A stretch of 64,000 nt of DNA from Thermoanaerobaculia bacterium (GTDB lineage Bacteria; Acidobacteriota; Thermoanaerobaculia; Multivoradales; UBA5704): assembly GCA_035556715.1 (NCBI GenBank), contig DATMER010000055.1, forward strand, positions 554 to 64,553, in the 5' to 3' direction. This document shows positions 1-64,000 of the stretch, in pieces. The notes beneath the pieces were generated by a model. It was not told the DNA's origin, searched no databases, and was given only the letters and a program-made list of their open reading frames with translations. The translations under genes and the position numbers were made by a program. The first letter of the stretch is position 1. Every line of letters begins with the position of its first letter.

Positions 1-54
1 CGGAAATGCTTCAACATTCGTGTGGCACCTGACGTGGTAGTCCCCAGCTCCGTG

Positions 55-83
55 TTGACACCAGGGGGGTCACCCCGTACCAT
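55..83 (+). promoter_or_regulatory. Candidate sigma70-like promoter with embedded palindrome upstream of the padR-like gene
   Basis: TTGACA (55-60), a 17-nt spacer, then TACCAT (78-83), about 40 nt upstream of the ATG at 126. The spacer holds the palindrome GGGGT-C-ACCCC (66-76), a possible autoregulatory operator. Pattern match only. Confidence 0.3.
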
Positions 84-125
84 ACCTAGCTAGACAGGTA
101 TTGGGAGCGGCTCAGCCGGAGACCG

Positions 126-461
126 ATGACTCGACAGAAGAACGACATTCTTCAAGGCACTCTCGCGCTGCTGGTGCTCAAGACGCTGGCAGCGAACAAG
201 CGCATGCACGGCTATGCCATCACTACCTACATTCAGCACGTATCGGACGACCTCCTGCGGGTCGAAGAGGGCTCGCTCTACCCGGCACTGCATCGGATGG
301 AGCAACAGGGCTGGCTGCGCTCGGAATGGGGCGTGACCGAGAAGAATCGGCAGGCCCGCTTCTACTCCCTCACGGCCAAGGGGCGTAAGCAGCTCGCGCT
401 CGAGGAAGAGAGCTGGGCGAAGCTCACCGATGGCGTCGACCGGGTGCTCCGCTACACGTAA
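126..461 (+). CDS. PadR family transcriptional regulator
   Basis: 111-aa ORF with PadR winged-helix hallmarks (LQGTLALLVLKTL, HGYAI, EGSLYPALHRMEQQGWL, FYSLTAKG). It lies 14 nt upstream of the permease gene. Confidence 0.9.
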   Translation: MTRQKNDILQGTLALLVLKTLAANKRMHGYAITTYIQHVSDDLLRVEEGSLYPALHRMEQQGWLRSEWGVTEKNRQARFYSLTAKGRKQLALEEESWAKLTDGVDRVLRYT

Positions 462-475
462 CCAAGGAGAAACGG

Positions 476-3079
476 ATGTCCTGGCTGCGCCGGTTGTTCA
501 ATACGCTCCGTCCCTCCAGGATCCAGCGCGATATCGAGCGCGAGCTCGCTTTCCACCTCGCCGAACGGGCTGATCAATTGCGGTCTGAAGGCATGAGCGA
601 CGCGGAGGCGAAGCGCCGCGCTCGCATGCAGTTTGGCAACCCGATCGTGCAGGCCGAGCGTACCCTGGAGGTGAATGTCGCCAACTGGGCCGACGCCCTT
701 CTCCGCAATCTCCGCTATTCCGGTCGCACGTTCGTCCGAAAGCCCGGCTTTACAGCGACGGTTGTGATCACACTCGCAGTTTGCATCGGCGCAAACACCG
801 CCGTCTTTTCGGCGATCGATTCCATCTTGCTCAAACCGCTGCCCTTTCCCAATGGCGAGCGGCTCGTGCTCGTGCGCCAGCTATGGGACACAGAAACGCC
901 CATCGCACCGGCTCGCTTGAATGACTGGACACGCCTGAGCTCGACGTTTGCGGCTCTCACCGGCTACTACGTCGAGGACGTTTCGGACATGACGGGTGAC
1001 TTGCCGGAACGCGTCCGCCGCGCGACGGTCGCACCTCGTTTCCTGGAAGTGTGGGGCATGGCACCGGCTCTGGGACGGGGCTTCACGGAGGCCGAGCAAC
1101 GGCTCGGGGGACCACCGGCCGTGCTCATCAGCGACCGCTACTGGCGCAACCGCCTGGGTGCGGATCCGAACGTGCTGGCCGGCTCGGTTCGCATCGAAGG
1201 CCGGCCGTATTCGATCGTCGGCGTCATGCCCGCGTCCTTCCTGTTTCCCGACCGCAAGGTGGACTTGTGGTGGCCTTACCCGGTCGACGGCCCGTCGGTG
1301 CAGAACGATGCGCAGAACAGGCAGCTCCAGTGGTATGTCGGAATCGGCCGCCTCAAACCCGGCGTGACGCCGGAGCAGGCGCGTGCGGATCTGGCCGTCG
1401 TCCAGGCCCGGCTTGCCAAGGAGTACCCCGAGACGGACGCAGAGATCAGCGTGCGCATCGCACCATACAAGGAGAGCGTGATCGGTGGGGTGCGTGGCTC
1501 GTTATGGCTTTTGTTTGGCGCCGTGTCCGTGCTGTTGTTGATCGCTTGCACGAATATCGCCGCCCTGTTGTTGTCGCGGGCCACCCAGCGTGAACAGGAG
1601 GTTGCGCTCCGCTTCTCGCTCGGGGCTTCGCGCGCTGTCGTGGCGTCCCAACTCTTGACGGAGACAGTTCTGCTCGCGTTCGCCGGCGCCGCTGCCGGCC
1701 TGCTCGTGGCGGCGGGCGCCTCCTCTGCCATTCGAGCCTGGGCGCCGGATCTCCCTCGTATCGAGGAGATCGGAATCGATGCCCGGATCCTGATGTACAC
1801 GATGGCTTCGGCCGTTGTCGTGGCGCTTCTCTGTGGTGTGTTTCCGGCGCTGCGAAGCACCCGCGAGGCATCGTCCTTGGCAAGCGGCGGCCGCACGCAG
1901 GTGTCGGCTCGCCACGCAGTGCAGTGGCTGCTCGTCGGTGTGCAGATGGCGCTGGCGGTCACTCTACTGGCGGGCGCAGGGTTGCTGCTGCGCAGTGTCG
2001 AAGCCCTTTCGCGCGTCGATCCGGGTTTCGATCCGGAGCGGGTGCTGGCGTTTCGCCTGAGCGCCAATTGGATCGAGGAAGAGGATCGCAACCGCCTGGT
2101 CCAGCGTATCGAGGGCACGCTCGACGAGGTCGGCGCGCTGCCCGGCGTCGAGTCGGCGGCAACGGCCTGGAGCCTTCCCGGCGTGCCCCGCCAGTACCGG
2201 ATTGAATTCGATCTGGTTGAGGGGCGGTCCGAGGCCGCGGCCCCTCTTTTCGCCGAGTGGCGTACCGTCTCGCCTGGATATTTCAAGACGCTCCGGATTG
2301 CGCGCGTGGCGGGGGAATGGTGTCGCCGCCCGCCGGATGCGCGAGCCACGGCGGAGGTGATGGTGAACCGCAGCTTTGCGGACCGCTACTTCAGCGGCAG
2401 GTCCGTGCTCGGCCTTCGCCTGAGCTGGGAAGACGCATCTCAAACAGGTCGGATCGTTGGCGTCGTCGCAGACGCCCGGGAGCTCGGCTTGGACCGGGAT
2501 CCCGATCCCACAGTGTACGCTTGTGACAGCGCTCCCACTCCGTTTCCCTGGTTCCTGGTACGGACTCAAGGCGAGCCGTTGGCTTTGGCCGGGGCCGTCC
2601 GCCTGAAGCTCAAGGAGCTCGAACCGCTCCGGTCGGTCTACGACATGGCGCCGCTGGAGGAACGAATCGGCGACGCCTATGAGCAGAATCGTTTGCGCAC
2701 GATGCTCCTGGTCCTGTTCGCCGCAACGGCGCTTTTCCTGGCCTGCCTGGGGTTGTACGGAACGCTGAGCTACGTCGTCAGCCTGCGCCGTCGCGAGGTC
2801 GGCTTGCGCCTGGCGCTTGGAGCGCTGCGGAGCGAGATCATCCGGCAGCTCGTCGGGCAAGGCCTGCGAGTGGTCAGCCTGGCATGTCTCTGCGGCCTGG
2901 CACTGGCGGTCGCCTTCACTCGCGTGTTGTCCGGCATGCTGTACGGTGTTTCGCCCTCGGACCCCTTCACTCTCGCCGGCGTTGTCGTGATCGTTCTTGC
3001 CGTTGGATCGCTGGCGGCACTGGTCCCCGCCGCACGCGCCAGCCAGATCGAGCCGATGCGCGTCCTCCGCGAAGAGTAG
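476..3079 (+). CDS. ADOP-type duplicated MacB/FtsX-like ABC transporter permease
   Basis: 867-aa ORF with AAGGAG upstream. It has two halves, each with a large periplasmic region and FtsX-like TM bundles (e.g. LLLIACTNIAALLLSRA, LLVLFAATALFLACLGLYG). The PadR plus orphan duplicated permease pairing is typical of Acidobacteriota. Confidence 0.9.
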   Translation: MSWLRRLFNTLRPSRIQRDIERELAFHLAERADQLRSEGMSDAEAKRRARMQFGNPIVQAERTLEVNVANWADALLRNLRYSGRTFVRKPGFTATVVITLAVCIGANTAVFSAIDSILLKPLPFPNGERLVLVRQLWDTETPIAPARLNDWTRLSSTFAALTGYYVEDVSDMTGDLPERVRRATVAPRFLEVWGMAPALGRGFTEAEQRLGGPPAVLISDRYWRNRLGADPNVLAGSVRIEGRPYSIVGVMPASFLFPDRKVDLWWPYPVDGPSVQNDAQNRQLQWYVGIGRLKPGVTPEQARADLAVVQARLAKEYPETDAEISVRIAPYKESVIGGVRGSLWLLFGAVSVLLLIACTNIAALLLSRATQREQEVALRFSLGASRAVVASQLLTETVLLAFAGAAAGLLVAAGASSAIRAWAPDLPRIEEIGIDARILMYTMASAVVVALLCGVFPALRSTREASSLASGGRTQVSARHAVQWLLVGVQMALAVTLLAGAGLLLRSVEALSRVDPGFDPERVLAFRLSANWIEEEDRNRLVQRIEGTLDEVGALPGVESAATAWSLPGVPRQYRIEFDLVEGRSEAAAPLFAEWRTVSPGYFKTLRIARVAGEWCRRPPDARATAEVMVNRSFADRYFSGRSVLGLRLSWEDASQTGRIVGVVADARELGLDRDPDPTVYACDSAPTPFPWFLVRTQGEPLALAGAVRLKLKELEPLRSVYDMAPLEERIGDAYEQNRLRTMLLVLFAATALFLACLGLYGTLSYVVSLRRREVGLRLALGALRSEIIRQLVGQGLRVVSLACLCGLALAVAFTRVLSGMLYGVSPSDPFTLAGVVVIVLAVGSLAALVPAARASQIEPMRVLREE

Positions 3080-3212
3080 ATCACCTGCGAGCTCGCCGGC
3101 AAACGAAGATTCTTCTCCCAGAGTCCGATCGTCCACGTAACGAACCGCTCCCCCCCGGAGCCCTACTTCAGCGACGTCCGCGCTCGGACCCGAACGCGCC
3201 ACTTGCTGCTTC

Positions 3213-5162
3213 ATGGAGGCCATGATGCCCGACATTCTCAACGACGCCCCATCGACCTTCGAGACGGGGCTTCCTGACCTGAACCCCGGCGATTCGGCCG
3301 ACTTCGAGTTCCACAACGAGGCGCGCCAGGCGTTGCGGGCCCTCAACCAGCTCGCTTTCGCCGATCGTGGCGCACCCGGCCTGACGGTGCGTTCGGTAGT
3401 CGAGGACGGCGCGATCGATGACGGGGTGTTCGACAACCTCGCCGCGTTCCAGGCCACCCTCAACACTGTGGCCGCCGCGGGAGGAGGGATCGCTCTGGTC
3501 CCCGCTGTCCAGGCGAATGGGAGCTTCCTGTTTAAAGGAACGCTCACCATCCCGGCCAACGTCATCCTCCGCGGGCTCGGTGACCGCTCGGTCCTCAGGG
3601 GACGCCCTCCAGAAGGGCCAGCAATTCGCTTCGCGCCAAGCGCTCACCGCGGAGGGCTGGAAAGCCTGTACCTCCTCGGGGACGAGGGCTCCCCACCGGC
3701 CATCGGCATCGACCTCACTGGAGCCCAGTTCCTGCGTCTGCGGAACTTCCAGGTATGGGACTTCCAGCTCGGCGTCTGCATGTCCAATGGCCTGACGAAG
3801 TTCGCCGGCTGCAATCACGTGAGCGACTTCGAGATCAACCGGTGCCATGTCGGGATCCGTGCCTCGACGCACTGCAACCAGGCCTCCGTGCTCAACGGAC
3901 GGATCTGGCTCTGCCGCAACATGGGCGCCGGGACGGCAATCGACATTTCGCCGCCCGAGGCCGGCGAACAAGAGGACGCGGTTCCATCGGCGGAGGCGCT
4001 GACGATCGCCCATGTAGCGATCGAGGACTTCGACCTGGGGGTTCGTATCCGTGGCCGGGCGCACGTCTCGCTACGGGACGTTTACTACGAGGCGGATCCC
4101 GATCCCAACCCCAATCCCCCCGGCCTCTGGATGGATATCCGCCCCGCCAAGGGCTCGACCGTACGGATGGAAAACAGCGTTGCCAACGCCAGCCAGTCGC
4201 TGGTCATGGGCGGCTCGCTCGAGGACGCGATCACAAACGACGAGCGTTCGCACATTTACAACGGCGCCAAGCGCCACCATGCTGCGGCACCCGAGCGCAA
4301 CCTCCTCGAGAACGGCGACTTCCACCGCGCCGATGGCAAGTCGATCCTGCCTTGGGAAACCAACCTCGACCCGGTGCTCGAGGAGAGTACGGACTTCATC
4401 ACCGGTGGCCGCAGCTACGACATCACCCAGTCCTCCAGTGGCAACGACGGGATAAAAACCACGTTCACCGTGCCCGAGACCACCGACTACGTCACCGTCA
4501 TGGTTCGCTACAAAAACATATCGAGCGCCCATCCGCAGTTCGCAGTCGTTTCGGGAACCAAATCGGCGATCTTCGTCGATCCGCTCCCGCCTTCTGAAAA
4601 GGAGTGGCGCGTCGGGACAATCACGGTTGAGGTCGACCCCTTGGCGGCTGGCGTGGTCCTCGTCGTCATTACGGCGGACCAGTCGGCTGCAGGCGGGAAG
4701 ATCCGCCTTGACGAGGCCTGGGCCGTCGTGGGAGCCACCGCCGCGCCGCCCAGGGCTCACGCCCACCGGGTCGAGATGTTGCCCGCGCCAGTCACCGTGG
4801 TGACCCGGGCCGCACTGAAAACCGATTCCGAGTTCGAGCAGACCGAGCTGGTCGGGCTGCCGGGGCTCGGCGGCGCCCCGCGAGGCATCATCGGCGCCAT
4901 TCTGTCGCTGCGGGGGACGGCCACCGCCAGCAAGGACCCGAGCAACATCGGCGCTACGCTGCCTCGAGCGGTAAGACCGTTCATCCGGGAGCCGGAGACG
5001 GGCCAGCAGTGGCCGCTCGATATCATCTTCGACCGGCTGGAGCACGACCGGCAGGTAGTGCTACGGGGCACGTCTTTCGTCGACGGAATCAACGTCTCCA
5101 AGGGTTCGGTGACGATCACGAGCTATCGCGTCGAGGTGGTGGGCTGGATTCTCCCGTCGTAA
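3213..5162 (+). CDS. Right-handed beta-helix (pectate-lyase-3 / tailspike-like) protein
   Basis: 649-aa ORF. Its N-terminal segment (VEDGAIDDGVFDNLAAFQATLNTVAAAGGGIALVPA...GSFLFKGTLTIPANVILRGLG) resembles the pectate lyase superfamily/tailspike entry motif. No signal peptide is seen. The start is ambiguous among ATGs at 3213, 3222 and 3225. Confidence 0.7.
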   Translation: MEAMMPDILNDAPSTFETGLPDLNPGDSADFEFHNEARQALRALNQLAFADRGAPGLTVRSVVEDGAIDDGVFDNLAAFQATLNTVAAAGGGIALVPAVQANGSFLFKGTLTIPANVILRGLGDRSVLRGRPPEGPAIRFAPSAHRGGLESLYLLGDEGSPPAIGIDLTGAQFLRLRNFQVWDFQLGVCMSNGLTKFAGCNHVSDFEINRCHVGIRASTHCNQASVLNGRIWLCRNMGAGTAIDISPPEAGEQEDAVPSAEALTIAHVAIEDFDLGVRIRGRAHVSLRDVYYEADPDPNPNPPGLWMDIRPAKGSTVRMENSVANASQSLVMGGSLEDAITNDERSHIYNGAKRHHAAAPERNLLENGDFHRADGKSILPWETNLDPVLEESTDFITGGRSYDITQSSSGNDGIKTTFTVPETTDYVTVMVRYKNISSAHPQFAVVSGTKSAIFVDPLPPSEKEWRVGTITVEVDPLAAGVVLVVITADQSAAGGKIRLDEAWAVVGATAAPPRAHAHRVEMLPAPVTVVTRAALKTDSEFEQTELVGLPGLGGAPRGIIGAILSLRGTATASKDPSNIGATLPRAVRPFIREPETGQQWPLDIIFDRLEHDRQVVLRGTSFVDGINVSKGSVTITSYRVEVVGWILPS

Positions 5163-5189
5163 TAACCAGCAAGTGATAGACTTTTCCGC

Positions 5190-5927
5190 ATGCCGGAAGG
5201 TCGAACTGACTGGCGGCTCTGGCCGAGGATCTTCGACGCCCTGCCTCCCTTGCGAGGACAGACCGTCCTCGACCTGGGGTGCGGGATCGGCGATCAAGCG
5301 GCCGAGCTCGTGGACCGAGGAGCGCGGGTGATCGGCGTCGACATGAATGAGGATCTCCTCCGGGCGGCGCAGGACAGGCAGCTCCCCCAGTTCTGCAATA
5401 TCGAGCTCCGGATGGGTGACCTGCGCGCGTTGCCGGACCTGGGAATCGTGGCGGACGGGATCTGGTCCAGCTTCGCCGCGGCGTATTTCCCGGATCTGCC
5501 CGCGGTGCTCTCCGCGTGGGCGCGGCACCTGAAACCGGGGGGTTGGCTTGCGCTCACGGAAATCGACAACATGTTCGGACACGAGCCACTCAGCGTCCGC
5601 ACCAAAGCCTTGTTCGAGGCCTATGCCCGGGATGCCCTCTCGGCCGGACGGTACGATTTCAACATGGGCCGCAAGCTCCGGAATTACCTCGAGCAGTCCG
5701 GATTCCCGGTCTCGACGATGCTGACGCTCGAGGACCAGGAACTGTCTTTCGACGGTCCGGCCCTTCCGGAGGTGGTCGAATCCTGGCGGGCCCGGTTCGA
5801 CCGCATGAAGCTGCTCCGCGACTTCTGCGGCCCGAGCTTCGAGCAGGTGCGGGAGGAATTCCTGGGCTGCCTGACACGTGCGGACCATCGCTCTGCCGCG
5901 AAGGTGTATTGCTGCATCGCCACCTAG
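5190..5927 (+). CDS. Class I SAM-dependent methyltransferase
   Basis: 245-aa ORF with SAM-binding motif I (VLDLGCGIGDQAAEL) followed by an acidic loop (VIGVDMNEDLL). Confidence 0.9.
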   Translation: MPEGRTDWRLWPRIFDALPPLRGQTVLDLGCGIGDQAAELVDRGARVIGVDMNEDLLRAAQDRQLPQFCNIELRMGDLRALPDLGIVADGIWSSFAAAYFPDLPAVLSAWARHLKPGGWLALTEIDNMFGHEPLSVRTKALFEAYARDALSAGRYDFNMGRKLRNYLEQSGFPVSTMLTLEDQELSFDGPALPEVVESWRARFDRMKLLRDFCGPSFEQVREEFLGCLTRADHRSAAKVYCCIAT

Positions 5928-5971
5928 TCGCTTGCGTCATTGCCGGGAAGCAATGAGCATCTGCTGACGCC

Positions 5972-6508
5972 ATGCGTATCGCCATCTCCGGCACTCACCG
6001 CTCGGGCAAGTCCACCCTCCTCGAGGACCTGGCCGAGGTCCTACCGGCCTACACGGCGATCGAGGAGCCGTACCACCAGCTCGCGGAGGAGGGCTACGAA
6101 TTCGCCGAAGCACCGTCTCTCGAAGACTTTGTAGAGCAGCTCGAACGATCCATCCTCTGTCTGCAGGAGAGCGAGGCGGACATCCTCTTCGATCGCTGCC
6201 CCGCCGACTTCCTTGGTTATCTCCTGGCCCACGAGGATTCCGAGGCTTTCGACATCGAGGATTGGCTGCCTCGCGTTCGGGCCGCGGTTCAGACGCTCGA
6301 CTTGATCGTGTTCGTGCCGGTCGAAGGCCGGGACCGGATCGCGCTCTCCGCTTCCGAGGACAACGCCTTCAGGCTGGACGTCGATGACAGGCTCAGGACG
6401 GTCCTTTTCGAGGATCCGTACGATCTTCACGCGGAAGTGCTGGAGGTGGCGGGAGATCGGAAGACACGCGTGAAGCAGGTCCTGGAGCGCATCAAGGAGC
6501 AGGCATGA
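5972..6508 (+). CDS. P-loop ATPase (AAA_28/NadR-like small ATPase)
   Basis: 178-aa ORF with Walker A ISGTHRSGKST and a hydrophobic-strand/acidic Walker B-like ILFDRCP. Confidence 0.8.
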   Translation: MRIAISGTHRSGKSTLLEDLAEVLPAYTAIEEPYHQLAEEGYEFAEAPSLEDFVEQLERSILCLQESEADILFDRCPADFLGYLLAHEDSEAFDIEDWLPRVRAAVQTLDLIVFVPVEGRDRIALSASEDNAFRLDVDDRLRTVLFEDPYDLHAEVLEVAGDRKTRVKQVLERIKEQA

Positions 6509-6654
6509 AGGACCGGTCTCGTGCAGTAGCTGGTGTCATCGCGGGTATCTGCCTATCTCGCGACCATGGAGCCGCCGCGCTGATCAACGCGGGCTTTCCG
6601 CAGGAGCCTCTGCAACCGATCGTGGTGCCCTGCGACGATCAGGGTTGAGAACAG

Positions 6655-6687
6655 GCCCGCCTCCACCCTGCCAGGGTGGAGGCGGGC
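6655..6687. terminator. Perfect 15-bp stem hairpin between convergent genes (candidate bidirectional terminator)
   Basis: GCCCGCCTCCACCCT (6655-6669), loop GCC, then AGGGTGGAGGCGGGC (6673-6687). It sits between the stop of 5972..6508 (+) and the stop of 6695..7465 (-). There is no U-tract. Confidence 0.55.
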
Positions 6688-6694
6688 TCATCCG

Positions 6695-7465
6695 CTACCG
6701 GGGACCCTTCGACACCGCGTCCCAGAAGAACAGCTCATAGGCCTGGAGGAGACGCGCCGAGCGCTTGATCTCGAAGGGATCGGCGCCCCTGGCCAGGCCG
6801 GATTCGATCACGGCCATGGCATCCGGCTCGAAGTTCGGGGGCAGGCCGCCGAAGAAATCGAAGAAGGCCGTGTCCTCCGCCGTGAAGCCGTACTGGTTCC
6901 GCAGCGCGGCGCCCATGCGGCCCGTCAGCTCCCCGAAGACCGGGAAGTTCACCAGGAACGATGCCACCACCTCCGCCTCCGAGCCGTGGAGCGTGAAGGC
7001 GGTCACGAAGGACGGGTAGGCCTGGGCCAGGGCGCGGGGTTGGTATCTCCGGAGGTCCTCCTCGGTCATGCCCAGGGCCTCGCCGAAGTCGATGATGAAT
7101 CCCAGGGCGATCACCTCGCCGTTCACGATGTCCTGGAAGAAGTGCCGCGCAGCGGGGTCCGTGCCGAAGCGGCTCACCATCTGGGCGCCGCTCCGCAGAT
7201 CCTTGTTGATGATGTGGTACTGCTCCCCCGCGAAGGCTTTCAGGTTCTCCAGCGACACCTCCTTCCGCTCCAGCGCTCTCATGTAGGGGTGGTTGCGGAT
7301 CTGCTCCTCCACCGGGCGGAGCTCCGCGCGCAGCTCGTTCACCAGCCTCCTGGCCCGCTCGGCGGGAGTCGCCGCCGCGGCCGTCTCCGCGATTCCTTCA
7401 CCGGCGTGCGCGGTTCCCCCCAAAGTCAGCAGCAGTATTGACGCCACGAGAATGATTCGGCTCAT
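6695..7465 (-). CDS. Secreted TenA/PqqC-like (heme-oxygenase-like fold) protein
   Basis: The ORF begins with the signal peptide MSRIILVASILLLTLGGTAHA. An AAGGAG lies 6 nt upstream of the ATG at 7465. The helical body (HPYMRALERKEVSLENLKAFAGEQYHII...) resembles the TenA/THI-4/PqqC family. The family assignment is tentative. Confidence 0.65.
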   Translation of the reverse strand: MSRIILVASILLLTLGGTAHAGEGIAETAAAATPAERARRLVNELRAELRPVEEQIRNHPYMRALERKEVSLENLKAFAGEQYHIINKDLRSGAQMVSRFGTDPAARHFFQDIVNGEVIALGFIIDFGEALGMTEEDLRRYQPRALAQAYPSFVTAFTLHGSEAEVVASFLVNFPVFGELTGRMGAALRNQYGFTAEDTAFFDFFGGLPPNFEPDAMAVIESGLARGADPFEIKRSARLLQAYELFFWDAVSKGPR

Positions 7466-7545
7466 CTCGATCTCCTTTCCGGTCTTGTGACAGACAACGT
7501 TCATAGCCCTGTATGGATCTACGGATGTGCTAGCGTTCTCCCGCC

Positions 7546-8484
7546 ATGGCGTCCCCGCCCTCCTCCACTCCGGCCATCCGCTGCCGCGGCCTCGTCAAAC
7601 GCTTCGAGGACGTCGTGGCCGTCGCCGGGCTCGACCTCGAGATCGCGCGCGGCGAGTGCTTCGGGCTGCTCGGGCCGAACGGCGCGGGCAAGACCACGAC
7701 CATCGAGATCCTGGAGGGCTTGACCGAGCCGGACGAGGGGGAGGTCGAGCTTCTGGGCGAGACCTGGCAGGGGGACGGCCGCGAGCTCCGCGAGCGGCTC
7801 GGCGTCTCGCTCCAGGAGACGCAGCTCAACGAGAAGCTTACCGTGGCCGAGACGATCCGGCTGTTCCGCTCCTTCTACCGCGAGGGGCGCGACCCCGAGC
7901 AGGTGCTCGCGGCGCTCGCCCTGGAGGAGAAGCGCGACGCCCGCGTCGGCAAGCTCTCGGGCGGGCAGAAGCAGCGCCTGGCCGTGGCCTGCGCCCTGGT
8001 GGGAGACCCCGATCTGCTGTTCCTCGACGAGCCGACCACGGGTCTCGATCCGCAGAGCCGCCTCCAGCTCTGGCAGCAGGTCACCGCCTTCCGCGCGCAG
8101 GGCGGAACCGTGCTGCTGACCACTCATTATATGGACGAGGCCGAGCGCCTCTGCGACCGGGTGGCGATCGTCGATCATGGCCGCGTCATCGCCCTGGGTA
8201 CGCCGACCGAGCTCATCCGCTCGCTGCACGCGGCCGACGTGATCGAGTTCATCTCCGAACCCATGCTCATGGAAGAGGACCTGCGGCTCCTCCCCGGAGT
8301 TTCGGACGTCCACCGGCGCGGCCCCAACCTAGCGCTCGCCGTCACCTCGGTGACTGAAAGCGTTCCCCCTCTGCTCGCCGCGGTCGAGCGGGCCGGGGCG
8401 CGGCTCACCCACCTCTCGACCCACCGCGCCACCCTCGAAGACCTGTTCGTATCCCTCACCGGCCGGGAGCTGCGCGATGCCTGA
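7546..8484 (+). CDS. ABC transporter ATP-binding protein (ABC-2 subfamily)
   Basis: Walker A GLLGPNGAGKTTT, ABC signature LSGGQKQRL and Walker B LLFLDEPTTGLD. Confidence 0.95.
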   Translation: MASPPSSTPAIRCRGLVKRFEDVVAVAGLDLEIARGECFGLLGPNGAGKTTTIEILEGLTEPDEGEVELLGETWQGDGRELRERLGVSLQETQLNEKLTVAETIRLFRSFYREGRDPEQVLAALALEEKRDARVGKLSGGQKQRLAVACALVGDPDLLFLDEPTTGLDPQSRLQLWQQVTAFRAQGGTVLLTTHYMDEAERLCDRVAIVDHGRVIALGTPTELIRSLHAADVIEFISEPMLMEEDLRLLPGVSDVHRRGPNLALAVTSVTESVPPLLAAVERAGARLTHLSTHRATLEDLFVSLTGRELRDA

Positions 8485-9529
8485 GAGCGCGGCCCGCATC
8501 CGCCTGCACTCATTGCGCGAGCTGACCGCGAGCCGCATGCGGGAGTTCCTGCGCGAGCCCGAAGCGCTCTTCTGGGTCTTCTTCTTCCCGGTGCTGCTCG
8601 CCATCGTGCTCGGCCTTGCCTTCCGCGAGAAGCCTCCGGACCGTGCCCCAGTCGGCGTGGTCGCCGGGCCGGGCGCCGAGCCGGCCCTGGCTGCCCTGGC
8701 GCGCTCGCCCGGACTGCTGCCGAAGACGTATGGCGTGGAGGAGGGCCGCGAGGCCCTGCGCACGGGCAAGATCTCGCTCCTGGTCGAGCCCGGCCCGCCG
8801 GTCGTCTTTCGCTTCGACGAGACCCGTCCCGAGTCGCGCATCGCCCGCCTCGAGGCGGACGACGCCCTGCAGCGCGCCGCCGGGAGGGCCGACCCGTTGC
8901 CGGTGCGCGCCGAGCGGGTCACCGAAAAGGGCTCGCGCTACATCGACTTCCTGATCCCGGGCCTGCTGGGAATGAACCTCATGGGCACCGGCATCTGGAG
9001 CCTCGCCTTCTCGATCACCTCCGCGCGCAACCGCCGGGTGCTCAAGCGCCTGGTCGCCACCCCGATGCGGCGCAGCGATTACCTGCTGTCTCAGATCCTG
9101 GGGCGGATGGTCTTCCTGCCGCCCGAGATCCTGCTGCTCGCCGGTTTCGGCTGGCTCGCCTTCGACGTGCCCATGCGCGGGTCGCTGATCCTGTTCTTCG
9201 CCGTCTGCCTTCTCGGGGCCATGTCCTTCTGCGGCCTGGGGCTCCTGATCGCCTCGCGGGTGCGCACCATCGAGGGGGCGAGCGGGCTCGCCAACCTCGT
9301 GATGATGCCGATGTGGCTCCTGTCGGGAGTCTTCTTCTCCGCAGAAAGGTTTCCGGACGCCGTCCAGCCCCTGATCCGCGCCCTGCCCCTGACCGCGCTC
9401 AACGAGGCCCTGCGGATGGTCACGAACGAAGGCCGCGGCCTGGTCGCGATCGCTCCCCAGCTCGCCATCATCACCGCCTGGGGTCTCGTCAGCTTTGCCG
9501 TCGCCCTGAAGATCTTCCGCTGGAAGTAG
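8477..9529 (+). CDS. ABC-2 type transporter permease
   Basis: 350-aa ORF overlapping the ATPase gene by 8 nt. It has multiple TM segments in the C-terminal half (FLIPGLLGMNLMGTGIW, ILLLAGFGWLAF, LILFFAVCLLGAMSFCGLGLLIA). Confidence 0.9.
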   Translation: MPESAARIRLHSLRELTASRMREFLREPEALFWVFFFPVLLAIVLGLAFREKPPDRAPVGVVAGPGAEPALAALARSPGLLPKTYGVEEGREALRTGKISLLVEPGPPVVFRFDETRPESRIARLEADDALQRAAGRADPLPVRAERVTEKGSRYIDFLIPGLLGMNLMGTGIWSLAFSITSARNRRVLKRLVATPMRRSDYLLSQILGRMVFLPPEILLLAGFGWLAFDVPMRGSLILFFAVCLLGAMSFCGLGLLIASRVRTIEGASGLANLVMMPMWLLSGVFFSAERFPDAVQPLIRALPLTALNEALRMVTNEGRGLVAIAPQLAIITAWGLVSFAVALKIFRWK

Positions 9530-9542
9530 GGAGGAAGAGCGT

Positions 9543-9812
9543 ATGGACGCCGATCTCGAGCAGATGTCCCGCGAGCAGCTCATCGACGAAGTCAGGAAGC
9601 TGCGACAGGGCATCCGCGATCATCGTGACAGCAAGGGGCACGAGCTGTGCTGGCATCATCCGGCGCTTTGGGGGCTCCTGCCGGAGAAGACGGATCCGAT
9701 TCCCGTGGTGCCCGACTGGCCTCAGTTCATGCGGGGCTGCATCAAGTACCGCCAGTCGCTCGACGAGCAGGCGCCTGACGCACCGCGATCCGGGGAGCCT
9801 TACCAGAGGTGA
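9543..9812 (+). CDS. Conserved hypothetical small protein
   Basis: 89-aa ORF with protein-like composition (EQLIDEVRKLRQGIRDHRD...CWHHPALWGLLPE). It is coupled to the downstream GNAT gene through a GTGA overlap. Confidence 0.6.
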   Translation: MDADLEQMSREQLIDEVRKLRQGIRDHRDSKGHELCWHHPALWGLLPEKTDPIPVVPDWPQFMRGCIKYRQSLDEQAPDAPRSGEPYQR

Positions 9813-10276
9813 AGATCAGGCGCGCGCAGGAATCCGACTCGGCCGAGCTCACGAGGATCGCCCACGAGTCCAAGAGGCACTGGGGATATCCCGAGCGCTG
9901 GATCGAGATCTGGCGGGACGACCTGACGATTTCGCCCGCCTTCATCGCCGCGAACGAGGTGTACCTGGCCGAGGATGGCAGCGAAGTCCTCGGCTGCTAC
10001 GGCCTCGCCGCCGGGACGCCGAACTGGACGCTCGAGCACTTCTGGGTCCGTCCCTCAGCCATGGGAAAGGGCGTGGGACGGCTCCTGTTCGAGCATGCCC
10101 GGGAGATCGCCTCGGATGCGGGCGCTCACGGCCTCGAGATCGACGCCGATCCCAACGCCGAGCCCTTCTACCTGCGAATGGGCGCTCTCCGGGTCGGCGA
10201 AGTCCAATCCCAGGTCGAGGGCCAGTCGCGGGTCCGCCCTTTGCTGCACCTGCCGCTCGTCAAAGCTTTCCGCTGA
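9809..10276 (+). CDS. GNAT family N-acetyltransferase
   Basis: 155-aa ORF with the acetyl-CoA binding motif region WVRPSAMGKGVGRLLFEHA. GTG start at 9809. Confidence 0.85.
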   Translation: MKIRRAQESDSAELTRIAHESKRHWGYPERWIEIWRDDLTISPAFIAANEVYLAEDGSEVLGCYGLAAGTPNWTLEHFWVRPSAMGKGVGRLLFEHAREIASDAGAHGLEIDADPNAEPFYLRMGALRVGEVQSQVEGQSRVRPLLHLPLVKAFR

Positions 10277-11594
10277 CGACACCCCAGAAGGGGGAAGCCT
10301 CGAAGTCGGCGGCATTCGTGAAGGGGCCGTGCTCCAAATTGTTGTGTACGTCTCCGTCGGCGGCCCAGAACTCCAGTGCGTCGATGGTGGCCCCACAGGT
10401 TTTGAGGTCTCCTCCGGGGGGCCGGTACTTGTGGCTGCAAGAAGGCGACATGGTGCGTAGGGTCACGAATACCTGGCTTCCACCCTTGCGGAGGAAAACA
10501 CCCGCGAAGGCGTTCCCGAAGCTCACGCTGGTGCACCCAGCCGCCCGGACCTGGGCGTTGGTGGTGAACCAGCAGCGCCGCGGGAACTTGCCGGCCTTGG
10601 CTCGGTCGTAAGTCGGAGCCGGCTCGTCAGGCTTCAAGCCCGTCGGAGCCAGGATACAGCTCGCCCCGTCCGTCATCTGGTCGCTGCCGCTGTGCCCAAA
10701 CATGATGGCCTCGGCGAGCGGGGTCTGCCCCTCCCCGGAGGCTTTCTCGATCTCTCCAAGCGGATCAGCCTTGATCTGCTTGGTGCCGGGATAGAAGCGC
10801 TTGGCCGAGACGAGAGCCTGGTTCCCCGCGCTCGGATGGAAGTTGATGCGCAGGCTGCTCCCGCTCGTCGCCTTGAGGTTGGAGAGGTCGAAGGTATCCC
10901 CGATCTGGAGGTACTTCTCGTAGTGCGTCTGAAAGTCGGCGGGCGGCGTCGCGTAATCTGCCGTCTTCATGGCGAGGGGCTTGATGCCAACCCAGTTCAG
11001 AGGGTTGGACTGGACCTTCCCGGGCAACTGGCCCAGGCGGTCTTCCTCGGAATTGACCGTGGCCGTGTTGTCCTCGATCTTCCAGCGGGCCAGTTGCGCG
11101 GAGGCCTGGGAAAGAGGGGGCGCCGGGCAGTCCTGGAGCACGGCCTCGGCCGCCCGTTCCGCCTCCCGCTCCGAGGCATCACCCGGCTGCGTCACCTCGA
11201 GCCGGGCCTGCAGGGACGGCGGCCGGCCCCCCTGCTGGACCACGTGAGCCATCTCGTGGGCCAGCAGATGCAGGCCCGAACGGGTATGCGGCTGGTACTG
11301 CCCGGCTCCGAAGACCACGTGCGGACCCACGGTGTAGGCCCGGGCGCTGACCGCCCGGGCGGACTCCGCGGCCGTGGTATCCGCGTGGATACGCACCTGG
11401 CTGAAGTCGTGGCCGAAGCGTGACTCCAGAAGAGTCCGCGGCCCGGTGACGACCGGCTGGCCCGGGGACCGCAGGACCTGCTGGACGAGAGGGGACGACA
11501 GCCGCGAAAGCGGATTCGCGGCCTGCCGCGCCGGGCTCGCCGGCGAACGGGTATGCGCCTTGGGCGATGGACCTGGCCGGTCGGACGTGGACAT
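10260..11594 (-). CDS. DUF4157-domain (HExxH) toxin-like protein with uncharacterised C-terminal domain
   Basis: DUF4157 hallmark ESRFGHDFSQVRIHAD...AYTVGPHVVFGAGQY...LLAHEMAHVVQQ. I chose the start at ATG 11594 (MSTSDRP), because the longer ORF to 11741 would run through the divergent neighbour's start region. A C-terminal region of about 300 aa has no motif I recognise. Confidence 0.85.
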   Translation of the reverse strand: MSTSDRPGPSPKAHTRSPASPARQAANPLSRLSSPLVQQVLRSPGQPVVTGPRTLLESRFGHDFSQVRIHADTTAAESARAVSARAYTVGPHVVFGAGQYQPHTRSGLHLLAHEMAHVVQQGGRPPSLQARLEVTQPGDASEREAERAAEAVLQDCPAPPLSQASAQLARWKIEDNTATVNSEEDRLGQLPGKVQSNPLNWVGIKPLAMKTADYATPPADFQTHYEKYLQIGDTFDLSNLKATSGSSLRINFHPSAGNQALVSAKRFYPGTKQIKADPLGEIEKASGEGQTPLAEAIMFGHSGSDQMTDGASCILAPTGLKPDEPAPTYDRAKAGKFPRRCWFTTNAQVRAAGCTSVSFGNAFAGVFLRKGGSQVFVTLRTMSPSCSHKYRPPGGDLKTCGATIDALEFWAADGDVHNNLEHGPFTNAADFEASPFWGVVSGKL

Positions 11595-11670
11595 GGAGAG
11601 CGTTTTCCCCCGGGGAACAGGTTCCGGATACACTGGAGAGTGCGCACGCGCATCTTTCCATTTCAAAAAG

Positions 11671-12186
11671 ATGGCCGACCCTCCCCGCCTTCCCCACTTG
11701 CCCCGAGCCCTGTACATCATCGGGCTGGCCGGCGTCGGCAAGAACCACGTCGGCGACCTGATCGGCCGGCTCTCCGGCTGTCATGTCTACCATGCCGACG
11801 AGGACCTTCCAGCGGACATGCGCGACGCTGTCGACAGGAACGAGCTCTGGACGGAAGAGCAGGTGGACGGATTCTACTCCATCATCCGCAGGCGAGCCCT
11901 GGAGCTTCTCGAGGTGCATCCCAGGATCGTCATCACCCAGGCGACCTACTTCCAGAAATACCGCGACCTCATCCGCGAGGCGATCCCGGACATCGAGCTC
12001 CTCTGGGTCGTTGCCGGTCAGGACGTCAATCTCCGAAGGCTCCGGGAGAGAGGCGACTACGTGTCCGTTGAGTATTTCGAGAAGACCCGGCTCTACTTCG
12101 AAACGCCGCCGGAACCGACGAAGACGCTCCTCAACGACGGCGACGACTCCGACATCATCCGGCAATTGGCCGCCCTTTACGGCTAG
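11671..12186 (+). CDS. P-loop kinase-like protein (atypical Walker A)
   Basis: ATG at 11671 (MADPPRL). Walker A-like IIGLAGVGKN ends in GKN rather than GKS/T. Overall it looks like a small-molecule/nucleotide kinase. The upstream part of the 11374 ORF is off-frame-like junk. Confidence 0.7.
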   Translation: MADPPRLPHLPRALYIIGLAGVGKNHVGDLIGRLSGCHVYHADEDLPADMRDAVDRNELWTEEQVDGFYSIIRRRALELLEVHPRIVITQATYFQKYRDLIREAIPDIELLWVVAGQDVNLRRLRERGDYVSVEYFEKTRLYFETPPEPTKTLLNDGDDSDIIRQLAALYG

Positions 12187-12341
12187 TCATTTCGTGCGAG
12201 CCGGCATACACCGGATGTCCTGCGGCGCGGTGGCGCCGATAGAGGGGACGGAGCCGCAATCCCAACGGCCTCAGGATCTTGCCTGGTCCGGGCTCGTTAT
12301 GGCACGGCCATGGCTATGTCCGGCCGGGAGGAGGTGTTCCC

Positions 12342-12638
12342 ATGGGCTGCCTTGACCTGCTTTTCCTTCCCCTGGAGGCCTTCGTCTGGCACCCGGAGAG
12401 GATTTTTTTGATGGCAGGAGTCCTCTGCCTGCTCTTCCTGCTCCTTCACTGGCTGCGGCGGCGCGCCTGGCCCGTCCTCTCGGTCGCGATCGCCTGGGGG
12501 CTCTGGGCTCCCTGGGAGGCGTACTGCAAGGCAGGGGGATTCAACATCCGGATCGACCTTTTCCTGATCGGGCCCGTCCTGCTGATCGCCACGATCGGAG
12601 GACTGATCGTGGGGCTCACTCCGCGCTCCCCGGATTAG
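12342..12638 (+). CDS. Small integral membrane protein
   Basis: GGGAGGAGG lies upstream of the ATG at 12342. The protein is about 98 aa with 3-4 hydrophobic helices (IFLMAGVLCLLFLLLHWL, WPVLSVAIAWGLWAPW, LFLIGPVLLIATIGGLIVGL). It ends 25 nt before the S8 peptidase gene. Confidence 0.6.
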   Translation: MGCLDLLFLPLEAFVWHPERIFLMAGVLCLLFLLLHWLRRRAWPVLSVAIAWGLWAPWEAYCKAGGFNIRIDLFLIGPVLLIATIGGLIVGLTPRSPD

Positions 12639-12663
12639 CTATAGAATTCAAGGTAACAGCGAG

Positions 12664-14667
12664 GTGACAATGGCGAGCAACCCCGAGAACAGGCCCGAGA
12701 GCAAGCCCAAGCTCGACCGCAAGCTGATGGAGCAGCTCATGTTCGGCACCGGCCGCGTGCGCCGCTTCACGCAGGATTCCCCCGTGCTGCCGGACGTCTG
12801 GCTGGAGTATATGAAGGAGCCGGGCGAGCGTCTCACCGGCAAGCCCGAGAAGCCCGAGCCGTTCCCGTCGGTGAAGCTGCTGCTCACACCCTTCCGGGAG
12901 AACTACGCCGGCGACATCCGGCGCGAGCTGCGGGAACGGCTGGAGAAAGAGAAGAAAGAGGGCAAAGAGGTGCCGCGCGTCATCTACAACCAGTCGACCG
13001 TAGCGGCCACGCTCTGCTTCGAGGACCTCGTCCGGGTGGTCCTTCCCATGACCTCCTTCTGGGAGCGCCTCGACAAGCAGTGGAAGATCGAAGCCCTGGA
13101 CTCTGAGACCGCCCATAAATACCTTGCCGAAGCGGTCAAGGACCCGGAGCATCCGCCGCTCCTTCCCACCGGGGAGAAGGAGGGCGAGATGAAGCGTCCG
13201 CCTCCGGCCCTCCTCTGGATGATCCGCGTCGTCGGAGCGCTGGCCCTCCTCCATCGAAGAGAGCCGCTGCCGAAGAGGTTCTTTGGGCCGGAGGGCGTGG
13301 CCGGGGTCACCACCGGGGACTGGAAGGTCCTGGTCAAGGCCGTGGCCGACCTGATCCGCGGCGTCGAGCCCGGCAGCAAGAAAGGCCGCATCTATTCGGT
13401 CAGCCTGAACCGCGAAGCCTCTCCGACGGTCTCCCGCTCGATGCTTGCGGTCAAGGCCGATGCCGCCCGGCGCCTGTTCGAAATCTCGTGCAGCGAGCTG
13501 GCCTGGGCCGTCATCGACAGCGGGATCGATGCCAGCCACCCCGCATTCCGCCTGCGGAAGAAAGAGGATGGCAAAGAGGTGCCGTGCAGCCAGACACCTT
13601 TCGAGAACGACAAAGGCGAGCCGGAGAACTGCACCCGCGTCGTCGAGACCTACGACTTCACGCAGATCGAGCGGCTCCTCGATCCCGACACGCCCGATCT
13701 GCCCGAGCACCTGACCGAGAAGCTCAAGGGGAAGTCAAAGAAGGCGCAGGACCTGCGGGAACAGATCGCAACTGTCAATGAGGCGCTGGCCTCCGGCCGC
13801 TCCATCGATTGGAAGCTGATCGCTCCGCTGCTGCGCATCCCGCAGGACGAGGGGAAGGACAAGTACATCCCACCGGGCCACGATCACGGGACCCACGTTG
13901 CCGGCATCCTCGCCGGCAAGTGGCTGCACGCCGAATGCGAAGAGTTGGAGGAGGACCTCCTCGGCGTCTGTCCCGACATCCGTCTCTATGACCTGCGCGT
14001 ACTCGACGCGGACGGGCGCGGCGACGAGTTTGCCGTCATGGCCGCGCTGCAGTTCATCCGCCATCTCAACTCGACCAACGACTACGTGGCCGTGCACGGC
14101 GTGAACATGAGTCTTTCGATCCCGCACGAAGTCTCGAATTATGCCTGCGGCCGCACGCCGGTCTGCGAGGAGTGCGAGCGCGTGGTGGGCTCGGGCGTGG
14201 TAGTGGTGGCCGCGGCCGGGAACCAGGGCTATCGGAAGTCGCTCACTGCCGAGGGGGTCACGACCGAGTCCTACAGCGACATCAGCATTACCGATCCGGG
14301 CAATGCCGAGCTCGTCATCACCGTCGGGGCCACGCACCGCTACCGGCCGCACACCTACGGGGTGAGCTACTTCTCCAGCCGGGGTCCGACGGGCGACGGC
14401 CGTCTCAAGCCCGATCTGGTGGCGCCGGGAGAAAAGATCACGGCGCCGTTGCCCGGTGACACGTTCGGCCTGAAGGACGGCACGAGCATGGCCGCTCCGC
14501 ATGTGAGCGGCGTGGCGGCGCTGCTCATGGCCCGGTACAACGAGCTGGTCGGCCGGCCCGCCCGCATCAAGCAGATCCTCTGCTCGACGGCCACGGACCT
14601 CGGCCGCGAAAAGTATTTCCAGGGAGCGGGGATGCTCGACGCCCTGCGCGCCCTGCAGTCCGTCTGA
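12664..14667 (+). CDS. Cytoplasmic S8 (subtilisin-like) serine peptidase with long N-terminal extension
   Basis: Catalytic triad motifs occur in D-H-S order: AVIDSGIDASHPAF, HGTHVAGILAG and GTSMAAPHVSGVAALL, plus AAAGNQG. No signal peptide is seen. The start is GTG 12664 or ATG 12670. Confidence 0.92.
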   Translation: MTMASNPENRPESKPKLDRKLMEQLMFGTGRVRRFTQDSPVLPDVWLEYMKEPGERLTGKPEKPEPFPSVKLLLTPFRENYAGDIRRELRERLEKEKKEGKEVPRVIYNQSTVAATLCFEDLVRVVLPMTSFWERLDKQWKIEALDSETAHKYLAEAVKDPEHPPLLPTGEKEGEMKRPPPALLWMIRVVGALALLHRREPLPKRFFGPEGVAGVTTGDWKVLVKAVADLIRGVEPGSKKGRIYSVSLNREASPTVSRSMLAVKADAARRLFEISCSELAWAVIDSGIDASHPAFRLRKKEDGKEVPCSQTPFENDKGEPENCTRVVETYDFTQIERLLDPDTPDLPEHLTEKLKGKSKKAQDLREQIATVNEALASGRSIDWKLIAPLLRIPQDEGKDKYIPPGHDHGTHVAGILAGKWLHAECEELEEDLLGVCPDIRLYDLRVLDADGRGDEFAVMAALQFIRHLNSTNDYVAVHGVNMSLSIPHEVSNYACGRTPVCEECERVVGSGVVVVAAAGNQGYRKSLTAEGVTTESYSDISITDPGNAELVITVGATHRYRPHTYGVSYFSSRGPTGDGRLKPDLVAPGEKITAPLPGDTFGLKDGTSMAAPHVSGVAALLMARYNELVGRPARIKQILCSTATDLGREKYFQGAGMLDALRALQSV

Positions 14668-14679
14668 AAGGAGACCGCG

Positions 14680-15825
14680 ATGCTGATCCTCGAAGCGCTC
14701 CGCGCGAAATACGGAGACGCCCTCCTCCTCCACTTCGGCACGAAAGAAAAACCGCAGCTCATCGTGATCGACGGCGGCCCGCCCGGCGTCTACAACGACG
14801 CGCTGAAGCCGCGGCTCGAAGAGATCCGCAAGCAGCGCAAGCTTGCCGAGAACAAGCCGCTGGACATCGAGCTGATGATGGTCAGCCACATCGACGAGGA
14901 CCACATCGCCGGCGTCCTGCAGCTCGTCCGCAAGATGAAGGACCTCAAGGAGTCGAAGCAGCCTGTCCCCTGGAACATCCGCCGCTTCTGGCACAACTCC
15001 TTCGACGACCTCCTCGGCAACGACGATGTGTCGGTCGCCTCGTCGGCGTCGGTGATGAGCCCGGCCTCGATCGGCGACATGCTGGGGACGAAGGGCTCCC
15101 TGATCCTCGCCAGCGTCGGCCAGGGGCGCGAGCTCCGCAAGCTGCTCGACGCCTTGCAGCTAGCTGGCAACCCCCCGTTCGATGGCCTGGTGAGGGCCGG
15201 GAAGAAGGCGATCACCCTCGGCAACCTGAAGCTCACGGTCGTGGCCCCGCTCGAAGAGAACCTCCACGAGCTGCAGGAGGAGTGGGACAAGGAAGTAAAA
15301 GCCATCCTGAAGAAAGAGAAGAACAAGGAGGCCCTTGCGAAGGCCGCGGCCTACGTGGACGAGTCGGTCGCCAACCTCTCCAGCATCGTGGTCCTCGTTG
15401 AAGGAGATGGCAAGCGCATCCTCCTCACCGGCGACGGCCGCGGCGACCACACGCTCCAGGGCCTCAAGAAAGCCAAGCTCCTGAAGGATGGCCAGCTCAA
15501 GGTGGACGTACTCAAGATGCCCCATCACGGCAGCGTCCGGAACATCGACGAGGACTACTTCGAGACGATCCAGGCCGATCACTACGTCATGTCGGCGGAT
15601 GGCAAGTTCGACAACCCCGATCTCGCCACGTTGCAGATGCTCTCCAAGATGCGCCCGGACGACGACTTCACGATCCACCTGACCTACCCCACGGACAAGT
15701 TCAACGTGCCGGCAATCGGCAACGAGATCGCCAAGTTTTTCGAGAAGGAGAAAGCCGCCGGCCGGAAGTACAAGGTCGAGACGCGAAAGCCGGACGACCT
15801 CTCGTTCCAGCTCAAGCTCGCCTGA
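14680..15825 (+). CDS. MBL-fold metallo-hydrolase (ComEC/Rec2-like subtype)
   Basis: AAGGAG lies 7 nt upstream, and the gene starts 12 nt after the S8 stop. Motifs are MVSHIDEDHIAG (HxDxDH in place of HxHxDH), LLTGDG and LKMPHHGS. Confidence 0.88.
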   Translation: MLILEALRAKYGDALLLHFGTKEKPQLIVIDGGPPGVYNDALKPRLEEIRKQRKLAENKPLDIELMMVSHIDEDHIAGVLQLVRKMKDLKESKQPVPWNIRRFWHNSFDDLLGNDDVSVASSASVMSPASIGDMLGTKGSLILASVGQGRELRKLLDALQLAGNPPFDGLVRAGKKAITLGNLKLTVVAPLEENLHELQEEWDKEVKAILKKEKNKEALAKAAAYVDESVANLSSIVVLVEGDGKRILLTGDGRGDHTLQGLKKAKLLKDGQLKVDVLKMPHHGSVRNIDEDYFETIQADHYVMSADGKFDNPDLATLQMLSKMRPDDDFTIHLTYPTDKFNVPAIGNEIAKFFEKEKAAGRKYKVETRKPDDLSFQLKLA

Positions 15826-15872
15826 AGGGGGACGGGGGCCGCCCTCACGTCGACACTGAGGTTAGGCGAAGA

Positions 15873-16256
15873 ATGAGGAACAGTAGTTCTATGAAGATGA
15901 ACAGATTGATACCAATGCTGCCGGTCAAGAGCATGCCAGGAAGTGTGGACTTTTACTGCGGGATGCTGGGTTTTGAGGTCGAGAAGAGAAACGACGATTG
16001 GGGCTGGGCAATGCTTCGCTTCGACGAGTGCCGCCTGATGGTGGATCAATCGATCAATGCGCACCCGGCCAAGCCTTGCGACTCGATCCTCTATCTGTAC
16101 CCGGATAATGTCATCGAGTACCACGAGCAAGTCAGGAGGAACGGTTTGGCTGTGCCGGAGCTGACCGTCACCTTCTACGGCCTCACAGAGTTTCGAATAA
16201 GCGATCCGGATGGAAACCGATTATGGATCGGACAAAGCACGTCGCCGGAGGTCTAG
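15873..16256 (+). CDS. VOC/glyoxalase-bleomycin resistance family protein
   Basis: The 127-aa ORF reads IPMLPVKSMPGSVDFYCGMLGFEV... and ends with FRISDPDGNRLWI, a typical VOC fold signature. The start could instead be ATG 15891 or 15897. Confidence 0.8.
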   Translation: MRNSSSMKMNRLIPMLPVKSMPGSVDFYCGMLGFEVEKRNDDWGWAMLRFDECRLMVDQSINAHPAKPCDSILYLYPDNVIEYHEQVRRNGLAVPELTVTFYGLTEFRISDPDGNRLWIGQSTSPEV

Positions 16257-16360
16257 CTATGCGCAGCAATATCCAGGGCCTCCAGCGAACACCTGGGCTC
16301 GCGCCAGGCGCACGCTGAGGCCCCAAGTGTTACTGCGCAGCCGCGATTGACGAGGTTTTC

Positions 16361-17080
16361 ATGGAAGTAGGCCAGGATGACCTTCGCCGCCGCTATCGGG
16401 ATCTCGAAACCTTCGAGCTTCTTCACCTCCATCGCAGAGGTGGGCTTACAGGCTCGGCAATCGCGGTACTCAAAGAAGTCCTCGACTCACGAGAGCCTGG
16501 ATGGGAGCATCGCGACGATCGATGGCTCCGATCGGACTTCGAGAGCTTCCTCCGCGAGGCGGACACGTTGAGTATTCCGGACGAATTCGGTAATCTCGTG
16601 GAGCCCCTTTTTCTCCCTGCCGGGCAGGCACCGGACGAGATGGAGATCCGGGCCGCTGAAGAGCGGATAGGCGCGCCGCTTCCGCAAGGCTACAAGCTGT
16701 TTCTCCGGGTGCTGGGACCGGGCTGTTGGTGCCGTGCGAACGAGATCTCAGCTCCGGCCGACGTGTTCGTGTTCGATGAATCCACTTGGGAAATGAAGGG
16801 ATTCGTTGCTATTGTGGAGAATGTCCAAGGTGTTGGCGACTATTTGGCGTTCAATCCTGCTGATCCGCAAGTCGAAGGCGATAGACCTGTCTACTACTGC
16901 GCTCATGATCCCTATGGCTATGCCAGAGTGGCGGACTCCTTCGAGATCTGGGCCAGGGAATGTGCTGCCGCCGCACGGCAGGAGCAGGACTTCTACCAGC
17001 AGTTTGACGAGGTCGTTTCTGCCAAGTCGAGGGAGCTCGAGGCTAAGGAGCCAAAGAGATGGTGGCATTTCTGGCGCTGA
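16361..17080 (+). CDS. SMI1/KNR4 family protein (immunity-protein-like)
   Basis: Central segment EERIGAPLPQGYKLFLRVLGPG...FDESTWEMKGFVAI...YLAFNP matches the SMI1/KNR4 pattern. Codon usage is visibly AT-richer. Confidence 0.8.
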   Translation: MEVGQDDLRRRYRDLETFELLHLHRRGGLTGSAIAVLKEVLDSREPGWEHRDDRWLRSDFESFLREADTLSIPDEFGNLVEPLFLPAGQAPDEMEIRAAEERIGAPLPQGYKLFLRVLGPGCWCRANEISAPADVFVFDESTWEMKGFVAIVENVQGVGDYLAFNPADPQVEGDRPVYYCAHDPYGYARVADSFEIWARECAAAARQEQDFYQQFDEVVSAKSRELEAKEPKRWWHFWR

Positions 17081-17127
17081 AGCGGAAACAGAGACTCTGC
17101 GGTTGACGCAGGTATAGGGGAACTGAA

Positions 17128-17769
17128 ATGGCAGACTTTCCCACCCTCCAGGATGAGTATCAGATGCTCATAGGTGAGTTACGCCAGAACCGAGAGATTC
17201 AACTGCAGTCGCTCCTCTCCACCCCTATATGGATCGCCCTCTTCTTCGGCTTGCTTTCAGCGGGAGGGCCAAGTGCCTTGCAGACACTACCTGCGCTCGT
17301 ATTAGTTCCCGTTCCGCTGGTGTACATGAGCCTGTTGCTCGTGCTGAACCGCCGCAGCTCCGCGGACCAGATCCTTGCATATTTCCGCACTGCGTTCGAA
17401 CAGAAGCTTGCGCGGGACATCGGCTGGAACTTTCTTCTCCCCGAGTTCCGCAAACAGGTACGCCTACTTCGAGGCGCCAACAAGAAGCTCACGTACAGAG
17501 TACCGCAACGACTCGACTTCATTACGATGATGTGGGCAGTCAACTTTGTAATAGCGCTGAGCTGCTTGGGAAGCTATGGTGCCCTTCTGCCTGGACTCGG
17601 AGTCAAGTTTTGGTCTATTGCGGTTCTTCTGATGCTTGGATACCTTATCGCTATCGTCTGGATCTTCCGCCAGGCAGATGCGAAAGCCTACTTCGTCGAG
17701 GCATGGCAACGTGTACTTCTTGAGCGGGCGGCCGGATCGGCCAACCCCGCCGCCCAGCAACAACTGTAG
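17128..17769 (+). CDS. Hypothetical membrane protein
   Basis: 213-aa ORF with about 4 hydrophobic helices (IWIALFFGLLSAGG, LVLVPVPLVYMSLLLVL, MMWAVNFVIALSCLGSYGALL, SIAVLLMLGYLIAIVWIF). It lies in the lower-GC stretch. Confidence 0.65.
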   Translation: MADFPTLQDEYQMLIGELRQNREIQLQSLLSTPIWIALFFGLLSAGGPSALQTLPALVLVPVPLVYMSLLLVLNRRSSADQILAYFRTAFEQKLARDIGWNFLLPEFRKQVRLLRGANKKLTYRVPQRLDFITMMWAVNFVIALSCLGSYGALLPGLGVKFWSIAVLLMLGYLIAIVWIFRQADAKAYFVEAWQRVLLERAAGSANPAAQQQL

Positions 17770-17869
17770 GAGGGCCGCGGTGCTCAGAGGTGTCGATCCG
17801 GCCCCTGACTCGCGGGGTCCTGAGGAGTGCGATAGCATAAAGCCTGTCGCGACCCTTTCAGGAGGCCTC

Positions 17870-20608
17870 ATGAAGCGTCTCGCCCTGCTCGCTCTCCTCG
17901 CACTCCTCGCACTCCCGGCGGCCGGGCTGGAGCCGTACCTCGTCAAGGACATCAACCCGGTCGCGAGCCCCGTGGGCTCGGACCCGTCGTCCCCAGTCAC
18001 CTTCGGCGGCGCCGTCCTCTTCTTCGCCAACGACGGGATCTCCGGCCGGGAGCTGTGGCGCAGCGACGGCACGGCCGCGGGCACCTTCCCGCTCAGCGAG
18101 GGCGCCGGGCTCCCGGAGCCGCAGCCGTACCTCGTGACAGAGCGGCTGTACTTCTTCCTGTCTGGCAATCCCATCGGCGGCTCTCCGAGCCTGTGGGTCA
18201 GCGACGGTACGCCCGCCGGCACCTTCCGCCTCACCGATCCCGATGTGTGGGTCGTCGGAAGGGCGCGGGCCTGGGTCGCCAGCCAGGGCGTCCTCTACTT
18301 CACGGCCCGCGACCCGGAGCACGGCGCGGAGCTCTGGCGAACCGACGGCACCCCCGCGGGGACCCGCCTCGTGGCTGACTTCCGGCCGGGACCCGAGGGC
18401 TCGGAGATCAACGAGCTGACGGCGTACCGGGGCCGGGCCTGGTTCGGCGCCGACGACGGACAGCATGGCGGCGCCCTCTGGCGCACCGACGGCAACGCGG
18501 CCGGCACGGTCCTGGTGGTAGATCCGATCCCGTCTTCGGCATCCCATGGCGCTCCGGAGTACATCCGGGTCGTGGGCAAGCGCCTCACCTTCTTCGCGCT
18601 GCCCCCGGGCCGGGGCCGGAGCCGGCAGCTCTGGGCCGGCGACGGGAACGCCAATGGGACCCGGCCGATCACGAACCTGCGCAAGGGGAGCGTCGTCCGG
18701 GAACAGCCCGTCGTCGACGGGAACCGGCTCTACTTCGTGGTGGAGCACAGCGGGAACCAGCAGCTCTGGATCAGCAACGGCACGGGGCGCGGCACGCGGG
18801 CGCTGGCCAGCTTCGAGCAGAATTCCGAGTTCCTGGGGCTCCCCGCGCCACAGGGCCTCCGCGGCCTGTTCGTGTTCCGGGCGTTCGACCGTGCCCATGG
18901 CACCGAGCCCTGGGTCACGGACGGCACCCCGCAGGGCACCCGCCTGCTGCGGGACGTCTGCCCGGGCGAGTGCTCCAGCGTACCGTTCCCGCAGAGCGTG
19001 TTCGCCGGCCGGTTCTACTTCACCGCCGAGGAGGCTGACCACGGCCGCAAGCTCTGGTCCACGGACGGCACCCCGGAAGGCACCCGCCAGGTGAGCAACA
19101 TCGACTTCGAGAATCCCTTCGCGTTCTTCGTCGTAGGCGGCCGGCTCCTCTTCGTGGCCCGGGTCCCCGAGACCGGCTGGGAGATCTGGAGAACCGACGG
19201 GACCGCGCAGGGGACCGTCCCGATCACCGATTTCGAGGATCGGTTCATCTGGGAGGACGGGTTCCACGGGGCCGTCCTAGGCGGGGTGCTCCTGTTCCGC
19301 GGCGAGGACAGTCAGCACGGGGCCGAGCTCTGGCGAACCGACGGCACGGCTGCCGGGACCAGGTTCGTCGAGGACATCAACCAGATCGATGTCGGCGGCT
19401 CCTTCCCCATGGGCCTGCGGCCGCTGGGAGACGAAGTCGTCTTCGCCGCGAACGACGGCGTCCCGGGCTTGTGGAGGAGCGACGGCACGGCCGCCGGGAC
19501 CGTGCGGTTCCGGACGTTCGAACCGGATGAGCTGGACGGCGCGCATCCGAACGGAGCGTTCGCGGAGGCCGGCGGCAAGCTCTTCTACTTCGCCTACGAC
19601 AACACGGAGACCCGCTTCACGCCCTGGCGGACGGACGGCACGGAGGCGGGTACCTTCCGGTTGACCGAGGCGGGCTCGCCGGGCTGCTGCAATACGCGGG
19701 AGATGGAGGCCGTGGGGAGCCTGGTGTTCTTCGACCTCCGGGACGAGGAGCACGGGCTCGAGCCGTGGGTGAGCAACGGCAGCCGGGAGGGGACGCGGCT
19801 GCTCCTGGACGTCATGCCCGGACCGGCCGACTCGGGGCCCCGGGAGCTGACCGCTTTCCAGGGGAAGCTCTACTTCTCGGCCGCCGCTCCCGGCATCGGC
19901 CTCGAGCTCTGGCGGAGCGACGGCACCGAGGCGGGCACGGTGCCCCTGGACCTCCAACCGGGCCCCATCAGCTCGGCGCCGGTCCTCCTCACCGTCCACG
20001 CCGACCGTCTCTGGTTCTTCGCGGACGACGGCGTGCACGGCCGGGAGCTGTGGAGCAGTGACGGCATTGAGACCGGATCGAGGATGGAGGTCGATCTCGC
20101 GCCCGGGTCCGCGGACTCCGGAGCCCTGTTCATGGTCTCGCTCGGCGACCAGCTCATCATCTCCATCCACGGCAGCGGCCTCTGGGTGACGGACGGCACG
20201 CCCGCGGGGACCCGGCGCATCAACGACCGGGAGGTCGAAGCCTTCACCTACGGTGACATCTGGACCATCTTCCAGGGCAGGCTCTACTACGTCGCCACCG
20301 ACGGCACCATCTGGGTGACGGACGGCACCGAGGCCGGAACCGGGAAGCTCCTCGACCGCGACGGCCACGAGATCTTTGCCCCACAGAAGTTCACAGTCCT
20401 GGGCGATCGTCTCATCTTCACCGCCCAGAACATCTTCGGCCTGACGCTGTGGGAATCCGACGGCACGCCGGCGGGCACGTTCCCTGTCGAGCCGGCCAAC
20501 ATCAACCCCCCGCAGGAGCTGATGGGCGCCGGGGACCGGGTCTTCTTCCCGTCCTACGATCCTGCCACCGGCTGGGAGCTCTGGGCGGTGGCGCCGGAGT
20601 CACCGTAG
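17870..20608 (+). CDS. Secreted ELWxxDGT-repeat protein
   Basis: AGGAGG lies upstream of the ATG at 17870, followed by the signal peptide MKRLALLALLALLALPAAG. I counted about 18 repeats of the (E)LW(R/S)(S/T)DGTxxGT motif by eye. Confidence 0.92.
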   Translation: MKRLALLALLALLALPAAGLEPYLVKDINPVASPVGSDPSSPVTFGGAVLFFANDGISGRELWRSDGTAAGTFPLSEGAGLPEPQPYLVTERLYFFLSGNPIGGSPSLWVSDGTPAGTFRLTDPDVWVVGRARAWVASQGVLYFTARDPEHGAELWRTDGTPAGTRLVADFRPGPEGSEINELTAYRGRAWFGADDGQHGGALWRTDGNAAGTVLVVDPIPSSASHGAPEYIRVVGKRLTFFALPPGRGRSRQLWAGDGNANGTRPITNLRKGSVVREQPVVDGNRLYFVVEHSGNQQLWISNGTGRGTRALASFEQNSEFLGLPAPQGLRGLFVFRAFDRAHGTEPWVTDGTPQGTRLLRDVCPGECSSVPFPQSVFAGRFYFTAEEADHGRKLWSTDGTPEGTRQVSNIDFENPFAFFVVGGRLLFVARVPETGWEIWRTDGTAQGTVPITDFEDRFIWEDGFHGAVLGGVLLFRGEDSQHGAELWRTDGTAAGTRFVEDINQIDVGGSFPMGLRPLGDEVVFAANDGVPGLWRSDGTAAGTVRFRTFEPDELDGAHPNGAFAEAGGKLFYFAYDNTETRFTPWRTDGTEAGTFRLTEAGSPGCCNTREMEAVGSLVFFDLRDEEHGLEPWVSNGSREGTRLLLDVMPGPADSGPRELTAFQGKLYFSAAAPGIGLELWRSDGTEAGTVPLDLQPGPISSAPVLLTVHADRLWFFADDGVHGRELWSSDGIETGSRMEVDLAPGSADSGALFMVSLGDQLIISIHGSGLWVTDGTPAGTRRINDREVEAFTYGDIWTIFQGRLYYVATDGTIWVTDGTEAGTGKLLDRDGHEIFAPQKFTVLGDRLIFTAQNIFGLTLWESDGTPAGTFPVEPANINPPQELMGAGDRVFFPSYDPATGWELWAVAPESP

Positions 20609-20629
20609 GCCCTGCATAGGAGGTTCTCC

Positions 20630-21418
20630 ATGGCTGCGGACCCTATCGATCAGATTCTCCAGGAGATGGACGAAATCGTCTCCTGGTGCCTCGCGAACGG
20701 CAGCCGCGCCGGATATTTCGCGGCGCTCTACCGGCGGGTGACGCGGACGGTGCGATCCCGCATCGGCACCGGCTACTTCGACGACGACCAGCGCATGGAG
20801 GTGCTCGACGTCACTTTCGCCACGCGCTACCTGACCGCGTTCCGGCAGTGGCAGGCGGGCGATCCCACGATCTCTGCGTGCTGGAAGGTGGCCTTCGACG
20901 CCGTGCCGGACCCGACCCTGATCATCCTCCAGAACCTGCTCGTGGGCATGAACGCCCATATCGACTACGACCTCGGGATCGCCGCCGCCCAGGTGGCCGG
21001 CACTATGGAGGGGCTGGAGAGCCTCCATGATGACTTCGACAAGATCAACGCCCTGCTCGGCTGCCTGGTGCCCACCGTCTTCACCGAGCTGGGCGATCTC
21101 TCACCCCTGATCCATCTGGCCGAGGAGATCGGCGAGCCGGATGAGGAGAAGCTGGTGGACGATCTGATGAAGGTGGCGCGGGACTTCTCCTGGCTGCTCG
21201 CCAACGAGCTGGTGATCCTCCGCGATGCTCCCGACCTCCAGCAGAAGCTTCTGGTCATGAAGGACAAGGAAGCGAGCTGGCTCGGCACGAAGATCGTCCA
21301 CCCCGGCGGCTCGCTCGAGAAGATCTTCCACGTGATCTGGCTCGCCGAGTCCAAGGAAGTGGTCAAGAACATCGAGGTGCTGGCCGCGCCGGAGATGTTG
21401 CCGGCGAGCTGCGGGTGA
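20630..21418 (+). CDS. Conserved hypothetical protein (DUF5995-like)
   Basis: AGGAGG RBS. The 262-aa helical protein has AGYFAALYRRVT...LLVGMNAHIDYDLGIA, which I recall as DUF5995-like. The family call is tentative. Confidence 0.7.
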   Translation: MAADPIDQILQEMDEIVSWCLANGSRAGYFAALYRRVTRTVRSRIGTGYFDDDQRMEVLDVTFATRYLTAFRQWQAGDPTISACWKVAFDAVPDPTLIILQNLLVGMNAHIDYDLGIAAAQVAGTMEGLESLHDDFDKINALLGCLVPTVFTELGDLSPLIHLAEEIGEPDEEKLVDDLMKVARDFSWLLANELVILRDAPDLQQKLLVMKDKEASWLGTKIVHPGGSLEKIFHVIWLAESKEVVKNIEVLAAPEMLPASCG

Positions 21419-21436
21419 AAGAGCCCTCACCTCGCT

Positions 21437-22027
21437 ATGAATCCCATCACTCATCTTCTGGCGTCGTGGTCTCTTGCTGAAGCTTCGGGTCTCGAGGCGC
21501 GCGACCGCGCAATCGTCGCCTGGGTCGGTCTCTCTCCGGACCTCGACGGCCTGGGGGCCATTCCGGACGTCGTCGCTCGTATCCTCGGCCATGGCGACCC
21601 GGCCTTTTATGGCCGCTATCACCATCTTCTTCTCCATGGATTATTCGGCGCGGTCCTACTGCCGGCCATTACCATGACTCTCGCTCGCCGACGGCTTGCG
21701 GTGTTCTTCTGGGGGGTGGCCGCTGTCCACCTTCACCTCGCCTGTGATCTGGTGGGTTCTCGCGGTCCCGCGCCCGATGACGTCTGGCCCATCCACTACC
21801 TTGCGCCTTTTACGGAAGCGCTCACGTTCTCCTGGTCCGGCCAGTGGCCCCTCAACGCGTGGCAGAACGTCATGTTCACTTTTGTCCTCCTCGCGTTCGC
21901 TTTCGTCCGGGCAGCGACGGTCGCTCACTCGCCCGTCAGCCTCTTCAGCTCCCGCGCCCACCAGGCCTTCGTCATGACGGTCCAGAGCCGCTGGCGCCAG
22001 ATCCAGGGGCGGATCAGCTCGGTCTAA
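21437..22027 (+). CDS. Membrane-bound metal-dependent hydrolase (YdjM/DUF457-like)
   Basis: N-terminus MNPITHLLASWSLAE, His-rich hydrophobic segments (HHLLLHGLFGAVLL, HLHLACD) and a membrane topology typical of the YdjM family. Confidence 0.7.
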   Translation: MNPITHLLASWSLAEASGLEARDRAIVAWVGLSPDLDGLGAIPDVVARILGHGDPAFYGRYHHLLLHGLFGAVLLPAITMTLARRRLAVFFWGVAAVHLHLACDLVGSRGPAPDDVWPIHYLAPFTEALTFSWSGQWPLNAWQNVMFTFVLLAFAFVRAATVAHSPVSLFSSRAHQAFVMTVQSRWRQIQGRISSV

Positions 22028-22148
22028 TCCGCGCCGTCGGGCTCGAAGATGGCTTGAAAGCCATGCTTGCTTGCCGTGTAAGGTTCGTGCCCCGCCCGAG
22101 ACTACCTCTTCAGAACGCGGGCAATCCGGCCCGCAAGGAGGTTCCGAG

Positions 22149-23552
22149 ATGGGTGGTCTCGTGCGCAGTCTTTCTGGCGCTCTGGCTTTCGCGGCGATGC
22201 CCTTGGTTCCCTGTCACATCGAGGGGTTCTCCGAGGAGGTGCTCTGCGGCACGCACCGGGTTTTCGAGGACCGGGCGGCGCGGACGGGCCGGACGATCGA
22301 CCTGAAGGTGGCCGTGGTGCCGGCCCTGCGCCGGGAGGGTGCGCCTGATCCCCTGTTCCTCCTGGCGGGCGGACCGGGACAGGGGGCGACGAAGTACGGG
22401 CCCCTGATCCCCACGGCTTTCAAAGAGGTCCGCAAGACCCGGGACGTCGTGCTCGTGGACCTGCGCGGGACCGGCGGCTCGAACCCGCTCGGCTGTGATC
22501 TCGGGGATCCGCTCACATTCCTGAAGGAGGGAGACATCGACGCCTCGTCCTGCCTCCGGGAGCTGAAGGGCGACCCGCGTTTCTACACCACCGAGCCGGC
22601 CGTGGACGACCTCGACGAGGTCCGCGCCGCTCTCGGCTACGAGCGGATCAATCTGTGGGGCGGCTCCTACGGCACCCGGGCGGCCCTGGTCTATGCGCGG
22701 CGGCATCCCGACCGCGTTCGCACCGTCGTGCTCGACGGCGCCGCCCCTTTTGAGATTGCACTCCCGCTCTACAACGCCTGGGGCGCCCAGAGGGCCATGG
22801 ACCGCCTCCTCGCCGACTGTGCGGCCGAGCCGGAGTGCCGCACCGCGTACCCTCGCCTCCGGGAGGAGCTTGCCGAGGTCTTCGCCCGGCTGGATCAGGG
22901 GCCGGTGCGGACGAGCCTGCATCATCCCCGAAGCGGAAAACCTGTCGAGATATCGATCACCCGGGGCGGCTTCGCATCGGGCTTGAGAGGGATGCTCTAC
23001 ACGCCGGCGCACGCCAGCCTCATCCCCTGGGTCGTCCACTCCGCCAGACAGGGGGACTTCGCGCCCTTCGCGACCCTGACGCTCGAAACGGCTTCGTGGT
23101 CCACCGAGACGATGAGCCTGGGCATGACTCTCTCGGTGCTCTGCTCGGAGGACGTACACCGCATCCGGGACGAGGAGGCGGAGCGCGAGGTCCGCGGCAC
23201 CTTCGCCGGAACCTTCGAGATCGACGCGTGGCGGCGGATGTGCGAGGACTGGCCGCGCGGCCCGGTTCCCGCCCTGGACAGACGGCTTCTGCGCGTGCCG
23301 GCCCTGATACTCTCGGGCGATCTCGATCCGGTGACTCCTCCGCGCTGGGGCGAGGCCATGAAGAAACATTTTCCCGGCGCCCTGCACGTGGTGGTTCCCG
23401 GCACCGCGCACAACACGTCCACGACCGGCTGCGTGCCGGACCTGATCGCCCGGTTCGTGGACCAGGGCGGAGCCGGAGGGATCGACCCCTCCTGTGTGCG
23501 CAAGGTCCGCCGTCCGCCGTTCGTGATCGATCCTTCCGGCACCGCTCCGTAG
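22149..23552 (+). CDS. Alpha/beta hydrolase (S33 tripeptidyl-aminopeptidase-like)
   Basis: AAGGAGG lies upstream of the ATG at 22149. Motifs are LLAGGPGQGA, the nucleophile elbow LWGGSYGTRAAL and a C-terminal GTAHN. Confidence 0.88.
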   Translation: MGGLVRSLSGALAFAAMPLVPCHIEGFSEEVLCGTHRVFEDRAARTGRTIDLKVAVVPALRREGAPDPLFLLAGGPGQGATKYGPLIPTAFKEVRKTRDVVLVDLRGTGGSNPLGCDLGDPLTFLKEGDIDASSCLRELKGDPRFYTTEPAVDDLDEVRAALGYERINLWGGSYGTRAALVYARRHPDRVRTVVLDGAAPFEIALPLYNAWGAQRAMDRLLADCAAEPECRTAYPRLREELAEVFARLDQGPVRTSLHHPRSGKPVEISITRGGFASGLRGMLYTPAHASLIPWVVHSARQGDFAPFATLTLETASWSTETMSLGMTLSVLCSEDVHRIRDEEAEREVRGTFAGTFEIDAWRRMCEDWPRGPVPALDRRLLRVPALILSGDLDPVTPPRWGEAMKKHFPGALHVVVPGTAHNTSTTGCVPDLIARFVDQGGAGGIDPSCVRKVRRPPFVIDPSGTAP

Positions 23553-23555
23553 GAG

Positions 23556-24260
23556 ATGACGATGATCGAAGCCCAAGGGTTGCAAAAACGTTTCGGTTCG
23601 AAGCTCGCCGTGGAGGATGTTTCGTTCGCGGCGCCTGACGGATGTGTCACGGCCCTGCTCGGCCCGAACGGCGCGGGCAAGACCACCTCTCTTCGCATTC
23701 TCTACGGATTGCTTCGGCCGGACGCGGGAAGAGCGGTAGTGGATGGCGCGCTCGGCGTGCTGCCGGATTCCTCGGGCCTGTATGCCCGGCTGACGGCCCG
23801 CGAGCACCTGCGCTATGCCGCCCGTCTCCAGGGATTGTCCATGAAGGAGGCGGAAGAGCGGGCCGGCGCGATGATCGATCGGCTCGGCATGCGGGAGATC
23901 GCCGACCGTCCCGCCGCGGGCTTTTCCCAGGGGGAACGGCGCAAGGTGGCGCTCGGCCGGGCTCTGATCCACGATCCTCGCAATGTTGTGCTGGACGAGC
24001 CCACGAACGGGCTCGACGTGCCCGCCACCCGCGCCATGCGCCGCCAGGTGCGCGAGCTGGCTGAGGCCGGAAAGTGCGTGCTCTTCTCCACTCACATCCT
24101 CCAGGAGGTGGCCGCGGTGTGCGACCGGGTGGTGGTCCTCGCCCGCGGACGGGTGGTTGCCGAAGGGACACCATCTGAGCTGCTCGACCGTACAGGCCAG
24201 ACGAACCTGGAAGACGCCTTCGTTCAATTGATCGGTACCGAAGAGGGGCTGGGAGCATGA
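23556..24260 (+). CDS. ABC transporter ATP-binding protein (NatA-like)
   Basis: Walker A LLGPNGAGKTTS, signature FSQGERRKV and Walker B VVLDEPTNGLD. Confidence 0.93.
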   Translation: MTMIEAQGLQKRFGSKLAVEDVSFAAPDGCVTALLGPNGAGKTTSLRILYGLLRPDAGRAVVDGALGVLPDSSGLYARLTAREHLRYAARLQGLSMKEAEERAGAMIDRLGMREIADRPAAGFSQGERRKVALGRALIHDPRNVVLDEPTNGLDVPATRAMRRQVRELAEAGKCVLFSTHILQEVAAVCDRVVVLARGRVVAEGTPSELLDRTGQTNLEDAFVQLIGTEEGLGA

Positions 24261-25435
24261 CATCGAAAACCCTTGCTGTCTTCACCAAGGAAGCTCTCGA
24301 CGCGGCGCGCGATCGCCGGTCTCTCAGCTCGGCGTTGATCTATTCGCTGTTCGGTCCGCTGGTGCTCGCCCTGGCCCTCGGCGCCCTCGCCCGGAGCACT
24401 TCGGACGACGGACCGTTGCGCCTGACTGTAAGCGGCTCGGAGCACGCGCCGTCGCTCATCCGCTACCTGGAGCAGAACGGGGTCGAGGTGGTCCGTCCGC
24501 CCGCGCCGCCCGCGAGCATTCATTCCGCGGTCCGGTCCGGCGATCTCCTCATGGCGCTGATGATCCCCAAGGACTACACCAAGGATTTCCGGGCCTCAAA
24601 ACCGGCACGGGTCGAGCTGGTGTACGACGCTTCGCGCAGCGACTCCCGCAGCCCGGTGCGGCGAGTCGAGGCGCTCGTCCAGCGCTATGGGACGCAGATC
24701 GCGGGGCTGCGGCTCGCCGCCCGCGGGGTGAGCCCGCAGGTGGCGCAGCCGGTGCGGCTCGCCCAGATCGACCTCTCCACCGCTGCATCGCGGGCGGCGC
24801 TCGCCCTCGGCACGTTGCCGATCTTCCTCCTCATGGCGGCCTTCGTCAGCGCCATGAACATTGCCATCGACACGACCGCGGGCGAGCGCGAGCGGGGGTC
24901 GCTCGAGCCGCTGCTCGTCCACGCGGTGCCGCGGACGGACCTCGTCGCAGGCAAGTGGATGGCAGCCTCGCTGTTCAATCTGCTCGGCATGGCCCTGACG
25001 CTCCTGGTCTCGTTCCTGGTGCTGCGCTGGGACCGGTTGGAGGAGCTGGACGTGCCGGTGGCCCTGAGCCCGGGGGATACGCTGCGCCTGTTCGGGCTCC
25101 TCATCCCCCTGGCCCTGTTCGCGCCGGCCCTCCAGATGCTGATCTCGCTCTTCGCCCGGAGCTTCAAGGAGGCCCAGACCTACCTCTCGCTGCTGATCTT
25201 CGTGCCGGTGATCCCGGGCTTTCTCTTCAGCTTTCAGCGGATCGATCCGGAGCCCTGGATGCGGACGGTACCGGTCCTCGCGGAGCAGGTCCTGATATCC
25301 GACCTGCTGCGCGGCCAGGCGGTCGGCCCGGCCATCCAACTGATCGCTGCGGGAGCGACTCTGCTGGCCGCGGCAATCTGTCTCGCTGTGACAGCCCGGA
25401 TGCTGAGCCATGAGCGGATCGTCCTCGGCCGTTAG
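24257..25435 (+). CDS. ABC-2 permease (NatB-like)
   Basis: ATGA overlap with the ATPase gene. The 392-aa protein has an N-terminal TM segment, a large loop and a C-terminal TM bundle. Confidence 0.88.
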   Translation: MTSKTLAVFTKEALDAARDRRSLSSALIYSLFGPLVLALALGALARSTSDDGPLRLTVSGSEHAPSLIRYLEQNGVEVVRPPAPPASIHSAVRSGDLLMALMIPKDYTKDFRASKPARVELVYDASRSDSRSPVRRVEALVQRYGTQIAGLRLAARGVSPQVAQPVRLAQIDLSTAASRAALALGTLPIFLLMAAFVSAMNIAIDTTAGERERGSLEPLLVHAVPRTDLVAGKWMAASLFNLLGMALTLLVSFLVLRWDRLEELDVPVALSPGDTLRLFGLLIPLALFAPALQMLISLFARSFKEAQTYLSLLIFVPVIPGFLFSFQRIDPEPWMRTVPVLAEQVLISDLLRGQAVGPAIQLIAAGATLLAAAICLAVTARMLSHERIVLGR

Positions 25436-25982
25436 CACCAATCCGGAGGGGGTAGACTCCCTGGACGTGTCCCGAGCCCTGGAAGAGCGCTACGACCGGA
25501 TCCTGCGCGAGCACGGCCCTGCATTGCGGCGAGTGGCCGCGATCTACGAAGCCGATCCCGCGCGCCGGGAGGATCTCTTCCAGGACGTCTGCCTGGCTCT
25601 CTGGCAGGCTCTCCCCCGCTTCCGGGGAGACTGCTCGGAGCGGACGTTTGCCTTTCGAATCGCTCACAACCGCGGTCTCAGCCATGGATGGAAAGCGCGA
25701 GGCACAATGATTCCCGGCACGGCGGCTCTCGAAGAGGCGGAGGAGATCGCCGACCACCGCCACGATCCGGAGAGCGAGCTCTATGAGCGCGACCGGCGCG
25801 AACGGCTGCGCGAGGCGGTCCGCCGTCTGCCTCCCGTGGCACGTCAGGTCGTGGCTCTCAGCCTGGAGGGGCTCAGCCACCGCGAGATCGGCGAGGTGCT
25901 GGGCCTGACCGAGAACAACGTTGCCGTGCGCCTGACCCGGGCGAGAAAGCTCCTGCGGCAGATCCTGGAGACAGGGAAATGA
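25410..25982 (+). CDS. ECF-type RNA polymerase sigma factor
   Basis: Region 2 (EDLFQDVCLALWQALPRFRG...FAFRIAHNR) and region 4 (VVALSLEGLSHREIGEVLGLTENNVAVRLTRARKLL). Confidence 0.9.
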   Translation: MSGSSSAVSTNPEGVDSLDVSRALEERYDRILREHGPALRRVAAIYEADPARREDLFQDVCLALWQALPRFRGDCSERTFAFRIAHNRGLSHGWKARGTMIPGTAALEEAEEIADHRHDPESELYERDRRERLREAVRRLPPVARQVVALSLEGLSHREIGEVLGLTENNVAVRLTRARKLLRQILETGK

Positions 25983-26587
25983 ACGCAATGGATCACGAAT
26001 GGCGCGACCTGATGGCGGACTGGCAGTCCGAACCCGAGGAAGCGGTGTCCTCTCCCCTCTCGGAGGAGACCCGGAAGCGCATCCGGCGCAAGGTGCAGCG
26101 CCATGGCCATTGGATGGTCCTCCTCACTCTCTCCGAGCTGACGGGATGCGCGGCCATGCTCGTCTGGATCTGGAAGGAGTCGCTGGAGCAACCGCGGGCG
26201 ATCGGGACCGTGGGCTTCGTGGGCACAGTCATCCTCATCGTCGTGGCCCTGGCCTTCTCCTTCTGGAACCGGCGCGGCACCTGGAAGCCGGCGACCGAGT
26301 CGACCCGCACCTTCGTCGAGCTCTCCCTGGAGCGGCAGCGCCGCAAGCTCGCGGCCCTGCGCTTCTGCCCCTGGTTCCTGGCCCTGGAGCTCGCCTTCCT
26401 GATCCCCTGGTCCATCTGGGCCCTGGTCTCTCAGCCGTCGGAACCCTGGAGATGGCTCTTCGCCTTCGGCTGGATGGCCGGGATGTCCGCCCTTATGCTG
26501 GCTTGGTGGGCCTGGTACAAGAGGAAGACCCTGCGCGAGATGGCAGAGTGGGAGGAGCTGTGGCGGGGCCTGCACGAATCCGGCTAG
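25979..26587 (+). CDS. Putative anti-sigma factor / membrane protein
   Basis: ATGA overlap with the sigma factor gene. The 202-aa protein has about 4 TM helices. The role is assigned from position only. Confidence 0.6.
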   Translation: MNAMDHEWRDLMADWQSEPEEAVSSPLSEETRKRIRRKVQRHGHWMVLLTLSELTGCAAMLVWIWKESLEQPRAIGTVGFVGTVILIVVALAFSFWNRRGTWKPATESTRTFVELSLERQRRKLAALRFCPWFLALELAFLIPWSIWALVSQPSEPWRWLFAFGWMAGMSALMLAWWAWYKRKTLREMAEWEELWRGLHESG

Positions 26588-26638
26588 ACTCTCCGGTTCG
26601 TGGGGTCACGCCGGCCCCGACGCTCTCCGGAGAGACGC

Positions 26639-27463
26639 ATGGAGTTCCAGGGCACCGAACGCTACTACCTCGACCCCGAGCTCGGGGCGATCGTCAACAT
26701 GGCGCTGGTCATGGAGAAGCCGCTTCTCCTCACGGGCGAGGCCGGCACCGGCAAGACCCAGCTCGGCTTCGAGGTGGCCAAGGCCCTGGGCATGCCCATC
26801 GAGGTCCTGCGCTGCAAGTCGACCATCAAGGGCGAGGAGGCCTGCTACGTCCAGGACACCGTCCTGCGCCTCAACGACGCCCGCTTCGGCACCGCCGCGA
26901 CCGGACGGGACGTCAACGACTTCTTCGACTACGTGATCTGGGGACCGATCGGCCGCGCCTTCCGCAGCGAGGAGCGGGAGGTGCTCCTCCTCGACGAGAT
27001 CGACAAGACCGAGTCGGACGTGCAGGACAACCTGCTCGACGTGCTGGAGGACTGCCAGTTCACGATCCGGGAGGTCAACCAGACCATCCAGGCACGCAAG
27101 CGGCCGTTCATCCTGATCACCTCGAACGCCAAGCGCGAGCTGTCCGACCCGTTCCTGAGGCGCTGCTACTGCCATCACATCGCCTTCCCCACCCCGGAGC
27201 AGATGCGAGAGATCGTCAGGCTCCACTTTCCCGACCTGGAGAAGGGGCTTCTCGACGCCGCCCTGGGCATCTTCTACGAGCTGCGTCAGAAAGGTTTCGA
27301 AAAACCGCCGGCCACGAGCGAGCTGCTCAACTGGCTGGGCGCGCTCCAGCACTCGCGGATCACGCCGGAGCGGCTGAACGTCCCCTTTGTAGGTACGCTC
27401 CTCAAGCGCACCGAGGACATCCTCGCCTATCGCGGCGGGTCCAAGCGGCTCAAGGTGCACTGA
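26639..27463 (+). CDS. MoxR-like AAA+ ATPase
   Basis: Walker A LLLTGEAGTGKTQ, Walker B VLLLDEIDK and the sensor region FILITSNAKRELSDPFLRRC. The ATG at 26639 is preferred over the upstream alternative at 26600. Confidence 0.92.
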   Translation: MEFQGTERYYLDPELGAIVNMALVMEKPLLLTGEAGTGKTQLGFEVAKALGMPIEVLRCKSTIKGEEACYVQDTVLRLNDARFGTAATGRDVNDFFDYVIWGPIGRAFRSEEREVLLLDEIDKTESDVQDNLLDVLEDCQFTIREVNQTIQARKRPFILITSNAKRELSDPFLRRCYCHHIAFPTPEQMREIVRLHFPDLEKGLLDAALGIFYELRQKGFEKPPATSELLNWLGALQHSRITPERLNVPFVGTLLKRTEDILAYRGGSKRLKVH

Positions 27464-27472
27464 GGCGCGCCC

Positions 27473-28660
27473 ATGCCTTTCACCGGGTTCCTCTACCGCC
27501 TGCGCGACTACGGGGTGCCGGTCAGCACCACGGACGCGATCGACTTCCACAAGGGGCTGGAGCGGGGGCTCGCGCCCGATCTTGAATCGCTCTTCGTGTT
27601 CGCCCGCCTCTCGTTCGTGCGGCGGGTGGAGCACATGGACGCCTACGAGCGGGCCTTCCTCTTCCACTTCTACGGCATCGACGTGCCGCGCGTGGCCGAG
27701 GGAGACCCGGAGCTGCTCAACACGCCGCAGTTCCGGGAGTGGCTGAAGGCGGCGGTCCGCAACCATGAGCTGCCTCCCCAGGCGCTCTGGACGATGTCGC
27801 CCGACGAGTTGATGAGGCGCTTCTGGGAGACGCTCCGCAAGCAGATGGAAGCCCATCGCGGCGGCAGCAAGTGGGTCGGCACCGGGGGCAACTCCCCCTT
27901 CGGCCATTCCGGCAACGCCAAGGGGGGCGTCCGGGTCGGAGGGCCGGGAGGAGGACGTTCCGCGCTCAAGGTGATCGGCGAGCGGCGCTACGTCGAGTAC
28001 TCGGACACTACGGCCTTGAGCGGCTCCAATCTCTCCCAGGCCCTGGCGTCGCTCAAGAAGCTCGCGCCGGCCGGTGCCCGCGATGAGCTCGACCTGGACG
28101 AGACCATCTACCAGAGCGCCAGGAACGGCGGCGAGATCGACCTCGTGTTCCGCCGCGGTCTGCTCGACCGCATCGAAGTCGTGCTGCTGATCGACAACGG
28201 CGGCAGCTCCATGCTCCCCTTCGTGAGCCTCACCCAGCTCCTCTTCGCCAAGATGCGGGACCGGTTCAAGCGCTGTGACACCTACTTCTTCCACAACACG
28301 GTCTATGGGGTGGTCTACAAGGACTTCCGGCGCCGCGAGCCGCTGCCTACCGGTACCCTGCTCCAGCGCAACCCGGAGACGCGCCTGCTGTTCGTGGGCG
28401 ACGCCTCCATGGCGCCGGAGGAGCTGCTCTGGCCCCGCGGCTCGATCTCCTGGGGCGACGAGGACGGCGAGGCGAGCCTGGTCTGGCTGCAGCGCCTCCG
28501 CGACCGGTTCCGTCATTCGGTCTGGCTGAACCCGATCCCCAAGGAGGATTGGAAGAGCGCCTATGGCGGCACCACGATCCGCCGCATCGGCGAGGTCTTC
28601 CAGATGGAGGACCTCACCCTCGGCGGCATCCGGCGGGCGGTCGAGCATCTGAACGAGTGA
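27473..28660 (+). CDS. CoxE-type vWA domain protein (MoxR partner)
   Basis: Starts 9 nt after moxR. It has an intact MIDAS VVLLIDNGGSSM, RLLFVGDASM and a CoxE-like N-terminal helical region. Confidence 0.9.
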   Translation: MPFTGFLYRLRDYGVPVSTTDAIDFHKGLERGLAPDLESLFVFARLSFVRRVEHMDAYERAFLFHFYGIDVPRVAEGDPELLNTPQFREWLKAAVRNHELPPQALWTMSPDELMRRFWETLRKQMEAHRGGSKWVGTGGNSPFGHSGNAKGGVRVGGPGGGRSALKVIGERRYVEYSDTTALSGSNLSQALASLKKLAPAGARDELDLDETIYQSARNGGEIDLVFRRGLLDRIEVVLLIDNGGSSMLPFVSLTQLLFAKMRDRFKRCDTYFFHNTVYGVVYKDFRRREPLPTGTLLQRNPETRLLFVGDASMAPEELLWPRGSISWGDEDGEASLVWLQRLRDRFRHSVWLNPIPKEDWKSAYGGTTIRRIGEVFQMEDLTLGGIRRAVEHLNE

Positions 28661-28696
28661 CGGACGTTCCGGGCTGTGGTAAAAACACGCCCGATC

Positions 28697-29359
28697 ATGA
28701 CTCGCAAGGACAAAGCGCGCCGCATCCAGGAGAAACTCGACGGGCTCTACCCCACGGTGGACATCCCGCTCGATCATGTTGACCCGTTCTCCTTGCTCGT
28801 GGCCGTGGTGCTCTCGGCCCAGACCACGGACAAGCTGGTCAACCAGGTGACTCCGTCCCTCTTCGCTCGGGCTTCGACACCGGTGCAGATGGCGGCCCTG
28901 CCGGTCGAGGAGATCCAGCACCTGATCCGGCGGATCGGCCTGAGCGCGGGCAAGGCGAAGAACCTCAAGCGGCTTTCGGAGATCCTGGTGACCGAGCATG
29001 GCGGGCAGGTGCCGCGCACGTTCGCGGAGTTGGAGGCCCTGCCCGGGGTGGGCCACAAGACCGCATCGGTCGTGCTCAACCAGGCGTTCGGCATCCCCAC
29101 TTTCCCGGTGGACACGCATATCCACCGACTGGCCGCGCGATGGGGACTATCGAGCGGGAAGAACGTGGTGCAGACCGAGCGCGACCTCAAGCGGCTCTTC
29201 CCGGAGGAGACCTGGGGCAAGGTCCACCTCCAGATCATCTACTTCGGGCGCGAGCACTGCCCCGCCCTCTACCACGACCTCGACTCCTGCCCCATCTGCT
29301 CGTGGGCGGCGTCGGCGAAGAGGAAACGGGAGGAAAAGATGAAGAGGCGGAAAAGATAG
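28697..29359 (+). CDS. nth: Endonuclease III
   Basis: HhH-GPD motif LPGVGHKTASVVL, VDTHIHRLAARWG and a C-terminal 4-Cys cluster (CPALYHDLDSCPICSW). Confidence 0.92.
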   Translation: MTRKDKARRIQEKLDGLYPTVDIPLDHVDPFSLLVAVVLSAQTTDKLVNQVTPSLFARASTPVQMAALPVEEIQHLIRRIGLSAGKAKNLKRLSEILVTEHGGQVPRTFAELEALPGVGHKTASVVLNQAFGIPTFPVDTHIHRLAARWGLSSGKNVVQTERDLKRLFPEETWGKVHLQIIYFGREHCPALYHDLDSCPICSWAASAKRKREEKMKRRKR

Positions 29360-29370
29360 ACTCGGTCCCC

Positions 29371-30432
29371 ATGCGCCGCCTCCCGCTCCTCGCAATCCTC
29401 CTTGTTGCCCTCTTTCTGGCCGCCTGCGACTCCCAAACCGAAGTCTCGAGCATCGCGGCCGAGCCGGTCTCCGCTCCGGCCATGGGGGACATCTGCCCCG
29501 CGCTGATTTCGGAGGAGGCCCTCTCGAAGCCGCCCGCGGTCCCCCTGACCGATCCGATGATCCGGATCCTGGCGTTCGGGGACTTCGGCGAGCAGCCAAA
29601 CCGCAACACGGAGCCGCAGCGGCGGGTCGCCGCGGCCATGGCGGGCTATCACGCCGAGCATCCCTTCGACTTCGGGCTCGTCCTGGGCGACAACTTCTAC
29701 CCGGCAGGTCTCGACCGGCCCGACCATCCCCGTTGGGCCAGCCAGTGGGAGCGGCTGTACAGCCCGCTCGGCATCCGGCACTACGCGATCCTGGGGAACC
29801 ACGATTACAAGAGCTCGGCGAGCCCCGCCGCCCAGATGGAGCGCTCGCGCCGCAGCGCCACCTGGTGCCTGCCTCGCCGGCAGTATACGTTCACCGCGGG
29901 GCCGGTGCAGCTCTTCGCCATCGACACGACGCCCGTGGAAGAGCCCAGACGGGACTCGGGAGACGCCATGGCCGACCAGTTGCGGTGGCTCGACGAAGCC
30001 CTCGGCGCCAGCCGGTCCACCTGGAAGGTCGTCTACGGCCATCACCCGGTCTACACCACCGGCGACCATGGAGACCGGATCGGCTACCTTCCGCGGGTCC
30101 GGGATTACCTCCTGCCGGTGCTCCGCAAGCACAAGGTGGATGTCTACCTGGCAGGTCACGATCACGACCTCCAGGCTTTGGAGCCCCAGGATGGGGTCCA
30201 TTTCTTCGTCTCGGGGGCCGCCGGCCGCCATCTTCGGGGGTTCGAGTCGAGCCGGTGCCGCCGCTGGGGCACGGCCCAGACCTACGGGTTCACCGTGTTG
30301 GAGACTGACGCGGCCGGGCTGTCCCTCAGGGTCTCTTTCGTGGGTTACGACGAGGACAAACCGTACCGCGTGCTCTGGGGTCCCGTCGCGGTCGAGAAGG
30401 GCGCCAGCTCCGGCTGCCGGACCGGCAGGTAA
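29371..30432 (+). CDS. Lipoprotein metallophosphoesterase (purple-acid-phosphatase-like)
   Basis: Lipobox LFLAAC. Metallophosphoesterase motifs are ILAFGDFG, LGDNFY, ILGNHDY and GHDHD. ATG at 29371. Confidence 0.88.
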   Translation: MRRLPLLAILLVALFLAACDSQTEVSSIAAEPVSAPAMGDICPALISEEALSKPPAVPLTDPMIRILAFGDFGEQPNRNTEPQRRVAAAMAGYHAEHPFDFGLVLGDNFYPAGLDRPDHPRWASQWERLYSPLGIRHYAILGNHDYKSSASPAAQMERSRRSATWCLPRRQYTFTAGPVQLFAIDTTPVEEPRRDSGDAMADQLRWLDEALGASRSTWKVVYGHHPVYTTGDHGDRIGYLPRVRDYLLPVLRKHKVDVYLAGHDHDLQALEPQDGVHFFVSGAAGRHLRGFESSRCRRWGTAQTYGFTVLETDAAGLSLRVSFVGYDEDKPYRVLWGPVAVEKGASSGCRTGR

Positions 30433-30435
30433 AGG

Positions 30436-31377
30436 TCAGACCGGGGCTCTCCACTCCGGGATGTCGAGGGTGACCACGGCCCCGCCCTCAGGCCGGTTCG
30501 CGGCAACGAGGCGGGCCCTCTGCTCCTCTACCACCCTCTGGACAATCGAGAGACCCAATCCGGTGCCTCCCCGCCGCCGGGTGAAGAAGGGCTCGAAGAG
30601 ACGGGGCAGATCCTCCTCCTGGAAGCCGGGACCGGAGTCCTTGACGGAGCAGCGCGCCCACGGCTGCCCTCCCTCCTGCACCGCGGTCATTTCGACCACG
30701 ACCTCGCCGCCCGCGGGGGTGTGCTGGACGGCGTTCTGGACCAGGTTGTCGAGCGCCATGAGCAGGCGGGAGCGGATCATGCCCACGGTCCGCTCGCGGT
30801 CCCCGAGCTCCGCCCGAAGCTGGACGCCGCGGGACAGGGCGAGCGGCCGGCAGTCCGCGAGCGCCTCCAGGATCACGGCGCCCAGGGGTCCGGCCGCCAG
30901 GTTCCGGCCGAGGGGCTTGCCGTACTCCAACAGCTCGGCCATCAGCGCGCTCAGCCGGGCCGTGGGCTCCATGAGCCCCTGGAGGGCCCGCCTCACGGTC
31001 TGATGCTCGGGCGTGTCCTCGAGGTTCGCCAGCAGCGCGTCCAGGGTGGCGGTGATGGCGAACAGCGGGTTGCGGACCTCGTGCGCGAGCCCTCCCACGA
31101 GATGCCCGAGCGCCCCCATGACCTGGAGGCGCGCCCGCTCCTCCTCGGCGGCCTGGAGCTGCGCGAGCGACTGCCGGAGGGCGTCGTTGGCCTGGAGCAG
31201 CTCCTGGGAGCTCAGGTCCATGGAGCGCTCCAGCAGGGCGCGGTCGCGGTCGGCCTGCCAGTAGGCATCGTCGACCGCATCCAGGAGCGCCTTGCACCGT
31301 CCGGAGATCCCCTCGTCCGAGCCGAGGAAGCGCCGGATCTGGCGGGCGAGCAGGCTGTGGCGCTCGGTGGCGATCAT
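30436..31377 (-). CDS. Soluble sensor histidine kinase
   Basis: H-box GGLAHEVRNPL, N-box LDNLVQNAVQH and G-boxes DSGPGF and GTGLGLSIV. The start at ATG 31377 is 5 nt after the FIST gene stop. No TM segments are seen. Confidence 0.9.
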   Translation of the reverse strand: MIATERHSLLARQIRRFLGSDEGISGRCKALLDAVDDAYWQADRDRALLERSMDLSSQELLQANDALRQSLAQLQAAEEERARLQVMGALGHLVGGLAHEVRNPLFAITATLDALLANLEDTPEHQTVRRALQGLMEPTARLSALMAELLEYGKPLGRNLAAGPLGAVILEALADCRPLALSRGVQLRAELGDRERTVGMIRSRLLMALDNLVQNAVQHTPAGGEVVVEMTAVQEGGQPWARCSVKDSGPGFQEEDLPRLFEPFFTRRRGGTGLGLSIVQRVVEEQRARLVAANRPEGGAVVTLDIPEWRAPV

Positions 31378-31382
31378 CCCAG

Positions 31383-32516
31383 TCAGCGTTCCGTCAGGGT
31401 GGTGATGGTCATGGTCTGGTTGTGCAGCTCGCAGCGGGCGTCCGGCGTGAATGGGGAGATCTCGCCGTAGGAGTAGAAGCCGGCGAGGACCGTGCGCTCG
31501 CCCAGAACCTCGCGCACCCCTTCCACCTCCTCCTCCACCCGCTGCTTCAGAACCAGCTTGCGGCCGACGCAGCTCACCAGCAGGGCCAGGTCCGGCGATG
31601 TCGCCCCGACGGCCTCGTAGCTGGTCCGGGCAGCCCCCACGGCGCCGTCGATCAGCCGGTCGAAGTTGGCTTTCATGAAGCGCGCGTAGCTCCCGGTTGG
31701 AACGTCGCCCGCGAAGGTCATGCTGCTCTCCGCCTCGTCCACCGAGAGGATGGTGCGCACGACCGGGGTGTCCCCTTCCCCGGTCCGGAGGCTCAGCGGG
31801 AAGAGCAGGCCGCTCGCCGGGAGCTCGCGGGCGTGCGGCCCGAGATAGGTCTTGTAGAGCTCCAGGGCCGAGCGGCCGTCCAGCTCGTAGAGGACGTTGT
31901 CGCAGGAGCGGGTGATCAGGCGCTCGGGGCCGAAGGGGTCCCAGCCGCCCAGGGAGGCGTAGCCCACCCGCAGGCTGCGGCCGTAGAACCCGACCGCGGC
32001 GATGGTGCACGGCTCGGGGTTCCCGCCGCCGATGACCAGGGTCTCCTGGAAGCGGGGGCCGTCCCCGGACAGTCCGCCGGTGAGCGTTACGGCGCTCGGC
32101 AGGTTGCGGGCGAGCCCCTCCACCAGCTTGCTGCCGTTGACGTGTAGACCGTCCGAGAGCACGAAGACGTGGATCAGGTCCTCGGCCTCCAGGGACCGGG
32201 CCAGCCGCTCCCCCGCCGCGAAGCTGTCTTCGGGTCCGCTGATCCGCGTGGAACGGGCCTGGATGCGGGTGCGGTCGAAGCGCAGCGCCGTGACGACGAG
32301 GGAGTCGTCCGAGACCTGGGTCCCGAAGATGTCTCCCGCGGTCGAGCAGCCGAACACGTGCGCTTCGGGGTACGCGGCGGCGGCCTCCTGGAGGGCTGGT
32401 TCCTTCAAGGCCCCGGGAGCGCCAAAGACGAGAGCGAGCTGGGCATCAGGAAGGCGACCCGGGTGATGGGGCTCCCATCCACTGGACGCGGTCCAGCGCG
32501 ACTGTTCGATTTCCAA
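31383..32516 (-). CDS. FIST N/C domain sensor protein
   Basis: 377-aa ORF with a TTG start preceded by AAGGAGG. It shows the FIST-like pattern (ALVFGA...HVFGCSTAGDI...; C-terminal GFYSYGEISP). Confidence 0.85.
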   Translation of the reverse strand: MEIEQSRWTASSGWEPHHPGRLPDAQLALVFGAPGALKEPALQEAAAAYPEAHVFGCSTAGDIFGTQVSDDSLVVTALRFDRTRIQARSTRISGPEDSFAAGERLARSLEAEDLIHVFVLSDGLHVNGSKLVEGLARNLPSAVTLTGGLSGDGPRFQETLVIGGGNPEPCTIAAVGFYGRSLRVGYASLGGWDPFGPERLITRSCDNVLYELDGRSALELYKTYLGPHARELPASGLLFPLSLRTGEGDTPVVRTILSVDEAESSMTFAGDVPTGSYARFMKANFDRLIDGAVGAARTSYEAVGATSPDLALLVSCVGRKLVLKQRVEEEVEGVREVLGERTVLAGFYSYGEISPFTPDARCELHNQTMTITTLTER

Positions 32517-32668
32517 ACCTCCACCTCCTTGGAGCGCGGCCGTGCCCGGCCATCGGCGCGCACGTCGATCGCGCGCCGATCGCGAAGACCCAGGCCGCTC
32601 TCGACAAAAAGAATCGCTACAGGATGAGGGGATTGTAACATGGTCGATCCCGTTCCCCCTCTCCCCGG

Positions 32669-32695
32669 CCCTCTCCCCCGTGCCGGGGGAGAGGG
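32669..32695. repeat. GC-rich hairpin CCCTCTCCCCC-N5-GGGGGAGAGGG
   Basis: 11-bp perfect stem at 32669-32679 and 32685-32695, in the divergent intergenic region between the FIST gene and the response regulator gene. Related CCCTC(T)CCC/GGGAGAGGG motifs recur at 53335-53351 and inside 61666-61828. Confidence 0.6.
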
Positions 32696-32755
32696 AGAAG
32701 GCCCACGGCGGCTCCGGCGCGCATAGAATGGTCCCCTCTTTACCGGAGGATTCTG

Positions 32756-34252
32756 GTGGCCAAGGTTCTGCTGGTCGAAAAGGATGCCGTGTTCGCCGCG
32801 GTTTTGGAGGACCGCCTTCGGGTGACCGGGCACAAGGTTCGTCTGCTCGACGACGGCAGCCGCCCCGCCGATGCCGCCCGCGAGCAGCACTCGGATCTCG
32901 TGATCCTGGATACGGGCTCCGACTCCGCCGTGGATGAGCTCCAGGCCCTGCGCGACCAGCCCGAAACCCGGACCCTGCCCGTGCTCGCGATGTCCGACCG
33001 CGGCGAGCCCGCCGAGCGGGTGGCGGCCCTGCGCGCCGGAGCGGACGACTACCTCGCCCGGCCCTTCGACCTGGAGGAGCTGCTCATCCGCGCCGAGCGC
33101 CTCCTGGGCGGCCGCGGCGCCGAGCAGATGCTCCAGGGCGACCTCGCGACCCACCCGCTCTGGGCGGTGCTCCAGTACCTCCAGCAGGTGCGCAAGACCG
33201 GCTGCCTCCGGGTGCGGAGCGGCAACACCTCCGGCACCATCGAGCTGCGCGACGGCGATCCCGCGGCGGCCCGCTGGCAGACGCTGCGCGGCCGGGAGGC
33301 CTTCCTCGCCCTGCTCTGCGCCGAGGAGGGGAGCTTCCGCTTCGAGGGCGGCGCGCCCGTCACCTCCCAGGACGAGCGCCTGCCCGTCAACGAGCTGCTC
33401 ATGCACACGGCCTGGCTTAAGGACGAGATGGAGCAGCGGCGGCACCTCCTCCCGGGCGCGGGCGAGCCGCTCCACACCTTGACCGACTTCCCGCCCCGGG
33501 TCGGCGAGGACTTCGGCCAGCTCCCCCTCCAGCGCATCCTCTCGCGCATCCACCAGCAGCCCGGGGTGCGGCTCTTCGACCTGATCGCCGAGGAGGCCGA
33601 AGCGCCCCTGACCATCCGCCTGGCGATCGCCTGGCTGGTGGAGCACGGCTTGGTGGCCACCCGCGACAAGGTGCCGGAATCCGCCCCCCAGAACACCATG
33701 GAAATCTCGAGCGCCATGGTCTTCGATGTGGCGGTCGCCTCCCTGCTCGACGCCGCGAAGAAGGCGGGGTTCGACACGGCTGCCCTCCCCTTCCTGGTGC
33801 TCGCCGAGCCCTCGGCCTGGCCGGCCCTGCGCAAGCTGATCGAGGAGGCGCCGGGGGTCCGCACCAACGAGCCGCTGCGCAAGCTCATCGAGCAGGTGGA
33901 GCTGCGCCGGGCGGGCAGCGCCACGTTCGCGAACACCGCCACGAGCGGCGGCAAGCTCTCGCTGCACGTCCAGATGCTGACCAAGGCGGCGCAGCCGCAG
34001 ATCGCGGCCATCCTCTCCGGGTGCGCTGGCGTGCTCGCCTGGATCGACGGCCCCGAAGGCGCCGGCGCCGCGGAGAGCGTCGTCCAGAAACTGGATGCCA
34101 CGGGAGGCCGCGGGTCGGGTATGCTGGTGGCAGGAACCGCGGCAGTCCAGAAAGAGGTCGAGAAGCTGGCTGGGCGGAGCCGCCGCTGGCGCTCCAGCCC
34201 GCACGCTCCCAAGAGCCTGCTCGGCCTGTTCCGCCTGCTGCAGCCGTACTGA
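32756..34252 (+). CDS. Response regulator receiver + DUF4388 (PATAN-associated) protein
   Basis: GTG start with GGAGGA upstream. REC motifs are VLLVEKD, DLVILD, VLAMS and GADDYLARPF. The DUF4388-like segment reads LQGDLATHPLWAVLQYLQQVRKTGCLRVRS. Confidence 0.85.
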   Translation: MAKVLLVEKDAVFAAVLEDRLRVTGHKVRLLDDGSRPADAAREQHSDLVILDTGSDSAVDELQALRDQPETRTLPVLAMSDRGEPAERVAALRAGADDYLARPFDLEELLIRAERLLGGRGAEQMLQGDLATHPLWAVLQYLQQVRKTGCLRVRSGNTSGTIELRDGDPAAARWQTLRGREAFLALLCAEEGSFRFEGGAPVTSQDERLPVNELLMHTAWLKDEMEQRRHLLPGAGEPLHTLTDFPPRVGEDFGQLPLQRILSRIHQQPGVRLFDLIAEEAEAPLTIRLAIAWLVEHGLVATRDKVPESAPQNTMEISSAMVFDVAVASLLDAAKKAGFDTAALPFLVLAEPSAWPALRKLIEEAPGVRTNEPLRKLIEQVELRRAGSATFANTATSGGKLSLHVQMLTKAAQPQIAAILSGCAGVLAWIDGPEGAGAAESVVQKLDATGGRGSGMLVAGTAAVQKEVEKLAGRSRRWRSSPHAPKSLLGLFRLLQPY

Positions 34253-34280
34253 TTGATTTCAATCTGTTTCGAGGGAAGCC

Positions 34281-36095
34281 TTGGCCCGTCCTGCAGTCCT
34301 ATTCATTGATCCTGATGCCGGCAATACTGCTCGCCTGGCGGAGCTCAGCCATGGGCTGGCCGCCGAGGGTTACGAAGCCGTGCCCGTGTCCGACCTCGCC
34401 CTGGGCCTGCGCCTCGCCCAGGGCCTGGGCGAGGCGCTCGTCGTCACAACCACGAAGACCCTGGCGGAAAGCCCCGACCCGGAAGCTCTCATCTCCGAGC
34501 TCCACGCGGGCGGCCGGCGCACGCTCGTCCTGCTCGGCGAAAAGCCCGAGGAGGAAGAGGGGCTCCCCGAGACCGTCTCCTTCCTGTCCGTGGGCGGCCT
34601 GGACCTCCGGGAGATCGAGCGCCGGCTGCTGCTCGTCCTCCTCGGTCGCGAGGTCGGCGCGGAGCCCGACGTCCGGCTGGAGTCGCTGGTGGGCGACCTG
34701 GCGCAGACCCCTTTCCTGGAGCTGCTGCGCGGCCTCCATCGAGCGAAGACGAGCGGGCGCATCGAGCTGCGCGGCGGCCAGGTCTGGCTGGAGCGCGGCG
34801 AGGTCGTCGCGGCTGTAGCCGGCGCGGTCGAGGGAATCAAGGCGTTCTGCCGTCTGGGGCGGATGCACGAGGGTCCGTTCCAGCTCTTCCCCAGCGAGAT
34901 GGTCCCTGACCACAGCATCCAGGAAGATCTCAGCTCTCTGATCATCACCGCGATCGAGGACTCTCTTGGCGAGTTCCCGGACGCCCGGGCGCGCCTGGAG
35001 GTCCGGCCGGGCTCCGAGCCCCTCTCCCCGGCCGCCCCCCCGCTCCAGCAACAGATCCTCGAAATGGCCCGGCGCGGCGCCACGCTCCAGGAGGTCCTGG
35101 ACGGGCTGCCGGTCCGCGACGGCGAGATCGTCCAGGAGCTGCTGACCTTGGAGGAAAGGGGCGTGCTCGCACGGCGCGAGCCCCGCCTGCCGAAAGTTCA
35201 GATCGTCACCGACTCCACCGCGGACCTGCCGTCCGACGTGGTCCAGGCCCACGGCATTGCCGTGGTGCCGCTGACTGTGGCCTTCGGCAAGGAGGTCTTC
35301 CGCGACCGGGTGGACATCCAGCCCGGGCAGTTCTACAAGAAGCTGACCGAGAGCAAGGCGCACCCGGTGTCGAGCCCTCCGTCGCCGTCCGACTTCGCGG
35401 GGCGCTACCGCGAGTGGCTGGCCCAGGGGCACGAGGTGGTCTCCCTCCACATCTCCTCAAAGCTGTCAAAGACCTTCGAGCACGCGAGCGCCGCCGCCGC
35501 GGAGGTCAATGGCAGCGGCGGTATTGGCGGGGTTGGCGGGGTTGGCGGGGGGCTGGCCGTGGTCGACACCGGCCAGGTGAGCGCGGCCCTGGGCATGCTC
35601 GTCCTCTTCGCGGCGCGCATGGCCGCCCGCAACGAAACCGCCGGGATTATCCAGCAGCGGCTGCTCGACATGGCGCCGCGCATCCACACCCTCTTCGTGG
35701 TGGACACCCTGGAGTTCCTGGCCCGGAGCGGCCGGATCGGCAAGGCGCGCGCCTTGGTGGGCAGCCTCTTGGGGATCAAGCCGATCCTCGGGATGTTGGA
35801 CGGCGAGGTCGCGCCCATGGACCGGGTGCGCGGCGGCCGGGCCGCCCATCCGCGCATCCTGGAGATCCTCCACAAGCAGGTGGACCGCAAGCGCCCGGTT
35901 TTTGCAGGGATCAGCCACGCCAACGCGCCGGTCTGGGCCGACCGCCTGCGCGCCCTGGTTCGCGACCAGTTTCAGGTGGCCGAGCTGATCCAGACCGAGA
36001 TCGGCCCCGTGGTCGGAGCCAACGTCGGCCCCGGCGTGGTCGGCGTCTGCCTGTTTCAGCCGGGGGAGGACGAGATCGACTGGATTGCGCCGTAG
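34281..36095 (+). CDS. Pseudo-receiver + DUF4388 + DegV fatty-acid-binding domain fusion protein
   Basis: TTG start. The N-terminal REC-like fold lacks the phospho-acceptor Asp (ALVVTTTK). DUF4388 reads LVGDLAQTPFLELLRGLHRAKTSGRIEL. The C-terminal DegV domain reads VQIVTDSTADLP...SSPPSP...VSLHISSKLS. Confidence 0.85.
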   Translation: MARPAVLFIDPDAGNTARLAELSHGLAAEGYEAVPVSDLALGLRLAQGLGEALVVTTTKTLAESPDPEALISELHAGGRRTLVLLGEKPEEEEGLPETVSFLSVGGLDLREIERRLLLVLLGREVGAEPDVRLESLVGDLAQTPFLELLRGLHRAKTSGRIELRGGQVWLERGEVVAAVAGAVEGIKAFCRLGRMHEGPFQLFPSEMVPDHSIQEDLSSLIITAIEDSLGEFPDARARLEVRPGSEPLSPAAPPLQQQILEMARRGATLQEVLDGLPVRDGEIVQELLTLEERGVLARREPRLPKVQIVTDSTADLPSDVVQAHGIAVVPLTVAFGKEVFRDRVDIQPGQFYKKLTESKAHPVSSPPSPSDFAGRYREWLAQGHEVVSLHISSKLSKTFEHASAAAAEVNGSGGIGGVGGVGGGLAVVDTGQVSAALGMLVLFAARMAARNETAGIIQQRLLDMAPRIHTLFVVDTLEFLARSGRIGKARALVGSLLGIKPILGMLDGEVAPMDRVRGGRAAHPRILEILHKQVDRKRPVFAGISHANAPVWADRLRALVRDQFQVAELIQTEIGPVVGANVGPGVVGVCLFQPGEDEIDWIAP

Positions 36096-36225
36096 CGCTC
36101 ATACCCTTCCTCTCATCCGGGTACCGCCAGACGTGAGACCGAGGCCGGGAGGTGGGCAGAGTCCGCCACCCGTTGCACAAACGCGCGGAAGGCCTGTCGC
36201 GTAGCAGATGTGCTACACTCCCTTC

Positions 36226-36480
36226 ATGAGGAAGATCCCGCAACGCGAGCTGCGCAACCAGAGCGGCGAGATCCTGCGCGAGACGGAGAAAGGAGAGAGC
36301 TTCTTGATCACCGTGGAAGGGCGCCCCATCGCCCTGCTGACCCCCTATCCCAAGAAGCGGTGGGTCCCGAAGGCCGAGGCCATGAAGCTCCTCCGGGACG
36401 GCCGGCCCGATCCCGGGTTCTTCGAGGACGTTGCCGAGCTCGGAACGCTGGACGACCTGGGCGATCCATGGCAGCGGTGA
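36226..36480 (+). CDS. Type II antitoxin (Phd/YefM-like)
   Basis: 84-aa ORF: MRKIPQRELRNQSGEILRETEKGESFLITVEGRPIALLTP. It overlaps the PIN toxin gene. Confidence 0.85.
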   Translation: MRKIPQRELRNQSGEILRETEKGESFLITVEGRPIALLTPYPKKRWVPKAEAMKLLRDGRPDPGFFEDVAELGTLDDLGDPWQR

Positions 36481-36872
36481 CCCGCGGCCTCCTCGATACC
36501 TCGGTCGTCATCGGCCAGTCCGAAGAGGAGCTGGAGGCCTCGCTGCCCGGCGAGGTCGCCATTTCCGTGGCAACCCTGGCGGAGCTGCACTACGGCGTCC
36601 TCGCCACCTCCGACCCCGAGATCCGCCGCCAGCGGCTCCACCGTCTGGGCATGGTCGAAGCCATGTTCGACCCGCTTCCTCTGGATGCCGGAGTCGGACG
36701 CGCCTTTGGCATGATGGCCAACGCCGTGAAGACGGGCGGCGGGCAGCCCCGCTCCCGCGTCATGGATCTCTGGATCGCCGCCACGGCTCACTCCTACCAG
36801 CTTCCTCTCTACACGCGGAACTTCGACGATTTCAAGCTCCTCCAGAGGATGATCGAGGTCCGGAAGCTCTGA
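36468..36872 (+). CDS. vapC: PIN-domain toxin (VapC-like)
   Basis: LLDTSVVI (first acidic residue), ISVATLAELHYGV and DLWIAATAHSYQLPLYTRNFDDF. The start is ATG 36468 or GTG 36477, the latter in a GTGA overlap with the antitoxin stop. Confidence 0.88.
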   Translation: MAAVTRGLLDTSVVIGQSEEELEASLPGEVAISVATLAELHYGVLATSDPEIRRQRLHRLGMVEAMFDPLPLDAGVGRAFGMMANAVKTGGGQPRSRVMDLWIAATAHSYQLPLYTRNFDDFKLLQRMIEVRKL

Positions 36873-36880
36873 AATCGGCA

Positions 36881-37105
36881 CGGAGAGCCTCTCAGCCACG
36901 CTGAGAGGCTCTATCTGGTGTGGAGAGCCTGTTTATCCCACGGATAGTCTCTCCACAGCGCTGAGAGCCTCTTCATCCGCGTGGATAGCCTGTTTTTCTG
37001 GCGGATAGCCTCTCAGCCGGCGCGGAGAGACTGAATTTGGCGCGGAGAGGCTGTTTTTCCCACGGATAGCCTCTCCGTGGCGCTGGAAGCCTCTATTTGG
37101 CCTGG
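36881..37105. repeat. Array A: ~11 degenerate tandem units of 19-22 bp (GGA[G/T]AGCCT...)
   Basis: Units start at 36881, 36901, 36922, 36942, 36961, 36983, 37003, 37024, 37044, 37064 and 37085. Adjacent units are partly inverted, e.g. GAGCCTCTCAG-N5-CTGAGAGGCTC at 36885-36911. The array lies between the vapC stop and the secreted S8 peptidase gene. Confidence 0.8.
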
Positions 37106-37195
37106 CTCGCCCCCAACCTCCGTCCGCACCCTGTCTTTCAGAGATGTCCGAAGTCCGCTTCTCTGATACGAACTTTTCCGCGGTACGGAGGAATC

Positions 37196-39931
37196 ATGAA
37201 GACGAGAGTGCTGTGCGGGTGGAGCGTTGCCGTCCTGCTCCTGGGCTCGAGCCTGGTCCAGGCGCAGCCGAAAGCGGCGGATGAGTCGAGGCTGATCCTC
37301 CTCAACTCCCATATCATCGACACGAGCCGGCCCAGGCCAGCCACCCTGGCGATCCCGGAGGCCCTGCGGCTCCCCGGTGATGATCCCAAAGCCGACGAGA
37401 TCGTTCTCCTCAAGTTCCCGCGCCCGATCACCGCTCAACAAGAAAAGGCCCTGCGCGCGGCGAGCCTTCAGGTCTACGCCTACCTCCCGCACTACGCCTT
37501 CCTCGTGAAAATGGCCCCGGGAGGGCAGCAGAAGGCCAGGGCCCTCGGCGCGAGTTGGACCGGCCCCTATCACCCCTACTACAAGATGTCGCGGCCGGTC
37601 TCCGAGATCCCGGAGCTCGACTTCGCCCTCGATGCCTCGGGAGACGAAGAGCAGCCGCGGATCGTCATGCTTCAGGTCTTCCCGGATGCCGACGTGCGCG
37701 AGGTCGTCAGCCAGATCCGGGACGAGCTGGGCGTGCCCGGCGTGGTGGGCTGGGGCCGCGGCCAGCGATTCTCCCGCGTGCGGCTGCTGCTCACACCATC
37801 CGAAATTGCAAAGCACCGCGTGGCCCTCGCCCAGCTCGGCGAGGTGTTTTGGATCGACGTGGAGCCGCGGCGGGTCCTGCTCAACGACACCACGATCTGG
37901 GTTGGACAGTCGGGCCTGAGCGGCAGCCAGACCACCCCGATTTTCAGCCAGGGGATCTTCGGCGAGGGGCAGACGGTCGCCGTCCTCGACACGGGCATCG
38001 ATCCCGACATGTGCTTCTTCCGGGACACCGGACTGGGCCTGCCTCCCACCAACGCCTGCAACGGCGGCACGGTTGCCAATCAAAGCCAGCGCAAGGTGGT
38101 GGCGGTGAACTTCCTTGCGTCGGGCGAGTGCAGCGGCGGCATCGCCAACAACGAGTGGGACACGCACGACCACGGCTCGCACGTGGCCGGCACCGTGGCC
38201 GGCGACAACTTCACCAACCTGCTCCTCCATAACACCGCAGACGGCATGGCTCCCGGCGCCAAGCTGGTCATCCAGGACGGCGGCTTCCAGACGGACAACT
38301 GCGGCGACCTCCCCGGCATCGGTTGCCCGGTGGTGGACCTGAACCCGATCTTCCAGCAGGCCTACACCCAGGGCGCGCGCATCCACACGAACTCCTGGGG
38401 CGACAACGAGAACTCCGGGGTCCAGAACAACTACTCGTCAGGCAGCCAGGACGTGGACGAGTTCATGTGGAACCACAAGGATTTCCTGATCTTCTTCGCG
38501 GCGGGCAACTCGGGGCCGGGCACCAGCACGGTGGGCAGCCCATCGACCGCGAAGAGCGGCGTGTCCGTGGGCGCCACCCTGCGCGGCACGAGCGCCAACA
38601 GCATGGCCTCGTTCTCCAGCTGCGGCCCGACGCTTGACGGCCGCATCAAGCCGGACATCACGGTGCCGGGCTCGAGCATCGTCTCGGCCAACAACGACAT
38701 CAACGTCACCACGAACAACTGCGGCACGATCTCGATGAGCGGCACCAGCATGGCCACGCCGGGCGCCGCGGGCCTGACCGCCCTGATCCGCCAGTACTAC
38801 ACGGACGGGTGGTACCCCACGGGCAGCGAGAATTCGGCGAACGGCTTCACCCCGTCGGCAGCGCTGCTCAAGGCCACGCTGGTCAACTCGGCGGTGAGCA
38901 TGACCGGCACGACCGTGATCCCGGCCAACTGCCAGGGCTGGGGCCGGGTGCTGCTGGACAATGCCCTCTTCTTCACCGGCCAGGCGCGGGAGCTCTGGGT
39001 GCGGGACGACAATACCGGCTTCCCCACCGGCTCGACCAGTGCGCAGACCTTCACGTTCACGGTGGGCAGCGGCGAGCCGTTCAAGGCGACGCTCGCCTGG
39101 ACCGACTTCCCCTCGACCCCGGCCGCGAGCGTGAACCTGGTGAACGACCTGGACCTGACCGTCACCGGCCCGACCAGCACGATCTGGCGCGGCAATGTGT
39201 TTGCGAGCGGCCAGTCGGCCACCGGCGGCAGCTCGGACCGGCGCAACACCCTGGAGCAGGTGCTCCTGAACGTCCCGGCCGCGGGGACCTACACCGTCGA
39301 GGTCCGCGCCTTCAACGTGCCGAGCGGTCCGCAGCCCTTCGCTCTGGTGGTGACCGGCGATGTGGCCGCGGGCGGAGGCGGCAATCCCCCGGTGACAGTC
39401 TTCTCCGACACCTTCGAGACGAACCTGGGATGGACGGTGAACCCGCTCGGCACGGACACGGCCACGCTCGGCCTGTGGGAGCGGGGCGACCCGGCGGCCA
39501 CGAATTCGAGCGGCGCCAAGCAACTCGGCACGACTGTGAGCGGAGTCAACGACCTGGTGACCGGCCGTCTCGCCGGAGCCGCGGCGGGCGACCATGACGT
39601 GGACGGCGGCCTGACCACGATCCAGTCGCCGGCCATCGCGCTGCCTTCGACGGGCACTCTGACCCTGTCCTTCTCCTTCTACATGGCGCACGGCACCAAC
39701 TCCTCGACCGCGGACTCCTTCCGGGTGAGAGTGGTGGGCTCGACGACCTCGCTGGTCTTCGAGGAGCTGGGCGCGGCCAACGACGACGACGCGGTCTGGG
39801 AGTCCCGCTCGATCAACATCAGCTCGTTCGCGGGGCAGACGGTGCGCATCCGCATCGAGGCGGCGGACGCCAGCACCGCCAGTCTGGTGGAGGCGGCGGT
39901 GGATGATGTGAGGATCGTGCAACAGCCGTAG
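37196..39931 (+). CDS. Secreted S8 (subtilisin/kexin-like) peptidase with C-terminal jelly-roll-like domains
   Basis: GGAGGA RBS and signal peptide MKTRVLCGWSVAVLLLGSSLVQA, followed by an I9-like propeptide. Triad motifs are VAVLDTGID, HDHGSHVAGTVAG and SGTSMATPGAAG, plus AAGNSGPG. Confidence 0.93.
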   Translation: MKTRVLCGWSVAVLLLGSSLVQAQPKAADESRLILLNSHIIDTSRPRPATLAIPEALRLPGDDPKADEIVLLKFPRPITAQQEKALRAASLQVYAYLPHYAFLVKMAPGGQQKARALGASWTGPYHPYYKMSRPVSEIPELDFALDASGDEEQPRIVMLQVFPDADVREVVSQIRDELGVPGVVGWGRGQRFSRVRLLLTPSEIAKHRVALAQLGEVFWIDVEPRRVLLNDTTIWVGQSGLSGSQTTPIFSQGIFGEGQTVAVLDTGIDPDMCFFRDTGLGLPPTNACNGGTVANQSQRKVVAVNFLASGECSGGIANNEWDTHDHGSHVAGTVAGDNFTNLLLHNTADGMAPGAKLVIQDGGFQTDNCGDLPGIGCPVVDLNPIFQQAYTQGARIHTNSWGDNENSGVQNNYSSGSQDVDEFMWNHKDFLIFFAAGNSGPGTSTVGSPSTAKSGVSVGATLRGTSANSMASFSSCGPTLDGRIKPDITVPGSSIVSANNDINVTTNNCGTISMSGTSMATPGAAGLTALIRQYYTDGWYPTGSENSANGFTPSAALLKATLVNSAVSMTGTTVIPANCQGWGRVLLDNALFFTGQARELWVRDDNTGFPTGSTSAQTFTFTVGSGEPFKATLAWTDFPSTPAASVNLVNDLDLTVTGPTSTIWRGNVFASGQSATGGSSDRRNTLEQVLLNVPAAGTYTVEVRAFNVPSGPQPFALVVTGDVAAGGGGNPPVTVFSDTFETNLGWTVNPLGTDTATLGLWERGDPAATNSSGAKQLGTTVSGVNDLVTGRLAGAAAGDHDVDGGLTTIQSPAIALPSTGTLTLSFSFYMAHGTNSSTADSFRVRVVGSTTSLVFEELGAANDDDAVWESRSINISSFAGQTVRIRIEAADASTASLVEAAVDDVRIVQQP

Positions 39932-39946
39932 GCTTTCTTCCTTGGT

Positions 39947-39970
39947 GCGGGACGGGCTCTCCCGTCCCGC
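39947..39970 (+). terminator. Hairpin after the S8 peptidase gene (candidate intrinsic terminator)
   Basis: GCGGGACGGG, loop CTCT, then CCCGTCCCGC, a 10-bp perfect stem 16 nt after the stop. There is no clear U-tract. Confidence 0.5.
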
Positions 39971-40007
39971 GCACCTGCTGCTATCCTACGGGCCGAGCGC
40001 CTGACAA

Positions 40008-43000
40008 ATGACGATCGGCCCCGACCGGATCGATACCTCGAACCTCTTCCCCCTGGCCGAGTTCCTGACCTCGCTGTCGGATCTCGGCATCCGGGGCACG
40101 CTGGACGACTACCGGCGCATCGACCTGGCGTTGCGGGCGGGGGGGCCCTGGACGGTGTCCCAGTTCCGGGAGGTGCTGTCGTCCCTCCTGGTGCGGGACC
40201 GGGAGCAGGGGGTGGAGTTCCGGCGGCGGTTCAACGACTTCTTCTCGCTCCCTGGCCAGGATCAGGCCCGGTTCTCCGGCGTGGACCTGGAGCGGGCGCT
40301 GCCAGAGCTCCGGGGGCTGACCCCTGAGCCGAGGCTCCGGGCGATCCGGTTGCCGGACCTCTGGAAACCGCCTGAACGGAAGCGGGCCGCGCCCCGGAGG
40401 TGGCGGCGGTGGAGCTCCCTGGCGGCGCTCGTCCTCGCGGGCGCGCTCGGGTTGCAGGAGGGGCGCCCGCCGGTACCCGAGGACGCGCCGGTCGCGCAGC
40501 AGGCACGGGTCCAGGATGTCCCAAACCCGGCGACCCGGACCTATCCCCACGCACCCGTCCTGGTCCTGAAGGAAGTTCTTCCCACAGAAAGACCTCCCGC
40601 CTGGCCCGACCTCCGCCTGCTGGGCATCGCGGCCCTGGCCTATGGCTGGTGGCTCTGGAAGTGGCTCGCCGCGACGAGAGGGGGTCCGGACCCCGGAAAG
40701 ATCGACGACTCCCGGCCCCGGCTCTTCCGGCCGGAAAGCATCGGCGGGGCTCCGGCCCCACGGCTCGACCGGCAAACCCTGGACCGGCTGGCGGACTCGC
40801 TGGGATATTTCCGAAGCGAGGAGACCGGGCAGGACCTCGACGTTCCGGCTTCGGTCGAAATGACCGTCCGAAACGGCGGCATTCCGACTCCGGTCTTCGA
40901 GCTGCGGAAGCGGGTGCGGAGCCTCCTGGTTCTGGAGGACCTCCAGGCCGAGGCGCGGGCCTGGAATCCGATCGCCCGGGAGCTGGCGCTGGGGCTCGAC
41001 CGGAGAGGGATCTCCGTGGTGTACGGGACCTTCGCGGGGATACCGGACCGGTTCCGCACCGCGGACGGCCTGGACCGGCGCATCGAGGACCTGGAGGACG
41101 AGCGGCACGGCTACCTGGTGCTGATCTTCAGCGACGGCAAGGGCTTGCGTCCGGCGGAGGTCACCTTCGTCCTGGAGCGTCTTGCCCGCTGGCCGCAGGT
41201 GGCCTGGATGCAACTCCAGGAGCGGAGGGGCTGGGATTGGATCGCGGCGCGGCCAGCAGTCCACGGCCTGTCCGTGTTTCCGGCCGATCGGGAGGGCCTG
41301 CTGAGCGCCCTGGCTACTTTCACCACGGAACGGGCTCCTCTGAAGGCTCCCCGGGACCCGGAAAGCTGGCGAGGTCTCCCCCCTTTGCCCGTACAAGGGA
41401 GCCTGGAAGAGCACGTCAAGGGGATCCTGAGGGACAGCCTGCTTTGGGCCCAGGGCTGCGCCATGGCGCAGCCCCCCATCGGTCTGGGGTTGGCCGATCG
41501 CCTTCGCGAACGGTTCCATCCCTGGCTGCCGCCGGAGCGCGTCGAACGCCTTCTCGCGCTGCCGGGCAGCCGCCTGATCACGGGAGGGCTGAGGTTCGGG
41601 GACCCGGTGCTGGCCGTGCTCCGGGAGGGCTTCGTCACAGGGCGCGGCGAGGCCGAACAGGAGGCGGTCCTGGGCTTCCTCCTGGAGCAGACCCGCCTGG
41701 CGGAGCCCGACGATCCGGAGAGCCTGGCGCACCAGGCGTGGGAGTGGCGGCTGGAGCGGACGCGGTTGGAGCTCGAGCCGGAGCCGGCCGTGAAGCGCCT
41801 GGCGGTCCTTTCCCGGGGTCCGTTGGGCGAGTCCATCCGGGCCGACCTGGCCAGGGTGCAGGGTTCAGGTCCCGGGCCGAGGCGGCTCCCCCTGCGCGCT
41901 CAGCCCGGTCCGCAGGCCGCGGATCAGCTCGCCGCCATCGTGGAGGGCCGGGAGGTCTACCGGCCCGGTCTCTGGCCCGAGGCGGGGCTCGCCATCGCAG
42001 CCGTCGCGCTCCTGGCGCTCTCACTGTGGCGGATCGGCTCCTCCGATCCGGAGCAATTTGGGATGCAAGTCCAGTGGAGCGGACTGAAGGTCAACCAGAG
42101 CGCGGCCGTGAGGATCGAGCGTCGTGAGGGAGCGCGGTGGAGGCGCGTAATGGGCACGGAAAATGGGGGAGTGAGCTTAATCAGTGACAGCGAGTCCTCC
42201 GAGTATCGTGCCGTCGCCCTCATAGATGGGCTTACCGCTCCCCCCCTTCTCCTGGGAGGAACCTCCGGGACTTTCGAGATCGAGCTGAAGGTGGAGGCGC
42301 GAGAGATACCTTGCCGCGAGGAACACCCGGAGATCGGGTTGGTTGTGGATCGATGCGCGTCACCGCTGATCCATTCGGGCACACACTCTCCCCCTTCGGA
42401 AAGGAGATGGCCGGCAAGGATCGGCATCGAGATCGGAAACCGGATCACGGGCATCGGGACCGCAGACAGCCTTCTAGCTTTAAGTGAGGTCGACGTCGTT
42501 TATCGTCTGGATCCCGGACTTGGCCAATCTGACCGGACCATGAATTGGATCCGGGATGCATGGGGCTCTTGGGGCGATCGCGTCCATGTTCGATCCTGGA
42601 CGGTAAGTGAAGTCTCAACGGAAACCTTCTGGCTCGTGCATGCTTCCGACGAAGTTTCCCTTGACCGCTGGTCTCCCCCGACACGCTCGCAGCTTCAGTT
42701 TGCGTGGAGTCGCGGGATCGGGCCGACCCCGACGATACAGGAAAGCCCAGGTCGGGACGGAGCTGCCTCGATGGTCGCTTCGGAAGCGGATGGCCTGGCG
42801 AGGAACCCGGACACGTCCAGCCCGGTCCAGTCGACGGCCGAAAGCGTGAGGAGCCTGGAGGAAGAGGTCATCAGGGACCTGGAGTCAGCGCCGGCAGGCG
42901 ACCGGCGATCCGAGCTCAATCCCACGGTTCCCGGCCCGTCACCCTGTCCGGACCCGCAGCTCACCCTTTGCGGAAACGCCTGTGTGGACTTGAACACCCA

Positions 43001-43490
43001 TCCGTTTCACTCCGGGAGCTGCTTCCAGATCGCCCTAAGCCTGACCCGGACCGCCGCCGAGGGGGTGGACGAGCCGCCGGCGTGGACCGATGAAGGGATC
43101 CAGCCCCGGCGCTACTACCGTCTGTTCTATGCTTGGAACGAATCGAAGACCGCTGTCGTCGTCCGCAGCCTGCCCGCTCGGAGCCGGTGGGACCGGGGCG
43201 AGGCTCCCGGCTCGGTGGAGCTGACGCTGAGCGCGGAGGCGGTCGTCCGGCCGGGGTACACGCTGGCGGTCACCGACCTGGAGGTCCACTGCTCTGGTCC
43301 AGCACGGGTCGCGGGCTTCAACGGCACGTCGAGGAAGATGTACGAGAAGCTCAGCACTCAATCCACCTGGAGACCCTTCGGAGGGCAGCCCTGGCGCGGT
43401 CCGGCCGAGATGTCCATCCATAGCGGCCTGGCCCGGACCCTGGGCCCCGCCCTCACCCCTTGGGAGGAGCTGTGCGCCCGGCAACGTTGA
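40008..43490 (+). CDS. 3-TM membrane protein with CoxE-type vWA domain (MIDAS degenerate) and large C-terminal extracytoplasmic region
   Basis: 1160-aa ORF. The N-terminus (FLTSLSDLGIRGTLDDYRRIDLAL...LLVRDREQGVEFRRRFNDFF) parallels the CoxE-vWA paralogue at 27473. DLDVPASVEMTVRNGGIPTPVFELRKRVRSLLVLEDLQAE aligns by eye with ELDLDETIYQSARNGGEIDLVFRRGLLDRIEVVLLIDNGGSS. Hydrophobic helices lie at about aa 135-150, 203-222 and 658-676. Confidence 0.85.
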   Translation: MTIGPDRIDTSNLFPLAEFLTSLSDLGIRGTLDDYRRIDLALRAGGPWTVSQFREVLSSLLVRDREQGVEFRRRFNDFFSLPGQDQARFSGVDLERALPELRGLTPEPRLRAIRLPDLWKPPERKRAAPRRWRRWSSLAALVLAGALGLQEGRPPVPEDAPVAQQARVQDVPNPATRTYPHAPVLVLKEVLPTERPPAWPDLRLLGIAALAYGWWLWKWLAATRGGPDPGKIDDSRPRLFRPESIGGAPAPRLDRQTLDRLADSLGYFRSEETGQDLDVPASVEMTVRNGGIPTPVFELRKRVRSLLVLEDLQAEARAWNPIARELALGLDRRGISVVYGTFAGIPDRFRTADGLDRRIEDLEDERHGYLVLIFSDGKGLRPAEVTFVLERLARWPQVAWMQLQERRGWDWIAARPAVHGLSVFPADREGLLSALATFTTERAPLKAPRDPESWRGLPPLPVQGSLEEHVKGILRDSLLWAQGCAMAQPPIGLGLADRLRERFHPWLPPERVERLLALPGSRLITGGLRFGDPVLAVLREGFVTGRGEAEQEAVLGFLLEQTRLAEPDDPESLAHQAWEWRLERTRLELEPEPAVKRLAVLSRGPLGESIRADLARVQGSGPGPRRLPLRAQPGPQAADQLAAIVEGREVYRPGLWPEAGLAIAAVALLALSLWRIGSSDPEQFGMQVQWSGLKVNQSAAVRIERREGARWRRVMGTENGGVSLISDSESSEYRAVALIDGLTAPPLLLGGTSGTFEIELKVEAREIPCREEHPEIGLVVDRCASPLIHSGTHSPPSERRWPARIGIEIGNRITGIGTADSLLALSEVDVVYRLDPGLGQSDRTMNWIRDAWGSWGDRVHVRSWTVSEVSTETFWLVHASDEVSLDRWSPPTRSQLQFAWSRGIGPTPTIQESPGRDGAASMVASEADGLARNPDTSSPVQSTAESVRSLEEEVIRDLESAPAGDRRSELNPTVPGPSPCPDPQLTLCGNACVDLNTHPFHSGSCFQIALSLTRTAAEGVDEPPAWTDEGIQPRRYYRLFYAWNESKTAVVVRSLPARSRWDRGEAPGSVELTLSAEAVVRPGYTLAVTDLEVHCSGPARVAGFNGTSRKMYEKLSTQSTWRPFGGQPWRGPAEMSIHSGLARTLGPALTPWEELCARQR

Positions 43491-45916
43491 GAAAGATCCT
43501 GCTGCCCCTGACCCTCACCCTGGCCTCCCTCCCCGCGGCCGGGCAGGACGCCGAAATCGACCGCCGGATCGCCAGCGCTCAGGGGTGGGATGTGGTCGAA
43601 ATGGCGGCCTTCCCTGAGGTCCTGGTGGTGCGCCAGGGTGCCGCCGTCTACGGCCTGGACCCGTATAGCCTGCAGCAGCTCTGGGTTTTCCAGGGCACGG
43701 AGCTCGTGAACGGCCCGATCCTCCTCGGCGAACGGCTGTTCGTGATCGACAGGGAGATCAGGGAAAGCAGCTCCGGCTACGGGACCAGCCGGACCACGTA
43801 CCACAACGTCATCGAGCTCGACCCGGCCACAGGACGTCTCCGCTGGCAGAAGGAGTCCGCATCCTCGTCCGCCCGGGTGCTCTCCGCGTGCGAGAGGGTG
43901 GTCTTCCTCCTCGACAAGTTCATCCTATCCGTGTCCGGGGAGGCCCGGCCGGTCCGGGTCGCTCTGGTGAAACATCTCGGTCCCGACCTTGCGCGGGCCG
44001 TCTCTCCCGAGAGGATCTGGCTCGCCGGCGACCACTTGGTGGCGTGGGTGCCCGACCTTCGCCTCGCCGCCACCCTCCCGCTGGACGAGAGGGCCCGGCC
44101 ATGGCGGCGACCCTTCTCGGAGGGAGTCATGGATGTGGCGGGGTGCGGAGACGTGCAGGTCGTGACCACGGCCGGAGACACCCTCCTCGGCGTGGACGCA
44201 CGCACAGCGAAGACGATCTGGCAGCTCACCCGCCCCTGGGAAGACCGGCCCATCCTCCGGTTCCAACCCGGAGACTTCGTCCCCATGCCCGCAAAGCAGC
44301 GCCTGGAGGCCTACCGTTTCGTTCCGCTTGGCATTGGCAGCGATGCGCCCAAATGGCGGCTCGAGCTGGTTGAAGCTGAAGACGTTCCGGCGCACAGGCT
44401 GACCTGGATCGATCCGAAAGACGGGTCGATTCTTCCCTTTCCCCTGGAAGACGCTCTGACCGACGCCCGCGGGTTCCTCCAGGACGGGCATGAGCGTGCC
44501 GTGCTCTTTATGGGCAGCCGGCTGACCGTCCACAGCTTCGCGTCGGGAGCCAGGGAGTGGACCTACGACGCTGGAGAGCCGATCCGGCTCACGGCTCCGG
44601 CCGAAAGCTACGTGGCCCTTGTTACCGAGAGCGGGAGGCTCGACGTCCTGGGCCAGTCCCGGCCGCGGTCCCCCGAAGAGCAACCCCTCCCCGATGCGGG
44701 CGGGATCGACCTCTCCACGGATCCGGAGGACGCTGCCGTCTGGCTGGATGCCTCCTTCCTCGGCCGCGGCGGCCGGCGGATAGGGGACCTGAGCCCGGGG
44801 ACGCACCGGCTGCGGCTGGTCCATCCCGACCGCAAGAGGCTCGAAACGGTGGCGGAGGTGGCTCCCGGCCGGATCACGCCGCTCGTCCTCACCATGGAGA
44901 GCGGCGATCAGGGCACGGTCCTGATCGACTCCGACCCGGCCGGGGCGATCGTCTCTATCGACGGGGAAAAGGCCGGCAAGACCCCTTTCACTGACTACAA
45001 GTACCCGGCGGGCCAGAGCCTTCAGGTGACCGTGGAGAGAATGGGTTACTGGGATGTCCGGCAGATCCTGTCCGTCGGAGAGGAGGGTGCTACGCTCTCC
45101 GCCTCTCTCGAGCTGGCTCCTCCGCTCCTGAGTGTGTTCGGCATCGTGGGGAGGGCCGGAACAGGCCCGATCCGGGGGTGGAGGGAGACCGATATCCGGG
45201 AAGGGCAGGTAGCAGGAAGGCCCTATCGTCCGGCGGACGGCGATACATTCCTGAAGGGCACCTACTCTCTGGAGATCGGACCCCCTCGCTGGCGCTTCTT
45301 CGGCCGGGGCAACTTCTCCAGCCATGAGGACATTTTCTCCGAGTTCCAGGGCGGTGTCTGGCTCTCACTGAAGAAAGGGCTTCGAGTCGAAGCCGGAATC
45401 TCCTACCTCGCCATGGAAGGGGGCCTGGAGAGCTCGCCGCCCTCGCGCCGAGGGGAGGGCTTCGAGGGCACTCCGGACCGGGATGCTCCCCTTGAGGAAT
45501 GGGAGCATCCGGTCCCCGGCGTCTTCGTCAGGAACGACGCGCCCCGCTACTGGCTGGGACAGATCCGGCTCCGGCCGCGGGCGGGCCTCCTCGTGGAGCT
45601 TGGCGCCGGGCGCCCGCAGAATGCGAGGCTGAATGGCACCGCTCTCGTAGAGGATGCCTCCGGCCACCTCGTTCGGGACCCGGCCCGGTTCTACGACTTC
45701 CGCGCTCGTGGCGGCGAGATCCTGGACGCGCGGCTCCATCTGGCGTTGGGCACCTTCCGGATCTGGAAGCTCGCCCCCAGCACGGCGGTCGAGATCCACT
45801 ACCGGTTCCGCCGGACGGACTTCGGCGCCGTCGAAGAGAAGACCAGCGAGCTCACACTCGGGTTCGGGGTCCTCTTGTTTCGCAGCCAACCGTTGGATGT
45901 GTGGGGTCTGCGGTGA
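43460..45916 (+). CDS. Secreted PQQ-like beta-propeller + tandem PEGA domain protein with beta-rich C-terminus
   Basis: Signal-like LRKILLPLTLTLASLPAAGQD. BamB/PQQ-type blades include VYGLDPYSLQQLW, ELDPATGRLRWQ and GVDARTAKTIWQ. PEGA motifs are DAAVWLDASFLGRGG...GTHRLRL and GAIVSIDGEKAGKTPF. The start is TTG 43460 or GTG 43472, and the gene overlaps the upstream gene by about 20-30 nt. Confidence 0.85.
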   Translation: MGGAVRPATLRKILLPLTLTLASLPAAGQDAEIDRRIASAQGWDVVEMAAFPEVLVVRQGAAVYGLDPYSLQQLWVFQGTELVNGPILLGERLFVIDREIRESSSGYGTSRTTYHNVIELDPATGRLRWQKESASSSARVLSACERVVFLLDKFILSVSGEARPVRVALVKHLGPDLARAVSPERIWLAGDHLVAWVPDLRLAATLPLDERARPWRRPFSEGVMDVAGCGDVQVVTTAGDTLLGVDARTAKTIWQLTRPWEDRPILRFQPGDFVPMPAKQRLEAYRFVPLGIGSDAPKWRLELVEAEDVPAHRLTWIDPKDGSILPFPLEDALTDARGFLQDGHERAVLFMGSRLTVHSFASGAREWTYDAGEPIRLTAPAESYVALVTESGRLDVLGQSRPRSPEEQPLPDAGGIDLSTDPEDAAVWLDASFLGRGGRRIGDLSPGTHRLRLVHPDRKRLETVAEVAPGRITPLVLTMESGDQGTVLIDSDPAGAIVSIDGEKAGKTPFTDYKYPAGQSLQVTVERMGYWDVRQILSVGEEGATLSASLELAPPLLSVFGIVGRAGTGPIRGWRETDIREGQVAGRPYRPADGDTFLKGTYSLEIGPPRWRFFGRGNFSSHEDIFSEFQGGVWLSLKKGLRVEAGISYLAMEGGLESSPPSRRGEGFEGTPDRDAPLEEWEHPVPGVFVRNDAPRYWLGQIRLRPRAGLLVELGAGRPQNARLNGTALVEDASGHLVRDPARFYDFRARGGEILDARLHLALGTFRIWKLAPSTAVEIHYRFRRTDFGAVEEKTSELTLGFGVLLFRSQPLDVWGLR

Positions 45917-47838
45917 CCGAGGCAATGACCGAGCCGGAGCGCTGGTTCGTCGAGCTCTGGATGGAAGGGGGTTCCCATCAGGGCCGCATCCACCGCGGCA
46001 GCTCCGACCGTGGTTTTTCCTTCGAGGCACCGGCCCTTGGCCCCGATGCCACGATCCCCGGATGGCCCGAGACCCTGGGCACTCTTCTGGAGCGCCTGCT
46101 GAAGCTGGACGTGAGCTTCGAGCGGATCTTCGACGAGCGGCTCCAGGTCGAGCTCGGCAAACACCTCTGGACTCAGACCTTCGGCCGGATCGACAACCTG
46201 GACTTCCCCGAGGAAGGGGATGTCGAGGTACAGATCGTCACCGAGGACGAGCATCTCGCCCGTCTCCCCTGGGTGCTCCTGAACCGGCGCGGACCGTTCC
46301 TCTGCGCGTGTGGCTGGTCTGTGGCCCTCACCCGCTCGGCCGCCGGCCAGGAGGACTACATCCTCTCCCCTTCCCCCAAGATGCTGATCGTCGCGCCGGA
46401 GCCTGTGGGCCCGGGCCTGCCGCCCACCCATGCGGCCTCCCACGTGGAAGATCTGGAACGGATGCTCTGCGAGGCAGACCACCGCCTTCAGAGAGGCAAG
46501 AACCTGCAGGTCGTCTCCGGATGGGACGAGGTCGGACCGGCCCTGCAGCAGCTCCAGCCCCATCTCCTCTACTACTACGGCCACGGCAGGGGGAGCGCGG
46601 CCCGGTCGCGGCTCGTCTTCACCCGGAGCTCCGACCCGAAGCCGCTGGAGGTCCCGGTGGCCGACTTCGCTCACGAGCTCCGGCGCTTCGCTGGGCCGCA
46701 GCTCCTCTTCGCCTATATCAACTGCTGCCAGGGCGATGCCGGCGGCCTCCTGGGCGCGGGCTGGCAGTTGGGCGAGGTCGTGCCCGCAGTCGTGACCAAC
46801 CGCACCCTGGCTTACGTGCCGGCCGCCCGCGCCCAGGGCCTGGAGCTCTGGCGGGCGCTTCTGATCGAGGGCGATCCGCCGCACAGCGCCGTGGCGAACC
46901 TCCACGCGCGCCTGGAGATCCCGGAGCAGAGCTTCGGGAACACCCGCTGGATGAACCCGGTCCTCCACCGCCGGTATGCGCGCTGGATCTCCACTCCGCC
47001 GCGGCGTCGCTCCCGCCTGGACCGCGATCCGCACTGGAACGTGAAGCTGGACCGGTCCAATCAGTTCGGCCGGGTCTTCAACGACACGGACCTGATGCTG
47101 TATGAGAAAAGGCCTCGGGTCCTCGCCTACATCTGGTACGGCGAGGAGGGCCAGGGGGTCGATCTCTTTCATCAGCGCTTCCAGGTGGAGCTGCAGGAAC
47201 GACTGAAAAAGGCCCTCCTCCTGGAGGTCAAGCCTGAGTGGCCCCAAGAGCTGCGCAATCCCTACCGGTCGTTCGCGGACATGATTGCCCACGCCTGCGA
47301 CATTCAGGATCTCTCCGACTTCACCGCCTGGGTCCGCTCCGAAGGGCAGATCGACCGGCGGCGCACTCCCCTCGTCCACGTTCGCCATGAGCCCCTGAAC
47401 CAGGGGGAGGCCGTGAAGCCCTCCACCCTGAAGACTTACCTGGAGTGGTGGAACAAGCAGCTCGTCCCGTGCCTGGAGGAAGCCAAAGCCTTCGGCCTGC
47501 TGGGCATCTCCTTCCTGGCGCAGAAGAACCCCGCCCGCCTCCGGGATCGGCTGAACCAGGAGCTTGGAGGGCTGGACCTCGACGACGTCACATTTACGGT
47601 GCTCGATGAGCTCGAGGAGCTCGTCCTCCAGGACCTCAGGACCTTCCTTAAGGGTCACCACGTCGCACTGCCCCCCTCCCTGAGGGACAACGTCCTGGCC
47701 CGTATCCTGGAAAAGACCGGCGGGCGCTACGAGATGACCCTGGAGGAGCTCAAGAGAGTCGTGGATAAGGCCTGGGACGACGAGGACCAGGCGGAGGAGC
47801 CGGTCGCACAGCCCGGCGACAACGAAGACGACTGGTAG
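45913..47838 (+). CDS. Caspase-like (CHAT-type His/Cys) protease domain fused to a degenerate P-loop NTPase-like module
   Basis: The GTG at 45913 forms a GTGA overlap with the upstream stop, with an alternative ATG at 45925. A His motif LLYYYGHG (His codon 46582-46584) is followed about 47 aa later by LLFAYINCCQG (Cys codons 46723-46728). This mirrors VHFATHG...VVLSGCETALG of the CHAT protein at 56513. A later segment, VLAYIWYGEEGQGVDLF, looks like a decayed Walker A. Confidence 0.8.
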   Translation: MTEAMTEPERWFVELWMEGGSHQGRIHRGSSDRGFSFEAPALGPDATIPGWPETLGTLLERLLKLDVSFERIFDERLQVELGKHLWTQTFGRIDNLDFPEEGDVEVQIVTEDEHLARLPWVLLNRRGPFLCACGWSVALTRSAAGQEDYILSPSPKMLIVAPEPVGPGLPPTHAASHVEDLERMLCEADHRLQRGKNLQVVSGWDEVGPALQQLQPHLLYYYGHGRGSAARSRLVFTRSSDPKPLEVPVADFAHELRRFAGPQLLFAYINCCQGDAGGLLGAGWQLGEVVPAVVTNRTLAYVPAARAQGLELWRALLIEGDPPHSAVANLHARLEIPEQSFGNTRWMNPVLHRRYARWISTPPRRRSRLDRDPHWNVKLDRSNQFGRVFNDTDLMLYEKRPRVLAYIWYGEEGQGVDLFHQRFQVELQERLKKALLLEVKPEWPQELRNPYRSFADMIAHACDIQDLSDFTAWVRSEGQIDRRRTPLVHVRHEPLNQGEAVKPSTLKTYLEWWNKQLVPCLEEAKAFGLLGISFLAQKNPARLRDRLNQELGGLDLDDVTFTVLDELEELVLQDLRTFLKGHHVALPPSLRDNVLARILEKTGGRYEMTLEELKRVVDKAWDDEDQAEEPVAQPGDNEDDW

Positions 47839-47858
47839 AACCGCGAGGAGGAGCCCTG

Positions 47859-48809
47859 ATGACCGCTGCCTATCCCTTCCGGCTGATCGACCGCCGCCGA
47901 GAGGGTCCCATGGAAGACCCGGGGCTCCTGCGCCAGCGCCCCTTCATCCAGCTCCGGCGGACCTTCGAGGACGACGCCAGGCTGTTCGACTCGGGCGACG
48001 AGTTGGAGACGGCCATGAACACGGCTCTCGCCGTGGGACTCCCTCTTCTGATCACCGGCGAGCCCGGCACGGGCAAGACCCAGGCCGCGTACTACGCAGC
48101 GTGGAAGCTGAGAGCCGAGCCCGTGATCCACTTCCAGGTCAAGTCCGACAGCACGGCCCGCGACCTCCTCTACTCCTTCGACACCGTGCAGTACTTCCAC
48201 GACGCCCATCTCGCCGGGTCCGGGGAGCTCCCGGACAAGATCAAGTACCGGACGCCGCGGGAGCTCTGGGACGCCCTGAAGTCGCCCAACCCCCGCGTGC
48301 TCCTGATCGACGAGATCGACAAGGCCCCCCGCGACTTCCCCAACGACCTGCTCCATGAGCTGGACAAAATGGAGTTCACCGTCCGGGAGACCCGGGAGAA
48401 GATCGACGCCGAGCCGGAGATGCGGCCGGTGGTCTTCATCACCTCCAACAGCGAGAGACGCCTCCCCGAGCCCTTCCTGCGGCGCTGTGTCTACCACAAC
48501 ATCCGGTTCGATGAGGAGCTGGTCCGGCGGGCGGTGAGGGTCCGGCGCGAGCGCGGAGAGTACGGCAACCTGAGCGACGGGTTCCTGGAGATGGCTCTCC
48601 AGCGCTTCCTGGCCCTGCGGGAGCGGAGCCTGCGCAAACCGCCAGCCACCGGCGAGCTTCTGGTCTGGCTGCGGGTGCTCGCCCTGGCCGCCGGAACCTA
48701 CCCGGAGAGGCTGGAGGAGAGGGACCTCTCCAAGCTGCCTTACTTGGGGACCCTCCTCAAGGACCACGATGACATTGAGAGCCTTCCGCGCGAGAAGGGC
48801 CGGCCATAG
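47859..48809 (+). CDS. MoxR-like AAA+ ATPase
   Basis: GAGGAGGAG RBS, Walker A LLITGEPGTGKTQ, Walker B VLLIDEIDKAPRD and VVFITSNSERRLPEPFLRRC. It is a paralogue of 26639..27463. Confidence 0.92.
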   Translation: MTAAYPFRLIDRRREGPMEDPGLLRQRPFIQLRRTFEDDARLFDSGDELETAMNTALAVGLPLLITGEPGTGKTQAAYYAAWKLRAEPVIHFQVKSDSTARDLLYSFDTVQYFHDAHLAGSGELPDKIKYRTPRELWDALKSPNPRVLLIDEIDKAPRDFPNDLLHELDKMEFTVRETREKIDAEPEMRPVVFITSNSERRLPEPFLRRCVYHNIRFDEELVRRAVRVRRERGEYGNLSDGFLEMALQRFLALRERSLRKPPATGELLVWLRVLALAAGTYPERLEERDLSKLPYLGTLLKDHDDIESLPREKGRP

Positions 48810-48830
48810 GCGGACGGCCTGGCGGCCGTA

Positions 48831-51332
48831 TCACCTCCCGATCTGGCTCAGGATCTGGGGGTCGGTGATTTTGGTGTCCTCAGCCAGGAGGAACGCCTTG
48901 CTGAGGATGACTGCCAGGGTGCCGTCCCCCTCGAAGGGGAGGACCGGCTGGGCTCCGCGCGGAGACCGGTCCGCAACGATACAGAGATATTGGTCGTTCG
49001 GCTCCAGCAGAATGTTGCCGCTGCCCAGGTGGATCTTGTAGGTCTTCCGTTCTCCCCGGACCACGAGGAAGCGCTCGGTCAGGGTGCAGCGGTCCGCGAT
49101 CTTCAGTCGAGGGACCAGCCTCCCGAGCAGCTCCCGGCGGGTGCGGGCGCTCTCGCCCAACTCGCCGAAGGAGTACTCGCGCCAGTAGCCCGTCCCCGGA
49201 CGATCCCCTCCGGCAGTCCAGTTGGGGTCGTTGCCCACGCTGCAGACCCCCACGAAGAGGTCCACGTCGCGCATCAGCTCGGAGAACAGGAGGGGCGGCA
49301 CCTGCTCCAGGGGTTGCGGCACGCCTGCCAGGTCGCAGAACCGCACCTGGTCGGTGGCAACGTAGAGGTAGATGGCCATCTCCGAGGCGTCTTCCCCGGC
49401 GGCGTCGACCCAGAATTCGACCCGGAGGCCGTGCTCCGGGATCATCAGGAACGGGGTGTTGTGGGAGTCGAACTGTCCCTGAAGCCCGTAGGTCCAGCCT
49501 CGCTGCCTGCAGAGTGCCGCGAACTGGTGCTGCTTGAGGATGTGGGCGGCGAACCGGTTCGAGTAGATGGCCGTCTGCCGCTCGGCGTCGGTGAGCAGGT
49601 AGATCTCGCGGTGGGCCTGCTTGAAGGGCTGAACCACCTCCCAGGCTTCGAGGCGGGTGCGCCAGGCCAGCACCTCGTCCGCCTGGGAGTCGAGAGGGTG
49701 CCATAAGGAAACCCGGGTGTCTTCCGGAAGATCGAGCGGCTGCTCCTCGGCATCCACGATCCGGTCCTCGCGCCAGAAGCCAGTCTGTGTCCCAAAGCAC
49801 CAGATCAGGCGGCGCGCCAGGGTTCCGACGAGAGGATGATCCAGGTAGCGCTCGCGCCAGGTGGCGAGGTCCCAGTCGCGAGGAAACAGGTAGAGCCGCT
49901 CCAGGCGGTCGCGCTGGCCCGGGAGGAGCTTCTGGATCTCCCTGGCCGCGGCGGTCAGGGCTTTCAGCTCGTCCGCGTGGCCCTCCTTGACCGCCTTGGG
50001 TACGGACTTCTGCGGCTTGCCCTGCTGCAACCAGGTCAGCTCGGTGGAGGCCGTGCCGGTGACCCGCAGCTCGGCGGTGAAGCCGCCCAGGGTCTCCCGG
50101 CGCAGCCCGGGCTCCGTAAGGCCCAGAGTGGGGACCGCCATCTCCTCCAGCTCGGCCTTGGTGAGACCTTGCCGCTCGGCCGCCTTGCCCAGGAGGGTTT
50201 CGAGCTGCTTGCGCGAGGAGGGGTGCTGGACCCGGGTACGCAGACGGCTGAGCTGGGCCACGGCCTCCGGGGTGCCCAGGCGGCTCAGGGTGTCCAGGCA
50301 GGCGTTGCCCACCTTGGCATTGCGTGGGCCGTGGCCGTCGACTTTCCGGAAGCAGGCCTCCGCGGCCCTGCCGACGGCGGCCGTGAGCGCGGGATCGTCC
50401 ACCAGGTTGGCGCACCAGGCCAACCCCCGCAGGAGGTCGGTCTGCTCGTCGTCCAGGAGGGTAGGTTCGATCTCGTACTGGTGACTCATGAATGTCTGCA
50501 CCTTCCTCATCCCCGGCTCGCCGACCCGGCCCAGGCAGAGGGTCAAGACCCGGGAGACTCCCTCCGGGGCCAGCACGCCCGACAACTCCTTCGCCCGGGA
50601 GAGCCATTTCGACGACGGCCTGGCCGAGGTCGCGGTCGCGCAATGCGCGAGGAGGTCCAGCCAGGCCGCGGCGTCTCCGGGCAGCATGGCATCGAGCGCG
50701 TCCAGGAGTGTGTTGGCCCAGGCGTCTCCGCGGCGCAGGTCCAGGCCCGGCTCCTTGGGGCTGCCGTGCCGGAGGAGGTGGCGGAGCCTTTCCAGAACCT
50801 TCCTCTGCTCCAGGTTGGGATGACGGGCGAGCCGGTCCGGCAGCGTGCCCAGGGTAGCGCGCAGGTGCACGCCGAGCCCGTGCTCCCGGACGTGGTCCTC
50901 CAAGGTGCGCAGGAAGACCGGGACCGGCATCATACAGGCGCTCTCTCCGAGGTCGCGGACGGCCTCCGCGAGCCGGACGAGTTGCTCCTCCTGGAAAACG
51001 GGCTTCCGGCGCAACAGAGGCCCGGCCAGACTCGTAGCCATCATCATGGCGTTGTGGTTGTGGCTCCGGGCCGCGTGCAGGTATCGCAGGAACACCTCGA
51101 CTGCCAGCTCCGCCTGGGCACGGGGATCAAGGCCGAAGATCGTGCGCCCGGCAGCATGCTCGCCGGGATCGAACCGGATGTTGAGCTGGCGCCACGGCCC
51201 GCCATGTCTTGTGAGCGCCTGCGCCAGGAGATCATCGAGGAGAGACGGGCCCGCAGTGGGATGGGGGCCGGGCGTCTTCTCCTCCGTCCGGGCACGGCCT
51301 TTCCCCGTGAGGCCCTCGAGCCACTTCCACAT
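48831..51332 (-). CDS. DUF4132 domain protein (helical-repeat N-terminus)
   Basis: 833-aa ORF with GGAGGG upstream. The C-terminal half (WRERYLDHPLVGTLARRLIW...PFKQAHREIY...FAAHILKQHQFAALCRQRGW...YKIHLGSGNIL) matches my memory of the DUF4132/MolR-like family. Confidence 0.8.
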   Translation of the reverse strand: MWKWLEGLTGKGRARTEEKTPGPHPTAGPSLLDDLLAQALTRHGGPWRQLNIRFDPGEHAAGRTIFGLDPRAQAELAVEVFLRYLHAARSHNHNAMMMATSLAGPLLRRKPVFQEEQLVRLAEAVRDLGESACMMPVPVFLRTLEDHVREHGLGVHLRATLGTLPDRLARHPNLEQRKVLERLRHLLRHGSPKEPGLDLRRGDAWANTLLDALDAMLPGDAAAWLDLLAHCATATSARPSSKWLSRAKELSGVLAPEGVSRVLTLCLGRVGEPGMRKVQTFMSHQYEIEPTLLDDEQTDLLRGLAWCANLVDDPALTAAVGRAAEACFRKVDGHGPRNAKVGNACLDTLSRLGTPEAVAQLSRLRTRVQHPSSRKQLETLLGKAAERQGLTKAELEEMAVPTLGLTEPGLRRETLGGFTAELRVTGTASTELTWLQQGKPQKSVPKAVKEGHADELKALTAAAREIQKLLPGQRDRLERLYLFPRDWDLATWRERYLDHPLVGTLARRLIWCFGTQTGFWREDRIVDAEEQPLDLPEDTRVSLWHPLDSQADEVLAWRTRLEAWEVVQPFKQAHREIYLLTDAERQTAIYSNRFAAHILKQHQFAALCRQRGWTYGLQGQFDSHNTPFLMIPEHGLRVEFWVDAAGEDASEMAIYLYVATDQVRFCDLAGVPQPLEQVPPLLFSELMRDVDLFVGVCSVGNDPNWTAGGDRPGTGYWREYSFGELGESARTRRELLGRLVPRLKIADRCTLTERFLVVRGERKTYKIHLGSGNILLEPNDQYLCIVADRSPRGAQPVLPFEGDGTLAVILSKAFLLAEDTKITDPQILSQIGR

Positions 51333-51422
51333 GGTCCCTCCGTCCGGCGTGTCAGCTTGGCTTCAGATTAGCACGCGCGCCCGGCTACAATGGCGCGAGA
51401 GCCCGCATACAGGAGGCGAAGG

Positions 51423-51818
51423 ATGACCACGGCCCTGACCATCCACGACGAGACTACCTCGGGGGAGAGGCGCCAGAGCCTGACGCTCCAACTGCCGGAG
51501 CCCACGATCTCAGCCCGGGAGCTGATCCGTGCCCGGGTCTTCGAGGAGGTCAAGGCATTCAACGAGACCCTCCCCGAGCGCTTCCAGGGGCTGGTCCAGC
51601 CCACGGATACCGAGCGGGAGCTGAACGGCTTCCGTCTCAAGGAGCGGCGCAAGCTGGACTGGCACGAACAGAGCCGCGCCGCCCTGGAGGATTTCGAGCG
51701 CAACGGCTTCCTCATCCTCGTGGACGACCGCCAGATCGAGTCGCTCGCAGAGGAGATCCGGGTGCGGCCGGAGACCCGGGTCACGTTCCTGAAGCTGGTC
51801 CCGCTGGTCGGAGGATAG
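51423..51818 (+). CDS. Small protein with ThiS/MoaD-like C-terminus ending in Gly-Gly
   Basis: CAGGAGG lies upstream of the ATG at 51423. The 131-aa protein ends FLILVDDRQIESLAEEIRVRPETRVTFLKLVPLVGG-stop. Its stop is 5 nt before the next gene, and its last codons (GGAGGA) double as that gene's RBS. Confidence 0.7.
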   Translation: MTTALTIHDETTSGERRQSLTLQLPEPTISARELIRARVFEEVKAFNETLPERFQGLVQPTDTERELNGFRLKERRKLDWHEQSRAALEDFERNGFLILVDDRQIESLAEEIRVRPETRVTFLKLVPLVGG

Positions 51819-52741
51819 TTCCAATGCGTTGCGGCGTTCTCCTGGCCTTCCTCCTGACCGCAGCAGCAGCTCACGCCCAGGAGCCTCGCTTCGCGGACGA
51901 GCTGGATGTCGAGGTCGTCAGCGTCGACGTGGTCGCCACCGCCGAGGACGGCACGCCGGTGGCGGACCTCACGGCCGAGGACTTCGAGGTCCTGGACGGC
52001 GGCCTGCCGGTGCGGCCCACCCACTTTGCCAGGGTCGGACGGGAGGGCCAGGTCGGCGCTATTGAGCCAGGCGAGCCGCTCCACCTCATCCTCCTCTTCG
52101 ACGACGCGCAGATCCCGCCGGCCGACCGGACGGCGGCCTACGAGGGGGTCCGCCGGCAGCTCGACCGGCTGCTCGCCGCGGCCGACCGCATCCTGGTGGC
52201 GCGCCAGGGCGCGGGAATCCGGATCGTGCAGCCGTTTACGTCCGACCGGGCTCTCCTGGACGCCGCCATCGAGCGGCTGGAGAAGGACCCTCCGGGCGTC
52301 CCTTCGAACATCTCCGCCCGCAAGGCCGTGCTGGACGAGATCCGCTCCGGCGACGCTCCCAGCGCCACGGCCCTGGGGTCGGGGATGGTCGCCCAGGGCG
52401 GGCAGATGCAGTCGAACGCGGAGCTGGCCGCTGGCACCTCGCTCGCCTCGGTCCGCGCCTTTGCCGAGCGCTACCGGTCCGAAGTGGTGGAGTCACTAGG
52501 GTCCCTGGAGCGCCTCGTCGCCGCCCTGGCCGGCCTGCCCGGACGCAAGGCGGTCCTCCTGCTGGGCCCGGGGTACGACCTGCGCCCGGACCACCTCTCC
52601 TTCTCTCTCCAGACCCGCCCGCTGCGCGGACTGCAGGGTCCCATCGCCACCCTGCTGACGACCGGCCAGGAGGGCGGCGGCCTCCCCATGGCCGCGCTCG
52701 CGGTCCCCTCCGGGGAAAAGGGGGAGGACGGCCGCTTTACC

Positions 52742-53382
52742 GCAATACTGTCCAGTTAGCCGAGCGCCGGGCGGGAGGCGGTCCTCCCCCGCGCAGCGGG
52801 GGAGGACCGAGGAGGGGGCCCCGGGCGTGCGGCCATACCCTGCGGGTAGCACCTCGTACCCGGCGGGTACGGACCAATACCCGGTGGGTACGGGTCCGTA
52901 CCCTGTGCTCGCGCCTCGTACGCAGCGAGGGCAGCCTGTACCCACCGGGTACGAGGTGCTACCCGCAGGGGGCGACGGATACCCTGTGGGTACGAGGTGC
53001 TACCCGCCGGGTACGAGGTCCTACCCTCCGCGTACGGCCGATACCCTGCGGGTACGGGCTGCTACCCTCCGCGTACGCCTCGCAAGGAGCGCGTACGGCG
53101 CAGAACGGCAGGGTATGGGTCGTACCCGCCGCGTACGCTTCCTGCGCGCTCCGTACAGCGTAGAACCGTCGCGTACAGGGTACGGCCCTCGGGTATGGTG
53201 CTCTACCCGGCGCGTGCGCCTCCCGGACGCTTCTTGGACTGAGACCGAGGACGGGAGGGGGGCGTCGATGGCTTCTTGGAAATGCCCCGGTTGCTTCGCC
53301 GCCCCCTCCTAACCTCCTCCAGTCCCAACCCCTTCCCTCCCCGGGGGAGGGACCCCTCACACCGCTAACTGGACAGTATTGC
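52742..53382. mobile_element. 641-bp non-autonomous TIR element (MITE-like) with 8-bp target site duplication
   Basis: Perfect 19-bp terminal inverted repeats: GCAATACTGTCCAGTTAGC (52742-52760) and GCTAACTGGACAGTATTGC (53364-53382). They are flanked by direct GCTTTACC at 52734-52741 and 53383-53390. The element holds no credible transposase ORF. Its interior is array B plus GC-rich hairpins (52780-52808, 53335-53351). Confidence 0.9.
52829..53217. repeat. Array B: ~19 degenerate units of ~20-21 bp built on TACCC-N3-GGGTA palindromes
   Basis: Approximate consensus is CGnnnnnnTACCCnnnGGGTA. At least seven units carry a perfect TACCC-N3-GGGTA (e.g. 52836-52848, 52981-52993, 53002-53014). The array lies entirely inside the TIR element. 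Confidence 0.85.
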
Positions 53383-54652
53383 GCTTTACCGTGCCCCTGC
53401 TCGTGGAGATCGAGGGCAACGAGCTCCTCGCGGGGAAGCAGGGAGACGTCCAGCGGATTGAGATCTATGCCTATGCCATGGGCTCCGACGGCTCGGTACA
53501 CGACTTCCTGGCGCAGGGGCTGAGCCTCGATCTCTCGCAGGTCGGCGAAGCGGTGCTGGACGGCGCGTCAAGTTCGCAGGCACGGTCTCCATGCCGGCCG
53601 GGCTAGGCTCGGTGCGGGTTCTGGTGGTCGATCCCGACACGCTGCGCTACAGCCTGCGGGTCCTCCCCCTGGCCGTGCCGGCCGCGGACACCAGGCCGGT
53701 CCTCTTCCACCCGCTCTTCAGCGATCCGCGGGGGCGATGGGTCCTGGCGCGTCCGCCGGAGCACGAGCAGTTGGACCGGTCCCTGGCCCCGCTGCTCGTG
53801 GATGAGGGCTGGGGCCTCCCCGCTTCCCTGCCGCTCCTCGCGGGCGGACGGACGCGCAGAGTCGCTCTCCTGGGCCGTGGCCTCCCTACGGAGCCGGCCG
53901 TCACGCTGGAGATCCGGACCGAGGCCGGCAAGAAGGTCCAGGAGGTCGCCGGCCGCGTGGCCGAGCGCAACCGCATCGTGGGGCTCGCGCCCGAGCGGCT
54001 CGTCTGTGACTTCGACCTGCCGAAGCTCGAGACCGGACGGTACCGCGCCGTCCTGACCGTGGCCGGCGCCGGAGGCCGGATGGAGACGCCCGAGCTGACT
54101 GTCCTCTACCTGGGCGAGGGCTCCGGGACCGAGGAGCTGATCTGGGCGCAGCTCCGGCGGCTCGGCGGCGAGAGCGCGCCGGCCCCGCAGGCTGTCGCGG
54201 AAGCTCCGAAGGGCCGCCGGCGCAACGCGGAGCTGGAGCGGAAAGTCGGCGGAGGCGCGGGAGCTCCTGCGGCGGCTGACCATCGAGCCCGTGCCCGAGT
54301 GGGTGCGGACCGTGGCCTGGCAGGAGCTGGTGCACCTTCATCTCCGGGCGGACCGCCAGACCGACGCCGTCGCCCTGCTGCGGCAGGCCGTGTCCCAGCT
54401 CCCGGGCCAGACGCAGCTCGCGGTGCAGCTCGCCTACCTGCTCGAGCGCCAGGGATCGGCCGCCGACGCGCAAAAGGTGCTCGCAGGGATCAGGACTGCG
54501 GAGACCTCCGGCGGCTCTCCGCGCCATCGCTACGGCCAGTGGCCGGCCGCGGCTTTGGACGACGTCCGCCGCTCGTTGACCCAGCAGTCGCTCCTCCGCC
54601 TCGCCGCCCTCGCCCGGGCCCTGGAAAGCACGCCGGCCCGGGGAGGGCGCGG

Positions 54653-55054
54653 ATGAAGGCGCTGCTGCCTTTCCTCCTCCTGCCCCTTCTCCAGGACCCG
54701 TTCCCGCCTCTCCCTCCCCCCCCGCCGGACACCGAGATCCGGGTCGACGAGGTGATCGACGTGGAGCTGCAGCAGCTCTACGTCACCGTGACCCGTCCGA
54801 TCGGCGGCGCTGCCCTCGGCCTGACCGCGGCGGACTTCGAGATCCTCGACGACGGCGAGCCCCAGGCGGTCTCCACCTTCTCCCGGGGGGACCTCGCGCT
54901 CTCGCTCCAGAAGATCCTCCGCGAGCTGCGCGAGCAATACGTGCTCGGCTTCCAGCCGGCGAAGGACCGCGACGACGGCGCCTGGCACAAGCTGGAGGTC
55001 CGGGTCCGCGGCGGCTACAGAGCGCGGACCCGGGAGGGGTACTTCGATAGGTAG
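54653..55054 (+). CDS. Short Acidobacterial-vWA-family paralogue lacking the vWA core
   Basis: ATGA overlap with the preceding reading frame. The 133-aa protein has a signal-like N-terminus. The family N-domain (VELQQLYVTVTRPIGGAALGLTAADFEILDDGEPQAVSTF) is joined directly to the family C-terminal motif (EQYVLGFQPAKDRDDGAWHKLEVRVRGGYRARTREGYF). Confidence 0.65.
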   Translation: MKALLPFLLLPLLQDPFPPLPPPPPDTEIRVDEVIDVELQQLYVTVTRPIGGAALGLTAADFEILDDGEPQAVSTFSRGDLALSLQKILRELREQYVLGFQPAKDRDDGAWHKLEVRVRGGYRARTREGYFDR

Positions 55055-55062
55055 GAAGGGAC

Positions 55063-55902
55063 CTACCCCTTCCACTCCGCCTTGATCTTCGCCAATCCAT
55101 CGATGTAGGCCTGCGGGGCCTTGCCCTTGGCGAGGGCCATGGCTTTGTCCAGGTGCTGCACGGCCTCGTCCACCTTGCCCTGGCGCTGGAGGAGCTTCGC
55201 CTTGTACTCGTGCCCCCAGAAGTTCTCCTGCAGGGCGAGGGCCTTGTCCGTCCAGCCCATGGCCTCGTCGAGACGGGCACCCTTCTCCAGGGCGTAGTGG
55301 ACGGCGGTCAGGTAGATCTCGGCGTCAGGCTTGCCGGCCAGCGACTTGTCGATCTCCGACCAGACCATCCGGTCCACGTCCGCCTTGACGGTGAAGGGGA
55401 CGCGCAGGGTTTCCCAGGCCATCTCGATCACGGCGGAGTCGGGCGGGGTGGGAGTCATGGTGAAGGCCATCCACTCGGTGGCCGGAGCGGTCTGCGGCTT
55501 CACGTCGAAGCGGAGAATGTCCTCCTCCGGCTTGTAGAAGTAGGCGCCCCACTGCTCGGGCTGCTTGTTGAGGATCAGGGTCCACTTGTCCTTGGCAGGG
55601 ATGGCGAACAGCCCGTAGGTGCCGGCCGGCACGTCGTGCCCTTCGACCTTCACGGGAGTCGAGAAAGAGATGGTGGTGGCCTCGTTGGCGCCGAGGCGCC
55701 AGACCTCGCCCCAGGGCACGAGCCCGCCCCAGATGGCCCGGCCCTTGACGCCGGGACGGTGATAGACGATCTCCACGTCCGTGACGCCGACCGTCAGGGC
55801 GGCCTTGGCGGCGGGGCTCGCCTGCGGCAGCCGGGGTGCCTGCGCCTGGGCGGACGTGGACAGAAAAAGGGCGGTGAGCAGGAGCGCGGCAGACGTTCGC
55901 AT
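55063..55902 (-). CDS. Secreted DUF2911 domain protein with C-terminal TPR-like region
   Basis: Signal peptide MRTSAALLLTALFLSTSAQA. DUF2911 pattern VEIVYHRPGVKGRAIWGGLVPWGEVWRLGANEATTISF...GTYGLFAIP...WTLILNK. Confidence 0.88.
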   Translation of the reverse strand: MRTSAALLLTALFLSTSAQAQAPRLPQASPAAKAALTVGVTDVEIVYHRPGVKGRAIWGGLVPWGEVWRLGANEATTISFSTPVKVEGHDVPAGTYGLFAIPAKDKWTLILNKQPEQWGAYFYKPEEDILRFDVKPQTAPATEWMAFTMTPTPPDSAVIEMAWETLRVPFTVKADVDRMVWSEIDKSLAGKPDAEIYLTAVHYALEKGARLDEAMGWTDKALALQENFWGHEYKAKLLQRQGKVDEAVQHLDKAMALAKGKAPQAYIDGLAKIKAEWKG

Positions 55903-56013
55903 TCAGGAGACCTCCATGAGTTCAGGAGGGCGATGATAGCGCCTGCGCGGGCTACGGAGAGAGAAACGGAGCCGGGGAGGTCCCGGCTCCGCCTCCTCAG
56001 GTCCTGCTCCGCT

Positions 56014-56406
56014 TCAGCCGCCGGGGTTCGCCTCTGCGCCCCAGGTGCCCGACTGGCCCGTGGGCTCAGGCCTGCTGCGGAGGGCAGCAGCAGCCTTGGC
56101 CGGCGAACGGAGCTCGAGGCCGCCCTTGAGCTGATCGTTGCCGTTGGCCTCCACCGTGAGCAGGTATTCCCGGCCGGAGAGCCGGATGGGCAGCTCCAGG
56201 CGATTGTTCTGAAACCAGAAGCCATCGAGGACCCGGATAGCCTTGGACTGGTCCACCAGGGCCAAGCGGTAGACTTGGCAGAGAGCGCCGTCCTGCAACC
56301 CGATCATGATCGTGCTGCCTTTCGCGGGAAGGATCTTGGCCGCCAGACCATCGACCCTGGTGATCTTCCAACCCTCCGGCCTGAGGAAGTGGGTGATTCC
56401 AGCCAT
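56014..56406 (-). CDS. Hypothetical protein
   Basis: AAGGAG lies 6 nt upstream of the ATG at 56406 (MAGITHF...). The 130-aa sequence has protein-like composition but no motif I recognise. Confidence 0.5.
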   Translation of the reverse strand: MAGITHFLRPEGWKITRVDGLAAKILPAKGSTIMIGLQDGALCQVYRLALVDQSKAIRVLDGFWFQNNRLELPIRLSGREYLLTVEANGNDQLKGGLELRSPAKAAAALRSRPEPTGQSGTWGAEANPGG

Positions 56407-56512
56407 TTCCATCTCCTTTCCAATAGATTCGAATAGACCCCCTCTCACCCCTCGTCTGTATTGTCGCTAAAGGCCCAATCATTTCACATGAAGAAATAAG
56501 AGAGCACCTTGC

Positions 56513-59500
56513 TCAACGCCAGTCGCCCTGCAGTACGAAAGGAGCCCAATAGAAAGGGTCCTGCCAACGCGGATCGCTGCGGATGGCGAGTTGGGCAGAT
56601 CTCAGGGCCGCAGCCGGAGGGAGCCCCTCTTGGAGCATGGAGCGGTAGAAACGAGTCATGAGCTCGGCGGTGGCGCGGTCCTCCACGAGCCAGAGGCTGG
56701 CCATCACCCTTTCAGACCCCGCATAGAGGAAACCCTGGGTCAGGCCCATCAACCCCTCTCCCCGGATCTCTCGACCGAGCGCGGTTTCGCACCCGGAGAG
56801 GACCACCAGGTCCGCCCCAAGCTCCAGGTTGTAGATGTCGCTCAGGCTGAGGAGCCCCTCCTGGGCCTGTCCCTTCTCATCGACCATGGACAGGGTAAGG
56901 CCGGACAGACGGGGAGTCTCGGAATCGATCCAGCCATGAGTGGCAAAATGGACAGCCCGGAACCTGGCAAGGATGCCGCTCAGCGCGGTGCCGCGGCTCG
57001 CCTGGAAATCGAGGGCCATGAAGACCTGATCAGGAGGCAGCAACGCCGCGATGGCCTTCGCCTCACGCCCGGACGCCGGCAACCGCTGGATCCGGGGCGT
57101 CTCGACAGGCATGCCGTGCGCGGCGGCCGAAGCCGCGCCACGCAGCCGGTTGTCCCAGGGCACGAACACCGGGTCGGCTAAGACCGCGATCGCCTTTTCT
57201 GCACGCGGCCGGCCGGTAAGCACCCGGCGCTGGATGTCCAGGACCGAGGCCGAAGGCAGCGAAACGATCTCATGGCCGACGACGAGCGGGGTACCCCCGG
57301 TCGGGTCGCCCGGGTCCGGCAGGACGGAGAAAGGGACGTACTGGAGAGCGCCGTCCGCGACGATCACCAGACGCTGGCCAGGCAGACGGTCCGCCACTGG
57401 GCCGAGCAGGATTCGGCTCAGCGTGCGGTGAACCTCGGACTCGGTGTCCTCGGTCTTTCGGACCTCCTCGTAGGACCGGCGCGCCGCAGACTCGATCTCG
57501 GTCCGGCCTGGTAGCTCGAAACCATCCACCCGCTCGGAGGTCACCGCCCAGAGGAAGCTCTTCTCCTCTCCCAGGGTGTATTCGAGGAGCAGGGTGTCGG
57601 TATCGAGGAGCTTGCGGATGCCGGCTGCATCCAGGGGCTGGATGAGGCCGGCATAGCGCGGGCTGCGCCGGCGGATCTCTTCTTCCAGGCGGTCCGCTTC
57701 AGCGAGCAGCTCAACCAGCTCGCGCTGGAGGCTCGTCCTCTGCTCGTCCGTGGCCGCGCCGCGCCGCATCCGTGCGTTGACGCTGAAGCGCAAGGCGAGG
57801 GATTCCTTCCGCTCCCGAAGATTCGGATCCAACCCCCGCCGGTTCTCCCTTCCAGCCTCGTGCAGCAGGTCGAGGAGGGAACGGGCTCGGGCTCGCTCGC
57901 TCAGGGCAAGGGCCAGTTCGACATGACCCTTGCCGGGTTGCTTGCGGTCCAGATCCATCCGCAGGCCGACGGCCAGTTCGAAGGCGAGCCTCTGGGAGGC
58001 GAGAAACGAGGCGCGCAGGCTCGGATCGCCTACCGTGGCGCGGACCGATTCAACGAATTCGATGGCTTTCTCGGCATGAGCCAAGGCGTCGTCGAGACGG
58101 CCCATACCGCGCTCCACTGCCGCCAGAGAGGCGAGGCTCCCCGCCTGGCCGGACCGGTCCTCCAGCACCCGGTAAAGGTCCGTGGCCTCGTGTATTGTGA
58201 CTACGGCTTTTTCGCTTTGGCCGAGGCGGGCCTCGGCCTCGCCGGTCCGCTGCCGGGCCAGGGCGACCCCGGAGAGGTTGCCGAGCCCGCGCTGAAGGAT
58301 GGCGGCCCGGGCAAAGAGCTCCAGCGCCTTGGCAGGATCACCGGCCTTGAGGTGCCCCTGGGCCAGGAGGTTGAGGGCCGATGCTTCCCCGGCCCGATAC
58401 CCAACCGCCTGCGCGATCGTCAGGGCCTCCTCATAGGATCTCAGCGCGCTCGAGATCTCCTCGAGCTGTTCCTGAGCCAAACCCAGACTGCACAAGGTAT
58501 TGACCTCGCCTCTCCGGTCCTGGAGCCCACGCCGCATGGGCAGGGCCTTTTCGAAGTAGCCTCGGGCCCGTTGGGTCTCACCCAGGCTCAGGTAGGCATT
58601 GCCGAGGTTGGCAAGGGCCCTCCCCTGCCATTCGCGGTCTCCAAGCTTCTCGAAGACCTCGAGAGCCTGACCGTAGAAGGCCAGGGCCTCACCCATCGAC
58701 CCCTGGTCAGCGGCAAGCACGGCAAGGTTATTGAGGATCTTGGCCTCGGCAGCCTGGTTCTTCAGAGAGCGCTTCTTCTCCAAGGCGTGGTTGTAGTGCT
58801 CCCGGGCCTTCCGTGGCTCTCCGAGGTTGCTGTGCGCCCCGCCGAGCCCGTTGAGCGCGTCAGCGATCGCGTCCGGCTCCCGCACCTCTTCCAGCAGACG
58901 CAGGGCGCTCTCGAAGCAGGGGATCGCTTCCCGGTACTCTCCGAGGTAGAGCCGGATCGTGCAGAGGTTCTGGGATGTGATCGCTTCGCCGTAGCGGTTG
59001 TCGAGGGCACGCCGGATCTCCAGGGAACGGTTGAAGGACGTGATCGCTTCCTGGTAGCGGCTGAGACGGCTCTGGGCAAGCCCCATGTAGGTCAGGATAT
59101 CGGCCTCCCTGGCGCTGTCTTGAAGGGAGGAGTAGAGCGCGAGCGCCTCTTGCAGCCGGTCCAGCGCGGCCTGCGATTCACTCAGGGACATGTGGACGAT
59201 GGCCAAGCGGATGAGCGTTCGTGCTTCTTCCGGCTTCCGTTCCAGCTTCCTCCAATGGGAGCGCGCCTTGCCATACGCCGCCAAGGCCTGTCGCTGTGCC
59301 TCCTCGTTCTCCTGGGAGAAGAGCAGCCCTGCCCCGGTCATGAGCCGCTCGGCCTCGATCCTGGTTTGATCCTCAGAGGTCGCGGATAGCAACTCGTCGA
59401 TCCGAACCCGGAAACGACCCGCCGGGACTTCGGCCACGGGCGAACGCACCTCCAGCCGGTACGCTCCCTCCGCGCCTTCGACCAGCAGAGTTTCGACTCC

Positions 59501-59770
59501 GTCACGCTCCAGGGCCGTGTTCATCATTCCGAGCGGCTTCCCGGACGCGTCTTGCCAGCTCAGGATCACGTTGATCCCGTGCTGCTCCACCGTGACCAGC
59601 AGAGGCTTCCCCGTCTGCACCTCCAGCCGGAAGCTGTGCATATCCCCTCCGGCCAGCTCCCGCTCCACCGTCTCGCCGGGAGCGAGGACAGGCAGCTCGG
59701 GAACCGGCAACAGCCATGGCAGCACCAGCATCACGGCTGGCGCCAGGGCTCGGAAAGGTGCGGACGGCAT
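56513..59770 (-). CDS. TPR-repeat CHAT-domain protein (caspase-like peptidase)
   Basis: About 1085 aa. An N-terminal signal/TM and a beta-rich pre-domain are followed by about 12 or more TPR units (...AL.YY..AL.I....GD...EA..L.NLG...). The C-terminal CHAT domain has VHFATHGW and DLVVLSGCETALG. ATG 59770 is preferred over 59812. Confidence 0.92.
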   Translation of the reverse strand: MPSAPFRALAPAVMLVLPWLLPVPELPVLAPGETVERELAGGDMHSFRLEVQTGKPLLVTVEQHGINVILSWQDASGKPLGMMNTALERDGVETLLVEGAEGAYRLEVRSPVAEVPAGRFRVRIDELLSATSEDQTRIEAERLMTGAGLLFSQENEEAQRQALAAYGKARSHWRKLERKPEEARTLIRLAIVHMSLSESQAALDRLQEALALYSSLQDSAREADILTYMGLAQSRLSRYQEAITSFNRSLEIRRALDNRYGEAITSQNLCTIRLYLGEYREAIPCFESALRLLEEVREPDAIADALNGLGGAHSNLGEPRKAREHYNHALEKKRSLKNQAAEAKILNNLAVLAADQGSMGEALAFYGQALEVFEKLGDREWQGRALANLGNAYLSLGETQRARGYFEKALPMRRGLQDRRGEVNTLCSLGLAQEQLEEISSALRSYEEALTIAQAVGYRAGEASALNLLAQGHLKAGDPAKALELFARAAILQRGLGNLSGVALARQRTGEAEARLGQSEKAVVTIHEATDLYRVLEDRSGQAGSLASLAAVERGMGRLDDALAHAEKAIEFVESVRATVGDPSLRASFLASQRLAFELAVGLRMDLDRKQPGKGHVELALALSERARARSLLDLLHEAGRENRRGLDPNLRERKESLALRFSVNARMRRGAATDEQRTSLQRELVELLAEADRLEEEIRRRSPRYAGLIQPLDAAGIRKLLDTDTLLLEYTLGEEKSFLWAVTSERVDGFELPGRTEIESAARRSYEEVRKTEDTESEVHRTLSRILLGPVADRLPGQRLVIVADGALQYVPFSVLPDPGDPTGGTPLVVGHEIVSLPSASVLDIQRRVLTGRPRAEKAIAVLADPVFVPWDNRLRGAASAAAHGMPVETPRIQRLPASGREAKAIAALLPPDQVFMALDFQASRGTALSGILARFRAVHFATHGWIDSETPRLSGLTLSMVDEKGQAQEGLLSLSDIYNLELGADLVVLSGCETALGREIRGEGLMGLTQGFLYAGSERVMASLWLVEDRATAELMTRFYRSMLQEGLPPAAALRSAQLAIRSDPRWQDPFYWAPFVLQGDWR

Positions 59771-59856
59771 GGCGGGCTCCCCTTCTGCTGAAGCGCTCGA
59801 TAGCCTTTCCATTTTGTCACGCTTAGAATCCAGGCGTCCCGCAAAGGAGAAGACCC

Positions 59857-61662
59857 ATGATCCGGCTCCGCGCCATCGTCCTGTCTACAGCCTTCGCCCT
59901 CACCGCCGCCCATGCCCAGGCGGCCGGCGAGACCTTCGCCGTCACCAACGCCCGCATCTTCGACGGCGAGCGTCTCATCCCCCGGGGGACCGTCGTGGTC
60001 CGGGACGGCCGGATCGAGGCCGTGGGGGCGGACGTGAAGGTCCCCGAAGGAGCGACGCAGATCGACGCGGGCGGCGGCACCCTGCTCCCCGGGTTCATCG
60101 ACGCGCACACCCACGCCTTCCTCGGCGGGCTGGAGCGGGCTCTCGCCTTCGGCGTCACCACCGAGCTCGATATGGGGAACGATCCGGCGACCGTGCGCCC
60201 CTTCCGGGAAGAGCAGGCCCGGCCCGGCGGCGCTCCCGGACGGGCCGACCTCTTCAGCGCCGGCAGTCTCGCCACCGCGCCGGGAGGCCATGGCACCCAG
60301 TTCGGACTGCCGGTCCCGACCCTGACCAAGCCGGAGGAGGCCCGGGCCTGGGTGGACGCCCGCGTCGCCGAAGGCTCGGACTACATCAAGATCGTGGTCG
60401 AGGACTTCTCCGCCTACGGCGGCTCCAGGCCGACCCTCGACATGAAGACCGTGGCCGCCCTCGTCGAGGCGGCTCATGCGAAAGGCAAGCTGGCGGTGGT
60501 CCACGTCAGCACCGCCGCCTCCGCCCGCCAGGTCGTGGAAGCCGGGGCCGACGCCCTCATCCACCTCTTCACCGACCGCGAGGCCGATCCGGACTTCGCC
60601 AAGCTCGCCGCCGAGCGCAAGGTCTTCGTCATCCCCACGCTCACCGTCCTCGAAAGCACCAACGGCATCCCGAGCGGCAAATCCCTGACGGAGGACGCTC
60701 GGGTCCGCGCGTTCCTGAGGCCGGACGAGGTCGAGAACCTCGGCAAGACGTTCCCGGCCACGACCGCGGGCGGCATGCCCGCGGCCTTCAAGACGGTGAG
60801 CCAGCTCGCCGCCGCCGGGGTGCCGATCCTGGCCGGCAGCGACGCGCCCAACCCGGGCACCGCCCACGGCGCGAGCATCCACCGGGAGCTGGAGCTCCTG
60901 GTCCAGGCGGGGCTCACCCCTCAGCAGGCGCTGATCGCCGCGACCTCCGCCCCGGCCCGCGCTTTCAAGCTGGCCGACCGGGGACGGATCGCCCCCGGAA
61001 TGCGGGCCGACATGATCCTGGTGGCCGGCGATCCGCTCAAGGACATCACGGACACGCGGAACCTCGCGCGGATCTGGAAGGGGGGAGTCCCGTTCGAGCG
61101 GCCCGTCCCCTCCCAGGCTCCGGCGGAGGCAGCCGCACCGGCACCAGCCGCTGCGCTGCCCGCGGACGGCCTGGTGAGCAGCTTCGAGGACGGCAAGCTC
61201 TCCGCCTCCTTCGGCTCGGGCTGGTCGGAGTCCACGGACAAGATCATGGGGGGAGTCTCGGAGGTGAAGGCGGAGGTGGTGAGCGGCGGAGCGCAGGGCA
61301 GCAAGCACGCGTTGAAGATCTCGGGCGAGGTCAAGCCCGGCTTCGCCTTCCCCTGGGCCGGCGCGATCTTCATGCCCGGCGCGCAGCCCATGGGTCCGGT
61401 GAACCTTGCGGACGTTCAGGCGCTGGAGTTCTGGATGCAGGGAGACGGCGCCGTCACCGTGATGCTCTTCGCCACCAGCCTCGGACGCAACCCTTCGATG
61501 AAGACGTTCGAGGCCGGCCCCGAGTGGAAGACGTACACGTTCCCGATCTCCGACTTCCCCGGAGTCGACCCGAGCGGGCTCATGGGCATCTTCTTCGGAG
61601 TCAGTCCGGCCCCGCGGAAGTTCGAGATCCGGGTGGACGACGTGCGGCTGGTCAGGAAGTAG
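59857..61662 (+). CDS. Secreted amidohydrolase with C-terminal CIA30-like carbohydrate-binding domain
   Basis: Signal peptide MIRLRAIVLSTAFALTAAHAQA. Amidohydrolase metal motif LLPGFIDAHTHAF, then LAGSDAPNPG. The C-terminal region (SFEDGKLSASFGSGWSESTDKIMGGVS...ISGEVKPGFAFPWAG) is CIA30-like. Confidence 0.88.
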   Translation: MIRLRAIVLSTAFALTAAHAQAAGETFAVTNARIFDGERLIPRGTVVVRDGRIEAVGADVKVPEGATQIDAGGGTLLPGFIDAHTHAFLGGLERALAFGVTTELDMGNDPATVRPFREEQARPGGAPGRADLFSAGSLATAPGGHGTQFGLPVPTLTKPEEARAWVDARVAEGSDYIKIVVEDFSAYGGSRPTLDMKTVAALVEAAHAKGKLAVVHVSTAASARQVVEAGADALIHLFTDREADPDFAKLAAERKVFVIPTLTVLESTNGIPSGKSLTEDARVRAFLRPDEVENLGKTFPATTAGGMPAAFKTVSQLAAAGVPILAGSDAPNPGTAHGASIHRELELLVQAGLTPQQALIAATSAPARAFKLADRGRIAPGMRADMILVAGDPLKDITDTRNLARIWKGGVPFERPVPSQAPAEAAAPAPAAALPADGLVSSFEDGKLSASFGSGWSESTDKIMGGVSEVKAEVVSGGAQGSKHALKISGEVKPGFAFPWAGAIFMPGAQPMGPVNLADVQALEFWMQGDGAVTVMLFATSLGRNPSMKTFEAGPEWKTYTFPISDFPGVDPSGLMGIFFGVSPAPRKFEIRVDDVRLVRK

Positions 61663-61665
61663 AGG

Positions 61666-61828
61666 ACCTCACCCCCTGTCCCCCTCTCCCATCGCACACC
61701 CATCCCCCGGGAGAGGGGGAATACCGCCGCAGCCGAGGCGGCTTGATCGAAGGCAAAGACGGTTCGGAAACGTCCCCCTCTCCCGGTCGGGCGGGTGTGC
61801 GATGGGAGAGGGGGACAGGGGGTGAGGT
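61666..61828. repeat. 163-bp palindromic element: perfect 36-bp inverted arms separated by a 91-bp structured core
   Basis: The arm at 61666-61701 (ACCTCACCCCCTGTCCCCCTCTCCCATCGCACACCC) is the exact reverse complement of 61793-61828, checked base by base. The core holds further hairpins (TCCCCC-N6-GGGGGA at 61703-61720, and CCGCC...GGCGG). The element fills the whole gap between two convergent stop codons. Confidence 0.9.
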
Positions 61829-61829
61829 T

Positions 61830-62471
61830 TCAGAGCCCGGCCAGCAGCGACCGCACCTGCTCCAGCTCGTCCTCGCTGACGGTGTGCGGCATGCCCGGGT
61901 AGATCTTCTCGGTGACCGTGGCGCCCCTCCCTGTGAGGACCTCGGTCGTCTCCTTCACCCGCGCCAGGGGGATGTGCGGGTCCCGGTCGCTGCAGCCCAG
62001 GAAGACCGGCGTGCCGTCGAAGGAGCCCGGATAGTCGCGGGGTGTCCCCGGCGGACCGATGAGCCCGCCGGAGAGCCCCACCAGGCCGCCGTATCGACGC
62101 GCGTTCCGCGCGGCGTACTCCATGCTGAGGCAGGCTCCCTGGGAGAAGCCGAGCAGGACCGTGCGCTCCGGCGGGATGCCCTCCGCCTCCAGCCGGGCGA
62201 CCAGATGCCCGATCAGCGCCAGCCCGGAGGACAACCCCGGCTCGTTCTTCTCCATGGGAGCCATGAAGCTGTACGGGTACCAGGTGTGCCCCGTGGCCTG
62301 GGGTGCGAGGTACGCCAGGTCGGGCCGGCCCAGCTCGCGCCCCAGGCTCAGGATGTCCTCGGCCGTGGCGCCACGGCCATGGACCAGGATCATGGCCGCC
62401 TTCGCCTGCCCGAGAGGACGGCCGGCGGCCAGGACCCGCTCGCCCAGGTGAGGAGGGTGGAGAGCGCTCAC
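61830..62471 (-). CDS. Phospholipase/carboxylesterase family alpha/beta hydrolase (MhqD-like)
   Basis: 213-aa ORF with the nucleophile elbow LLGFSQGACLS. It overlaps the upstream dioxygenase gene by 4 nt. Confidence 0.88.
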   Translation of the reverse strand: MSALHPPHLGERVLAAGRPLGQAKAAMILVHGRGATAEDILSLGRELGRPDLAYLAPQATGHTWYPYSFMAPMEKNEPGLSSGLALIGHLVARLEAEGIPPERTVLLGFSQGACLSMEYAARNARRYGGLVGLSGGLIGPPGTPRDYPGSFDGTPVFLGCSDRDPHIPLARVKETTEVLTGRGATVTEKIYPGMPHTVSEDELEQVRSLLAGL

Positions 62472-63421
62472 ACCGCCACCTCCTTCCGGAGCTCGATCCT
62501 AGGCAGGATGCCTTCGATCTTCTTCCGATCAAGCTCCAGCCAGGGCGGCAGCTTCAGGTCGGTGCCCAGGGCCTCCACCGGCTCGTCCGCGGTGAAGCCC
62601 GGCGGGTCCGTGGCGATCTCGAAGAGCACGCCGCCCGGCTCCCGAAAGTAGACCGAGTGGAAGTACTGCCGGTCCAGGATCGGGCTCACGTGGAAGCCCC
62701 GGCCGACCAGCTCCTCGTGCCAGGCGCGCTGGTTGGTGTCATCGGGCGTCCTCCAGGCCACATGGTGAACCGTTCCGGCCGCGACGTGCCCCCGCGGCGC
62801 GCTCGGGCTGCCCAGGACATCCACCCGCGTGCCGGCTCCGGCGTCGAAGCGGAAGCGGTCGCCGAGCTGGCCCGCGGGGCGGAACCCCAGAAGGCCGGTG
62901 AGCACCTCGGAGGTCACCTCCGGGTTCCACTCGGTCAGGGTGACCCCCGAGAAGCCGCGGACGGCATGCTCCACCGGAACCGGACCGCCCTCCCAGGGTT
63001 TCCGGTCATCTCCGCGGGCGACCAGCTCCAGCAGCAGGCCGTCCGGATCCCGGAGCGTCAGGACCTCCTCATCGAAGCGCTCGTCGAAGCGCGGACGCGG
63101 GGCTTCGTGGTCGATCCCGAGCCGATCCAGCCGCTCGATCCACCAGCCGAGGGAGCCCTCCGGCACCGAGAACGAGGTCACCGTGGCCTGACCGGCGCCG
63201 TGGCTCCCCAGGCGCGCCATGGGCCAGGGGAAGAAGGTCAGGATCGTGCCCGGATGCCCCTCCTCGTCCCCGTAGTAGAAGTGGTAGGTCCCCGGATCGT
63301 CGAAGTTCACGGTCTTCTTGACCAGCCGAAGCCCCAGGACCCCGGTGTAGAAGTCGACGTTGACCTGCGGATCCCGCGCGATCGCGGTGACGTGATGGAT
63401 GCCCCCGATCTGTCTGTCCAT
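62468..63421 (-). CDS. VOC-family ring-cleaving dioxygenase (MhqE/MhqO-like)
   Basis: AAGGAG lies upstream of the ATG at 63421 (MDRQIGGIHHVTAIARDPQVNVDFYTGVLGLRLVKKTVNFDDPGTYHFYYGD). It has two VOC modules. The 5' extension of the 390-aa ORF runs into repeat array C and was rejected. Confidence 0.88.
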   Translation of the reverse strand: MDRQIGGIHHVTAIARDPQVNVDFYTGVLGLRLVKKTVNFDDPGTYHFYYGDEEGHPGTILTFFPWPMARLGSHGAGQATVTSFSVPEGSLGWWIERLDRLGIDHEAPRPRFDERFDEEVLTLRDPDGLLLELVARGDDRKPWEGGPVPVEHAVRGFSGVTLTEWNPEVTSEVLTGLLGFRPAGQLGDRFRFDAGAGTRVDVLGSPSAPRGHVAAGTVHHVAWRTPDDTNQRAWHEELVGRGFHVSPILDRQYFHSVYFREPGGVLFEIATDPPGFTADEPVEALGTDLKLPPWLELDRKKIEGILPRIELRKEVAV

Positions 63422-63441
63422 GTCCCCAGCTCCTTTCACCC

Positions 63442-63476
63442 GTTCCAACAGGAATGTATTCCATCGGAACCGTTCC
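63442..63476. promoter_or_regulatory. Cluster of GGAA(C/T)/(A/G)TTCC half-sites upstream of the dioxygenase gene
   Basis: GTTCC-N4-GGAAT-N2-ATTCC-N3-GGAAC-N1-GTTCC lies 21-55 nt upstream of the ATG at 63421 (minus strand). It is a possible operator. Pattern only. Confidence 0.3.
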
Positions 63477-63491
63477 TCGCCCCATCCCCTC

Positions 63492-63785
63492 GCATGTACA
63501 TCCGAGCAGCTTGTCTGTACATACCCTCGACTTGGGAGCATCCCCGAGTCGCTCGGGTATACAGTTGAGCCGCTCCTCTGTACACCCCAGTCGCTCGGGT
63601 GCATTCCCGAGTCGCTGCGATGTATATGCGAGGCTATCAACTGTACAGTTGAGGCTCTCGGATATACAGCCGAGCCGCTCGGTTGTACAGCCGAGTCGCT
63701 CGGCTCCGCATCCGAGACCCTCGGATGTACAGACCAGTCGCTTGGCTGTACATCCGAGTCGCTCGGGTCTCTAGCCCGAGTGATA
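63492..63785. repeat. Array C: 14 degenerate tandem units of 21 bp (GGnTGTACAnCCGAGTCGCTC)
   Basis: The array has a strict 21-bp register. Seven units carry a perfect TGTACA and two carry TATACA. CCGAG-TCG-CTCGG palindromes bridge unit junctions. The array fills the divergent intergenic region between the dioxygenase gene (start 63421, -) and the fadE-like gene (start 63797, +). Confidence 0.9.
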
Positions 63786-63796
63786 ATCTCTCTCCG

Positions 63797-64000
63797 ATGA
63801 CCTCCTGGCTCCTCAGGTTTGCCAAGGGCAAGATCCCGCGGATCTCCGAGACCGAGCGCCAGGCGCTCGAGGCGGGGACCGTCTGGGTGGACGGCGAGCT
63901 CTTCTCCGGCCGGCCCGACCTCGGACGCATGCTGCGGGAGCCCTACCCCACCCTCACCGGGCGCGAGCAGGCCTTCCTCGACGGCCCGGTCGAAACGGTC
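63797..64000 (+). CDS. fadE: FadE-type acyl-CoA dehydrogenase (5' partial, runs off window)
   Basis: ISETERQALEAGTVWVDGELFSGRPD...LTGREQAFLDGPVE parallels the E. coli FadE segment [23 protein letters not shown]...LTAEEQAFLDGPVEE, recalled from memory. Confidence 0.8.
   Translation, partial: MTSWLLRFAKGKIPRISETERQALEAGTVWVDGELFSGRPDLGRMLREPYPTLTGREQAFLDGPVETV

Follow-up and report, generated by a model that had tools for sequence, protein, structure and literature searches.

A subtilisin-family peptidase gene and an MBL-fold hydrolase gene, adjacent in the genome of a Thermoanaerobaculia bacterium (GCA_035556715.1 DATMER010000055.1:554-64553), probably form a gated MBL pro-nuclease module of the subtilisin-associated clade, in which the peptidase would cut loops of the MBL protein and the freed DNase would abort infection. 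Both proteins have intact catalytic residues. A protease-gated MBL nuclease mechanism was demonstrated by experiment in 2025 in sister clades whose partner is a trypsin-like protease or a caspase, and by analogy with those systems we infer S8 cleavage of the MBL, DNase activity, a trigger and a defence phenotype. A preliminary description of the 64,000-nucleotide stretch analysed here (the window), drawn from the DNA itself, had suggested a protease-gated effector or abortive-infection module. Homology and protein anatomy support that idea; the third gene, foreign origin and ietAS kinship proposed alongside it did not survive.

A conserved two-gene module

The S8 serine peptidase gene (PF00082) occupies positions 12670..14667 on the forward strand and encodes 665 aa if translation begins at the ATG, the better placed of two possible starts; the other, a GTG at 12664 on the same strand, gives 667 aa. 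The ComEC-type MBL-fold hydrolase gene follows at 14680..15825 (forward strand, 381 aa) and encodes the predicted effector, a gated pro-nuclease. Between them lies a 12-nt spacer, TGAAAGGAGACCGCGATG, in which an AAGGAG ribosome-binding site (14668..14673, forward strand) sits immediately 3' of the S8 stop and points to translational coupling. The junction reads TGA-AAGGAGACCGCG-ATG, and coordinates and sequence both agree with the first account of this spacing. Both reading frames are intact.

Adjacency of the two genes is strict. The preliminary description had allowed that they might lie apart in other genomes; more than 20 independent related loci, from at least six phyla, were compared, and in every one the MBL gene is directly 3' of S8; the pair stays together down to 36-37% identity among the related loci examined. 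Pair-bearing loci come from Acidobacteriota, Myxococcota, Planctomycetota, Gemmatimonadota, Alpha- and Betaproteobacteria and Actinomycetota, and also from conjugative plasmids, with an S8-MBL spacer of -4 to 78 nt across 16 related loci. The flanks are different in almost every locus, leaving the pair as the only constant part, and comparison of the related loci found no other conserved partner gene beside it. The identity matrices of the two proteins correlate at r = 0.90, a value reached by 0 of 2000 permutations in a Mantel test; S8 and MBL diverge in parallel, as co-evolving partners. Together, strict adjacency, translational coupling and this correlation suggest a direct partnership between the two proteins, which make up a self-contained two-gene module. 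Among the homologues listed, identity is still 61-87% and no catalytic residue varies, a degree of conservation that implies purifying selection on the pair.

A 98-aa membrane ORF adjacent to the S8 gene (12342..12638, forward strand) had been assigned to the same module. Its hydropathy profile shows strong hydrophobic peaks, and a GGAGGAGG site precedes it. The S8 gene begins 25 nt after its end if the GTG is taken as start and 31 nt after it if the ATG is, so that the 25-nt gap first reported for this multi-TM ORF is true from the GTG. Tblastn found no match to the ORF in the 24 related loci searched, and in L002-L004, the closest relatives with the same upstream kinase gene, the kinase gene stops 4 nt before the S8 start. 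These two observations rule it out as a conserved third component; position 12342, at which the preliminary description began the module, belongs to that ORF.

Both proteins are rich in lysine, as originally remarked: K/(K+R) reaches 0.71 in the MBL and 0.47 in S8, while most neighbours lie at 0.11-0.22. This had been taken as a sign of foreign origin, which is not supported: GC3 (0.875 for S8, 0.908 for MBL) is like that of host genes. Lys-rich stretches also occur in aligned homologues, so Lys-richness looks like a family trait.

Architecture of the S8 peptidase

The S8 protein matches Pfam PF00082 (1.1e-42), with the domain beginning at about residue 280, and the PADLOC 'subtilase' profile PDLC03014 (2.3e-42). 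At E<=1e-5, 4549 homologues were found among the scored candidates, and the best 120 of these align over the full length at 61-85% identity. The catalytic residues fall within 13516..14487 on the forward strand: D283 (13516-13518), H406 (13885-13887), the oxyanion N518 (14221-14223) and S606 (14485-14487). All four are invariant in 38 aligned family members. The N-terminus is not hydrophobic (maximum Kyte-Doolittle value of -0.05 over 15 residues), and S8 is therefore without a signal peptide and cytoplasmic, as had been read from the gene at the outset. By hydropathy, neither S8 nor MBL has a signal peptide or TM segments.

Between Asp283 and His406, the S8 domain carries an insertion of ~90-107 aa (13549..13869, forward strand; aa ~294-400). 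Spacing of these two residues is 123 in S8 and 32 in subtilisin BPN' (D32 to H64), which puts the insertion at about 90 aa; the PF00082 match, 375 residues over 282 profile positions, agrees. The insertion had thus been recognized correctly and its size, given as ~140 aa, overestimated. In the family alignment it holds the conserved blocks TRVVETYDFTQI and GRSIDWKLIAPLLRIP, and it has no Pfam match.

The first 250 residues (12670..13419, forward strand) form a candidate sensor or autoinhibitory domain. The AF2 model of this region (pLDDT 86.6, pTM 0.85) is a beta-alpha-beta-beta-alpha unit with a helical bundle. Foldseek returned no PDB fold match (best E 0.31), and BFVD, PDB sequences and Pfam gave no match either. 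Searching with the N-domain recovered 658 representative clusters at E<=1e-3; among the matches listed, the match begins near the protein's N-terminus, and S8 is the sole Pfam domain in 10/10 sampled N-domain proteins. The domain is conserved about as much as the catalytic domain in the family alignment. As modelled, aa 1-250 are a confidently predicted domain without a detectable relative outside the family, and new here. The preliminary description had seen no recognizable motif in the ~280 aa before the catalytic Asp, and our Pfam, PDB sequence and fold searches were equally empty.

Intracellular subtilisins (ISPs) are cytoplasmic and have an N-terminal extension that could regulate activity, and S8 resembles them in location and in its possibly regulatory extension. 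It differs from both ISPs and I9 subtilases in the 250-aa N-domain, for which Pfam, PDB sequence and Foldseek searches found no I9 or ISP-like relative. A propeptide or secretion signal, which the preliminary description had named as evidence against its reading, was not recognizable by Pfam, fold or hydropathy. We accordingly rejected a secreted I9-propeptide subtilase: the N-terminus is not hydrophobic, and the N-domain has neither a Pfam I9 match nor a fold match.

The MBL protein and its insertions

Profile searches place the MBL protein among ComEC and defence MBLs and not with metabolic hydrolases, the grouping that would have spoken against a conflict module. Its strongest PADLOC match is LmuA PDLC03854 (4.9e-58; residues 2-360 aligned to positions 3-330 of a 345-position profile), followed by RTasMBL (4.8e-35) and Avs1a (5.1e-32), together with a PDC-M48B match; NCBIfam Avs1a matches at 2.7e-44, its 151.5 bits lying below the cut-off of 420. 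By these profiles, the protein is homologous to the MBLs of known Lamassu-, DRT- and Avs1a-associated defence systems. A PDB profile search recovered ComEC MBL domains only. The AF2 model (pLDDT 83.7) has the ComEC MBL 9ic4 as its top Foldseek match (E 1.1e-11) and is ~115 residues longer than that domain. Phosphorylcholine esterases (Pce/CbpE) rank second, so that fold alone still allows a non-DNA substrate.

Both motifs read from the gene at the start are exact. Motif 2, an HxDxDH variant, is H70-I-D-E-D-H75 (14887..14904, forward strand), and the ComEC-type C-terminal metal-ligand motif LKMPHHGS (aa 278-285; 15511..15534, forward strand) aligns to ComEC 'vlkvgHHGS'. The ligands H70, D72, D74 and H75 are invariant in the close and wide family, as are D31, N106, D252, H282 and H283. 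Judged from sequence and model, the metal-binding site is intact and the fold is of ComEC type. The ComEC/Rec2 nuclease domain, with its HxDxDH and HHGS motifs, is the best structural and sequence relative, from which the window MBL differs in being soluble, in having no membrane channel domain and in its ~115 extra residues, carried in insertions. A ComEC/Rec2 competence protein was rejected: TIGR00361 scores 30.2 bits against a cut-off of 190, and the protein is a soluble 381 aa with a maximum KD19 of 1.37.

Two insertions vary in length and sequence while the metal ligands stay invariant. Loop 1 (aa 111-140, LLGNDDVSVASSASVMSPASIGDMLGTKGS; 15010..15099, forward strand) begins right after the W104-H105-N106 motif and is predicted to be disordered (AF2 pLDDT 47-52); it is a candidate gating loop and protease target. 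Its identity to the window protein in the wide family is 0.28, compared with 0.45-0.53 in the core, and the segment ranges from 86 to 126 residues across the family. Insertion 2 (aa 192-231; 15253..15372, forward strand) is modelled as a helical hairpin (pLDDT 68-71), a candidate second gate whose Lys-rich, variable tip (aa 205-222, EVKAILKKEKNKEALAKA) is 16% gapped across the wide family, where its identity is 0.26. The annotated Avs1a comparator L089 carries insertions at the same two places, the second one longer. Published cut sites are I118/I218 in HamM, I134/I234 in EpiAvs1a and I133/I232 in VcMBL; loop 1 corresponds in position to I118, I133 and I134, and insertion 2 to I218, I232 and I234. 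The close family retains A129-S130-[I/L]131-G132 in loop 1, which the wide family does not, and in neither loop do the alignments reveal a cut-site residue that the wide family shares.

Proposed mechanism, relatives and alternatives

We propose that the MBL is made as an inactive zymogen, a putative ComEC-type metal-dependent DNase whose two insertions (aa 111-140 and about 192-231) would exclude DNA from the neighbouring metal site. S8 would be kept inactive by, or would sense through, its N-terminal 250-aa domain, the ~90-aa Asp283-His406 insertion, or both. On a trigger, most likely phage infection, S8 would cleave the MBL loops, and the released nuclease would degrade DNA, killing or arresting the infected cell by abortive infection. 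Proteolysis leading to DNase activity and phage protection has been shown for the trypsin and caspase clades only.

An S8-associated MBL clade already exists in the literature, as 'Clade 3' of Evans et al. (2025, bioRxiv; PMC12642450) and as the 'subtilase' track in fig. S2 of Tuck et al. (2025, Science; PMC12799240). Both papers place subtilase-associated MBLs beside tested clades; in both, the S8-MBL clade appears in phylogenies only, with no experiment, anatomy or mechanism for it. Its arrangement, an S8 gene in an operon with an insertion-bearing ComEC-like MBL, fits the window pair in every testable respect.

The trypsin-protease/MBL pairs of Hachiman (HamMAB), AVAST (Avs1a/Avs1b; VcAvs2, AtAvs4), Lamassu, DRT UG9 and ABC-3C share a homologous MBL, two insertions at equivalent positions and an adjacent, co-evolving protease. 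Their protease is trypsin-like whereas here it is S8; their MBL is 'typically upstream' whereas here the protease gene comes first; and their protease is fused to a STAND, HamA or LmuA sensor, unlike the unfused S8. Canu (CanABC) is similar in that its protease gene stands alone upstream of the MBL nuclease gene and is not linked to any known sensor family, but its protease is a caspase bearing an Ig-like domain and it also has CanB; our pair has an S8 whose N-domain is unrelated, and lacks a conserved third gene. Membership of canu was rejected on the protease partner, which is Peptidase_S8 only and not a caspase; that of AVAST type 1 on the MBL score (151.5 against 420 bits), the S8 partner and the missing STAND NTPase; and that of Lamassu on the lack of an LmuB SMC-family ATPase, with no SMC or LmuB match in the window genes scanned or the related loci. 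No STAND NTPase was found among the window genes scanned (476 to 25435), and near the pair, in the window as in related loci, none of the known sensor types (STAND, SMC, RT or helicase) is present. The preliminary description could name no system and offered ietAS as the closest. IetAS is a defence system that likewise uses a cytoplasmic S8 peptidase; here, however, the partner is an MBL and there is no IetA ATPase. With PADLOC IetS matching the catalytic core only (1.6e-09) and NCBIfam IteS scoring 21.3 bits against a cut-off of 900, IetAS membership is rejected, and the published protease-MBL clade fits instead.

The pair could also be a protease and nuclease cell-death or stress module in which S8 still licenses the MBL in response to some trigger other than phage; kin conflict, addiction to a plasmid or island, and lysis during development in soil bacteria are conceivable settings for it. 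We regard this as unlikely. The window neighbourhood is mostly housekeeping and contains no PADLOC-recognized defence system; neighbours include a DUF4157/eCIS_core protein and SUKH-1, of polymorphic-toxin/immunity type rather than phage defence. Many matches lie on conjugative Rhizobiales plasmids, and TA pairs occur near the pair in L002. On the other hand, those relatives of this MBL type that have been studied experimentally all act against phage, and no secretion or delivery genes are tied to the pair across loci. Some loci lie among defence or mobile genes: on M. extorquens plasmid pCMU01 the pair adjoins a cyclase-E2-TIR gene set, an integrase, IS21 and ImmA/IrrE, and genes for TIR, PIN and Phd are found near it elsewhere.

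It is quite unlikely that the MBL is not a target of S8, the two being parallel effectors, or S8 an effector that degrades host or phage proteins, with the MBL insertions used for substrate binding or oligomerization. The want of a conserved cut site in the loops of the wide family would suit this arrangement, as would insertion 2, which is modelled as a fairly ordered hairpin (pLDDT about 70) and not a flexible linker. Some variants of the module carry an added phospholipase gene, which indicates that it can hold several hydrolases. These points are set against the adjacency, coupling and r = 0.90 described above, and against the coincidence of the insertions with proven cleavage loops in homologues.

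An improbable reading is a metabolic or housekeeping pair in which the protease would have a processing role, as RiPP leader peptidases do, and the MBL would be a phosphodiesterase or esterase whose substrate is a small molecule or part of the cell envelope. In L002-L004, genes for lanthipeptide dehydratase and C39-ABC transporter proteins are found 3-8 kb upstream, and the esterase fold matches and housekeeping surroundings in the window are compatible with such a role; yet the pair alone is constant among changing flanks, neither protein has a signal peptide or TM segments, and the MBL's sequence relatives are ComEC and defence proteins. That the pair is a decaying remnant of an effector system whose sensor gene was lost is highly improbable: no sensor gene is adjacent, but this sensor-less architecture recurs across phyla, with intact frames, host-like GC3, invariant catalytic residues and 61-87% identity among the homologues listed.

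The gated pro-nuclease reading places the window pair in the S8-associated clade, to which our analysis adds phospholipase-containing variants, an architecture without a separate sensor gene, an insertion of ~90 aa in the peptidase and, as modelled, an N-domain without a fold match.

Conservation of the S8–MBL pair

Three open reading frames follow one another on the forward strand of the window: a 98-aa membrane ORF (12342–12638), a subtilisin-family peptidase gene matching Pfam Peptidase_S8 (S8; 12664/12670–14667) and an MBL-fold gene (MBL; 14680–15825). We confirmed these coordinates as they appeared in a preliminary description of the DNA, together with the 12-nt spacer that joins S8 to MBL (TGA-AAGGAGACCGCG-ATG) and places a Shine-Dalgarno sequence immediately 3' of the stop codon. 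For S8, the likelier start is the ATG at 12670, which has GAGG in front of it and yields a protein of 665 aa. A scan for promoter-like and terminator-like sites gave zero of the former and approximately a chance level of the latter.

Homologues number in the thousands for each protein; the best 120 listed are in each case 61–87% identical over their full length, and many lie on common contigs. We examined three sets of related loci, namely metagenomic and genomic contexts, four plasmid loci and 12 GTDB loci (L006–L017, S8 identity 36–70%). The last set comprises the only useful loci from a GTDB scan that mostly returned generic subtilases (its back-translated motifs being universal S8 motifs). 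Each examined locus that encodes an S8 relative also has an MBL gene immediately 3' in the same orientation, the gap ranging from −4 to 78 nt, so the adjacency first seen in the window is kept elsewhere. The family is large, spanning soil Acidobacteriota, several other phyla and conjugative Rhizobiales plasmids. Hosts include Acidobacteriota (Thermoanaerobaculia), Myxococcota, Planctomycetota (among them Kuenenia), Gemmatimonadota, Alpha- and Betaproteobacteria and Actinomycetota (Thermoleophilia), and an MBL relative occurs in 81 plasmid records, 59 of them conjugative. One relative, L097, has its MBL gene (2742–3887) called as two products of 153 and 223 aa, yet tblastn aligns all 381 residues unbroken at 86% identity; the split may reflect an in-frame stop, a sequencing error or a gene-calling artefact.

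Two genes upstream of the pair in the window could be discounted as partners. Although the 98-aa ORF is preceded by a good ribosome-binding site and its product shows hydrophobic peaks, the proposal that it forms a third component did not hold: no homologue occurs in 24 related loci. Furthermore, in the closest relatives that share the upstream kinase gene (L002–L004), this gene stops 4 nt before the S8 start, whereas in the window the two are separated by a 480-nt spacer that contains the ORF. The P-loop kinase gene itself (11683–12186) was likewise rejected, as it is common only to the window and L002–L004 and is missing from L096, a locus whose S8 is 82% identical.

The preliminary description also took lysine richness as a sign of foreign origin. 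The composition is real, with K/(K+R) of 0.71 for MBL and 0.47 for S8 against 0.11–0.22 for most neighbours, but recent horizontal origin was rejected because GC3 is host-like (0.875 for S8 and 0.908 for MBL; 0.83–0.93 for host genes). Lysine-rich stretches of the window proteins recur in aligned homologues, and the many Lys codons of the MBL gene are the probable cause of its low overall GC.

Candidate gating loops in the MBL protein

Profile and structure searches agreed with the ComEC-type assignment made at first reading. The motifs HIDEDH (aa 70–75) and LKMPHHGS (aa 278–285) read exactly as reported. Searching the PDB with the MBL family profile returned ComEC MBL domains only, and the best structural match to the AlphaFold2 model (pLDDT 83.7, pTM 0.86) was the ComEC beta-lactamase-like domain 9ic4 (E 1.1e-11, TM 0.69 on a 266-residue target), which MBL exceeds by ~115 residues. 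Defence-associated PADLOC models matched strongly and at full length, namely LmuA PDLC03854 (4.9e-58), RTasMBL (4.8e-35), Avs1a (5.1e-32) and PDC-M48B. Among NCBIfam models, Avs1a scored 2.7e-44 (151 bits, under its equivalog cut-off of 420), and the ComEC and 6A-MBL models matched weakly.

Homologous MBLs are known pro-nucleases. HamM of Hachiman and Avs1a of AVAST have an active site blocked by two disordered insertions until a partner trypsin-like protease cuts them, after I118/I218 in HamM and I134/I234 in Avs1a, and in the new canu system a caspase takes the place of this protease (Tuck et al., Science 2025, PMC12799240). Similarly, VcMBL is cut at I133/S134 and I232/S233, and after cleavage it acts as a dsDNA nuclease that requires Zn2+ (Evans et al., bioRxiv 2025, PMC12642450). 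Protease-associated MBLs split into trypsin-, caspase- and subtilisin/S8-associated clades (PMC12799240, PMC12642450); neither paper contains experiments on the S8 clade.

The window MBL has two comparable insertions. The first, at aa 111–140, is a stretch modelled as disordered (pLDDT 47–52) that starts just past the W104-H105-N106 motif. The second, at aa 192–231, is modelled with lower confidence (pLDDT 68–71) as a helical hairpin with a Lys-rich tip, just N-terminal to the strand leading into the GDGRGD motif. Candidate loops at 111–140 and ~205–222 coincide with the published cleavage positions, and an Avs1a annotated on a Bacillus cereus plasmid carries insertions of its own in both of these places. 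Among 18 S8-linked MBLs from related loci, with 30–86% identity to the window protein, both insertion segments match it at an identity of 0.26–0.28 versus 0.45–0.53 for the core, and the loop-1 segment ranged from 86 to 126 residues. Residues D31, H70, D72, D74, H75, N106, D252, H282 and H283 are constant in all 18.

An uncharacterized N-terminal domain in the S8 protein

Hydropathy placed TM segments in neither S8 nor MBL, and the hydrophilic N-terminus of S8 indicates that it lacks a signal peptide, as first noted. Pfam places Peptidase_S8 at residues ~280–656 with no domain N-terminal to it. The catalytic Asp and His, D283 and H406, lie 123 residues apart. In subtilisin BPN' this distance is 32 residues. 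An insertion between the two is thus present as described, but by residue count it measures ~90 aa rather than ~140. Four cysteines (C274, C434, C493 and C499, partly within the motif A-C-G-R-T-P-V-C; gene at 12670–14667) are conserved without exception in the S8 family, an unusual feature for a subtilase of the cytoplasm; they may bind a metal or act as a redox switch.

Conservation of residues 1–250 is similar to that of the catalytic domain, and they are modelled confidently (pLDDT 86.6, pTM 0.85) as a beta-alpha-beta-beta-alpha unit plus a helical bundle. This fold had no significant relative by Foldseek in the PDB (best E 0.31) or in BFVD (best E 0.85), its sequence had no Pfam match, and hmmsearch against PDB sequences gave nothing below E of about 1. 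None of these searches pointed to an I9 propeptide, a known sensor or a viral mimic, and the N-domain is not a recognizable propeptide. Among 1.84 billion representative proteins, residues 1–280 match 658 clusters at E ≤ 1e-3; among the matches listed, they align near the N-terminus of full-length proteins of ~600–850 aa. In all ten proteins sampled, Peptidase_S8 is the sole Pfam domain. These results mark the N-domain as a dedicated, uncharacterized module of this subtilase family. Whereas sensing in the trypsin clade is supplied by STAND, HamA or Lamassu parts, the S8 pair offers only S8-internal candidates: the N-domain and the ~90-aa Asp283–His406 insertion are the only candidate parts for sensing or autoinhibition. 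SMC, STAND, RT and helicase genes were absent within ~10 kb in the window and from the related loci.

Genomic surroundings and a predicted role

Some relatives add a third gene. S8 is immediately preceded by a gene for a patatin-like phospholipase, in the order patatin–S8–MBL, in L005 (8864–9988; Pfam 1.1e-20), L007 (6359–7507), L013 (8617–9900), L017 (8672–9838), L092 (4857–5990) and L095 (4855–5988); in L006 (7947–9065) this gene is ~0.9 kb upstream. On a Miltoncostaea oceani plasmid (L086), the order is S8–MBL–lipase, with a Tle1-like DUF2235 phospholipase gene (9130–10437; 9.2e-61) starting 7 nt past MBL. The window has the plain two-gene form, in which the patatin gene is absent. An alpha/beta-hydrolase has also been shown to be a protease-activated zymogen (PMC12642450), making it plausible that one S8 licenses two effectors.

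Neighbouring genes lend the region a flavour of polymorphic toxins and immunity. Upstream on the reverse strand is a 493-aa eCIS_core/DUF4157 protein (10260–11741; Pfam 4.9e-30), a domain typical of toxin-like cargo, and downstream is a SUKH-1/SMI1_KNR4 gene (16361–17080). The latter falls in a block (15826–20629) that also holds a glyoxalase/bleomycin-resistance-like gene (15873–16256), a membrane protein gene (17128–17769) and a large repeat protein (17636/17936–20608) with ELW..DGT..GT-type repeats and no Pfam match. Beyond it, 4.8 kb past MBL, lies a DUF5995 gene (20630–21418); its 76% identical counterpart in L096 begins 10 nt after MBL, so either the window has gained the block or L096 has lost it. 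GC3 is atypical in the first three genes of the block (0.64–0.71 versus 0.83–0.93 elsewhere), which together with its absence from L096 points to a probable recently acquired islet. Relatives of the repeat protein also occur immediately upstream of the pair in L090 (353–5933) and may represent a lineage-specific expanded family or a loose association.

Elsewhere, the pair can keep company with defence or mobile genes. On the Methylorubrum extorquens CM4 plasmid pCMU01 (L087), adenylate/guanylate cyclase, E2 and TIR genes (2564–5810) lie directly upstream, with ImmA/IrrE, an integrase and IS21 close by, giving this locus on a conjugative plasmid the look of a defence island. TIR, PIN and Phd genes occur near the pair in other loci.

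We consider it very probable that the window pair belongs to the S8-associated family of protease–MBL modules. Homology and positional match with the tested sister clades make it reasonably probable that S8 would cut the two insertion loops of MBL, that the cut MBL would be a released DNase, and that this release would abort infection. More tentatively, the pair may be a self-contained defence system in which the N-domain (1–250) acts as a new infection sensor or autoinhibitory switch, with three-gene S8 proteins licensing both the MBL DNase and patatin- or Tle1-like phospholipase zymogens.

Other readings fared less well. The window contains no defence island, its sole matches being a TAP-like hydrolase and a class I methyltransferase (5190–5927) that matches PADLOC mad2 (5.7e-20) via a generic domain; with no other MADS component in its vicinity, it is unlikely to serve in defence. 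Phage-borne copies of the pair were not found, with one partial match in the phage collection. That the same wiring answers to a trigger other than phage is unlikely. Conservation identified no MBL cut sites outside the close family, in favour of S8 and MBL as parallel effectors without gating, but across 17 loci their pairwise-identity matrices correlate at r = 0.90 (reached by 0 of 2,000 Mantel permutations), in favour of a direct partnership; the parallel-effector reading is slightly less likely again. The window surroundings are mostly housekeeping (ABC transporters, methyltransferase, TenA, alpha/beta-hydrolase), but the genes flanking the pair vary almost everywhere among related loci; a metabolic or processing pair is improbable. 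Catalytic D283, H406, N518 and S606 are unchanged in 38 of 38 aligned S8 relatives, and a decaying orphan pair is the least credible reading.

The protease–MBL module is a known kind, and its S8 clade has been catalogued (PMC12799240, PMC12642450). New here are the precise anatomy of that clade, an N-domain that lacks known relatives, the absence of a separate sensor gene and variants that add a phospholipase. Only recently has it been recognized that death effectors in bacterial immunity are commonly licensed by proteolysis, and the window locus is a compact and well-defined representative: it comprises just two genes and no separate sensor, its catalytic sites are intact, and both candidate gating loops have been mapped. 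If the N-domain is a sensor, it would define a new sensor class; should the phospholipases of the variants prove to be licensed by proteolysis as well, a single protease would govern two kinds of effector. For annotation, pairs now labelled 'S8 family peptidase + hypothetical/MBL fold protein' can receive a specific predicted role.

Follow-up and report, generated by a model that had tools for sequence, protein, structure and literature searches.

Within the window analysed here (the whole 64,000-nt stretch of contig DATMER010000055.1 from a Thermoanaerobaculia bacterium), four tightly coupled genes on the same strand, g1 to g4, occupy positions 40008–48809, bounded by a strong hairpin upstream and by a convergent ORF (48831–51332, minus strand) encoding a DUF4132/DUF7737 protein downstream (Table 1). 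The hairpin stem is GC-rich and 12 bp long (−26.2 kcal/mol, z = −4.57); none of 200 shuffled versions was equally stable, and, as read from the sequence, a T-run is absent. A preliminary description of this DNA had proposed a single operon, and the elements of that proposal (the ORFs, their shared direction, a GTGA overlap of g2 and g3 at 45913–45916, a 20-nt gap containing GAGGAGGAG between g3 and g4, the hairpin and the convergent gene) were all verified. The g1/g2 overlap, previously put at ~20–30 nt (43460–43490), is present, with a length that depends on the g2 start: 31 nt from TTG 43460, 19 nt from GTG 43472 or 4 nt from TTG 43487. GTG 43472 is the likely start, because the 19-nt overlap is kept in 6 of 7 homologous operons. 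For g3, an in-frame ATG at 45925, used in the public gene call P0001 (637 aa), gives a slightly better match to the family N-terminus.

Table 1 Features of the g1–g4 operon (positions in the window)
Feature	Position	Strand	Description or basis
Terminator-like hairpin	39945–39972	+	Operon 5′ boundary, 3′ of upstream S8 subtilase gene
g1	40008–43490	+	1160 aa, predicted vWA component
g1 N-terminal 4-helix domain, residues 17–78	40056–40241	+	AF2 helices 17–26, 32–43, 50–61, 65–78
g1 TM1 (~133–152), Pro-rich loop and TM2 (~202–224), residues 133–224	40404–40679	+	AF2 helices 133–147, 202–224
g1 divergent vWA-like alpha/beta domain, residues 250–440	40755–41327	+	AF2, NorD fold match
g1 conserved helical domain, residues 466–645	41403–41942	+	pLDDT ~93, conserved family-wide
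g1 TM3, residues 655–677	41970–42038	+	Kyte-Doolittle 2.04; AF2 helix 655–677
g1 membrane-proximal region, predicted extracytoplasmic, residues 684–876	42057–42635	+	Beta-sandwich, then alpha/beta module
g1 Cys-rich C-terminal module, residues 976–1160	42933–43487	+	Low pLDDT
g2	43472–45916	+	Predicted secreted envelope protein; alternative starts 43460, 43487
g2 C-terminal tail, ~250 aa	45119–45913	+	Follows signal peptide, PQQ-like beta-propeller and two PEGA domains
g3	45913–47838	+	Predicted CHAT caspase-like protease plus iSTAND; start GTG 45913 or ATG 45925
g3 catalytic dyad region	46582–46728	+	His220 YYYGHG (46582–46584), Cys267-Cys268 NCCQGD (46723–46728), numbered from ATG 45925
g3 iSTAND module, residues ~345–620	46957–47784	+	Degenerate P-loop, AAA+/STAND fold matches
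Shine-Dalgarno-like GAGGAGGAG	47845–47853	+	5′ of g4, read from sequence
g4	47859–48809	+	316 aa, MoxR-clade AAA+ ATPase

The product of g1 is predicted to sit in the inner membrane and to contain a divergent vWA fold, detectable by structure comparison only. Its predicted order from the N-terminus is a four-helix domain, two weak TM segments, a cytoplasmic vWA-like domain, a helical linker, a strong third TM segment and an extracytoplasmic region, in an AF2 model with a mean pLDDT of 69 and values of ~90 across residues 250–645. The protein has no Pfam match, and its vWA-like domain has no sequence-level match in Pfam or PDB; the best Foldseek match in the PDB is NorD (9qhe_G; E = 4e-3, prob 0.99), the vWA partner of the MoxR-type NorQ. 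This single weak fold match, taken together with the context, suggests the vWA assignment, and the modelled order of secondary-structure elements over residues 250–440 agrees with it. Strand 1 ends in LVLED (D311) and strand 4 in IFSDG (D376); across the family D311 is invariant, D376 is at least 90% conserved and the DxSxS serines are missing. The earlier label ‘MIDAS-less’ is accurate for the serines and overstated as a whole, because both aspartates are conserved. The N-terminal domain may be likened to the four-helix domain of CoxE-type vWA proteins described by Kaur, Burroughs, Iyer and Aravind (eLife 2020, PMC7159879), who reported N-terminal TM segments in ~28% of examples. Residues 466–645 correspond by position to the ‘vWA-L’ linker of PMC8195603.

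The topology proposed at the outset, with a cytoplasmic vWA domain and an extracytoplasmic C-terminus, is supported at the level of prediction. TM3 is robust, a TM segment occupies its position in most homologues, and the C-terminal region would therefore lie outside the cytoplasm; TM1, preceded by RKRAAPRRWRRW, and TM2 are weakly hydrophobic here (Kyte-Doolittle 1.2 and 1.1) but strong in homologues (2.0–2.9 at equivalent positions). By this model ~480 aa would be outside the cytoplasm, with the N-terminal domain, vWA domain and helical linker on the cytoplasmic side. Within residues 684–876, which are weakly similar to the equivalent region of P0126–P0128, P0130, P0134 and P0143, AF2 places strands at 684–781, and weak Foldseek matches (E ~0.01–0.3) to pilin/transthyretin-like beta-sandwich folds are assumed to fall in the same region. 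In the Cys-rich module (48–62% identity in L052, L053 and L057–L062), six cysteines are shared by at least 8 of 9 homologues, which suggests disulfides and, in turn, an extracytoplasmic location. An FGE-sulfatase fold was considered for this module and rejected (hhalign probability 0.4%).

The g2 product has a signal-peptide-like N-terminus and matches Pfam PEGA (1.9e-16, two stretches) and PQQ_2 (6e-8). Its tail comprises ~11 amphipathic beta-strand segments and belongs to a family with 29 representatives among 1.84 billion proteins, whose full-length members likewise begin with signal-peptide-like sequences and many of which share the ending ...LGLGhhhF; in a Pfam scan of 10 members, PEGA was found in all and a propeller also in 8. 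The tail resembles an outer-membrane beta-barrel signal, a sequence pattern that would suggest an outer-membrane location.

The third gene is predicted to encode a caspase-like protease of the CHAT type joined to an inactive STAND (iSTAND) module. The AF2 model (pLDDT 85) matched Csx29 TPR-CHAT (7zoq, 2e-9), SAVED-CHAT (8tl0) and separase in Foldseek, and its C-terminal half matched Orc1/Cdc6 and CED-4. The residues previously named as His224 and Cys271/272, counted from GTG 45913, are present as stated and become His220 and Cys267/268 from ATG 45925; in the family (43 sequences) neither H220 nor C268 varies, C267 is at least 90% conserved, and the dyad region aligns with the CHAT catalytic region of 8tl0. 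The P-loop, GEEGQGVD, is without Lys and Ser/Thr (family consensus GxxGQGVE), and the acidic pair of Walker B is missing (LVHVRHEP). Among homologues, 6 of 43 match Pfam CHAT and 5 of 43 match Pfam iSTAND. Models, motifs and Pfam matches of relatives all support the initial proposal of a caspase-like fold joined to a dead P-loop. The MoxR AAA+ call for g4 was likewise borne out: with a Pfam AAA_5 match (7.5e-14), Walker A GEPGTGKT (48057–48080), Walker B VLLIDE (48297–48314) and weak midasin AAA matches in a PDB search, it is apparently an intact and active ATPase, 69–91% identical across related operons.

The g1/g3/g4 triad was found at 50 genome loci in at least 8 phyla. In 41 of 43 related loci g4 comes directly after g3, and 24 of the 25 loci having flanks include a g1 homologue no more than 10 kb from g3. 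Host names include Electrothrix, Thiothrix, Parabeggiatoa, Chloroflexaceae, Caldilineaceae and Desulfobacterales; the first five, and some Desulfobacterales, are of filamentous or multicellular habit. All four families co-occur outside the source genome: the g1-g2-g3-g4 order with conserved overlapping junctions is shared by the window, L052, L057, L059–L062 and L001, in operons whose g3 identity falls to 48%. Identity to L052 decreases from g4 (83%) through g3 (67%) and g2 (59%) to g1 (49%). g2 is present in at least 8 loci, only alongside the Cys-rich C-terminal module of g1 (7 of 9 loci with the module against 0 of 33 without it; Fisher p = 1.3e-6, ignoring phylogeny). Its earlier designation as a dedicated secreted partner holds within one sub-branch only, as the closest relative, L058 (g3 77% identical), lacks g2, and so do L053 and L051; the three retain g1, g3 and g4. 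Elsewhere the g1–g3 slot is filled by an AAA-ATPase/PDDEXK gene, DUF29 or DUF4058, and a long-form g2 homologue in L055 stands apart from any iSTAND genes. The operon site is syntenic with the related genome L051, no plasmid or phage copies of the system were found, no PADLOC model matched the locus, and the neighbourhood is not recognisable as a defence island. A gene for a secreted S8 protease turns up repeatedly in the neighbourhood.

The C-termini of g1 homologues past TM3 are hypervariable, being FGE-sulfatase/lectin-like in 9 of 27 and elsewhere Ig-like, PEGA, WD40 or periplasmic solute-binding, with PEGA and propeller fused straight onto the g1 homologues P0130 and P0143; in P0123 the vWA region is 73% identical to g1 and the C-terminal region 40%. 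In locus L036 a reverse transcriptase occupies the g1–g3 slot, and of 19 VR/TR mismatches 18 are at adenines of the template, the signature of a diversity-generating retroelement (DGR); this clear DGR targets the extracytoplasmic C-terminus of the g1 homologue. A second locus, L038, looks similar, with a reverse transcriptase plus HRDC gene and repeats in the g1–g3 slot, but only about half of its mismatches are at template adenines; the source window has no DGR. The N-terminal domain of g3 homologues is also swapped, for TIR in P0026 and for PF19956, PF19960 or PF19961 in others, which we take to be EAD families; such swaps are typical of immune systems. Furthermore, a gene for Pepco, a cleavage-activated pore-former (Evans et al. 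2025 preprint, bioRxiv 10.1101/2025.11.14.688446), lies directly 5′ of g1 in at least 20 related loci and is the likely protease substrate in many sister systems; no Pepco, gasdermin or other recognised substrate was found in the source window.

These features match, point by point, the NTP-dependent conflict systems of Kaur et al. 2020 (PMC7159879; extended in eLife 2021), as had been proposed. Their ‘vWA-MoxR subsystem 2: iSTAND ternary system’ combines a MoxR AAA+ that lacks VMAP-type extensions, a vWA protein having a four-helix N-domain, TM segments, helical linker and variable C-terminus, and an inactive STAND protein with an N-terminal caspase-like peptidase. The earlier statement that no described system has this architecture is only partly right, because those authors had already noted a membrane-proximal subset with PEGA, OmpA, PASTA or Sel1 domains after the TM segment; the operon differs in that propeller and PEGA belong to a separate secreted protein, g2, with its own barrel-signal-like tail, and in that g2 is tied to a Cys-rich g1 module not named there. 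The operon is thus very probably a membrane-embedded iSTAND-type MoxR-vWA ternary conflict system, of a sub-branch that gained a fourth, envelope-located component. As previously surmised, literature searches found no experimental study of iSTAND-type systems, and the class is a computational prediction.

Other known systems share parts of this design. VMAP-type systems, some of them DGR-diversified, have a MoxR-vWA pair with a third, protease-bearing component. Dore et al. (2023, bioRxiv 10.1101/2023.09.22.558884) proposed that vWA proteins of such systems with variable, DGR-targeted lectin-like C-termini, a number of them predicted periplasmic, sense antigens, which is the sensor logic suggested here. 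In contrast, the third component of our operon is iSTAND with no VMAP Pfam domain matched, g4 is without the Trp-containing N-terminal motifs of VMAP-system MoxR, and the window is DGR-free. In the Esr pathway of Actinomycetales (Wang et al. 2026 preprint, PMC13622651), a MoxR-vWA system whose surface beta-propeller sensors were shown experimentally to sense epibionts, an envelope-level attacker elicits a cytoplasmic response, as would be the case here; its output differs (a Ser/Thr kinase, phosphatase and FHA protein controlling Esx secretion), and it has a Gram-positive envelope and neither CHAT nor iSTAND. The g3 protease domain is structurally closest to Csx29 (Craspase) and SAVED-CHAT, which, with Pepco/Avs4 and bacterial gasdermin, exemplify a sensor-licensed caspase-like or serine protease cleaving a latent death effector; activation here would run through MoxR, vWA and iSTAND, in place of the CRISPR effector, cyclic-nucleotide SAVED domain or active STAND that serves there. 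NorQ/NorD and CoxD/CoxE also pair a MoxR AAA+ with a vWA protein, but are soluble metalloenzyme maturation factors with a canonical MIDAS and without TM segments, ectodomain, protease or iSTAND partner.

We propose that the variable g1 ectodomain would act as receptor of an envelope threat (such as an adsorbing phage, damage to the cell wall or contact with another cell); in the sub-branch with g2, the Cys-rich module and g2 would do so jointly. The signal would cross TM3 and travel along the helical linker to reach the vWA domain, whose partner g4 would use ATP to remodel the vWA-iSTAND complex; the intact CHAT protease borne on the dead STAND scaffold of g3 would then be released or assembled and cleave a latent effector or cellular targets, leading to growth arrest or death. 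Envelope sensing, suggested in the preliminary description, is plausible and favoured by the hypervariable and, in at least one case, DGR-targeted C-termini of g1 homologues, from which we infer it. The lower identity of g1 than of its partners in L052, the divergent C-terminal region of P0123, the six shared cysteines and the parallels with the systems of Dore et al. and with Esr also speak for this reading. We assign a probability of about 0.6 to the whole explanation, identity and envelope-sensor mechanism together; the route from envelope threat through CHAT protease to arrest or death is, on its own, a tentative proposal at slightly under even odds.

The published model (PMC7159879, PMC8195603) has the opposite polarity: the iSTAND module would sense a cue from an invader in the cytoplasm (nucleic acid, for example), MoxR-vWA would set the threshold, and CHAT would cleave the vWA protein, freeing or activating its envelope C-terminal domains (perhaps g2) as cell-wall-directed effectors. 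The constancy of iSTAND and the classing of PEGA-type domains as peptidoglycan-associating ‘effector’ domains speak for it. However, the membrane separates the C-terminal domains from the cytoplasmic protease; these domains have binding folds without enzymatic character (lectin-like FGS, Ig-like, solute-binding, propeller) and, in at least one homologue, are DGR-targeted, as is typical of receptors; Pepco is also the better effector candidate in sister loci. The evidence here favours the C-terminus as sensor, and we regard the reverse polarity as unlikely. Doubt is somewhat greater for g2 as a mere passenger, an unrelated envelope gene in the variable g1–g3 slot of a functional unit comprising g1, g3 and g4 only. 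The g2-less triads of L058, L053 and L051, the unrelated genes in that slot and the L055 homologue fit such a role, but the g2 slot and 19-nt overlap are retained across operons with g3 merely 48–50% identical, g2 strictly co-occurs with one g1 C-terminal module, and analogous domains are fused to g1 homologues.

A housekeeping role in envelope biogenesis or quality control, in which the MoxR-vWA chaperone would mature or insert a complex containing the g1 ectodomain together with g2, and CHAT would be a processing protease, has precedent in the chaperone pairs CoxD/E, NorQ/D and RavA/ViaA; to our knowledge, all characterised MoxR-vWA pairs are maturation chaperones. The NorD fold match, the chromosomal, syntenic site without plasmid or phage copies and the recurring S8 protease neighbour agree with it. 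We nevertheless consider it improbable, because occurrence is patchy across phyla, close relatives have lost g2, the C-termini show hypervariability with DGR diversification in at least one case, g3 homologues carry swapped-in N-terminal domains such as TIR, and at least 20 loci include a linked pore-forming death effector. Equally hard to credit is a self/non-self or developmental death switch (kin recognition or damaged-cell sacrifice) in multicellular or aggregating bacteria, rather than an anti-phage system. Many hosts are filamentous or multicellular, and Kaur et al. (PMC7159879) reported a significant association of iSTAND systems with multicellularity (77/103). However, we know of no multicellular habit in the Acidobacteriota bearing this version, such a switch would be compatible with the envelope-sensor explanation, and DGR diversification indicates an open-ended ligand set. 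Overall, the operon in the window is very probably a membrane-embedded version of a computationally predicted bacterial immune or cell-death system, to which an extra secreted envelope protein, recurring in one sub-branch, has been added.

The vWA membrane protein (g1), the CHAT-iSTAND protein (g3) and the MoxR ATPase (g4) encoded together in the window match the core of the iSTAND vWA-MoxR ternary system, a class defined computationally by Kaur et al. 2020 (PMC7159879). In the window, which has a G+C content of ~67%, these genes and a gene for a secreted propeller/PEGA protein (g2) form the four coupled, co-directional ORFs of the preliminary description, whose account of the junctions was also borne out. 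The g1 stop codon lies inside g2, and a 19-nt overlap common to 6/7 homologous operons indicates the likely g2 start listed below. The next junction, g2/g3, is a GTGA (45913-45916), with the public gene call for g3 beginning at the in-frame ATG, and the 20-nt spacer between g3 and g4 contains GAGGAGGAG, 5' of g4. Between the S8 subtilase stop codon (39929-39931) and g1 lies a GC-rich hairpin with a 12-bp stem (-26.2 kcal/mol, z = -4.6), and 0/200 shuffled sequences were equally stable.

Features of the operon and its surroundings, in window coordinates (L051, a related locus)
Feature	Position	Strand	Details
PatA_N/DUF4388 response regulator	32756-34252		upstream of S8 gene
DUF4388-DegV fusion protein	34281-36095		upstream of S8 gene; not in L051
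PIN-domain protein	36210-36872		upstream of S8 gene; not in L051
Secreted S8 subtilase	37097-39931	+	944 aa; Pfam S8 1.6e-46; signal peptide after internal Met; adjoins g1
Hairpin	39945-39972		upstream of g1
Four co-directional ORFs	40008-48809	+	g1, g2, g3, g4 in order
g1	40008-43490	+	1160 aa; stop codon 43488-43490
g2	end at 45916	+	likely start GTG 43472
g3	end at 47838	+	start GTG 45913 or in-frame ATG 45925
g4	47859-48809	+	316 aa
Block absent from L051	48831-55054		holds the next two entries
Convergent DUF4132/DUF7737 gene	48831-51332	-	downstream of g4
ORFs without Pfam match	51390-51818, 51824-52759, 53591-55054
TPR-CHAT protein	56513-59812	-	1099 aa; Pfam CHAT 4.6e-66; ~8 kb downstream

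The g3 protein of the window has no Pfam match of its own and falls below the threshold for iSTAND (PF19995); its homologues number 146, each of ~630 aa, and Pfam CHAT is matched by 6/43 and Pfam iSTAND by 5/43 full-length homologues. Within the 43-sequence alignment, His220 (YYYGHG) and Cys268 (NCCQGD), numbered from ATG 45925, are invariant, and they are His224 and Cys272 in the numbering from GTG 45913 under which the dyad was originally proposed. Foldseek searches with the AF2 model (pLDDT 85) matched the N-terminal half to Csx29 TPR-CHAT (7zoq, 2e-9), SAVED-CHAT (8tl0) and separase (range 2e-9 to 1e-6), fold matches of the C-terminal half were to Orc1/Cdc6 and CED-4, and the family profile matched the 8tl0 CHAT chain across the dyad at 4.5e-5. 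The protein is thus predicted to share the caspase-hemoglobinase fold and His-Gly ... Cys dyad of CHAT and other clan CD peptidases. Its P-loop position reads GEEGQGVD (no Lys, no Ser/Thr) and its Walker B position LVHVRHEP; taken with the CHAT dyad and fold, these degenerate motifs suggest that g3 joins a caspase-like protease, apparently active, to an inactive STAND module, in line with the caspase-like dyad and dead P-loop first read from the sequence. Some g3 homologues bear added TIR or PF19956, PF19960 or PF19961 domains, the latter three of which we take to be EAD families. The adjoining g4 has canonical Walker A (GEPGTGKT) and Walker B (VLLIDE) motifs (Pfam AAA_5 7.5e-14), with a partial match to the NCBIfam 'MadB family AAA-type ATPase' (52.6 bits, where the cut-off is 475). 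Its N-terminal 60 aa hold no Trp and therefore lack the WxhapG and PsWRxa motifs.

The AF2 model of g1 (mean pLDDT 69, ~90 across residues 250-645) comprises four N-terminal helices (residues 17-78, pLDDT 62-84; no VWA_CoxE Pfam match), helices at residues 133-147 and 202-224, an alpha/beta domain with the strand order of vWA (250-440), a helical domain (466-645), a TM helix (TM3, 655-677) and a beta-sandwich followed by an alpha/beta module (684-876), after which a disordered linker leads to a low-confidence 185-aa C-terminal module. No Pfam family matches g1 or the shared N-terminal region of 26 homologues, and a profile of residues 236-450 (17 sequences) retrieved nothing from PDB sequences even at E <= 10. 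The top PDB fold match is NorD (9qhe_G; E = 4e-3, prob 0.99), the vWA partner of the MoxR-type NorQ. We therefore describe the domain as a probable vWA, assigned on fold and context rather than on a sequence-profile match; on strand order and the NorD match, the vWA fold first proposed for g1 came through the structural comparison. The accompanying term 'MIDAS-less' was half right: the DxSxS serines are missing, but the term is an overstatement because D311 (LVLED, end of strand 1) is invariant and D376 (IFSDG, end of strand 4) is at least 90% conserved, these two strand-end aspartates being the definition of vWA domains in Kaur et al. (PMC7159879).

TM3 is strongly hydrophobic and occupies a position conserved in homologues; TM1 and TM2 are weak in the g1 of the window, yet the corresponding segments of homologues are strong, and the three-TM topology recurs across the family. 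Because neither g4 nor g3 carries an export signal, the vWA domain is predicted to be cytoplasmic and the last ~480 aa to lie outside, a location with which the six conserved cysteines of the C-terminal module agree. Past TM3 the homologues are completely divergent, with FGE-sulfatase/lectin-like domains in 9/27 and Ig-like, PEGA, CarboxypepD_reg, WD40 propeller or periplasmic solute-binding domains among the other C-termini. A relationship of g1 to formylglycine-generating enzymes, indicated by the full-length family profile (1e-23), was rejected as an artefact of the FGE-sulfatase-bearing family members; the C-module in the window is unrelated to FGE-sulfatase (hmmsearch E > 0.6, hhalign prob 0.4%). 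At one related locus (L005, 7300-9414), a separate 704-aa gene encoding a TM segment and then an FGE-sulfatase domain starts where the 766-aa g1 homologue ends, which reflects either a frameshift or a natural split of the vWA C-terminal part, as described for a minority of iSTAND systems (PMC8195603).

The core agrees with the class of Kaur et al. (PMC7159879) in its MoxR with intact NTPase motifs and no VMAP-type N- or C-terminal extensions (g4), in its adjoining vWA protein with aspartates ending strands 1 and 4, in its third component built on an inactive STAND module with a caspase-like, trypsin-like, TIR or EAD domain at the N-terminus (CHAT in g3), in the variable vWA C-terminus, which in a subset continues past a TM with PEGA-type domains (as in the g1 family), and in a three-gene neighbourhood kept across genomes. 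That survey also described a CoxE-type 4-helix N-domain on the vWA protein, for which the four modelled helices of g1 are a candidate, and it reported TM segments in ~28% of iSTAND vWA examples, with PEGA, OmpA, PASTA and Sel1 domains past a TM segment and FGS as the commonest C-terminal domain; the vWA-L linker of the 2021 follow-up (PMC8195603) corresponds by position to the helical domain of g1. VMAP systems combine a third component bearing VMAP-C/VMAP-M with a MoxR bearing N-terminal aromatic motifs; the N-terminus of g4 lacks these motifs, and no VMAP Pfam family matched g3 or 43 homologues, which have iSTAND instead; the system is thus not of VMAP type. Subsystem 4 of Kaur et al. fuses vWA to a ~4-blade propeller, has a TPR/propeller third component and often a GXXXTAKS P-loop in MoxR, whereas the window has its propeller on the separate, secreted g2, a CHAT-iSTAND third component and the canonical P-loop in g4; the system is therefore not of the beta-propeller type either. 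PADLOC matches of g4 to IetA (1.8e-4, 34 residues) and of the S8 subtilase to IetS were weak, and an IetAS system was dismissed since the first is confined to the P-loop and the second to the generic core of subtilases. PADLOC-DB v2.0 holds no model for the system and left g1, g2 and g3 unmatched, and our literature search turned up no experimental work on iSTAND systems. The initial domain calls for the four proteins are right on Pfam, AF2, fold and motif evidence, and the idea that the cluster had not been described before needs dividing: the core class is published, but a four-gene form that includes an envelope partner is new.

A scan of one genome per species yielded 50 loci with g3 relatives in Acidobacteriota, Desulfobacterota (including cable bacteria), Gamma-, Alpha- and Zetaproteobacteria, Chloroflexota, Planctomycetota, Verrucomicrobiota, KSB1 and Myxococcota; g3 had no match in plasmid or phage collections. 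Where enough downstream sequence was available, g4 directly follows g3 in 41/43 loci, and a g1 homologue (first ~650 aa) lies within 10 kb in 24/25 loci that have 6 kb or more of sequence on each side, so the g1/g3/g4 triad is a conserved unit. The pattern breaks down in L043, a truncated orphan copy, and in L050, the most distant match. The L043 copy covers only g3 residues 6-451, lacks a neighbouring g1 or g4 and lies on the same 4.8-Mb Desulfobacterales contig as a complete system (L014); another locus, L007, has two g4 copies (1852-2787 and 12743-13678). The slot between g1 and g3 is variable, holding a reverse transcriptase in L036 and a reverse transcriptase plus an HRDC gene in L038. 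A 121-nt repeat in L036 connects the g1 3' end with the reverse transcriptase region (5123-5243 / 6786-6906), and 18/19 of its VR/TR mismatches fall at template adenines, the signature of a diversity-generating retroelement (DGR). Three repeat copies occupy matching places in L038, two of them VR-like (6675-6847, 7500-7672 / 9359-9531), with template adenines accounting for only about half of the mismatches.

The secreted protein g2 begins with a signal-peptide-like N-terminus and combines a PQQ-like beta-propeller with two PEGA domains and a ~250-aa tail, in which ~11 amphipathic strand segments can be made out. Its tail family is rare (29 representatives among 1.84 billion proteins); full-length members begin with a signal-peptide-like N-terminus, and PEGA was found in 10/10 members scanned with Pfam, 8/10 also matching a propeller. 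Many members end in ...LGLGhhhF (e.g., ...LGLGLMLF, ...GIGLILF), a terminus that resembles an outer-membrane beta-barrel signal in sequence; g2 of the window has an 11-residue extension beyond ...GVLLF. Neighbourhood look-ups returned the order g1-g2-g3-g4 in the window and in six further loci (L052, L057, L059, L060, L061 and L062), and L001 shares it with g1 running off the contig. Across g2-bearing loci g3 identity descends to 48% and g2 identity is 30-37%. The expectation that the four families would be neighbours elsewhere therefore holds for the triad and, in one sub-branch, for g2, but not for L058 (the closest relative, g3 77% identical), L053 and L051, which are g1-g3-g4 without g2. 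Furthermore, g2 accompanies 7/9 loci with a Cys-rich g1 C-module and 0/33 others (Fisher p = 1.3e-6, kinship ignored), and PEGA and propeller domains are fused straight onto the g1 homologues P0130 and P0143. We conclude that one sub-branch carries g2 as a recurring component; homologues of 31-37% identity in the same slot in L059-L062 rule out a private insertion of the closest clade. The wider g2 family is not confined to iSTAND systems, since L055 encodes a long-form relative without adjoining iSTAND genes. Other searches recovered g2 by tblastn in only 1/50 genome loci, in only 3 proteins by a word-based search and in only 2 metagenome loci by a hand-built degenerate DNA pattern for the family; the 1171 bases of L056, from the 66-kb contig Ga0075426_10000066, encode a g2-family protein 37% identical over g2 residues 438-785.

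Immediately upstream of g1 in L059, L061 and L062 lies a small gene for Pepco (Pfam PF24393), a protease-activated pore-former (bioRxiv 10.1101/2025.11.14.688446). By tblastn, a Pepco gene (~100 aa) stands beside a g1 homologue in at least 20 loci (L002, L003, L011, L014, L016, L019, L020, L027, L033, L036, L038-L042, L044, L045, L059, L061 and L062). Neither tblastn nor a six-frame search with an HMM from 20 homologues detected Pepco in the window, and the six-frame search also found none in L051-L053, L058 or L060.

The flanks of the operon are syntenic with L051, which shares, in the same sequence, the PatA_N response regulator, the S8 subtilase, the system and DUF2911. Relative to L051, where DUF2911 comes directly after g4, the window has extra PIN and DegV genes and the extra block downstream of g4, which may be an insertion. 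In L058 and L051 a close homologue of the S8 subtilase precedes g1, and in L001 one lies beyond g4 on the opposite strand; L052 and L053 have none. Adjacency kept in two different arrangements hints at a link. The TPR-CHAT protein is a second caspase-like protease of the window. No recognised defence system was found near the operon, PADLOC on 10 neighbours returning nothing specific. Elsewhere, the four-gene operon of L059 sits amid RepA_C, HTH, PIN and SSB-like genes (1808-2779, 17117-19419), which may be a mobile-element context, and L062 encodes a giant Metallophos-NACHT-WD40 protein near the operon (16001-17917).

The mechanism we propose builds on the intact catalytic motifs, the triad, the predicted topology, the hypervariable ectodomains (at least one targeted by a DGR) and the Pepco linkage of sister loci. 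The g1 ectodomain would receive an envelope-level signal, in the sub-branch of the window jointly with g2, and pass it across the membrane via TM3 and the helical linker; MoxR would then remodel the vWA-iSTAND complex, and CHAT would be activated. Kaur et al. originally assigned the opposite polarity, with iSTAND as the sensor and the C-terminal domains as effectors, a reading that fits poorly because the supposed effector domains are non-enzymatic, extracytoplasmic and diversified, whereas the protease is cytoplasmic. Dore et al. (bioRxiv 10.1101/2023.09.22.558884) likewise made the case for DGR-diversified vWA proteins as the sensors, with some located in the periplasm, and a 2026 preprint (PMC13622651) demonstrated in experiments that epibionts are detected by a MoxR-vWA pathway whose sensors are surface beta-propellers, the output there being a kinase/FHA pair. 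A role of the family in biological conflict is suggested by context, namely DGR targeting, Pepco linkage and patchy distribution. That same patchiness, together with domain swapping, DGRs and the Pepco linkage, is at odds with reading the operon as a housekeeping chaperone, which its chromosomal, syntenic site and the lack of plasmid or phage copies would favour and which we consider improbable.

For the g1-g2-g3-g4 sub-branch, we give a probability of about one in five to trans-envelope surveillance, in which outer-membrane g2 and inner-membrane g1 would signal through MoxR to cytoplasmic CHAT. Anchored in the outer membrane, g2 would dock on the Cys-rich periplasmic module of g1, and the cue would be a perturbation of the outer membrane or peptidoglycan, whether from phage adsorption, DNA injection or a predatory or epibiotic cell. 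MoxR would turn the signal crossing the inner membrane into activation of the caspase-like protease, which in sister operons would cut Pepco to yield a pore.

Predicted in 2020, iSTAND ternary systems have been tied to the origins of apoptosis-like signalling (PMC7159879). The g1/g3/g4 family makes such a system readable, with sensor-like extracytoplasmic domains (DGR-diversified in at least one member) and an intact ATPase and protease, and it bears on the identity of the sensor, where published models disagree. With Pepco as a neighbour in many members, it offers the concrete hypothesis of an envelope signal licensing a caspase-like protease, for which the Pepco-bearing operons (L059, L061 and L062) are better experimental models than the window, itself without Pepco. 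The g2 sub-branch brings in a candidate outer-membrane partner and, if the trans-envelope reading is true, would represent a bacterial immune sensor that catches an attack before the invader reaches the cytoplasm.

Follow-up and report, generated by a model that had tools for sequence, protein, structure and literature searches.

A divergent iSTAND protein with a predicted CHAT protease domain in a MoxR-vWA ternary locus of a Thermoanaerobaculia bacterium

Ternary systems with an inactive STAND component

The iSTAND ternary systems, which combine a MoxR ATPase, a vWA-effector protein and an inactive-STAND protein, were described by Kaur, Burroughs, Iyer & Aravind (eLife 2020, PMC7159879). The published N-terminal repertoire of the iSTAND proteins comprises TIR, caspase-like peptidase, EAD, bDLD1, trypsin-like and DRHyd modules (PMC7159879, section 20), and the N-terminal peptidase is a signal-processing module in the published model (PMC7159879). 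These systems resemble animal apoptosis in their logic and their domains and are known by computational prediction only. We analyzed a stretch of 64,000 nucleotides from a Thermoanaerobaculia bacterium (the window) and found that one of its proteins, here called CHAT-iSTAND, is the iSTAND third component (Pfam PF19995) of a predicted MoxR-vWA ternary conflict system in the sense of Kaur et al. (2020). Its architecture is not new, having already been described in that work (PMC7159879, section 20).

As in the published iSTAND systems, the third component joins a caspase-like peptidase, at its N-terminus, to a dead STAND module, the MoxR ATPase is a dedicated one, and the partner has a CoxE-like N-terminal helical domain, transmembrane (TM) segments and a hypervariable C-terminus, in which FGS is the commonest domain and PEGA occurs after the TM segment. 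Both sets also share alternative N-terminal modules among relatives (TIR, EADs, bDLD1) and, apparently, a spread over taxa in which filamentous or multicellular forms are frequent; here the taxa include cable bacteria, Beggiatoa/Thiosymbion, Chloroflexaceae and Caldilineaceae, but also Acidobacteriota, Planctomycetota and Verrucomicrobia. The locus differs in that the window protein scores below the Pfam thresholds for iSTAND and CHAT, the partner is missed by the Pfam vWA models and carries Glu-Asp at the MIDAS, and the genes follow the order vWA-like, accessory gene, iSTAND, MoxR. The CHAT-iSTAND clade is strongly conserved, whereas iSTAND has been published as a ‘rapidly evolving sensor’ (PMC12839542).

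Other described systems resemble single parts of the locus. SAVED-CHAT (8tl0; type III CRISPR/CBASS-like cascades) is what the protease half resembles most closely in structure and in sequence, at an identity of only ~16%. Its CHAT protease is turned on when the attached sensor module assembles, which we count as a likeness, but that sensor is a filament-forming SAVED binding cyclic oligoadenylate, whereas the module here is a dead AAA+ domain accompanied by MoxR and vWA proteins. Apoptosome-type platforms (CED-4/CED-3, Apaf-1/caspase-9, and the bacterial Avs and AP-ATPase-caspase) likewise combine a STAND fold with a caspase-fold protease, and induced-proximity activation is the likely common logic. 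Their STANDs bind and exchange ATP/dATP via an intact Walker A GK[ST], a capacity abolished in CHAT-iSTAND; the NTP-dependent step lies in their own STAND, while in the window system it is predicted to lie in the separate MoxR ATPase. MoxR-vWA pairs, NorQD, CoxDE and RavA-ViaA among them, work on cofactors and protein complexes, which they mature or insert. The pairing of a MoxR AAA+ ATPase with a vWA protein is the same in NorQ-NorD, CoxD-CoxE and RavA-ViaA as in the window, but these pairs serve metallo-enzyme maturation and have a metal-binding MIDAS, whereas the window partner has its MIDAS replaced and spans the membrane, and a protease-iSTAND protein is an obligatory third component of the window-type system.

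The operon at 40008-48809 consists of four co-directional genes that overlap or are tightly spaced (Table 1). Stop and start codons overlap at 43460-43490 and 45913-45916, and a gap of 20 nt lies ahead of the MoxR gene, which has a ribosome-binding site (GAGGAGG) 7 nt upstream.

Table 1. Features of the locus and of other genes of the window discussed in the text, with their positions in the window.
Feature	Position	Strand	Size or residues	Basis or remark
Secreted S8 peptidase	37097-39931			Upstream of the operon
vWA-like membrane-spanning partner	40008-43490	+	1160 aa	Foldseek, hhalign, synteny
Glu-Asp pair of vWA-like partner	40935-40940		E310-D311	Invariant
Strong TM segment of vWA-like partner	41970-42038		aa 655-677
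C-terminal domain of vWA-like partner	42045-43487			Cys-rich, lineage-variable
Accessory secreted protein	43460-45916	+	818 aa	Pfam PEGA E 1.9e-16, PQQ_2 E 6.2e-8
CHAT-iSTAND protein	45913-47838	+	641 aa from GTG 45913 or 637 aa from ATG 45925	ORF and translation
Caspase/CHAT-fold protease domain	46222-46992	+	~aa 104-360	Foldseek, profile, hhalign, conservation
YYYGHG motif	46570-46587		aa 220-225
His224 codon	46582-46584
NCCQGD motif	46720-46737		aa 270-275	Caspase-like
Cys271 and Cys272 codons	46723-46728
Cys272 codon	46726-46728			Predicted catalytic
iSTAND AAA+-like domain	47035-47793	+	~aa 375-627	Foldseek, PF19995 in family, motif statistics
Walker-A-like turn WYGEEGQGVDLFHQR	47134-47178		aa 408-422
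Walker-B-like strand LVHVRHEP	47371-47394		aa 487-494
MoxR-type AAA+ ATPase	47859-48809	+	316 aa	Pfam AAA_5 E 7.5e-14
MoxR Walker A GEPGTGKT	48057-48080			Intact
MoxR Walker B LLIDEID	48300-48320			Intact
DUF4132/DUF7737 gene	48831-51332			Convergent
Bona fide TPR-CHAT protein	56513-59812	-		Pfam CHAT E 4.6e-66

The CHAT-iSTAND protein

The start of CHAT-iSTAND may be ATG 45925 rather than GTG 45913, because the 637-aa database protein P0001 and the N-termini of the homologues agree with the former. More than 146 homologues, each of ~630 aa, were found (accessions of the family include AUB82755, WP_157817779, OQY51225 and RKZ46122), and every database match of CHAT-iSTAND, as of the vWA-like partner, is labelled ‘hypothetical’. 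With the single CHAT-iSTAND sequence, searches gave zero matches in Pfam, NCBIfam and PADLOC and chance matches only (E ≥ 0.38) in the PDB; because they were uninformative, family-level profiles and structure prediction were required. The AlphaFold2 (AF2) model has a pLDDT of 92 and a pTM of 0.79. The sequence contains no hydrophobic or TM segment and is predicted to encode a cytosolic two-module protein. It is well conserved across phyla, and all residue statistics below refer to 109 aligned homologues with 37-78% identity.

A first-pass annotation, made from the letters of the window, had proposed a caspase/CHAT-like His-Cys dyad fused to an apparently inactivated P-loop module, and the motifs that it quoted proved to be correctly placed when the translation was checked. 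It had also likened the spacing of the dyad to that in the bona fide CHAT domain of the window, and the two are indeed close (47-48 residues from His to Cys in CHAT-iSTAND versus 49 in the TPR-CHAT protein, H959 and C1008). In the AF2 model, H224 comes after strand 218-222 and C272 after strand 266-270. The pair is kept throughout the family (H224 in 109/109 homologues, C272 in 108/109), together with N270 (109/109) and C271 (107/109). Foldseek matched the N-terminal half to SAVED-CHAT 8tl0 (E 1.7e-9) and to separases (E 1e-7 to 1e-6). The family sequence profile found the CHAT domain of 8tl0 in the PDB (E 2.1e-5), where His and Cys lined up with those of the family, and hhalign aligned both residues with those of the window's TPR-CHAT domain (E 0.0033). 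The Pfam CHAT model (PF12770) gave no match to the window protein at E ≤ 0.1, while matching 11 of 57 homologues at E ≤ 1 (best 1.3e-8). The protease half is a divergent CHAT branch, recognizable only by profile or structure. As modelled, it has a caspase-hemoglobinase fold, and with its His224/Cys272 dyad intact it is a predicted protease. The fold and the dyad of what had been called a ‘protease effector’ are hence borne out; the effector status is not established, and the published model places the peptidase in signal processing.

The C-terminal half was matched by Foldseek to ORC/Cdc6 proteins (8s0e, 1w5s, 2qby) and to CED-4 (2a5y, 4m9s, 8jns), with E values from 2e-5 to 5e-4 over both sets, and the model indicates a STAND/ORC-type AAA+ fold, in agreement with the STAND-like P-loop fold suggested at first pass. 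The glycines of the P-loop-like turn, G410 and G415, are kept in 109/109 homologues. The degeneration of the Walker motifs, proposed from the single window sequence, holds for the entire alignment. At the Walker A Lys position stand V (56), I (23), L (19) or M (11) and never K or R, the Ser/Thr position is E (55) or D (46) in 101 of the 109 and never S or T, and the acidic positions of Walker B are taken by R (83) or C (22), followed by H (108), and never by D or E. The replacement residues are themselves conserved (F419 109/109, R422 109/109, H492 108/109), and the protein has no intact Walker A elsewhere. The conservation pattern of the dyad and of the degenerate Walker motifs is far beyond chance. 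The alignment suggests a permanently inactivated STAND module, whose nucleotide-binding residues were swapped long ago for other, strongly conserved ones. We should note that CHAT-iSTAND shares the STAND fold but is not to be classed as an active STAND NTPase (NACHT/NB-ARC/AP-ATPase/Avs), because Walker A GxxxxGK[ST] and Walker B hhhhD[DE] are both missing. The reading of the raw sequence had thus recovered a subtle, real architecture, with a caspase-like protease on a dead STAND and a separate ATPase.

PF19995 scores the window protein at 13.3 bits (E 0.11; cut-off 24). Within the family it matches 37 of 57 proteins at E ≤ 1, the best at 4.1e-5, and one of them (P0052) reaches 24.8 bits. A profile of the iSTAND module retrieved 304 cluster representatives. 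Relatives of non-standard length carry TIR (12/40) and also EAD2, EAD7, EAD8, EAD11, bDLD1 or an alpha/beta-hydrolase; trypsin-like and DRHyd fusions were absent among the relatives found. There is thus an annotation gap, since CHAT-iSTAND and, above all, its vWA-like partner escape current Pfam thresholds.

The MoxR ATPase and the vWA-like membrane partner

The MoxR protein has intact Walker A and Walker B motifs and is predicted to be an active ATPase. Its gene lies downstream of the CHAT-iSTAND gene in 38 of the 39 related loci with enough flank and adjoins the CHAT-iSTAND gene on the same strand in 33, so that the link between the two, pointed out earlier from their adjacency in the window, recurs across the family. 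The NTP-dependent reliance of CHAT-iSTAND on MoxR, which had been proposed along with it, is what we infer from this arrangement. The accessory protein encoded between the vWA-like and CHAT-iSTAND genes has a signal-peptide-like N-terminal stretch, a PQQ-like beta-propeller and a PEGA domain, and homologues were found only in the closest relatives (loci L003, L004 and L009).

A third partner, the membrane-spanning vWA-like protein, is likewise conserved; it was missing from the first-pass annotation. Its gene occurs in 23 of the 24 related loci with enough flank. The protein begins with a helical domain, of four helices in the AF2 model (~aa 17-79), which is followed by two weak TM helices (~aa 134-149 and 202-224), a CoxE/NorD-like core (~aa 270-440) that is predicted to be cytosolic, a helical linker and a strong TM segment. 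The invariant E310-D311 stands where the MIDAS DxSxS would be. The model of the core has a pLDDT mostly >80 with many blocks >90. Its best Foldseek match is NorD of the NorQD complex, at a weak E of 3.6e-3, and TFIIH p44 and the integrin I-domain are weaker still. An alignment by hhalign with VWA_CoxE is in register over 117 columns, again at a weak E of 0.0074. The profile of the core had no match in the PDB up to E ≤ 10, and a Pfam scan of 27 homologues at E ≤ 10 returned zero vWA families. The vWA assignment therefore comes only from Foldseek and hhalign, as the Pfam and PDB sequence searches gave nothing. The homologues have the N-terminal ~640 aa in common, and BLASTP query coverage is 33-73% in the divergent ones.

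Predicted function and alternative readings

We consider it probable (roughly 60%) that the operon at 40008-48809 encodes a single MoxR-vWA-iSTAND ternary conflict system, a predicted defence against phage or other invaders. It is read as a conflict system because TIR, EAD and Death-like fusions and Pepco adjacency are hallmarks of such systems. The defence role is a prediction from comparative genomics; a literature search for experimental reports of an anti-invader function of the ternary systems found none, and the absence of a match between the PADLOC models and CHAT-iSTAND counts against defence. Further points against this reading are the missing toxic effector, the weak vWA scores, the strong conservation of CHAT-iSTAND and the ordinary GC content of the locus. 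In the mechanism that we propose, the dead STAND, without ATP switching of its own, would be an oligomerisation and recognition scaffold, and a MoxR hexamer acting via the vWA-like co-chaperone would supply an ATP-dependent, threshold-setting conformational step. Licensed iSTAND modules would then assemble and gather the CHAT domains, which would be activated by induced proximity as in the apoptosome with caspase-9, and the active protease would cleave a latent substrate, so that the infected cell would stop growing or die. Specificity at the cell envelope would most likely come from the variable C-terminal domain of the vWA-like protein.

A candidate substrate in about half of the related loci (11/24) is the product of an adjoining Pepco gene (PF24393), a putative pore-forming pro-toxin here. 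Evans et al. (bioRxiv 10.1101/2025.11.14.688446) report that Pepco is a protease-activated pore-forming toxin, a pre-assembled beta-barrel that is set loose by the protease linked to it. The Pepco proteins of the related loci differ from the characterised SsPepco in having no C-terminal tail, the removal of which activates the latter. The window differs from Pepco-protease modules in that it has no Pepco: an HMM of 15 locus copies found none among all window ORFs of at least 40 aa at E ≤ 10. The window locus has no recognizable toxic effector either, the C-terminal domain of the vWA-like protein giving no Pfam match. In the window, the protease might instead cut host proteins or the vWA-like protein itself, in its linker.

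The signal could also flow in reverse. The extracytoplasmic C-terminus of the vWA-like protein would then sense phage adsorption, foreign surfaces or cell-wall damage, and the signal would pass through its cytosolic core and MoxR remodelling to CHAT-iSTAND as the terminal executioner. We regard this as unlikely. The published model has iSTAND as the sensor and the vWA C-terminus as the effector (PMC7159879, PMC8195603). What speaks for an envelope receptor is that variability lies in the vWA-like C-terminus and not in CHAT-iSTAND. Among the homologues, this C-terminus is swapped between FGE-sulfatase (9/27), PEGA, WD40, TPR, SBP and Ig-like domains, and the FGE-sulfatase/FGS lectin fold, PEGA, SBP, WD40 and Ig-like modules are typical of periplasm or surface. 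The C-terminal domain in the window is probably extracytoplasmic as judged from its sequence, with one Cys before and eight after the strong TM segment. The operon also holds the accessory secreted beta-propeller-PEGA protein, and a separate effector gene is missing from the window. However, the topology of the vWA-like protein is predicted, two of its three TM helices are weak, and the caspase domain at the C-terminus of the homologue in locus L007 suits an effector better than a sensor. One could go further and see in this clade a bacterial ‘death-receptor’ pathway, leading from a pseudo-vWA protein with a swappable surface sensor through MoxR and an apoptosome-like dead-STAND ring to a caspase-like protease; the residues that replace the Walker motifs would be where MoxR or the vWA-like protein docks, and not a nucleotide pocket. 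This conjecture is quite unlikely; if true, bacteria would have outside-in caspase signalling in which the STAND scaffold and the NTPase step are physically distinct.

A role in envelope biogenesis or quality control, in which MoxR and the vWA-like protein would remodel an envelope protein and CHAT would be a maturation or turnover protease, seems very unlikely to us. It would fit the resemblance of the vWA-like core to its nearest match in structure, NorD from the NorQD maturation complex, the housekeeping genes that flank several related loci, the highly conserved CHAT-iSTAND sequence, the lack of a PADLOC match and the unremarkable composition of the locus (GC 0.678 versus 0.673 for the window). 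The system is, however, patchily distributed over unrelated phyla, its C-terminal domains are shuffled among lineages, and no client gene is conserved; the TIR, EAD and bacterial Death-like fusions and the Pepco adjacency are marks of conflict rather than of a dedicated maturation pathway. It is highly improbable that the C-terminal module is alive, binding a nucleotide or nucleotide-derived signal in a non-canonical way via F419, H420, R422, R491 and H492 and acting as a ligand-gated switch that MoxR only resets: the replacement residues are conserved like catalytic ones, the GxxGxG turn is kept and the N-terminal TIR domains of relatives could produce such signals, but phosphate binding is made less likely by the hydrophobic residue in place of Lys and the acidic one in place of Ser/Thr, and a protein-protein interface would explain the conservation equally well.

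The clade is a good entry to experiments on the predicted conflict system, with a model of very high confidence, three tightly syntenic partners, clearly defined catalytic and pseudo-catalytic residues and Pepco as a candidate substrate. A check of the locus for signatures of horizontal transfer showed no GC deviation. The convergent DUF4132/DUF7737 gene was rejected as a member of the system, as it is missing from the neighbourhoods of the homologues. The secreted S8 peptidase gene upstream, also considered as a possible member, recurs only in a closely related locus (L001), which probably reflects shared ancestry.

The CHAT-iSTAND protein: motifs, conservation and fold

In the CHAT-iSTAND gene, the GTG start and the stop codon of the preceding gene share the sequence GTGA. 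The alternative ATG agrees with the 637-aa database homologue P0001 and with the N-termini of other homologues, leaving the start uncertain by four codons. The first-pass annotation had described a caspase/CHAT-like His-Cys dyad fused to an apparently inactivated P-loop NTPase, and all motifs that it quoted were recovered at the same coordinates. YYYGHG spans aa 220-225 (His224 codon at 46582), NCCQGD aa 270-275 (Cys271/272 codons at 46723-46728), the Walker-A-like stretch WYGEEGQGVDLFHQR aa 408-422 and LVHVRHEP aa 487-494. The spacing between His and Cys is indeed like that of a bona fide CHAT domain (47-48 residues versus 49 in the TPR-CHAT protein of the window).

Coordinates of the features in the window
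Feature	Position	Strand	Characteristics
AAA_5 MoxR-like ATPase	26600-27463	+	Second MoxR-vWA pair
Canonical VWA_CoxE protein	27473-28660	+	PF05762, E 3.3e-6; second MoxR-vWA pair
Calcineurin-like metallophosphoesterase	29140-30432	+	Beside second MoxR-vWA pair
Probable type II toxin-antitoxin pair	36208-36872	+	Phd/YefM-like antitoxin, then overlapping PIN-domain protein
Subtilase, 944 aa	37097-39931	+	Peptidase_S8, E 1.6e-46; PPC domain
vWA-like protein, 1160 aa	40008-43490	+	Two gene positions upstream of CHAT-iSTAND
Accessory protein, 818 aa	43460-45916	+	PQQ-like beta-propeller and PEGA domain
CHAT-iSTAND protein	45913-47838	+	641 aa from GTG; 637 aa from alternative ATG at 45925
MoxR-type ATPase	47859-48809	+	AAA_5, E 7.5e-14; 20 nt downstream of CHAT-iSTAND
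DUF4132 and DUF7737 protein, 833 aa	48831-51332	-	Convergent to MoxR gene
TPR-CHAT protein, 1099 aa	56513-59812	-	Pfam CHAT, E 4.6e-66; multiple TPR families

Among 5.8 billion proteins searched, more than 146 proved homologous, nearly all of about 630 aa and every one labelled ‘hypothetical’. Conservation was counted in an alignment of 109 homologues with 37-78% identity to the window protein. The dyad is conserved (His224 in 109/109, Cys272 in 108/109), as are Asn270 (109/109) and Cys271, Gly274 and Asp275 (107/109 each). The caspase pentapeptide is QAC(R/Q)G, which the N-C-C-Q-G-D motif presumably resembles. Given this likeness and the NGCRGD found in one homologue, Cys272 is taken to be the predicted nucleophile.

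The C-terminal half retains a GxxGxG turn with invariant Gly410 and Gly415, and the proposed loss of the Walker motifs holds throughout the alignment. The Lys position of Walker A holds V (56), I (23), L (19) or M (11), with no case of K or R; likewise, S and T are absent from the Ser/Thr position, where E (55) and D (46) predominate. Following the hydrophobic strand 487-490, R (83) or C (22) and then H (108) take the place of the Walker B acidic pair. Because these positions are uniformly replaced, the degeneracy is, judging from the alignment, ancient and fixed. The same counts indicate that the replacement residues F419 (109/109), R422 (109/109) and H492 (108/109) are themselves strongly constrained. 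The CHAT-iSTAND clade is conserved rather than fast-evolving.

An AlphaFold2 model built on the 109-sequence alignment (mean pLDDT 92.0, pTM 0.79) was compared with the PDB using Foldseek, and both anticipated folds were found. The N-terminal half resembles the SAVED-CHAT filament 8tl0 in its activated form (E 1.7e-9) as well as the separases 7nj1, 5fby and 9hn4 (E 1e-7 to 1e-6), while the C-terminal half matches ORC/Cdc6 (8s0e, 1w5s, 2qby; E 2e-5 to 1e-4) and CED-4 (2a5y, 4m9s, 8jns; E 1.5e-4 to 5e-4). The family profile also matches the CHAT chain of 8tl0 (E 2.1e-5) with GHG and N-CC aligned, and hhalign against the TPR-CHAT protein (E 0.0033) places the His, the Cys and the C-terminal CHAT signature in register. 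A live-looking caspase-fold protease sits on a dead STAND scaffold.

A Pfam scan of the window protein gave no match at E <= 0.1. Over 57 homologues, PF19995 (iSTAND) was found in 37 (best E 4.1e-5) and PF12770 (CHAT) in 11 (best E 1.3e-8). A profile of the C-terminal module (aa 372-628), searched against 1.84 billion cluster representatives, finds 304 proteins at E <= 1e-3, of which 145 reach E <= 1e-30; most of the matches are CHAT-iSTAND proteins of about 630 aa. Forty matches of other lengths were scanned for domains: 12 carry TIR, and EAD2, EAD8, EAD11, bDLD1 or alpha/beta-hydrolase domains occur in others. N-terminal to CHAT, some full-length relatives have an extra TIR, EAD2, EAD7, EAD8 or TPR-LRR region. 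We file the module as iSTAND, though the window protein scores below the Pfam threshold (13.3 bits versus a cut-off of 24), because the domains of its relatives overlap the published iSTAND repertoire (TIR, caspase-like peptidase, EADs, bDLD1).

Partner genes and synteny

The MoxR gene is preceded by a GAGGAGG ribosome-binding site. Its product has an intact Walker A (GEPGTGKT) and the Walker B LLIDEID; FITSN and PFLRR read by eye like sensor-1 and arginine-finger elements. The ATPase is apparently active.

The vWA-like protein has no Pfam, NCBIfam or significant PADLOC match. The N-terminal ~640 aa are common to it and its 26 homologues (BLASTP covers 33-73% of the query in the divergent ones). 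Past this stretch the sequences have nothing in common: FGE-sulfatase occurs in 9/27 C-termini, and PEGA, WD40, TPR, solute-binding or Ig-like domains in others. A constant core thus carries swappable ends. The core, LDVxASxxATxRxGGIP...RSVLxLEDxxAEA...YLVLIFSDGKG, was read by eye as a CoxE-type vWA pattern with an invariant E310-D311 at the MIDAS DxSxS position. The AF2 model of aa 1-640 has a pLDDT of 77 overall (aa 240-620 mostly >80, many blocks >90). Among PDB structures it is closest to NorD of the NorQD (MoxR-vWA) complex (9qhe_G, E 3.6e-3), with weaker matches to the TFIIH p44 vWA domain and an integrin I-domain. Aligned by hhalign with the VWA_CoxE family of the window (E 0.0074, 117 columns), the core profile pairs ‘LxLEDxxAE’ with ‘LLIDNGGSS’ and ‘LIFSDGK’ with ‘LILGDAS’. 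The product is a probable, though not proven, vWA protein. It has a strong TM segment (aa 655-677) and two weaker helices (~aa 134-149 and 202-224), and contains one Cys in aa 1-640 versus eight in aa 680-1160. This layout, the Cys distribution and the kinds of C-terminal domain in relatives suggest that the variable C-terminus is extracytoplasmic.

We collected 51 related loci. Their ORFs were searched with two HMMs, one for the vWA-like core and one for the CHAT-iSTAND protein, and with phmmer using the window MoxR, the 818-aa protein and one Pepco ORF; duplicate loci were removed for the counts. The link to MoxR, noted earlier from adjacency in the window, extends to 38 of the 39 loci whose downstream sequence is 1.2 kb or longer (adjacent and on the same strand in 33). 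Where both flanks reach 6 kb or more (24 loci), a vWA-like gene is present in 23; the sole exception, locus L046, has a truncated CHAT-iSTAND copy. The three-way synteny is tight. A small Pepco gene (PF24393) is present in 11 of these 24 loci, usually just upstream of the vWA-like gene. The 818-aa protein, whose N-terminal stretch reads like a signal peptide, is encoded between the vWA-like and CHAT-iSTAND genes of the window and recurs in the closest relatives only. Hosts include Acidobacteriota, Desulfobacterales (with cable bacteria), Beggiatoa, Thiosymbion, Chloroflexaceae, Caldilineaceae, Planctomycetota and Verrucomicrobia.

Several loci deviate in detail. The copy at L046:10001-11350 (Desulfobacterales) covers only aa 10-455 and lacks MoxR and vWA-like neighbours; the same genome holds a complete system (L022), and this copy is probably a decayed paralogue. 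In Thiodictyon (L005/L006:9212-9934), a short ORF (called gene 134 aa) between an FGE-sulfatase-bearing vWA-like gene and the CHAT-iSTAND gene matches the family profile (E 5e-17) and may be a split or duplicated fragment. At L007:13373-16927 (Candidatus Electrothrix), the genes run in the order CHAT-iSTAND, MoxR, Pepco, vWA-like. This system has two caspase-fold proteases, since its vWA-like protein bears a C-terminal Peptidase_C14 caspase domain (E 2.9e-13). Two MoxR homologues (L015:1636-2787 and 12719-13678, Desulfococcaceae) flank the vWA-like and CHAT-iSTAND genes.

Published iSTAND systems and proposed mechanism

PF19995 derives from Kaur, Burroughs, Iyer and Aravind (eLife 2020, PMC7159879), whose section 20 describes ‘iSTAND ternary systems’. 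Each combines three proteins: a MoxR AAA+ ATPase, a vWA protein and a protein with a catalytically inactive STAND core. The vWA protein opens with a CoxE-like four-helix domain, often has TM segments and varies greatly towards its C-terminus (most often FGS; PEGA, OmpA, PASTA or Sel1 following the TM segment). The STAND-based protein bears at its N-terminus TIR, DRHyd, a caspase-like or trypsin-like peptidase, or effector-associated domains, among them a bacterial Death-like domain (PMC7159879). In the model that later papers keep, iSTAND is the proposed sensor, MoxR and vWA would act as a chaperone pair that sets the threshold, and the peptidases would carry out processing (PMC8195603; PMC12839542). 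A nucleic-acid-sensor role is likewise a published idea. Our literature search found no experimental study of an iSTAND ternary system. The first-pass reading of a protease, a putative effector, on a degenerate STAND-like switch that would rely on the neighboring MoxR is supported, but the locus has the same architecture as these systems, already published as a computational prediction (PMC7159879). Added here are the identification of the unannotated vWA-like partner with its replaced MIDAS motif and likely membrane topology, the quantified synteny, the Pepco link in about half of the related loci and the conservation of the CHAT-iSTAND clade.

In the reading that we favor (probability about 0.6), MoxR and the vWA-like protein would supply the ATP-dependent licensing step lost from the STAND module. 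The iSTAND modules would then assemble and activate CHAT by proximity, and CHAT would cleave a latent substrate (Pepco where the locus has it, or else host proteins or the vWA-like linker at about aa 600-655), resulting in abortive infection. The same parts could work in reverse, with the variable extracytoplasmic domain as sensor and CHAT-iSTAND as executioner; the variability of the vWA-like C-terminus speaks for this order, but some relatives bear a caspase at that very end, and we consider it unlikely. A housekeeping chaperone-protease role seems more doubtful still, and non-canonical ligand binding by the ‘dead’ pocket is the least probable explanation.

According to a 2025 preprint (10.1101/2025.11.14.688446), Pepco is a pore-forming toxin whose beta-barrel is pre-assembled and which a linked protease switches on. 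None was found in the window. The proteins at L003:3350-3649, L007:13016-13321 and 12 further loci end right after a conserved ‘...ITLTFS/A’ strand and thus lack a C-terminal tail, whereas the characterised SsPepco is activated by tail removal. Instead, they share a conserved N-terminal ‘...TLG’ motif. The missing tail and this motif hint that the cleavage site of caspase-linked Pepco differs from that of SsPepco.

Other genes in the window

The TPR-CHAT protein represents an independent sensor-protease of the defence-context kind, 7.7 kb from the CHAT-iSTAND system. The second MoxR-vWA pair, whose VWA_CoxE protein shares 93% identity with proteins of Thermoanaerobaculia MAGs, may with the adjacent phosphoesterase form another small conflict or chaperone module (26600-30432, forward strand). 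This identity points to Thermoanaerobaculia (Acidobacteriota) as the probable source of the window. Conserved adjacency of the DUF4132/DUF7737 gene to the system was not seen in the loci of other genomes. In the probable toxin-antitoxin pair, the antitoxin (90 aa, E 7.9e-6) is below the Pfam cut-off and the PIN-domain protein matches at E 3e-9. The subtilase begins with what reads like a signal peptide, and its gene stops 76 nt short of the vWA-like gene. Since an S8 fragment likewise lies upstream in the closely related locus L001, a linkage of the subtilase to the system is possible.
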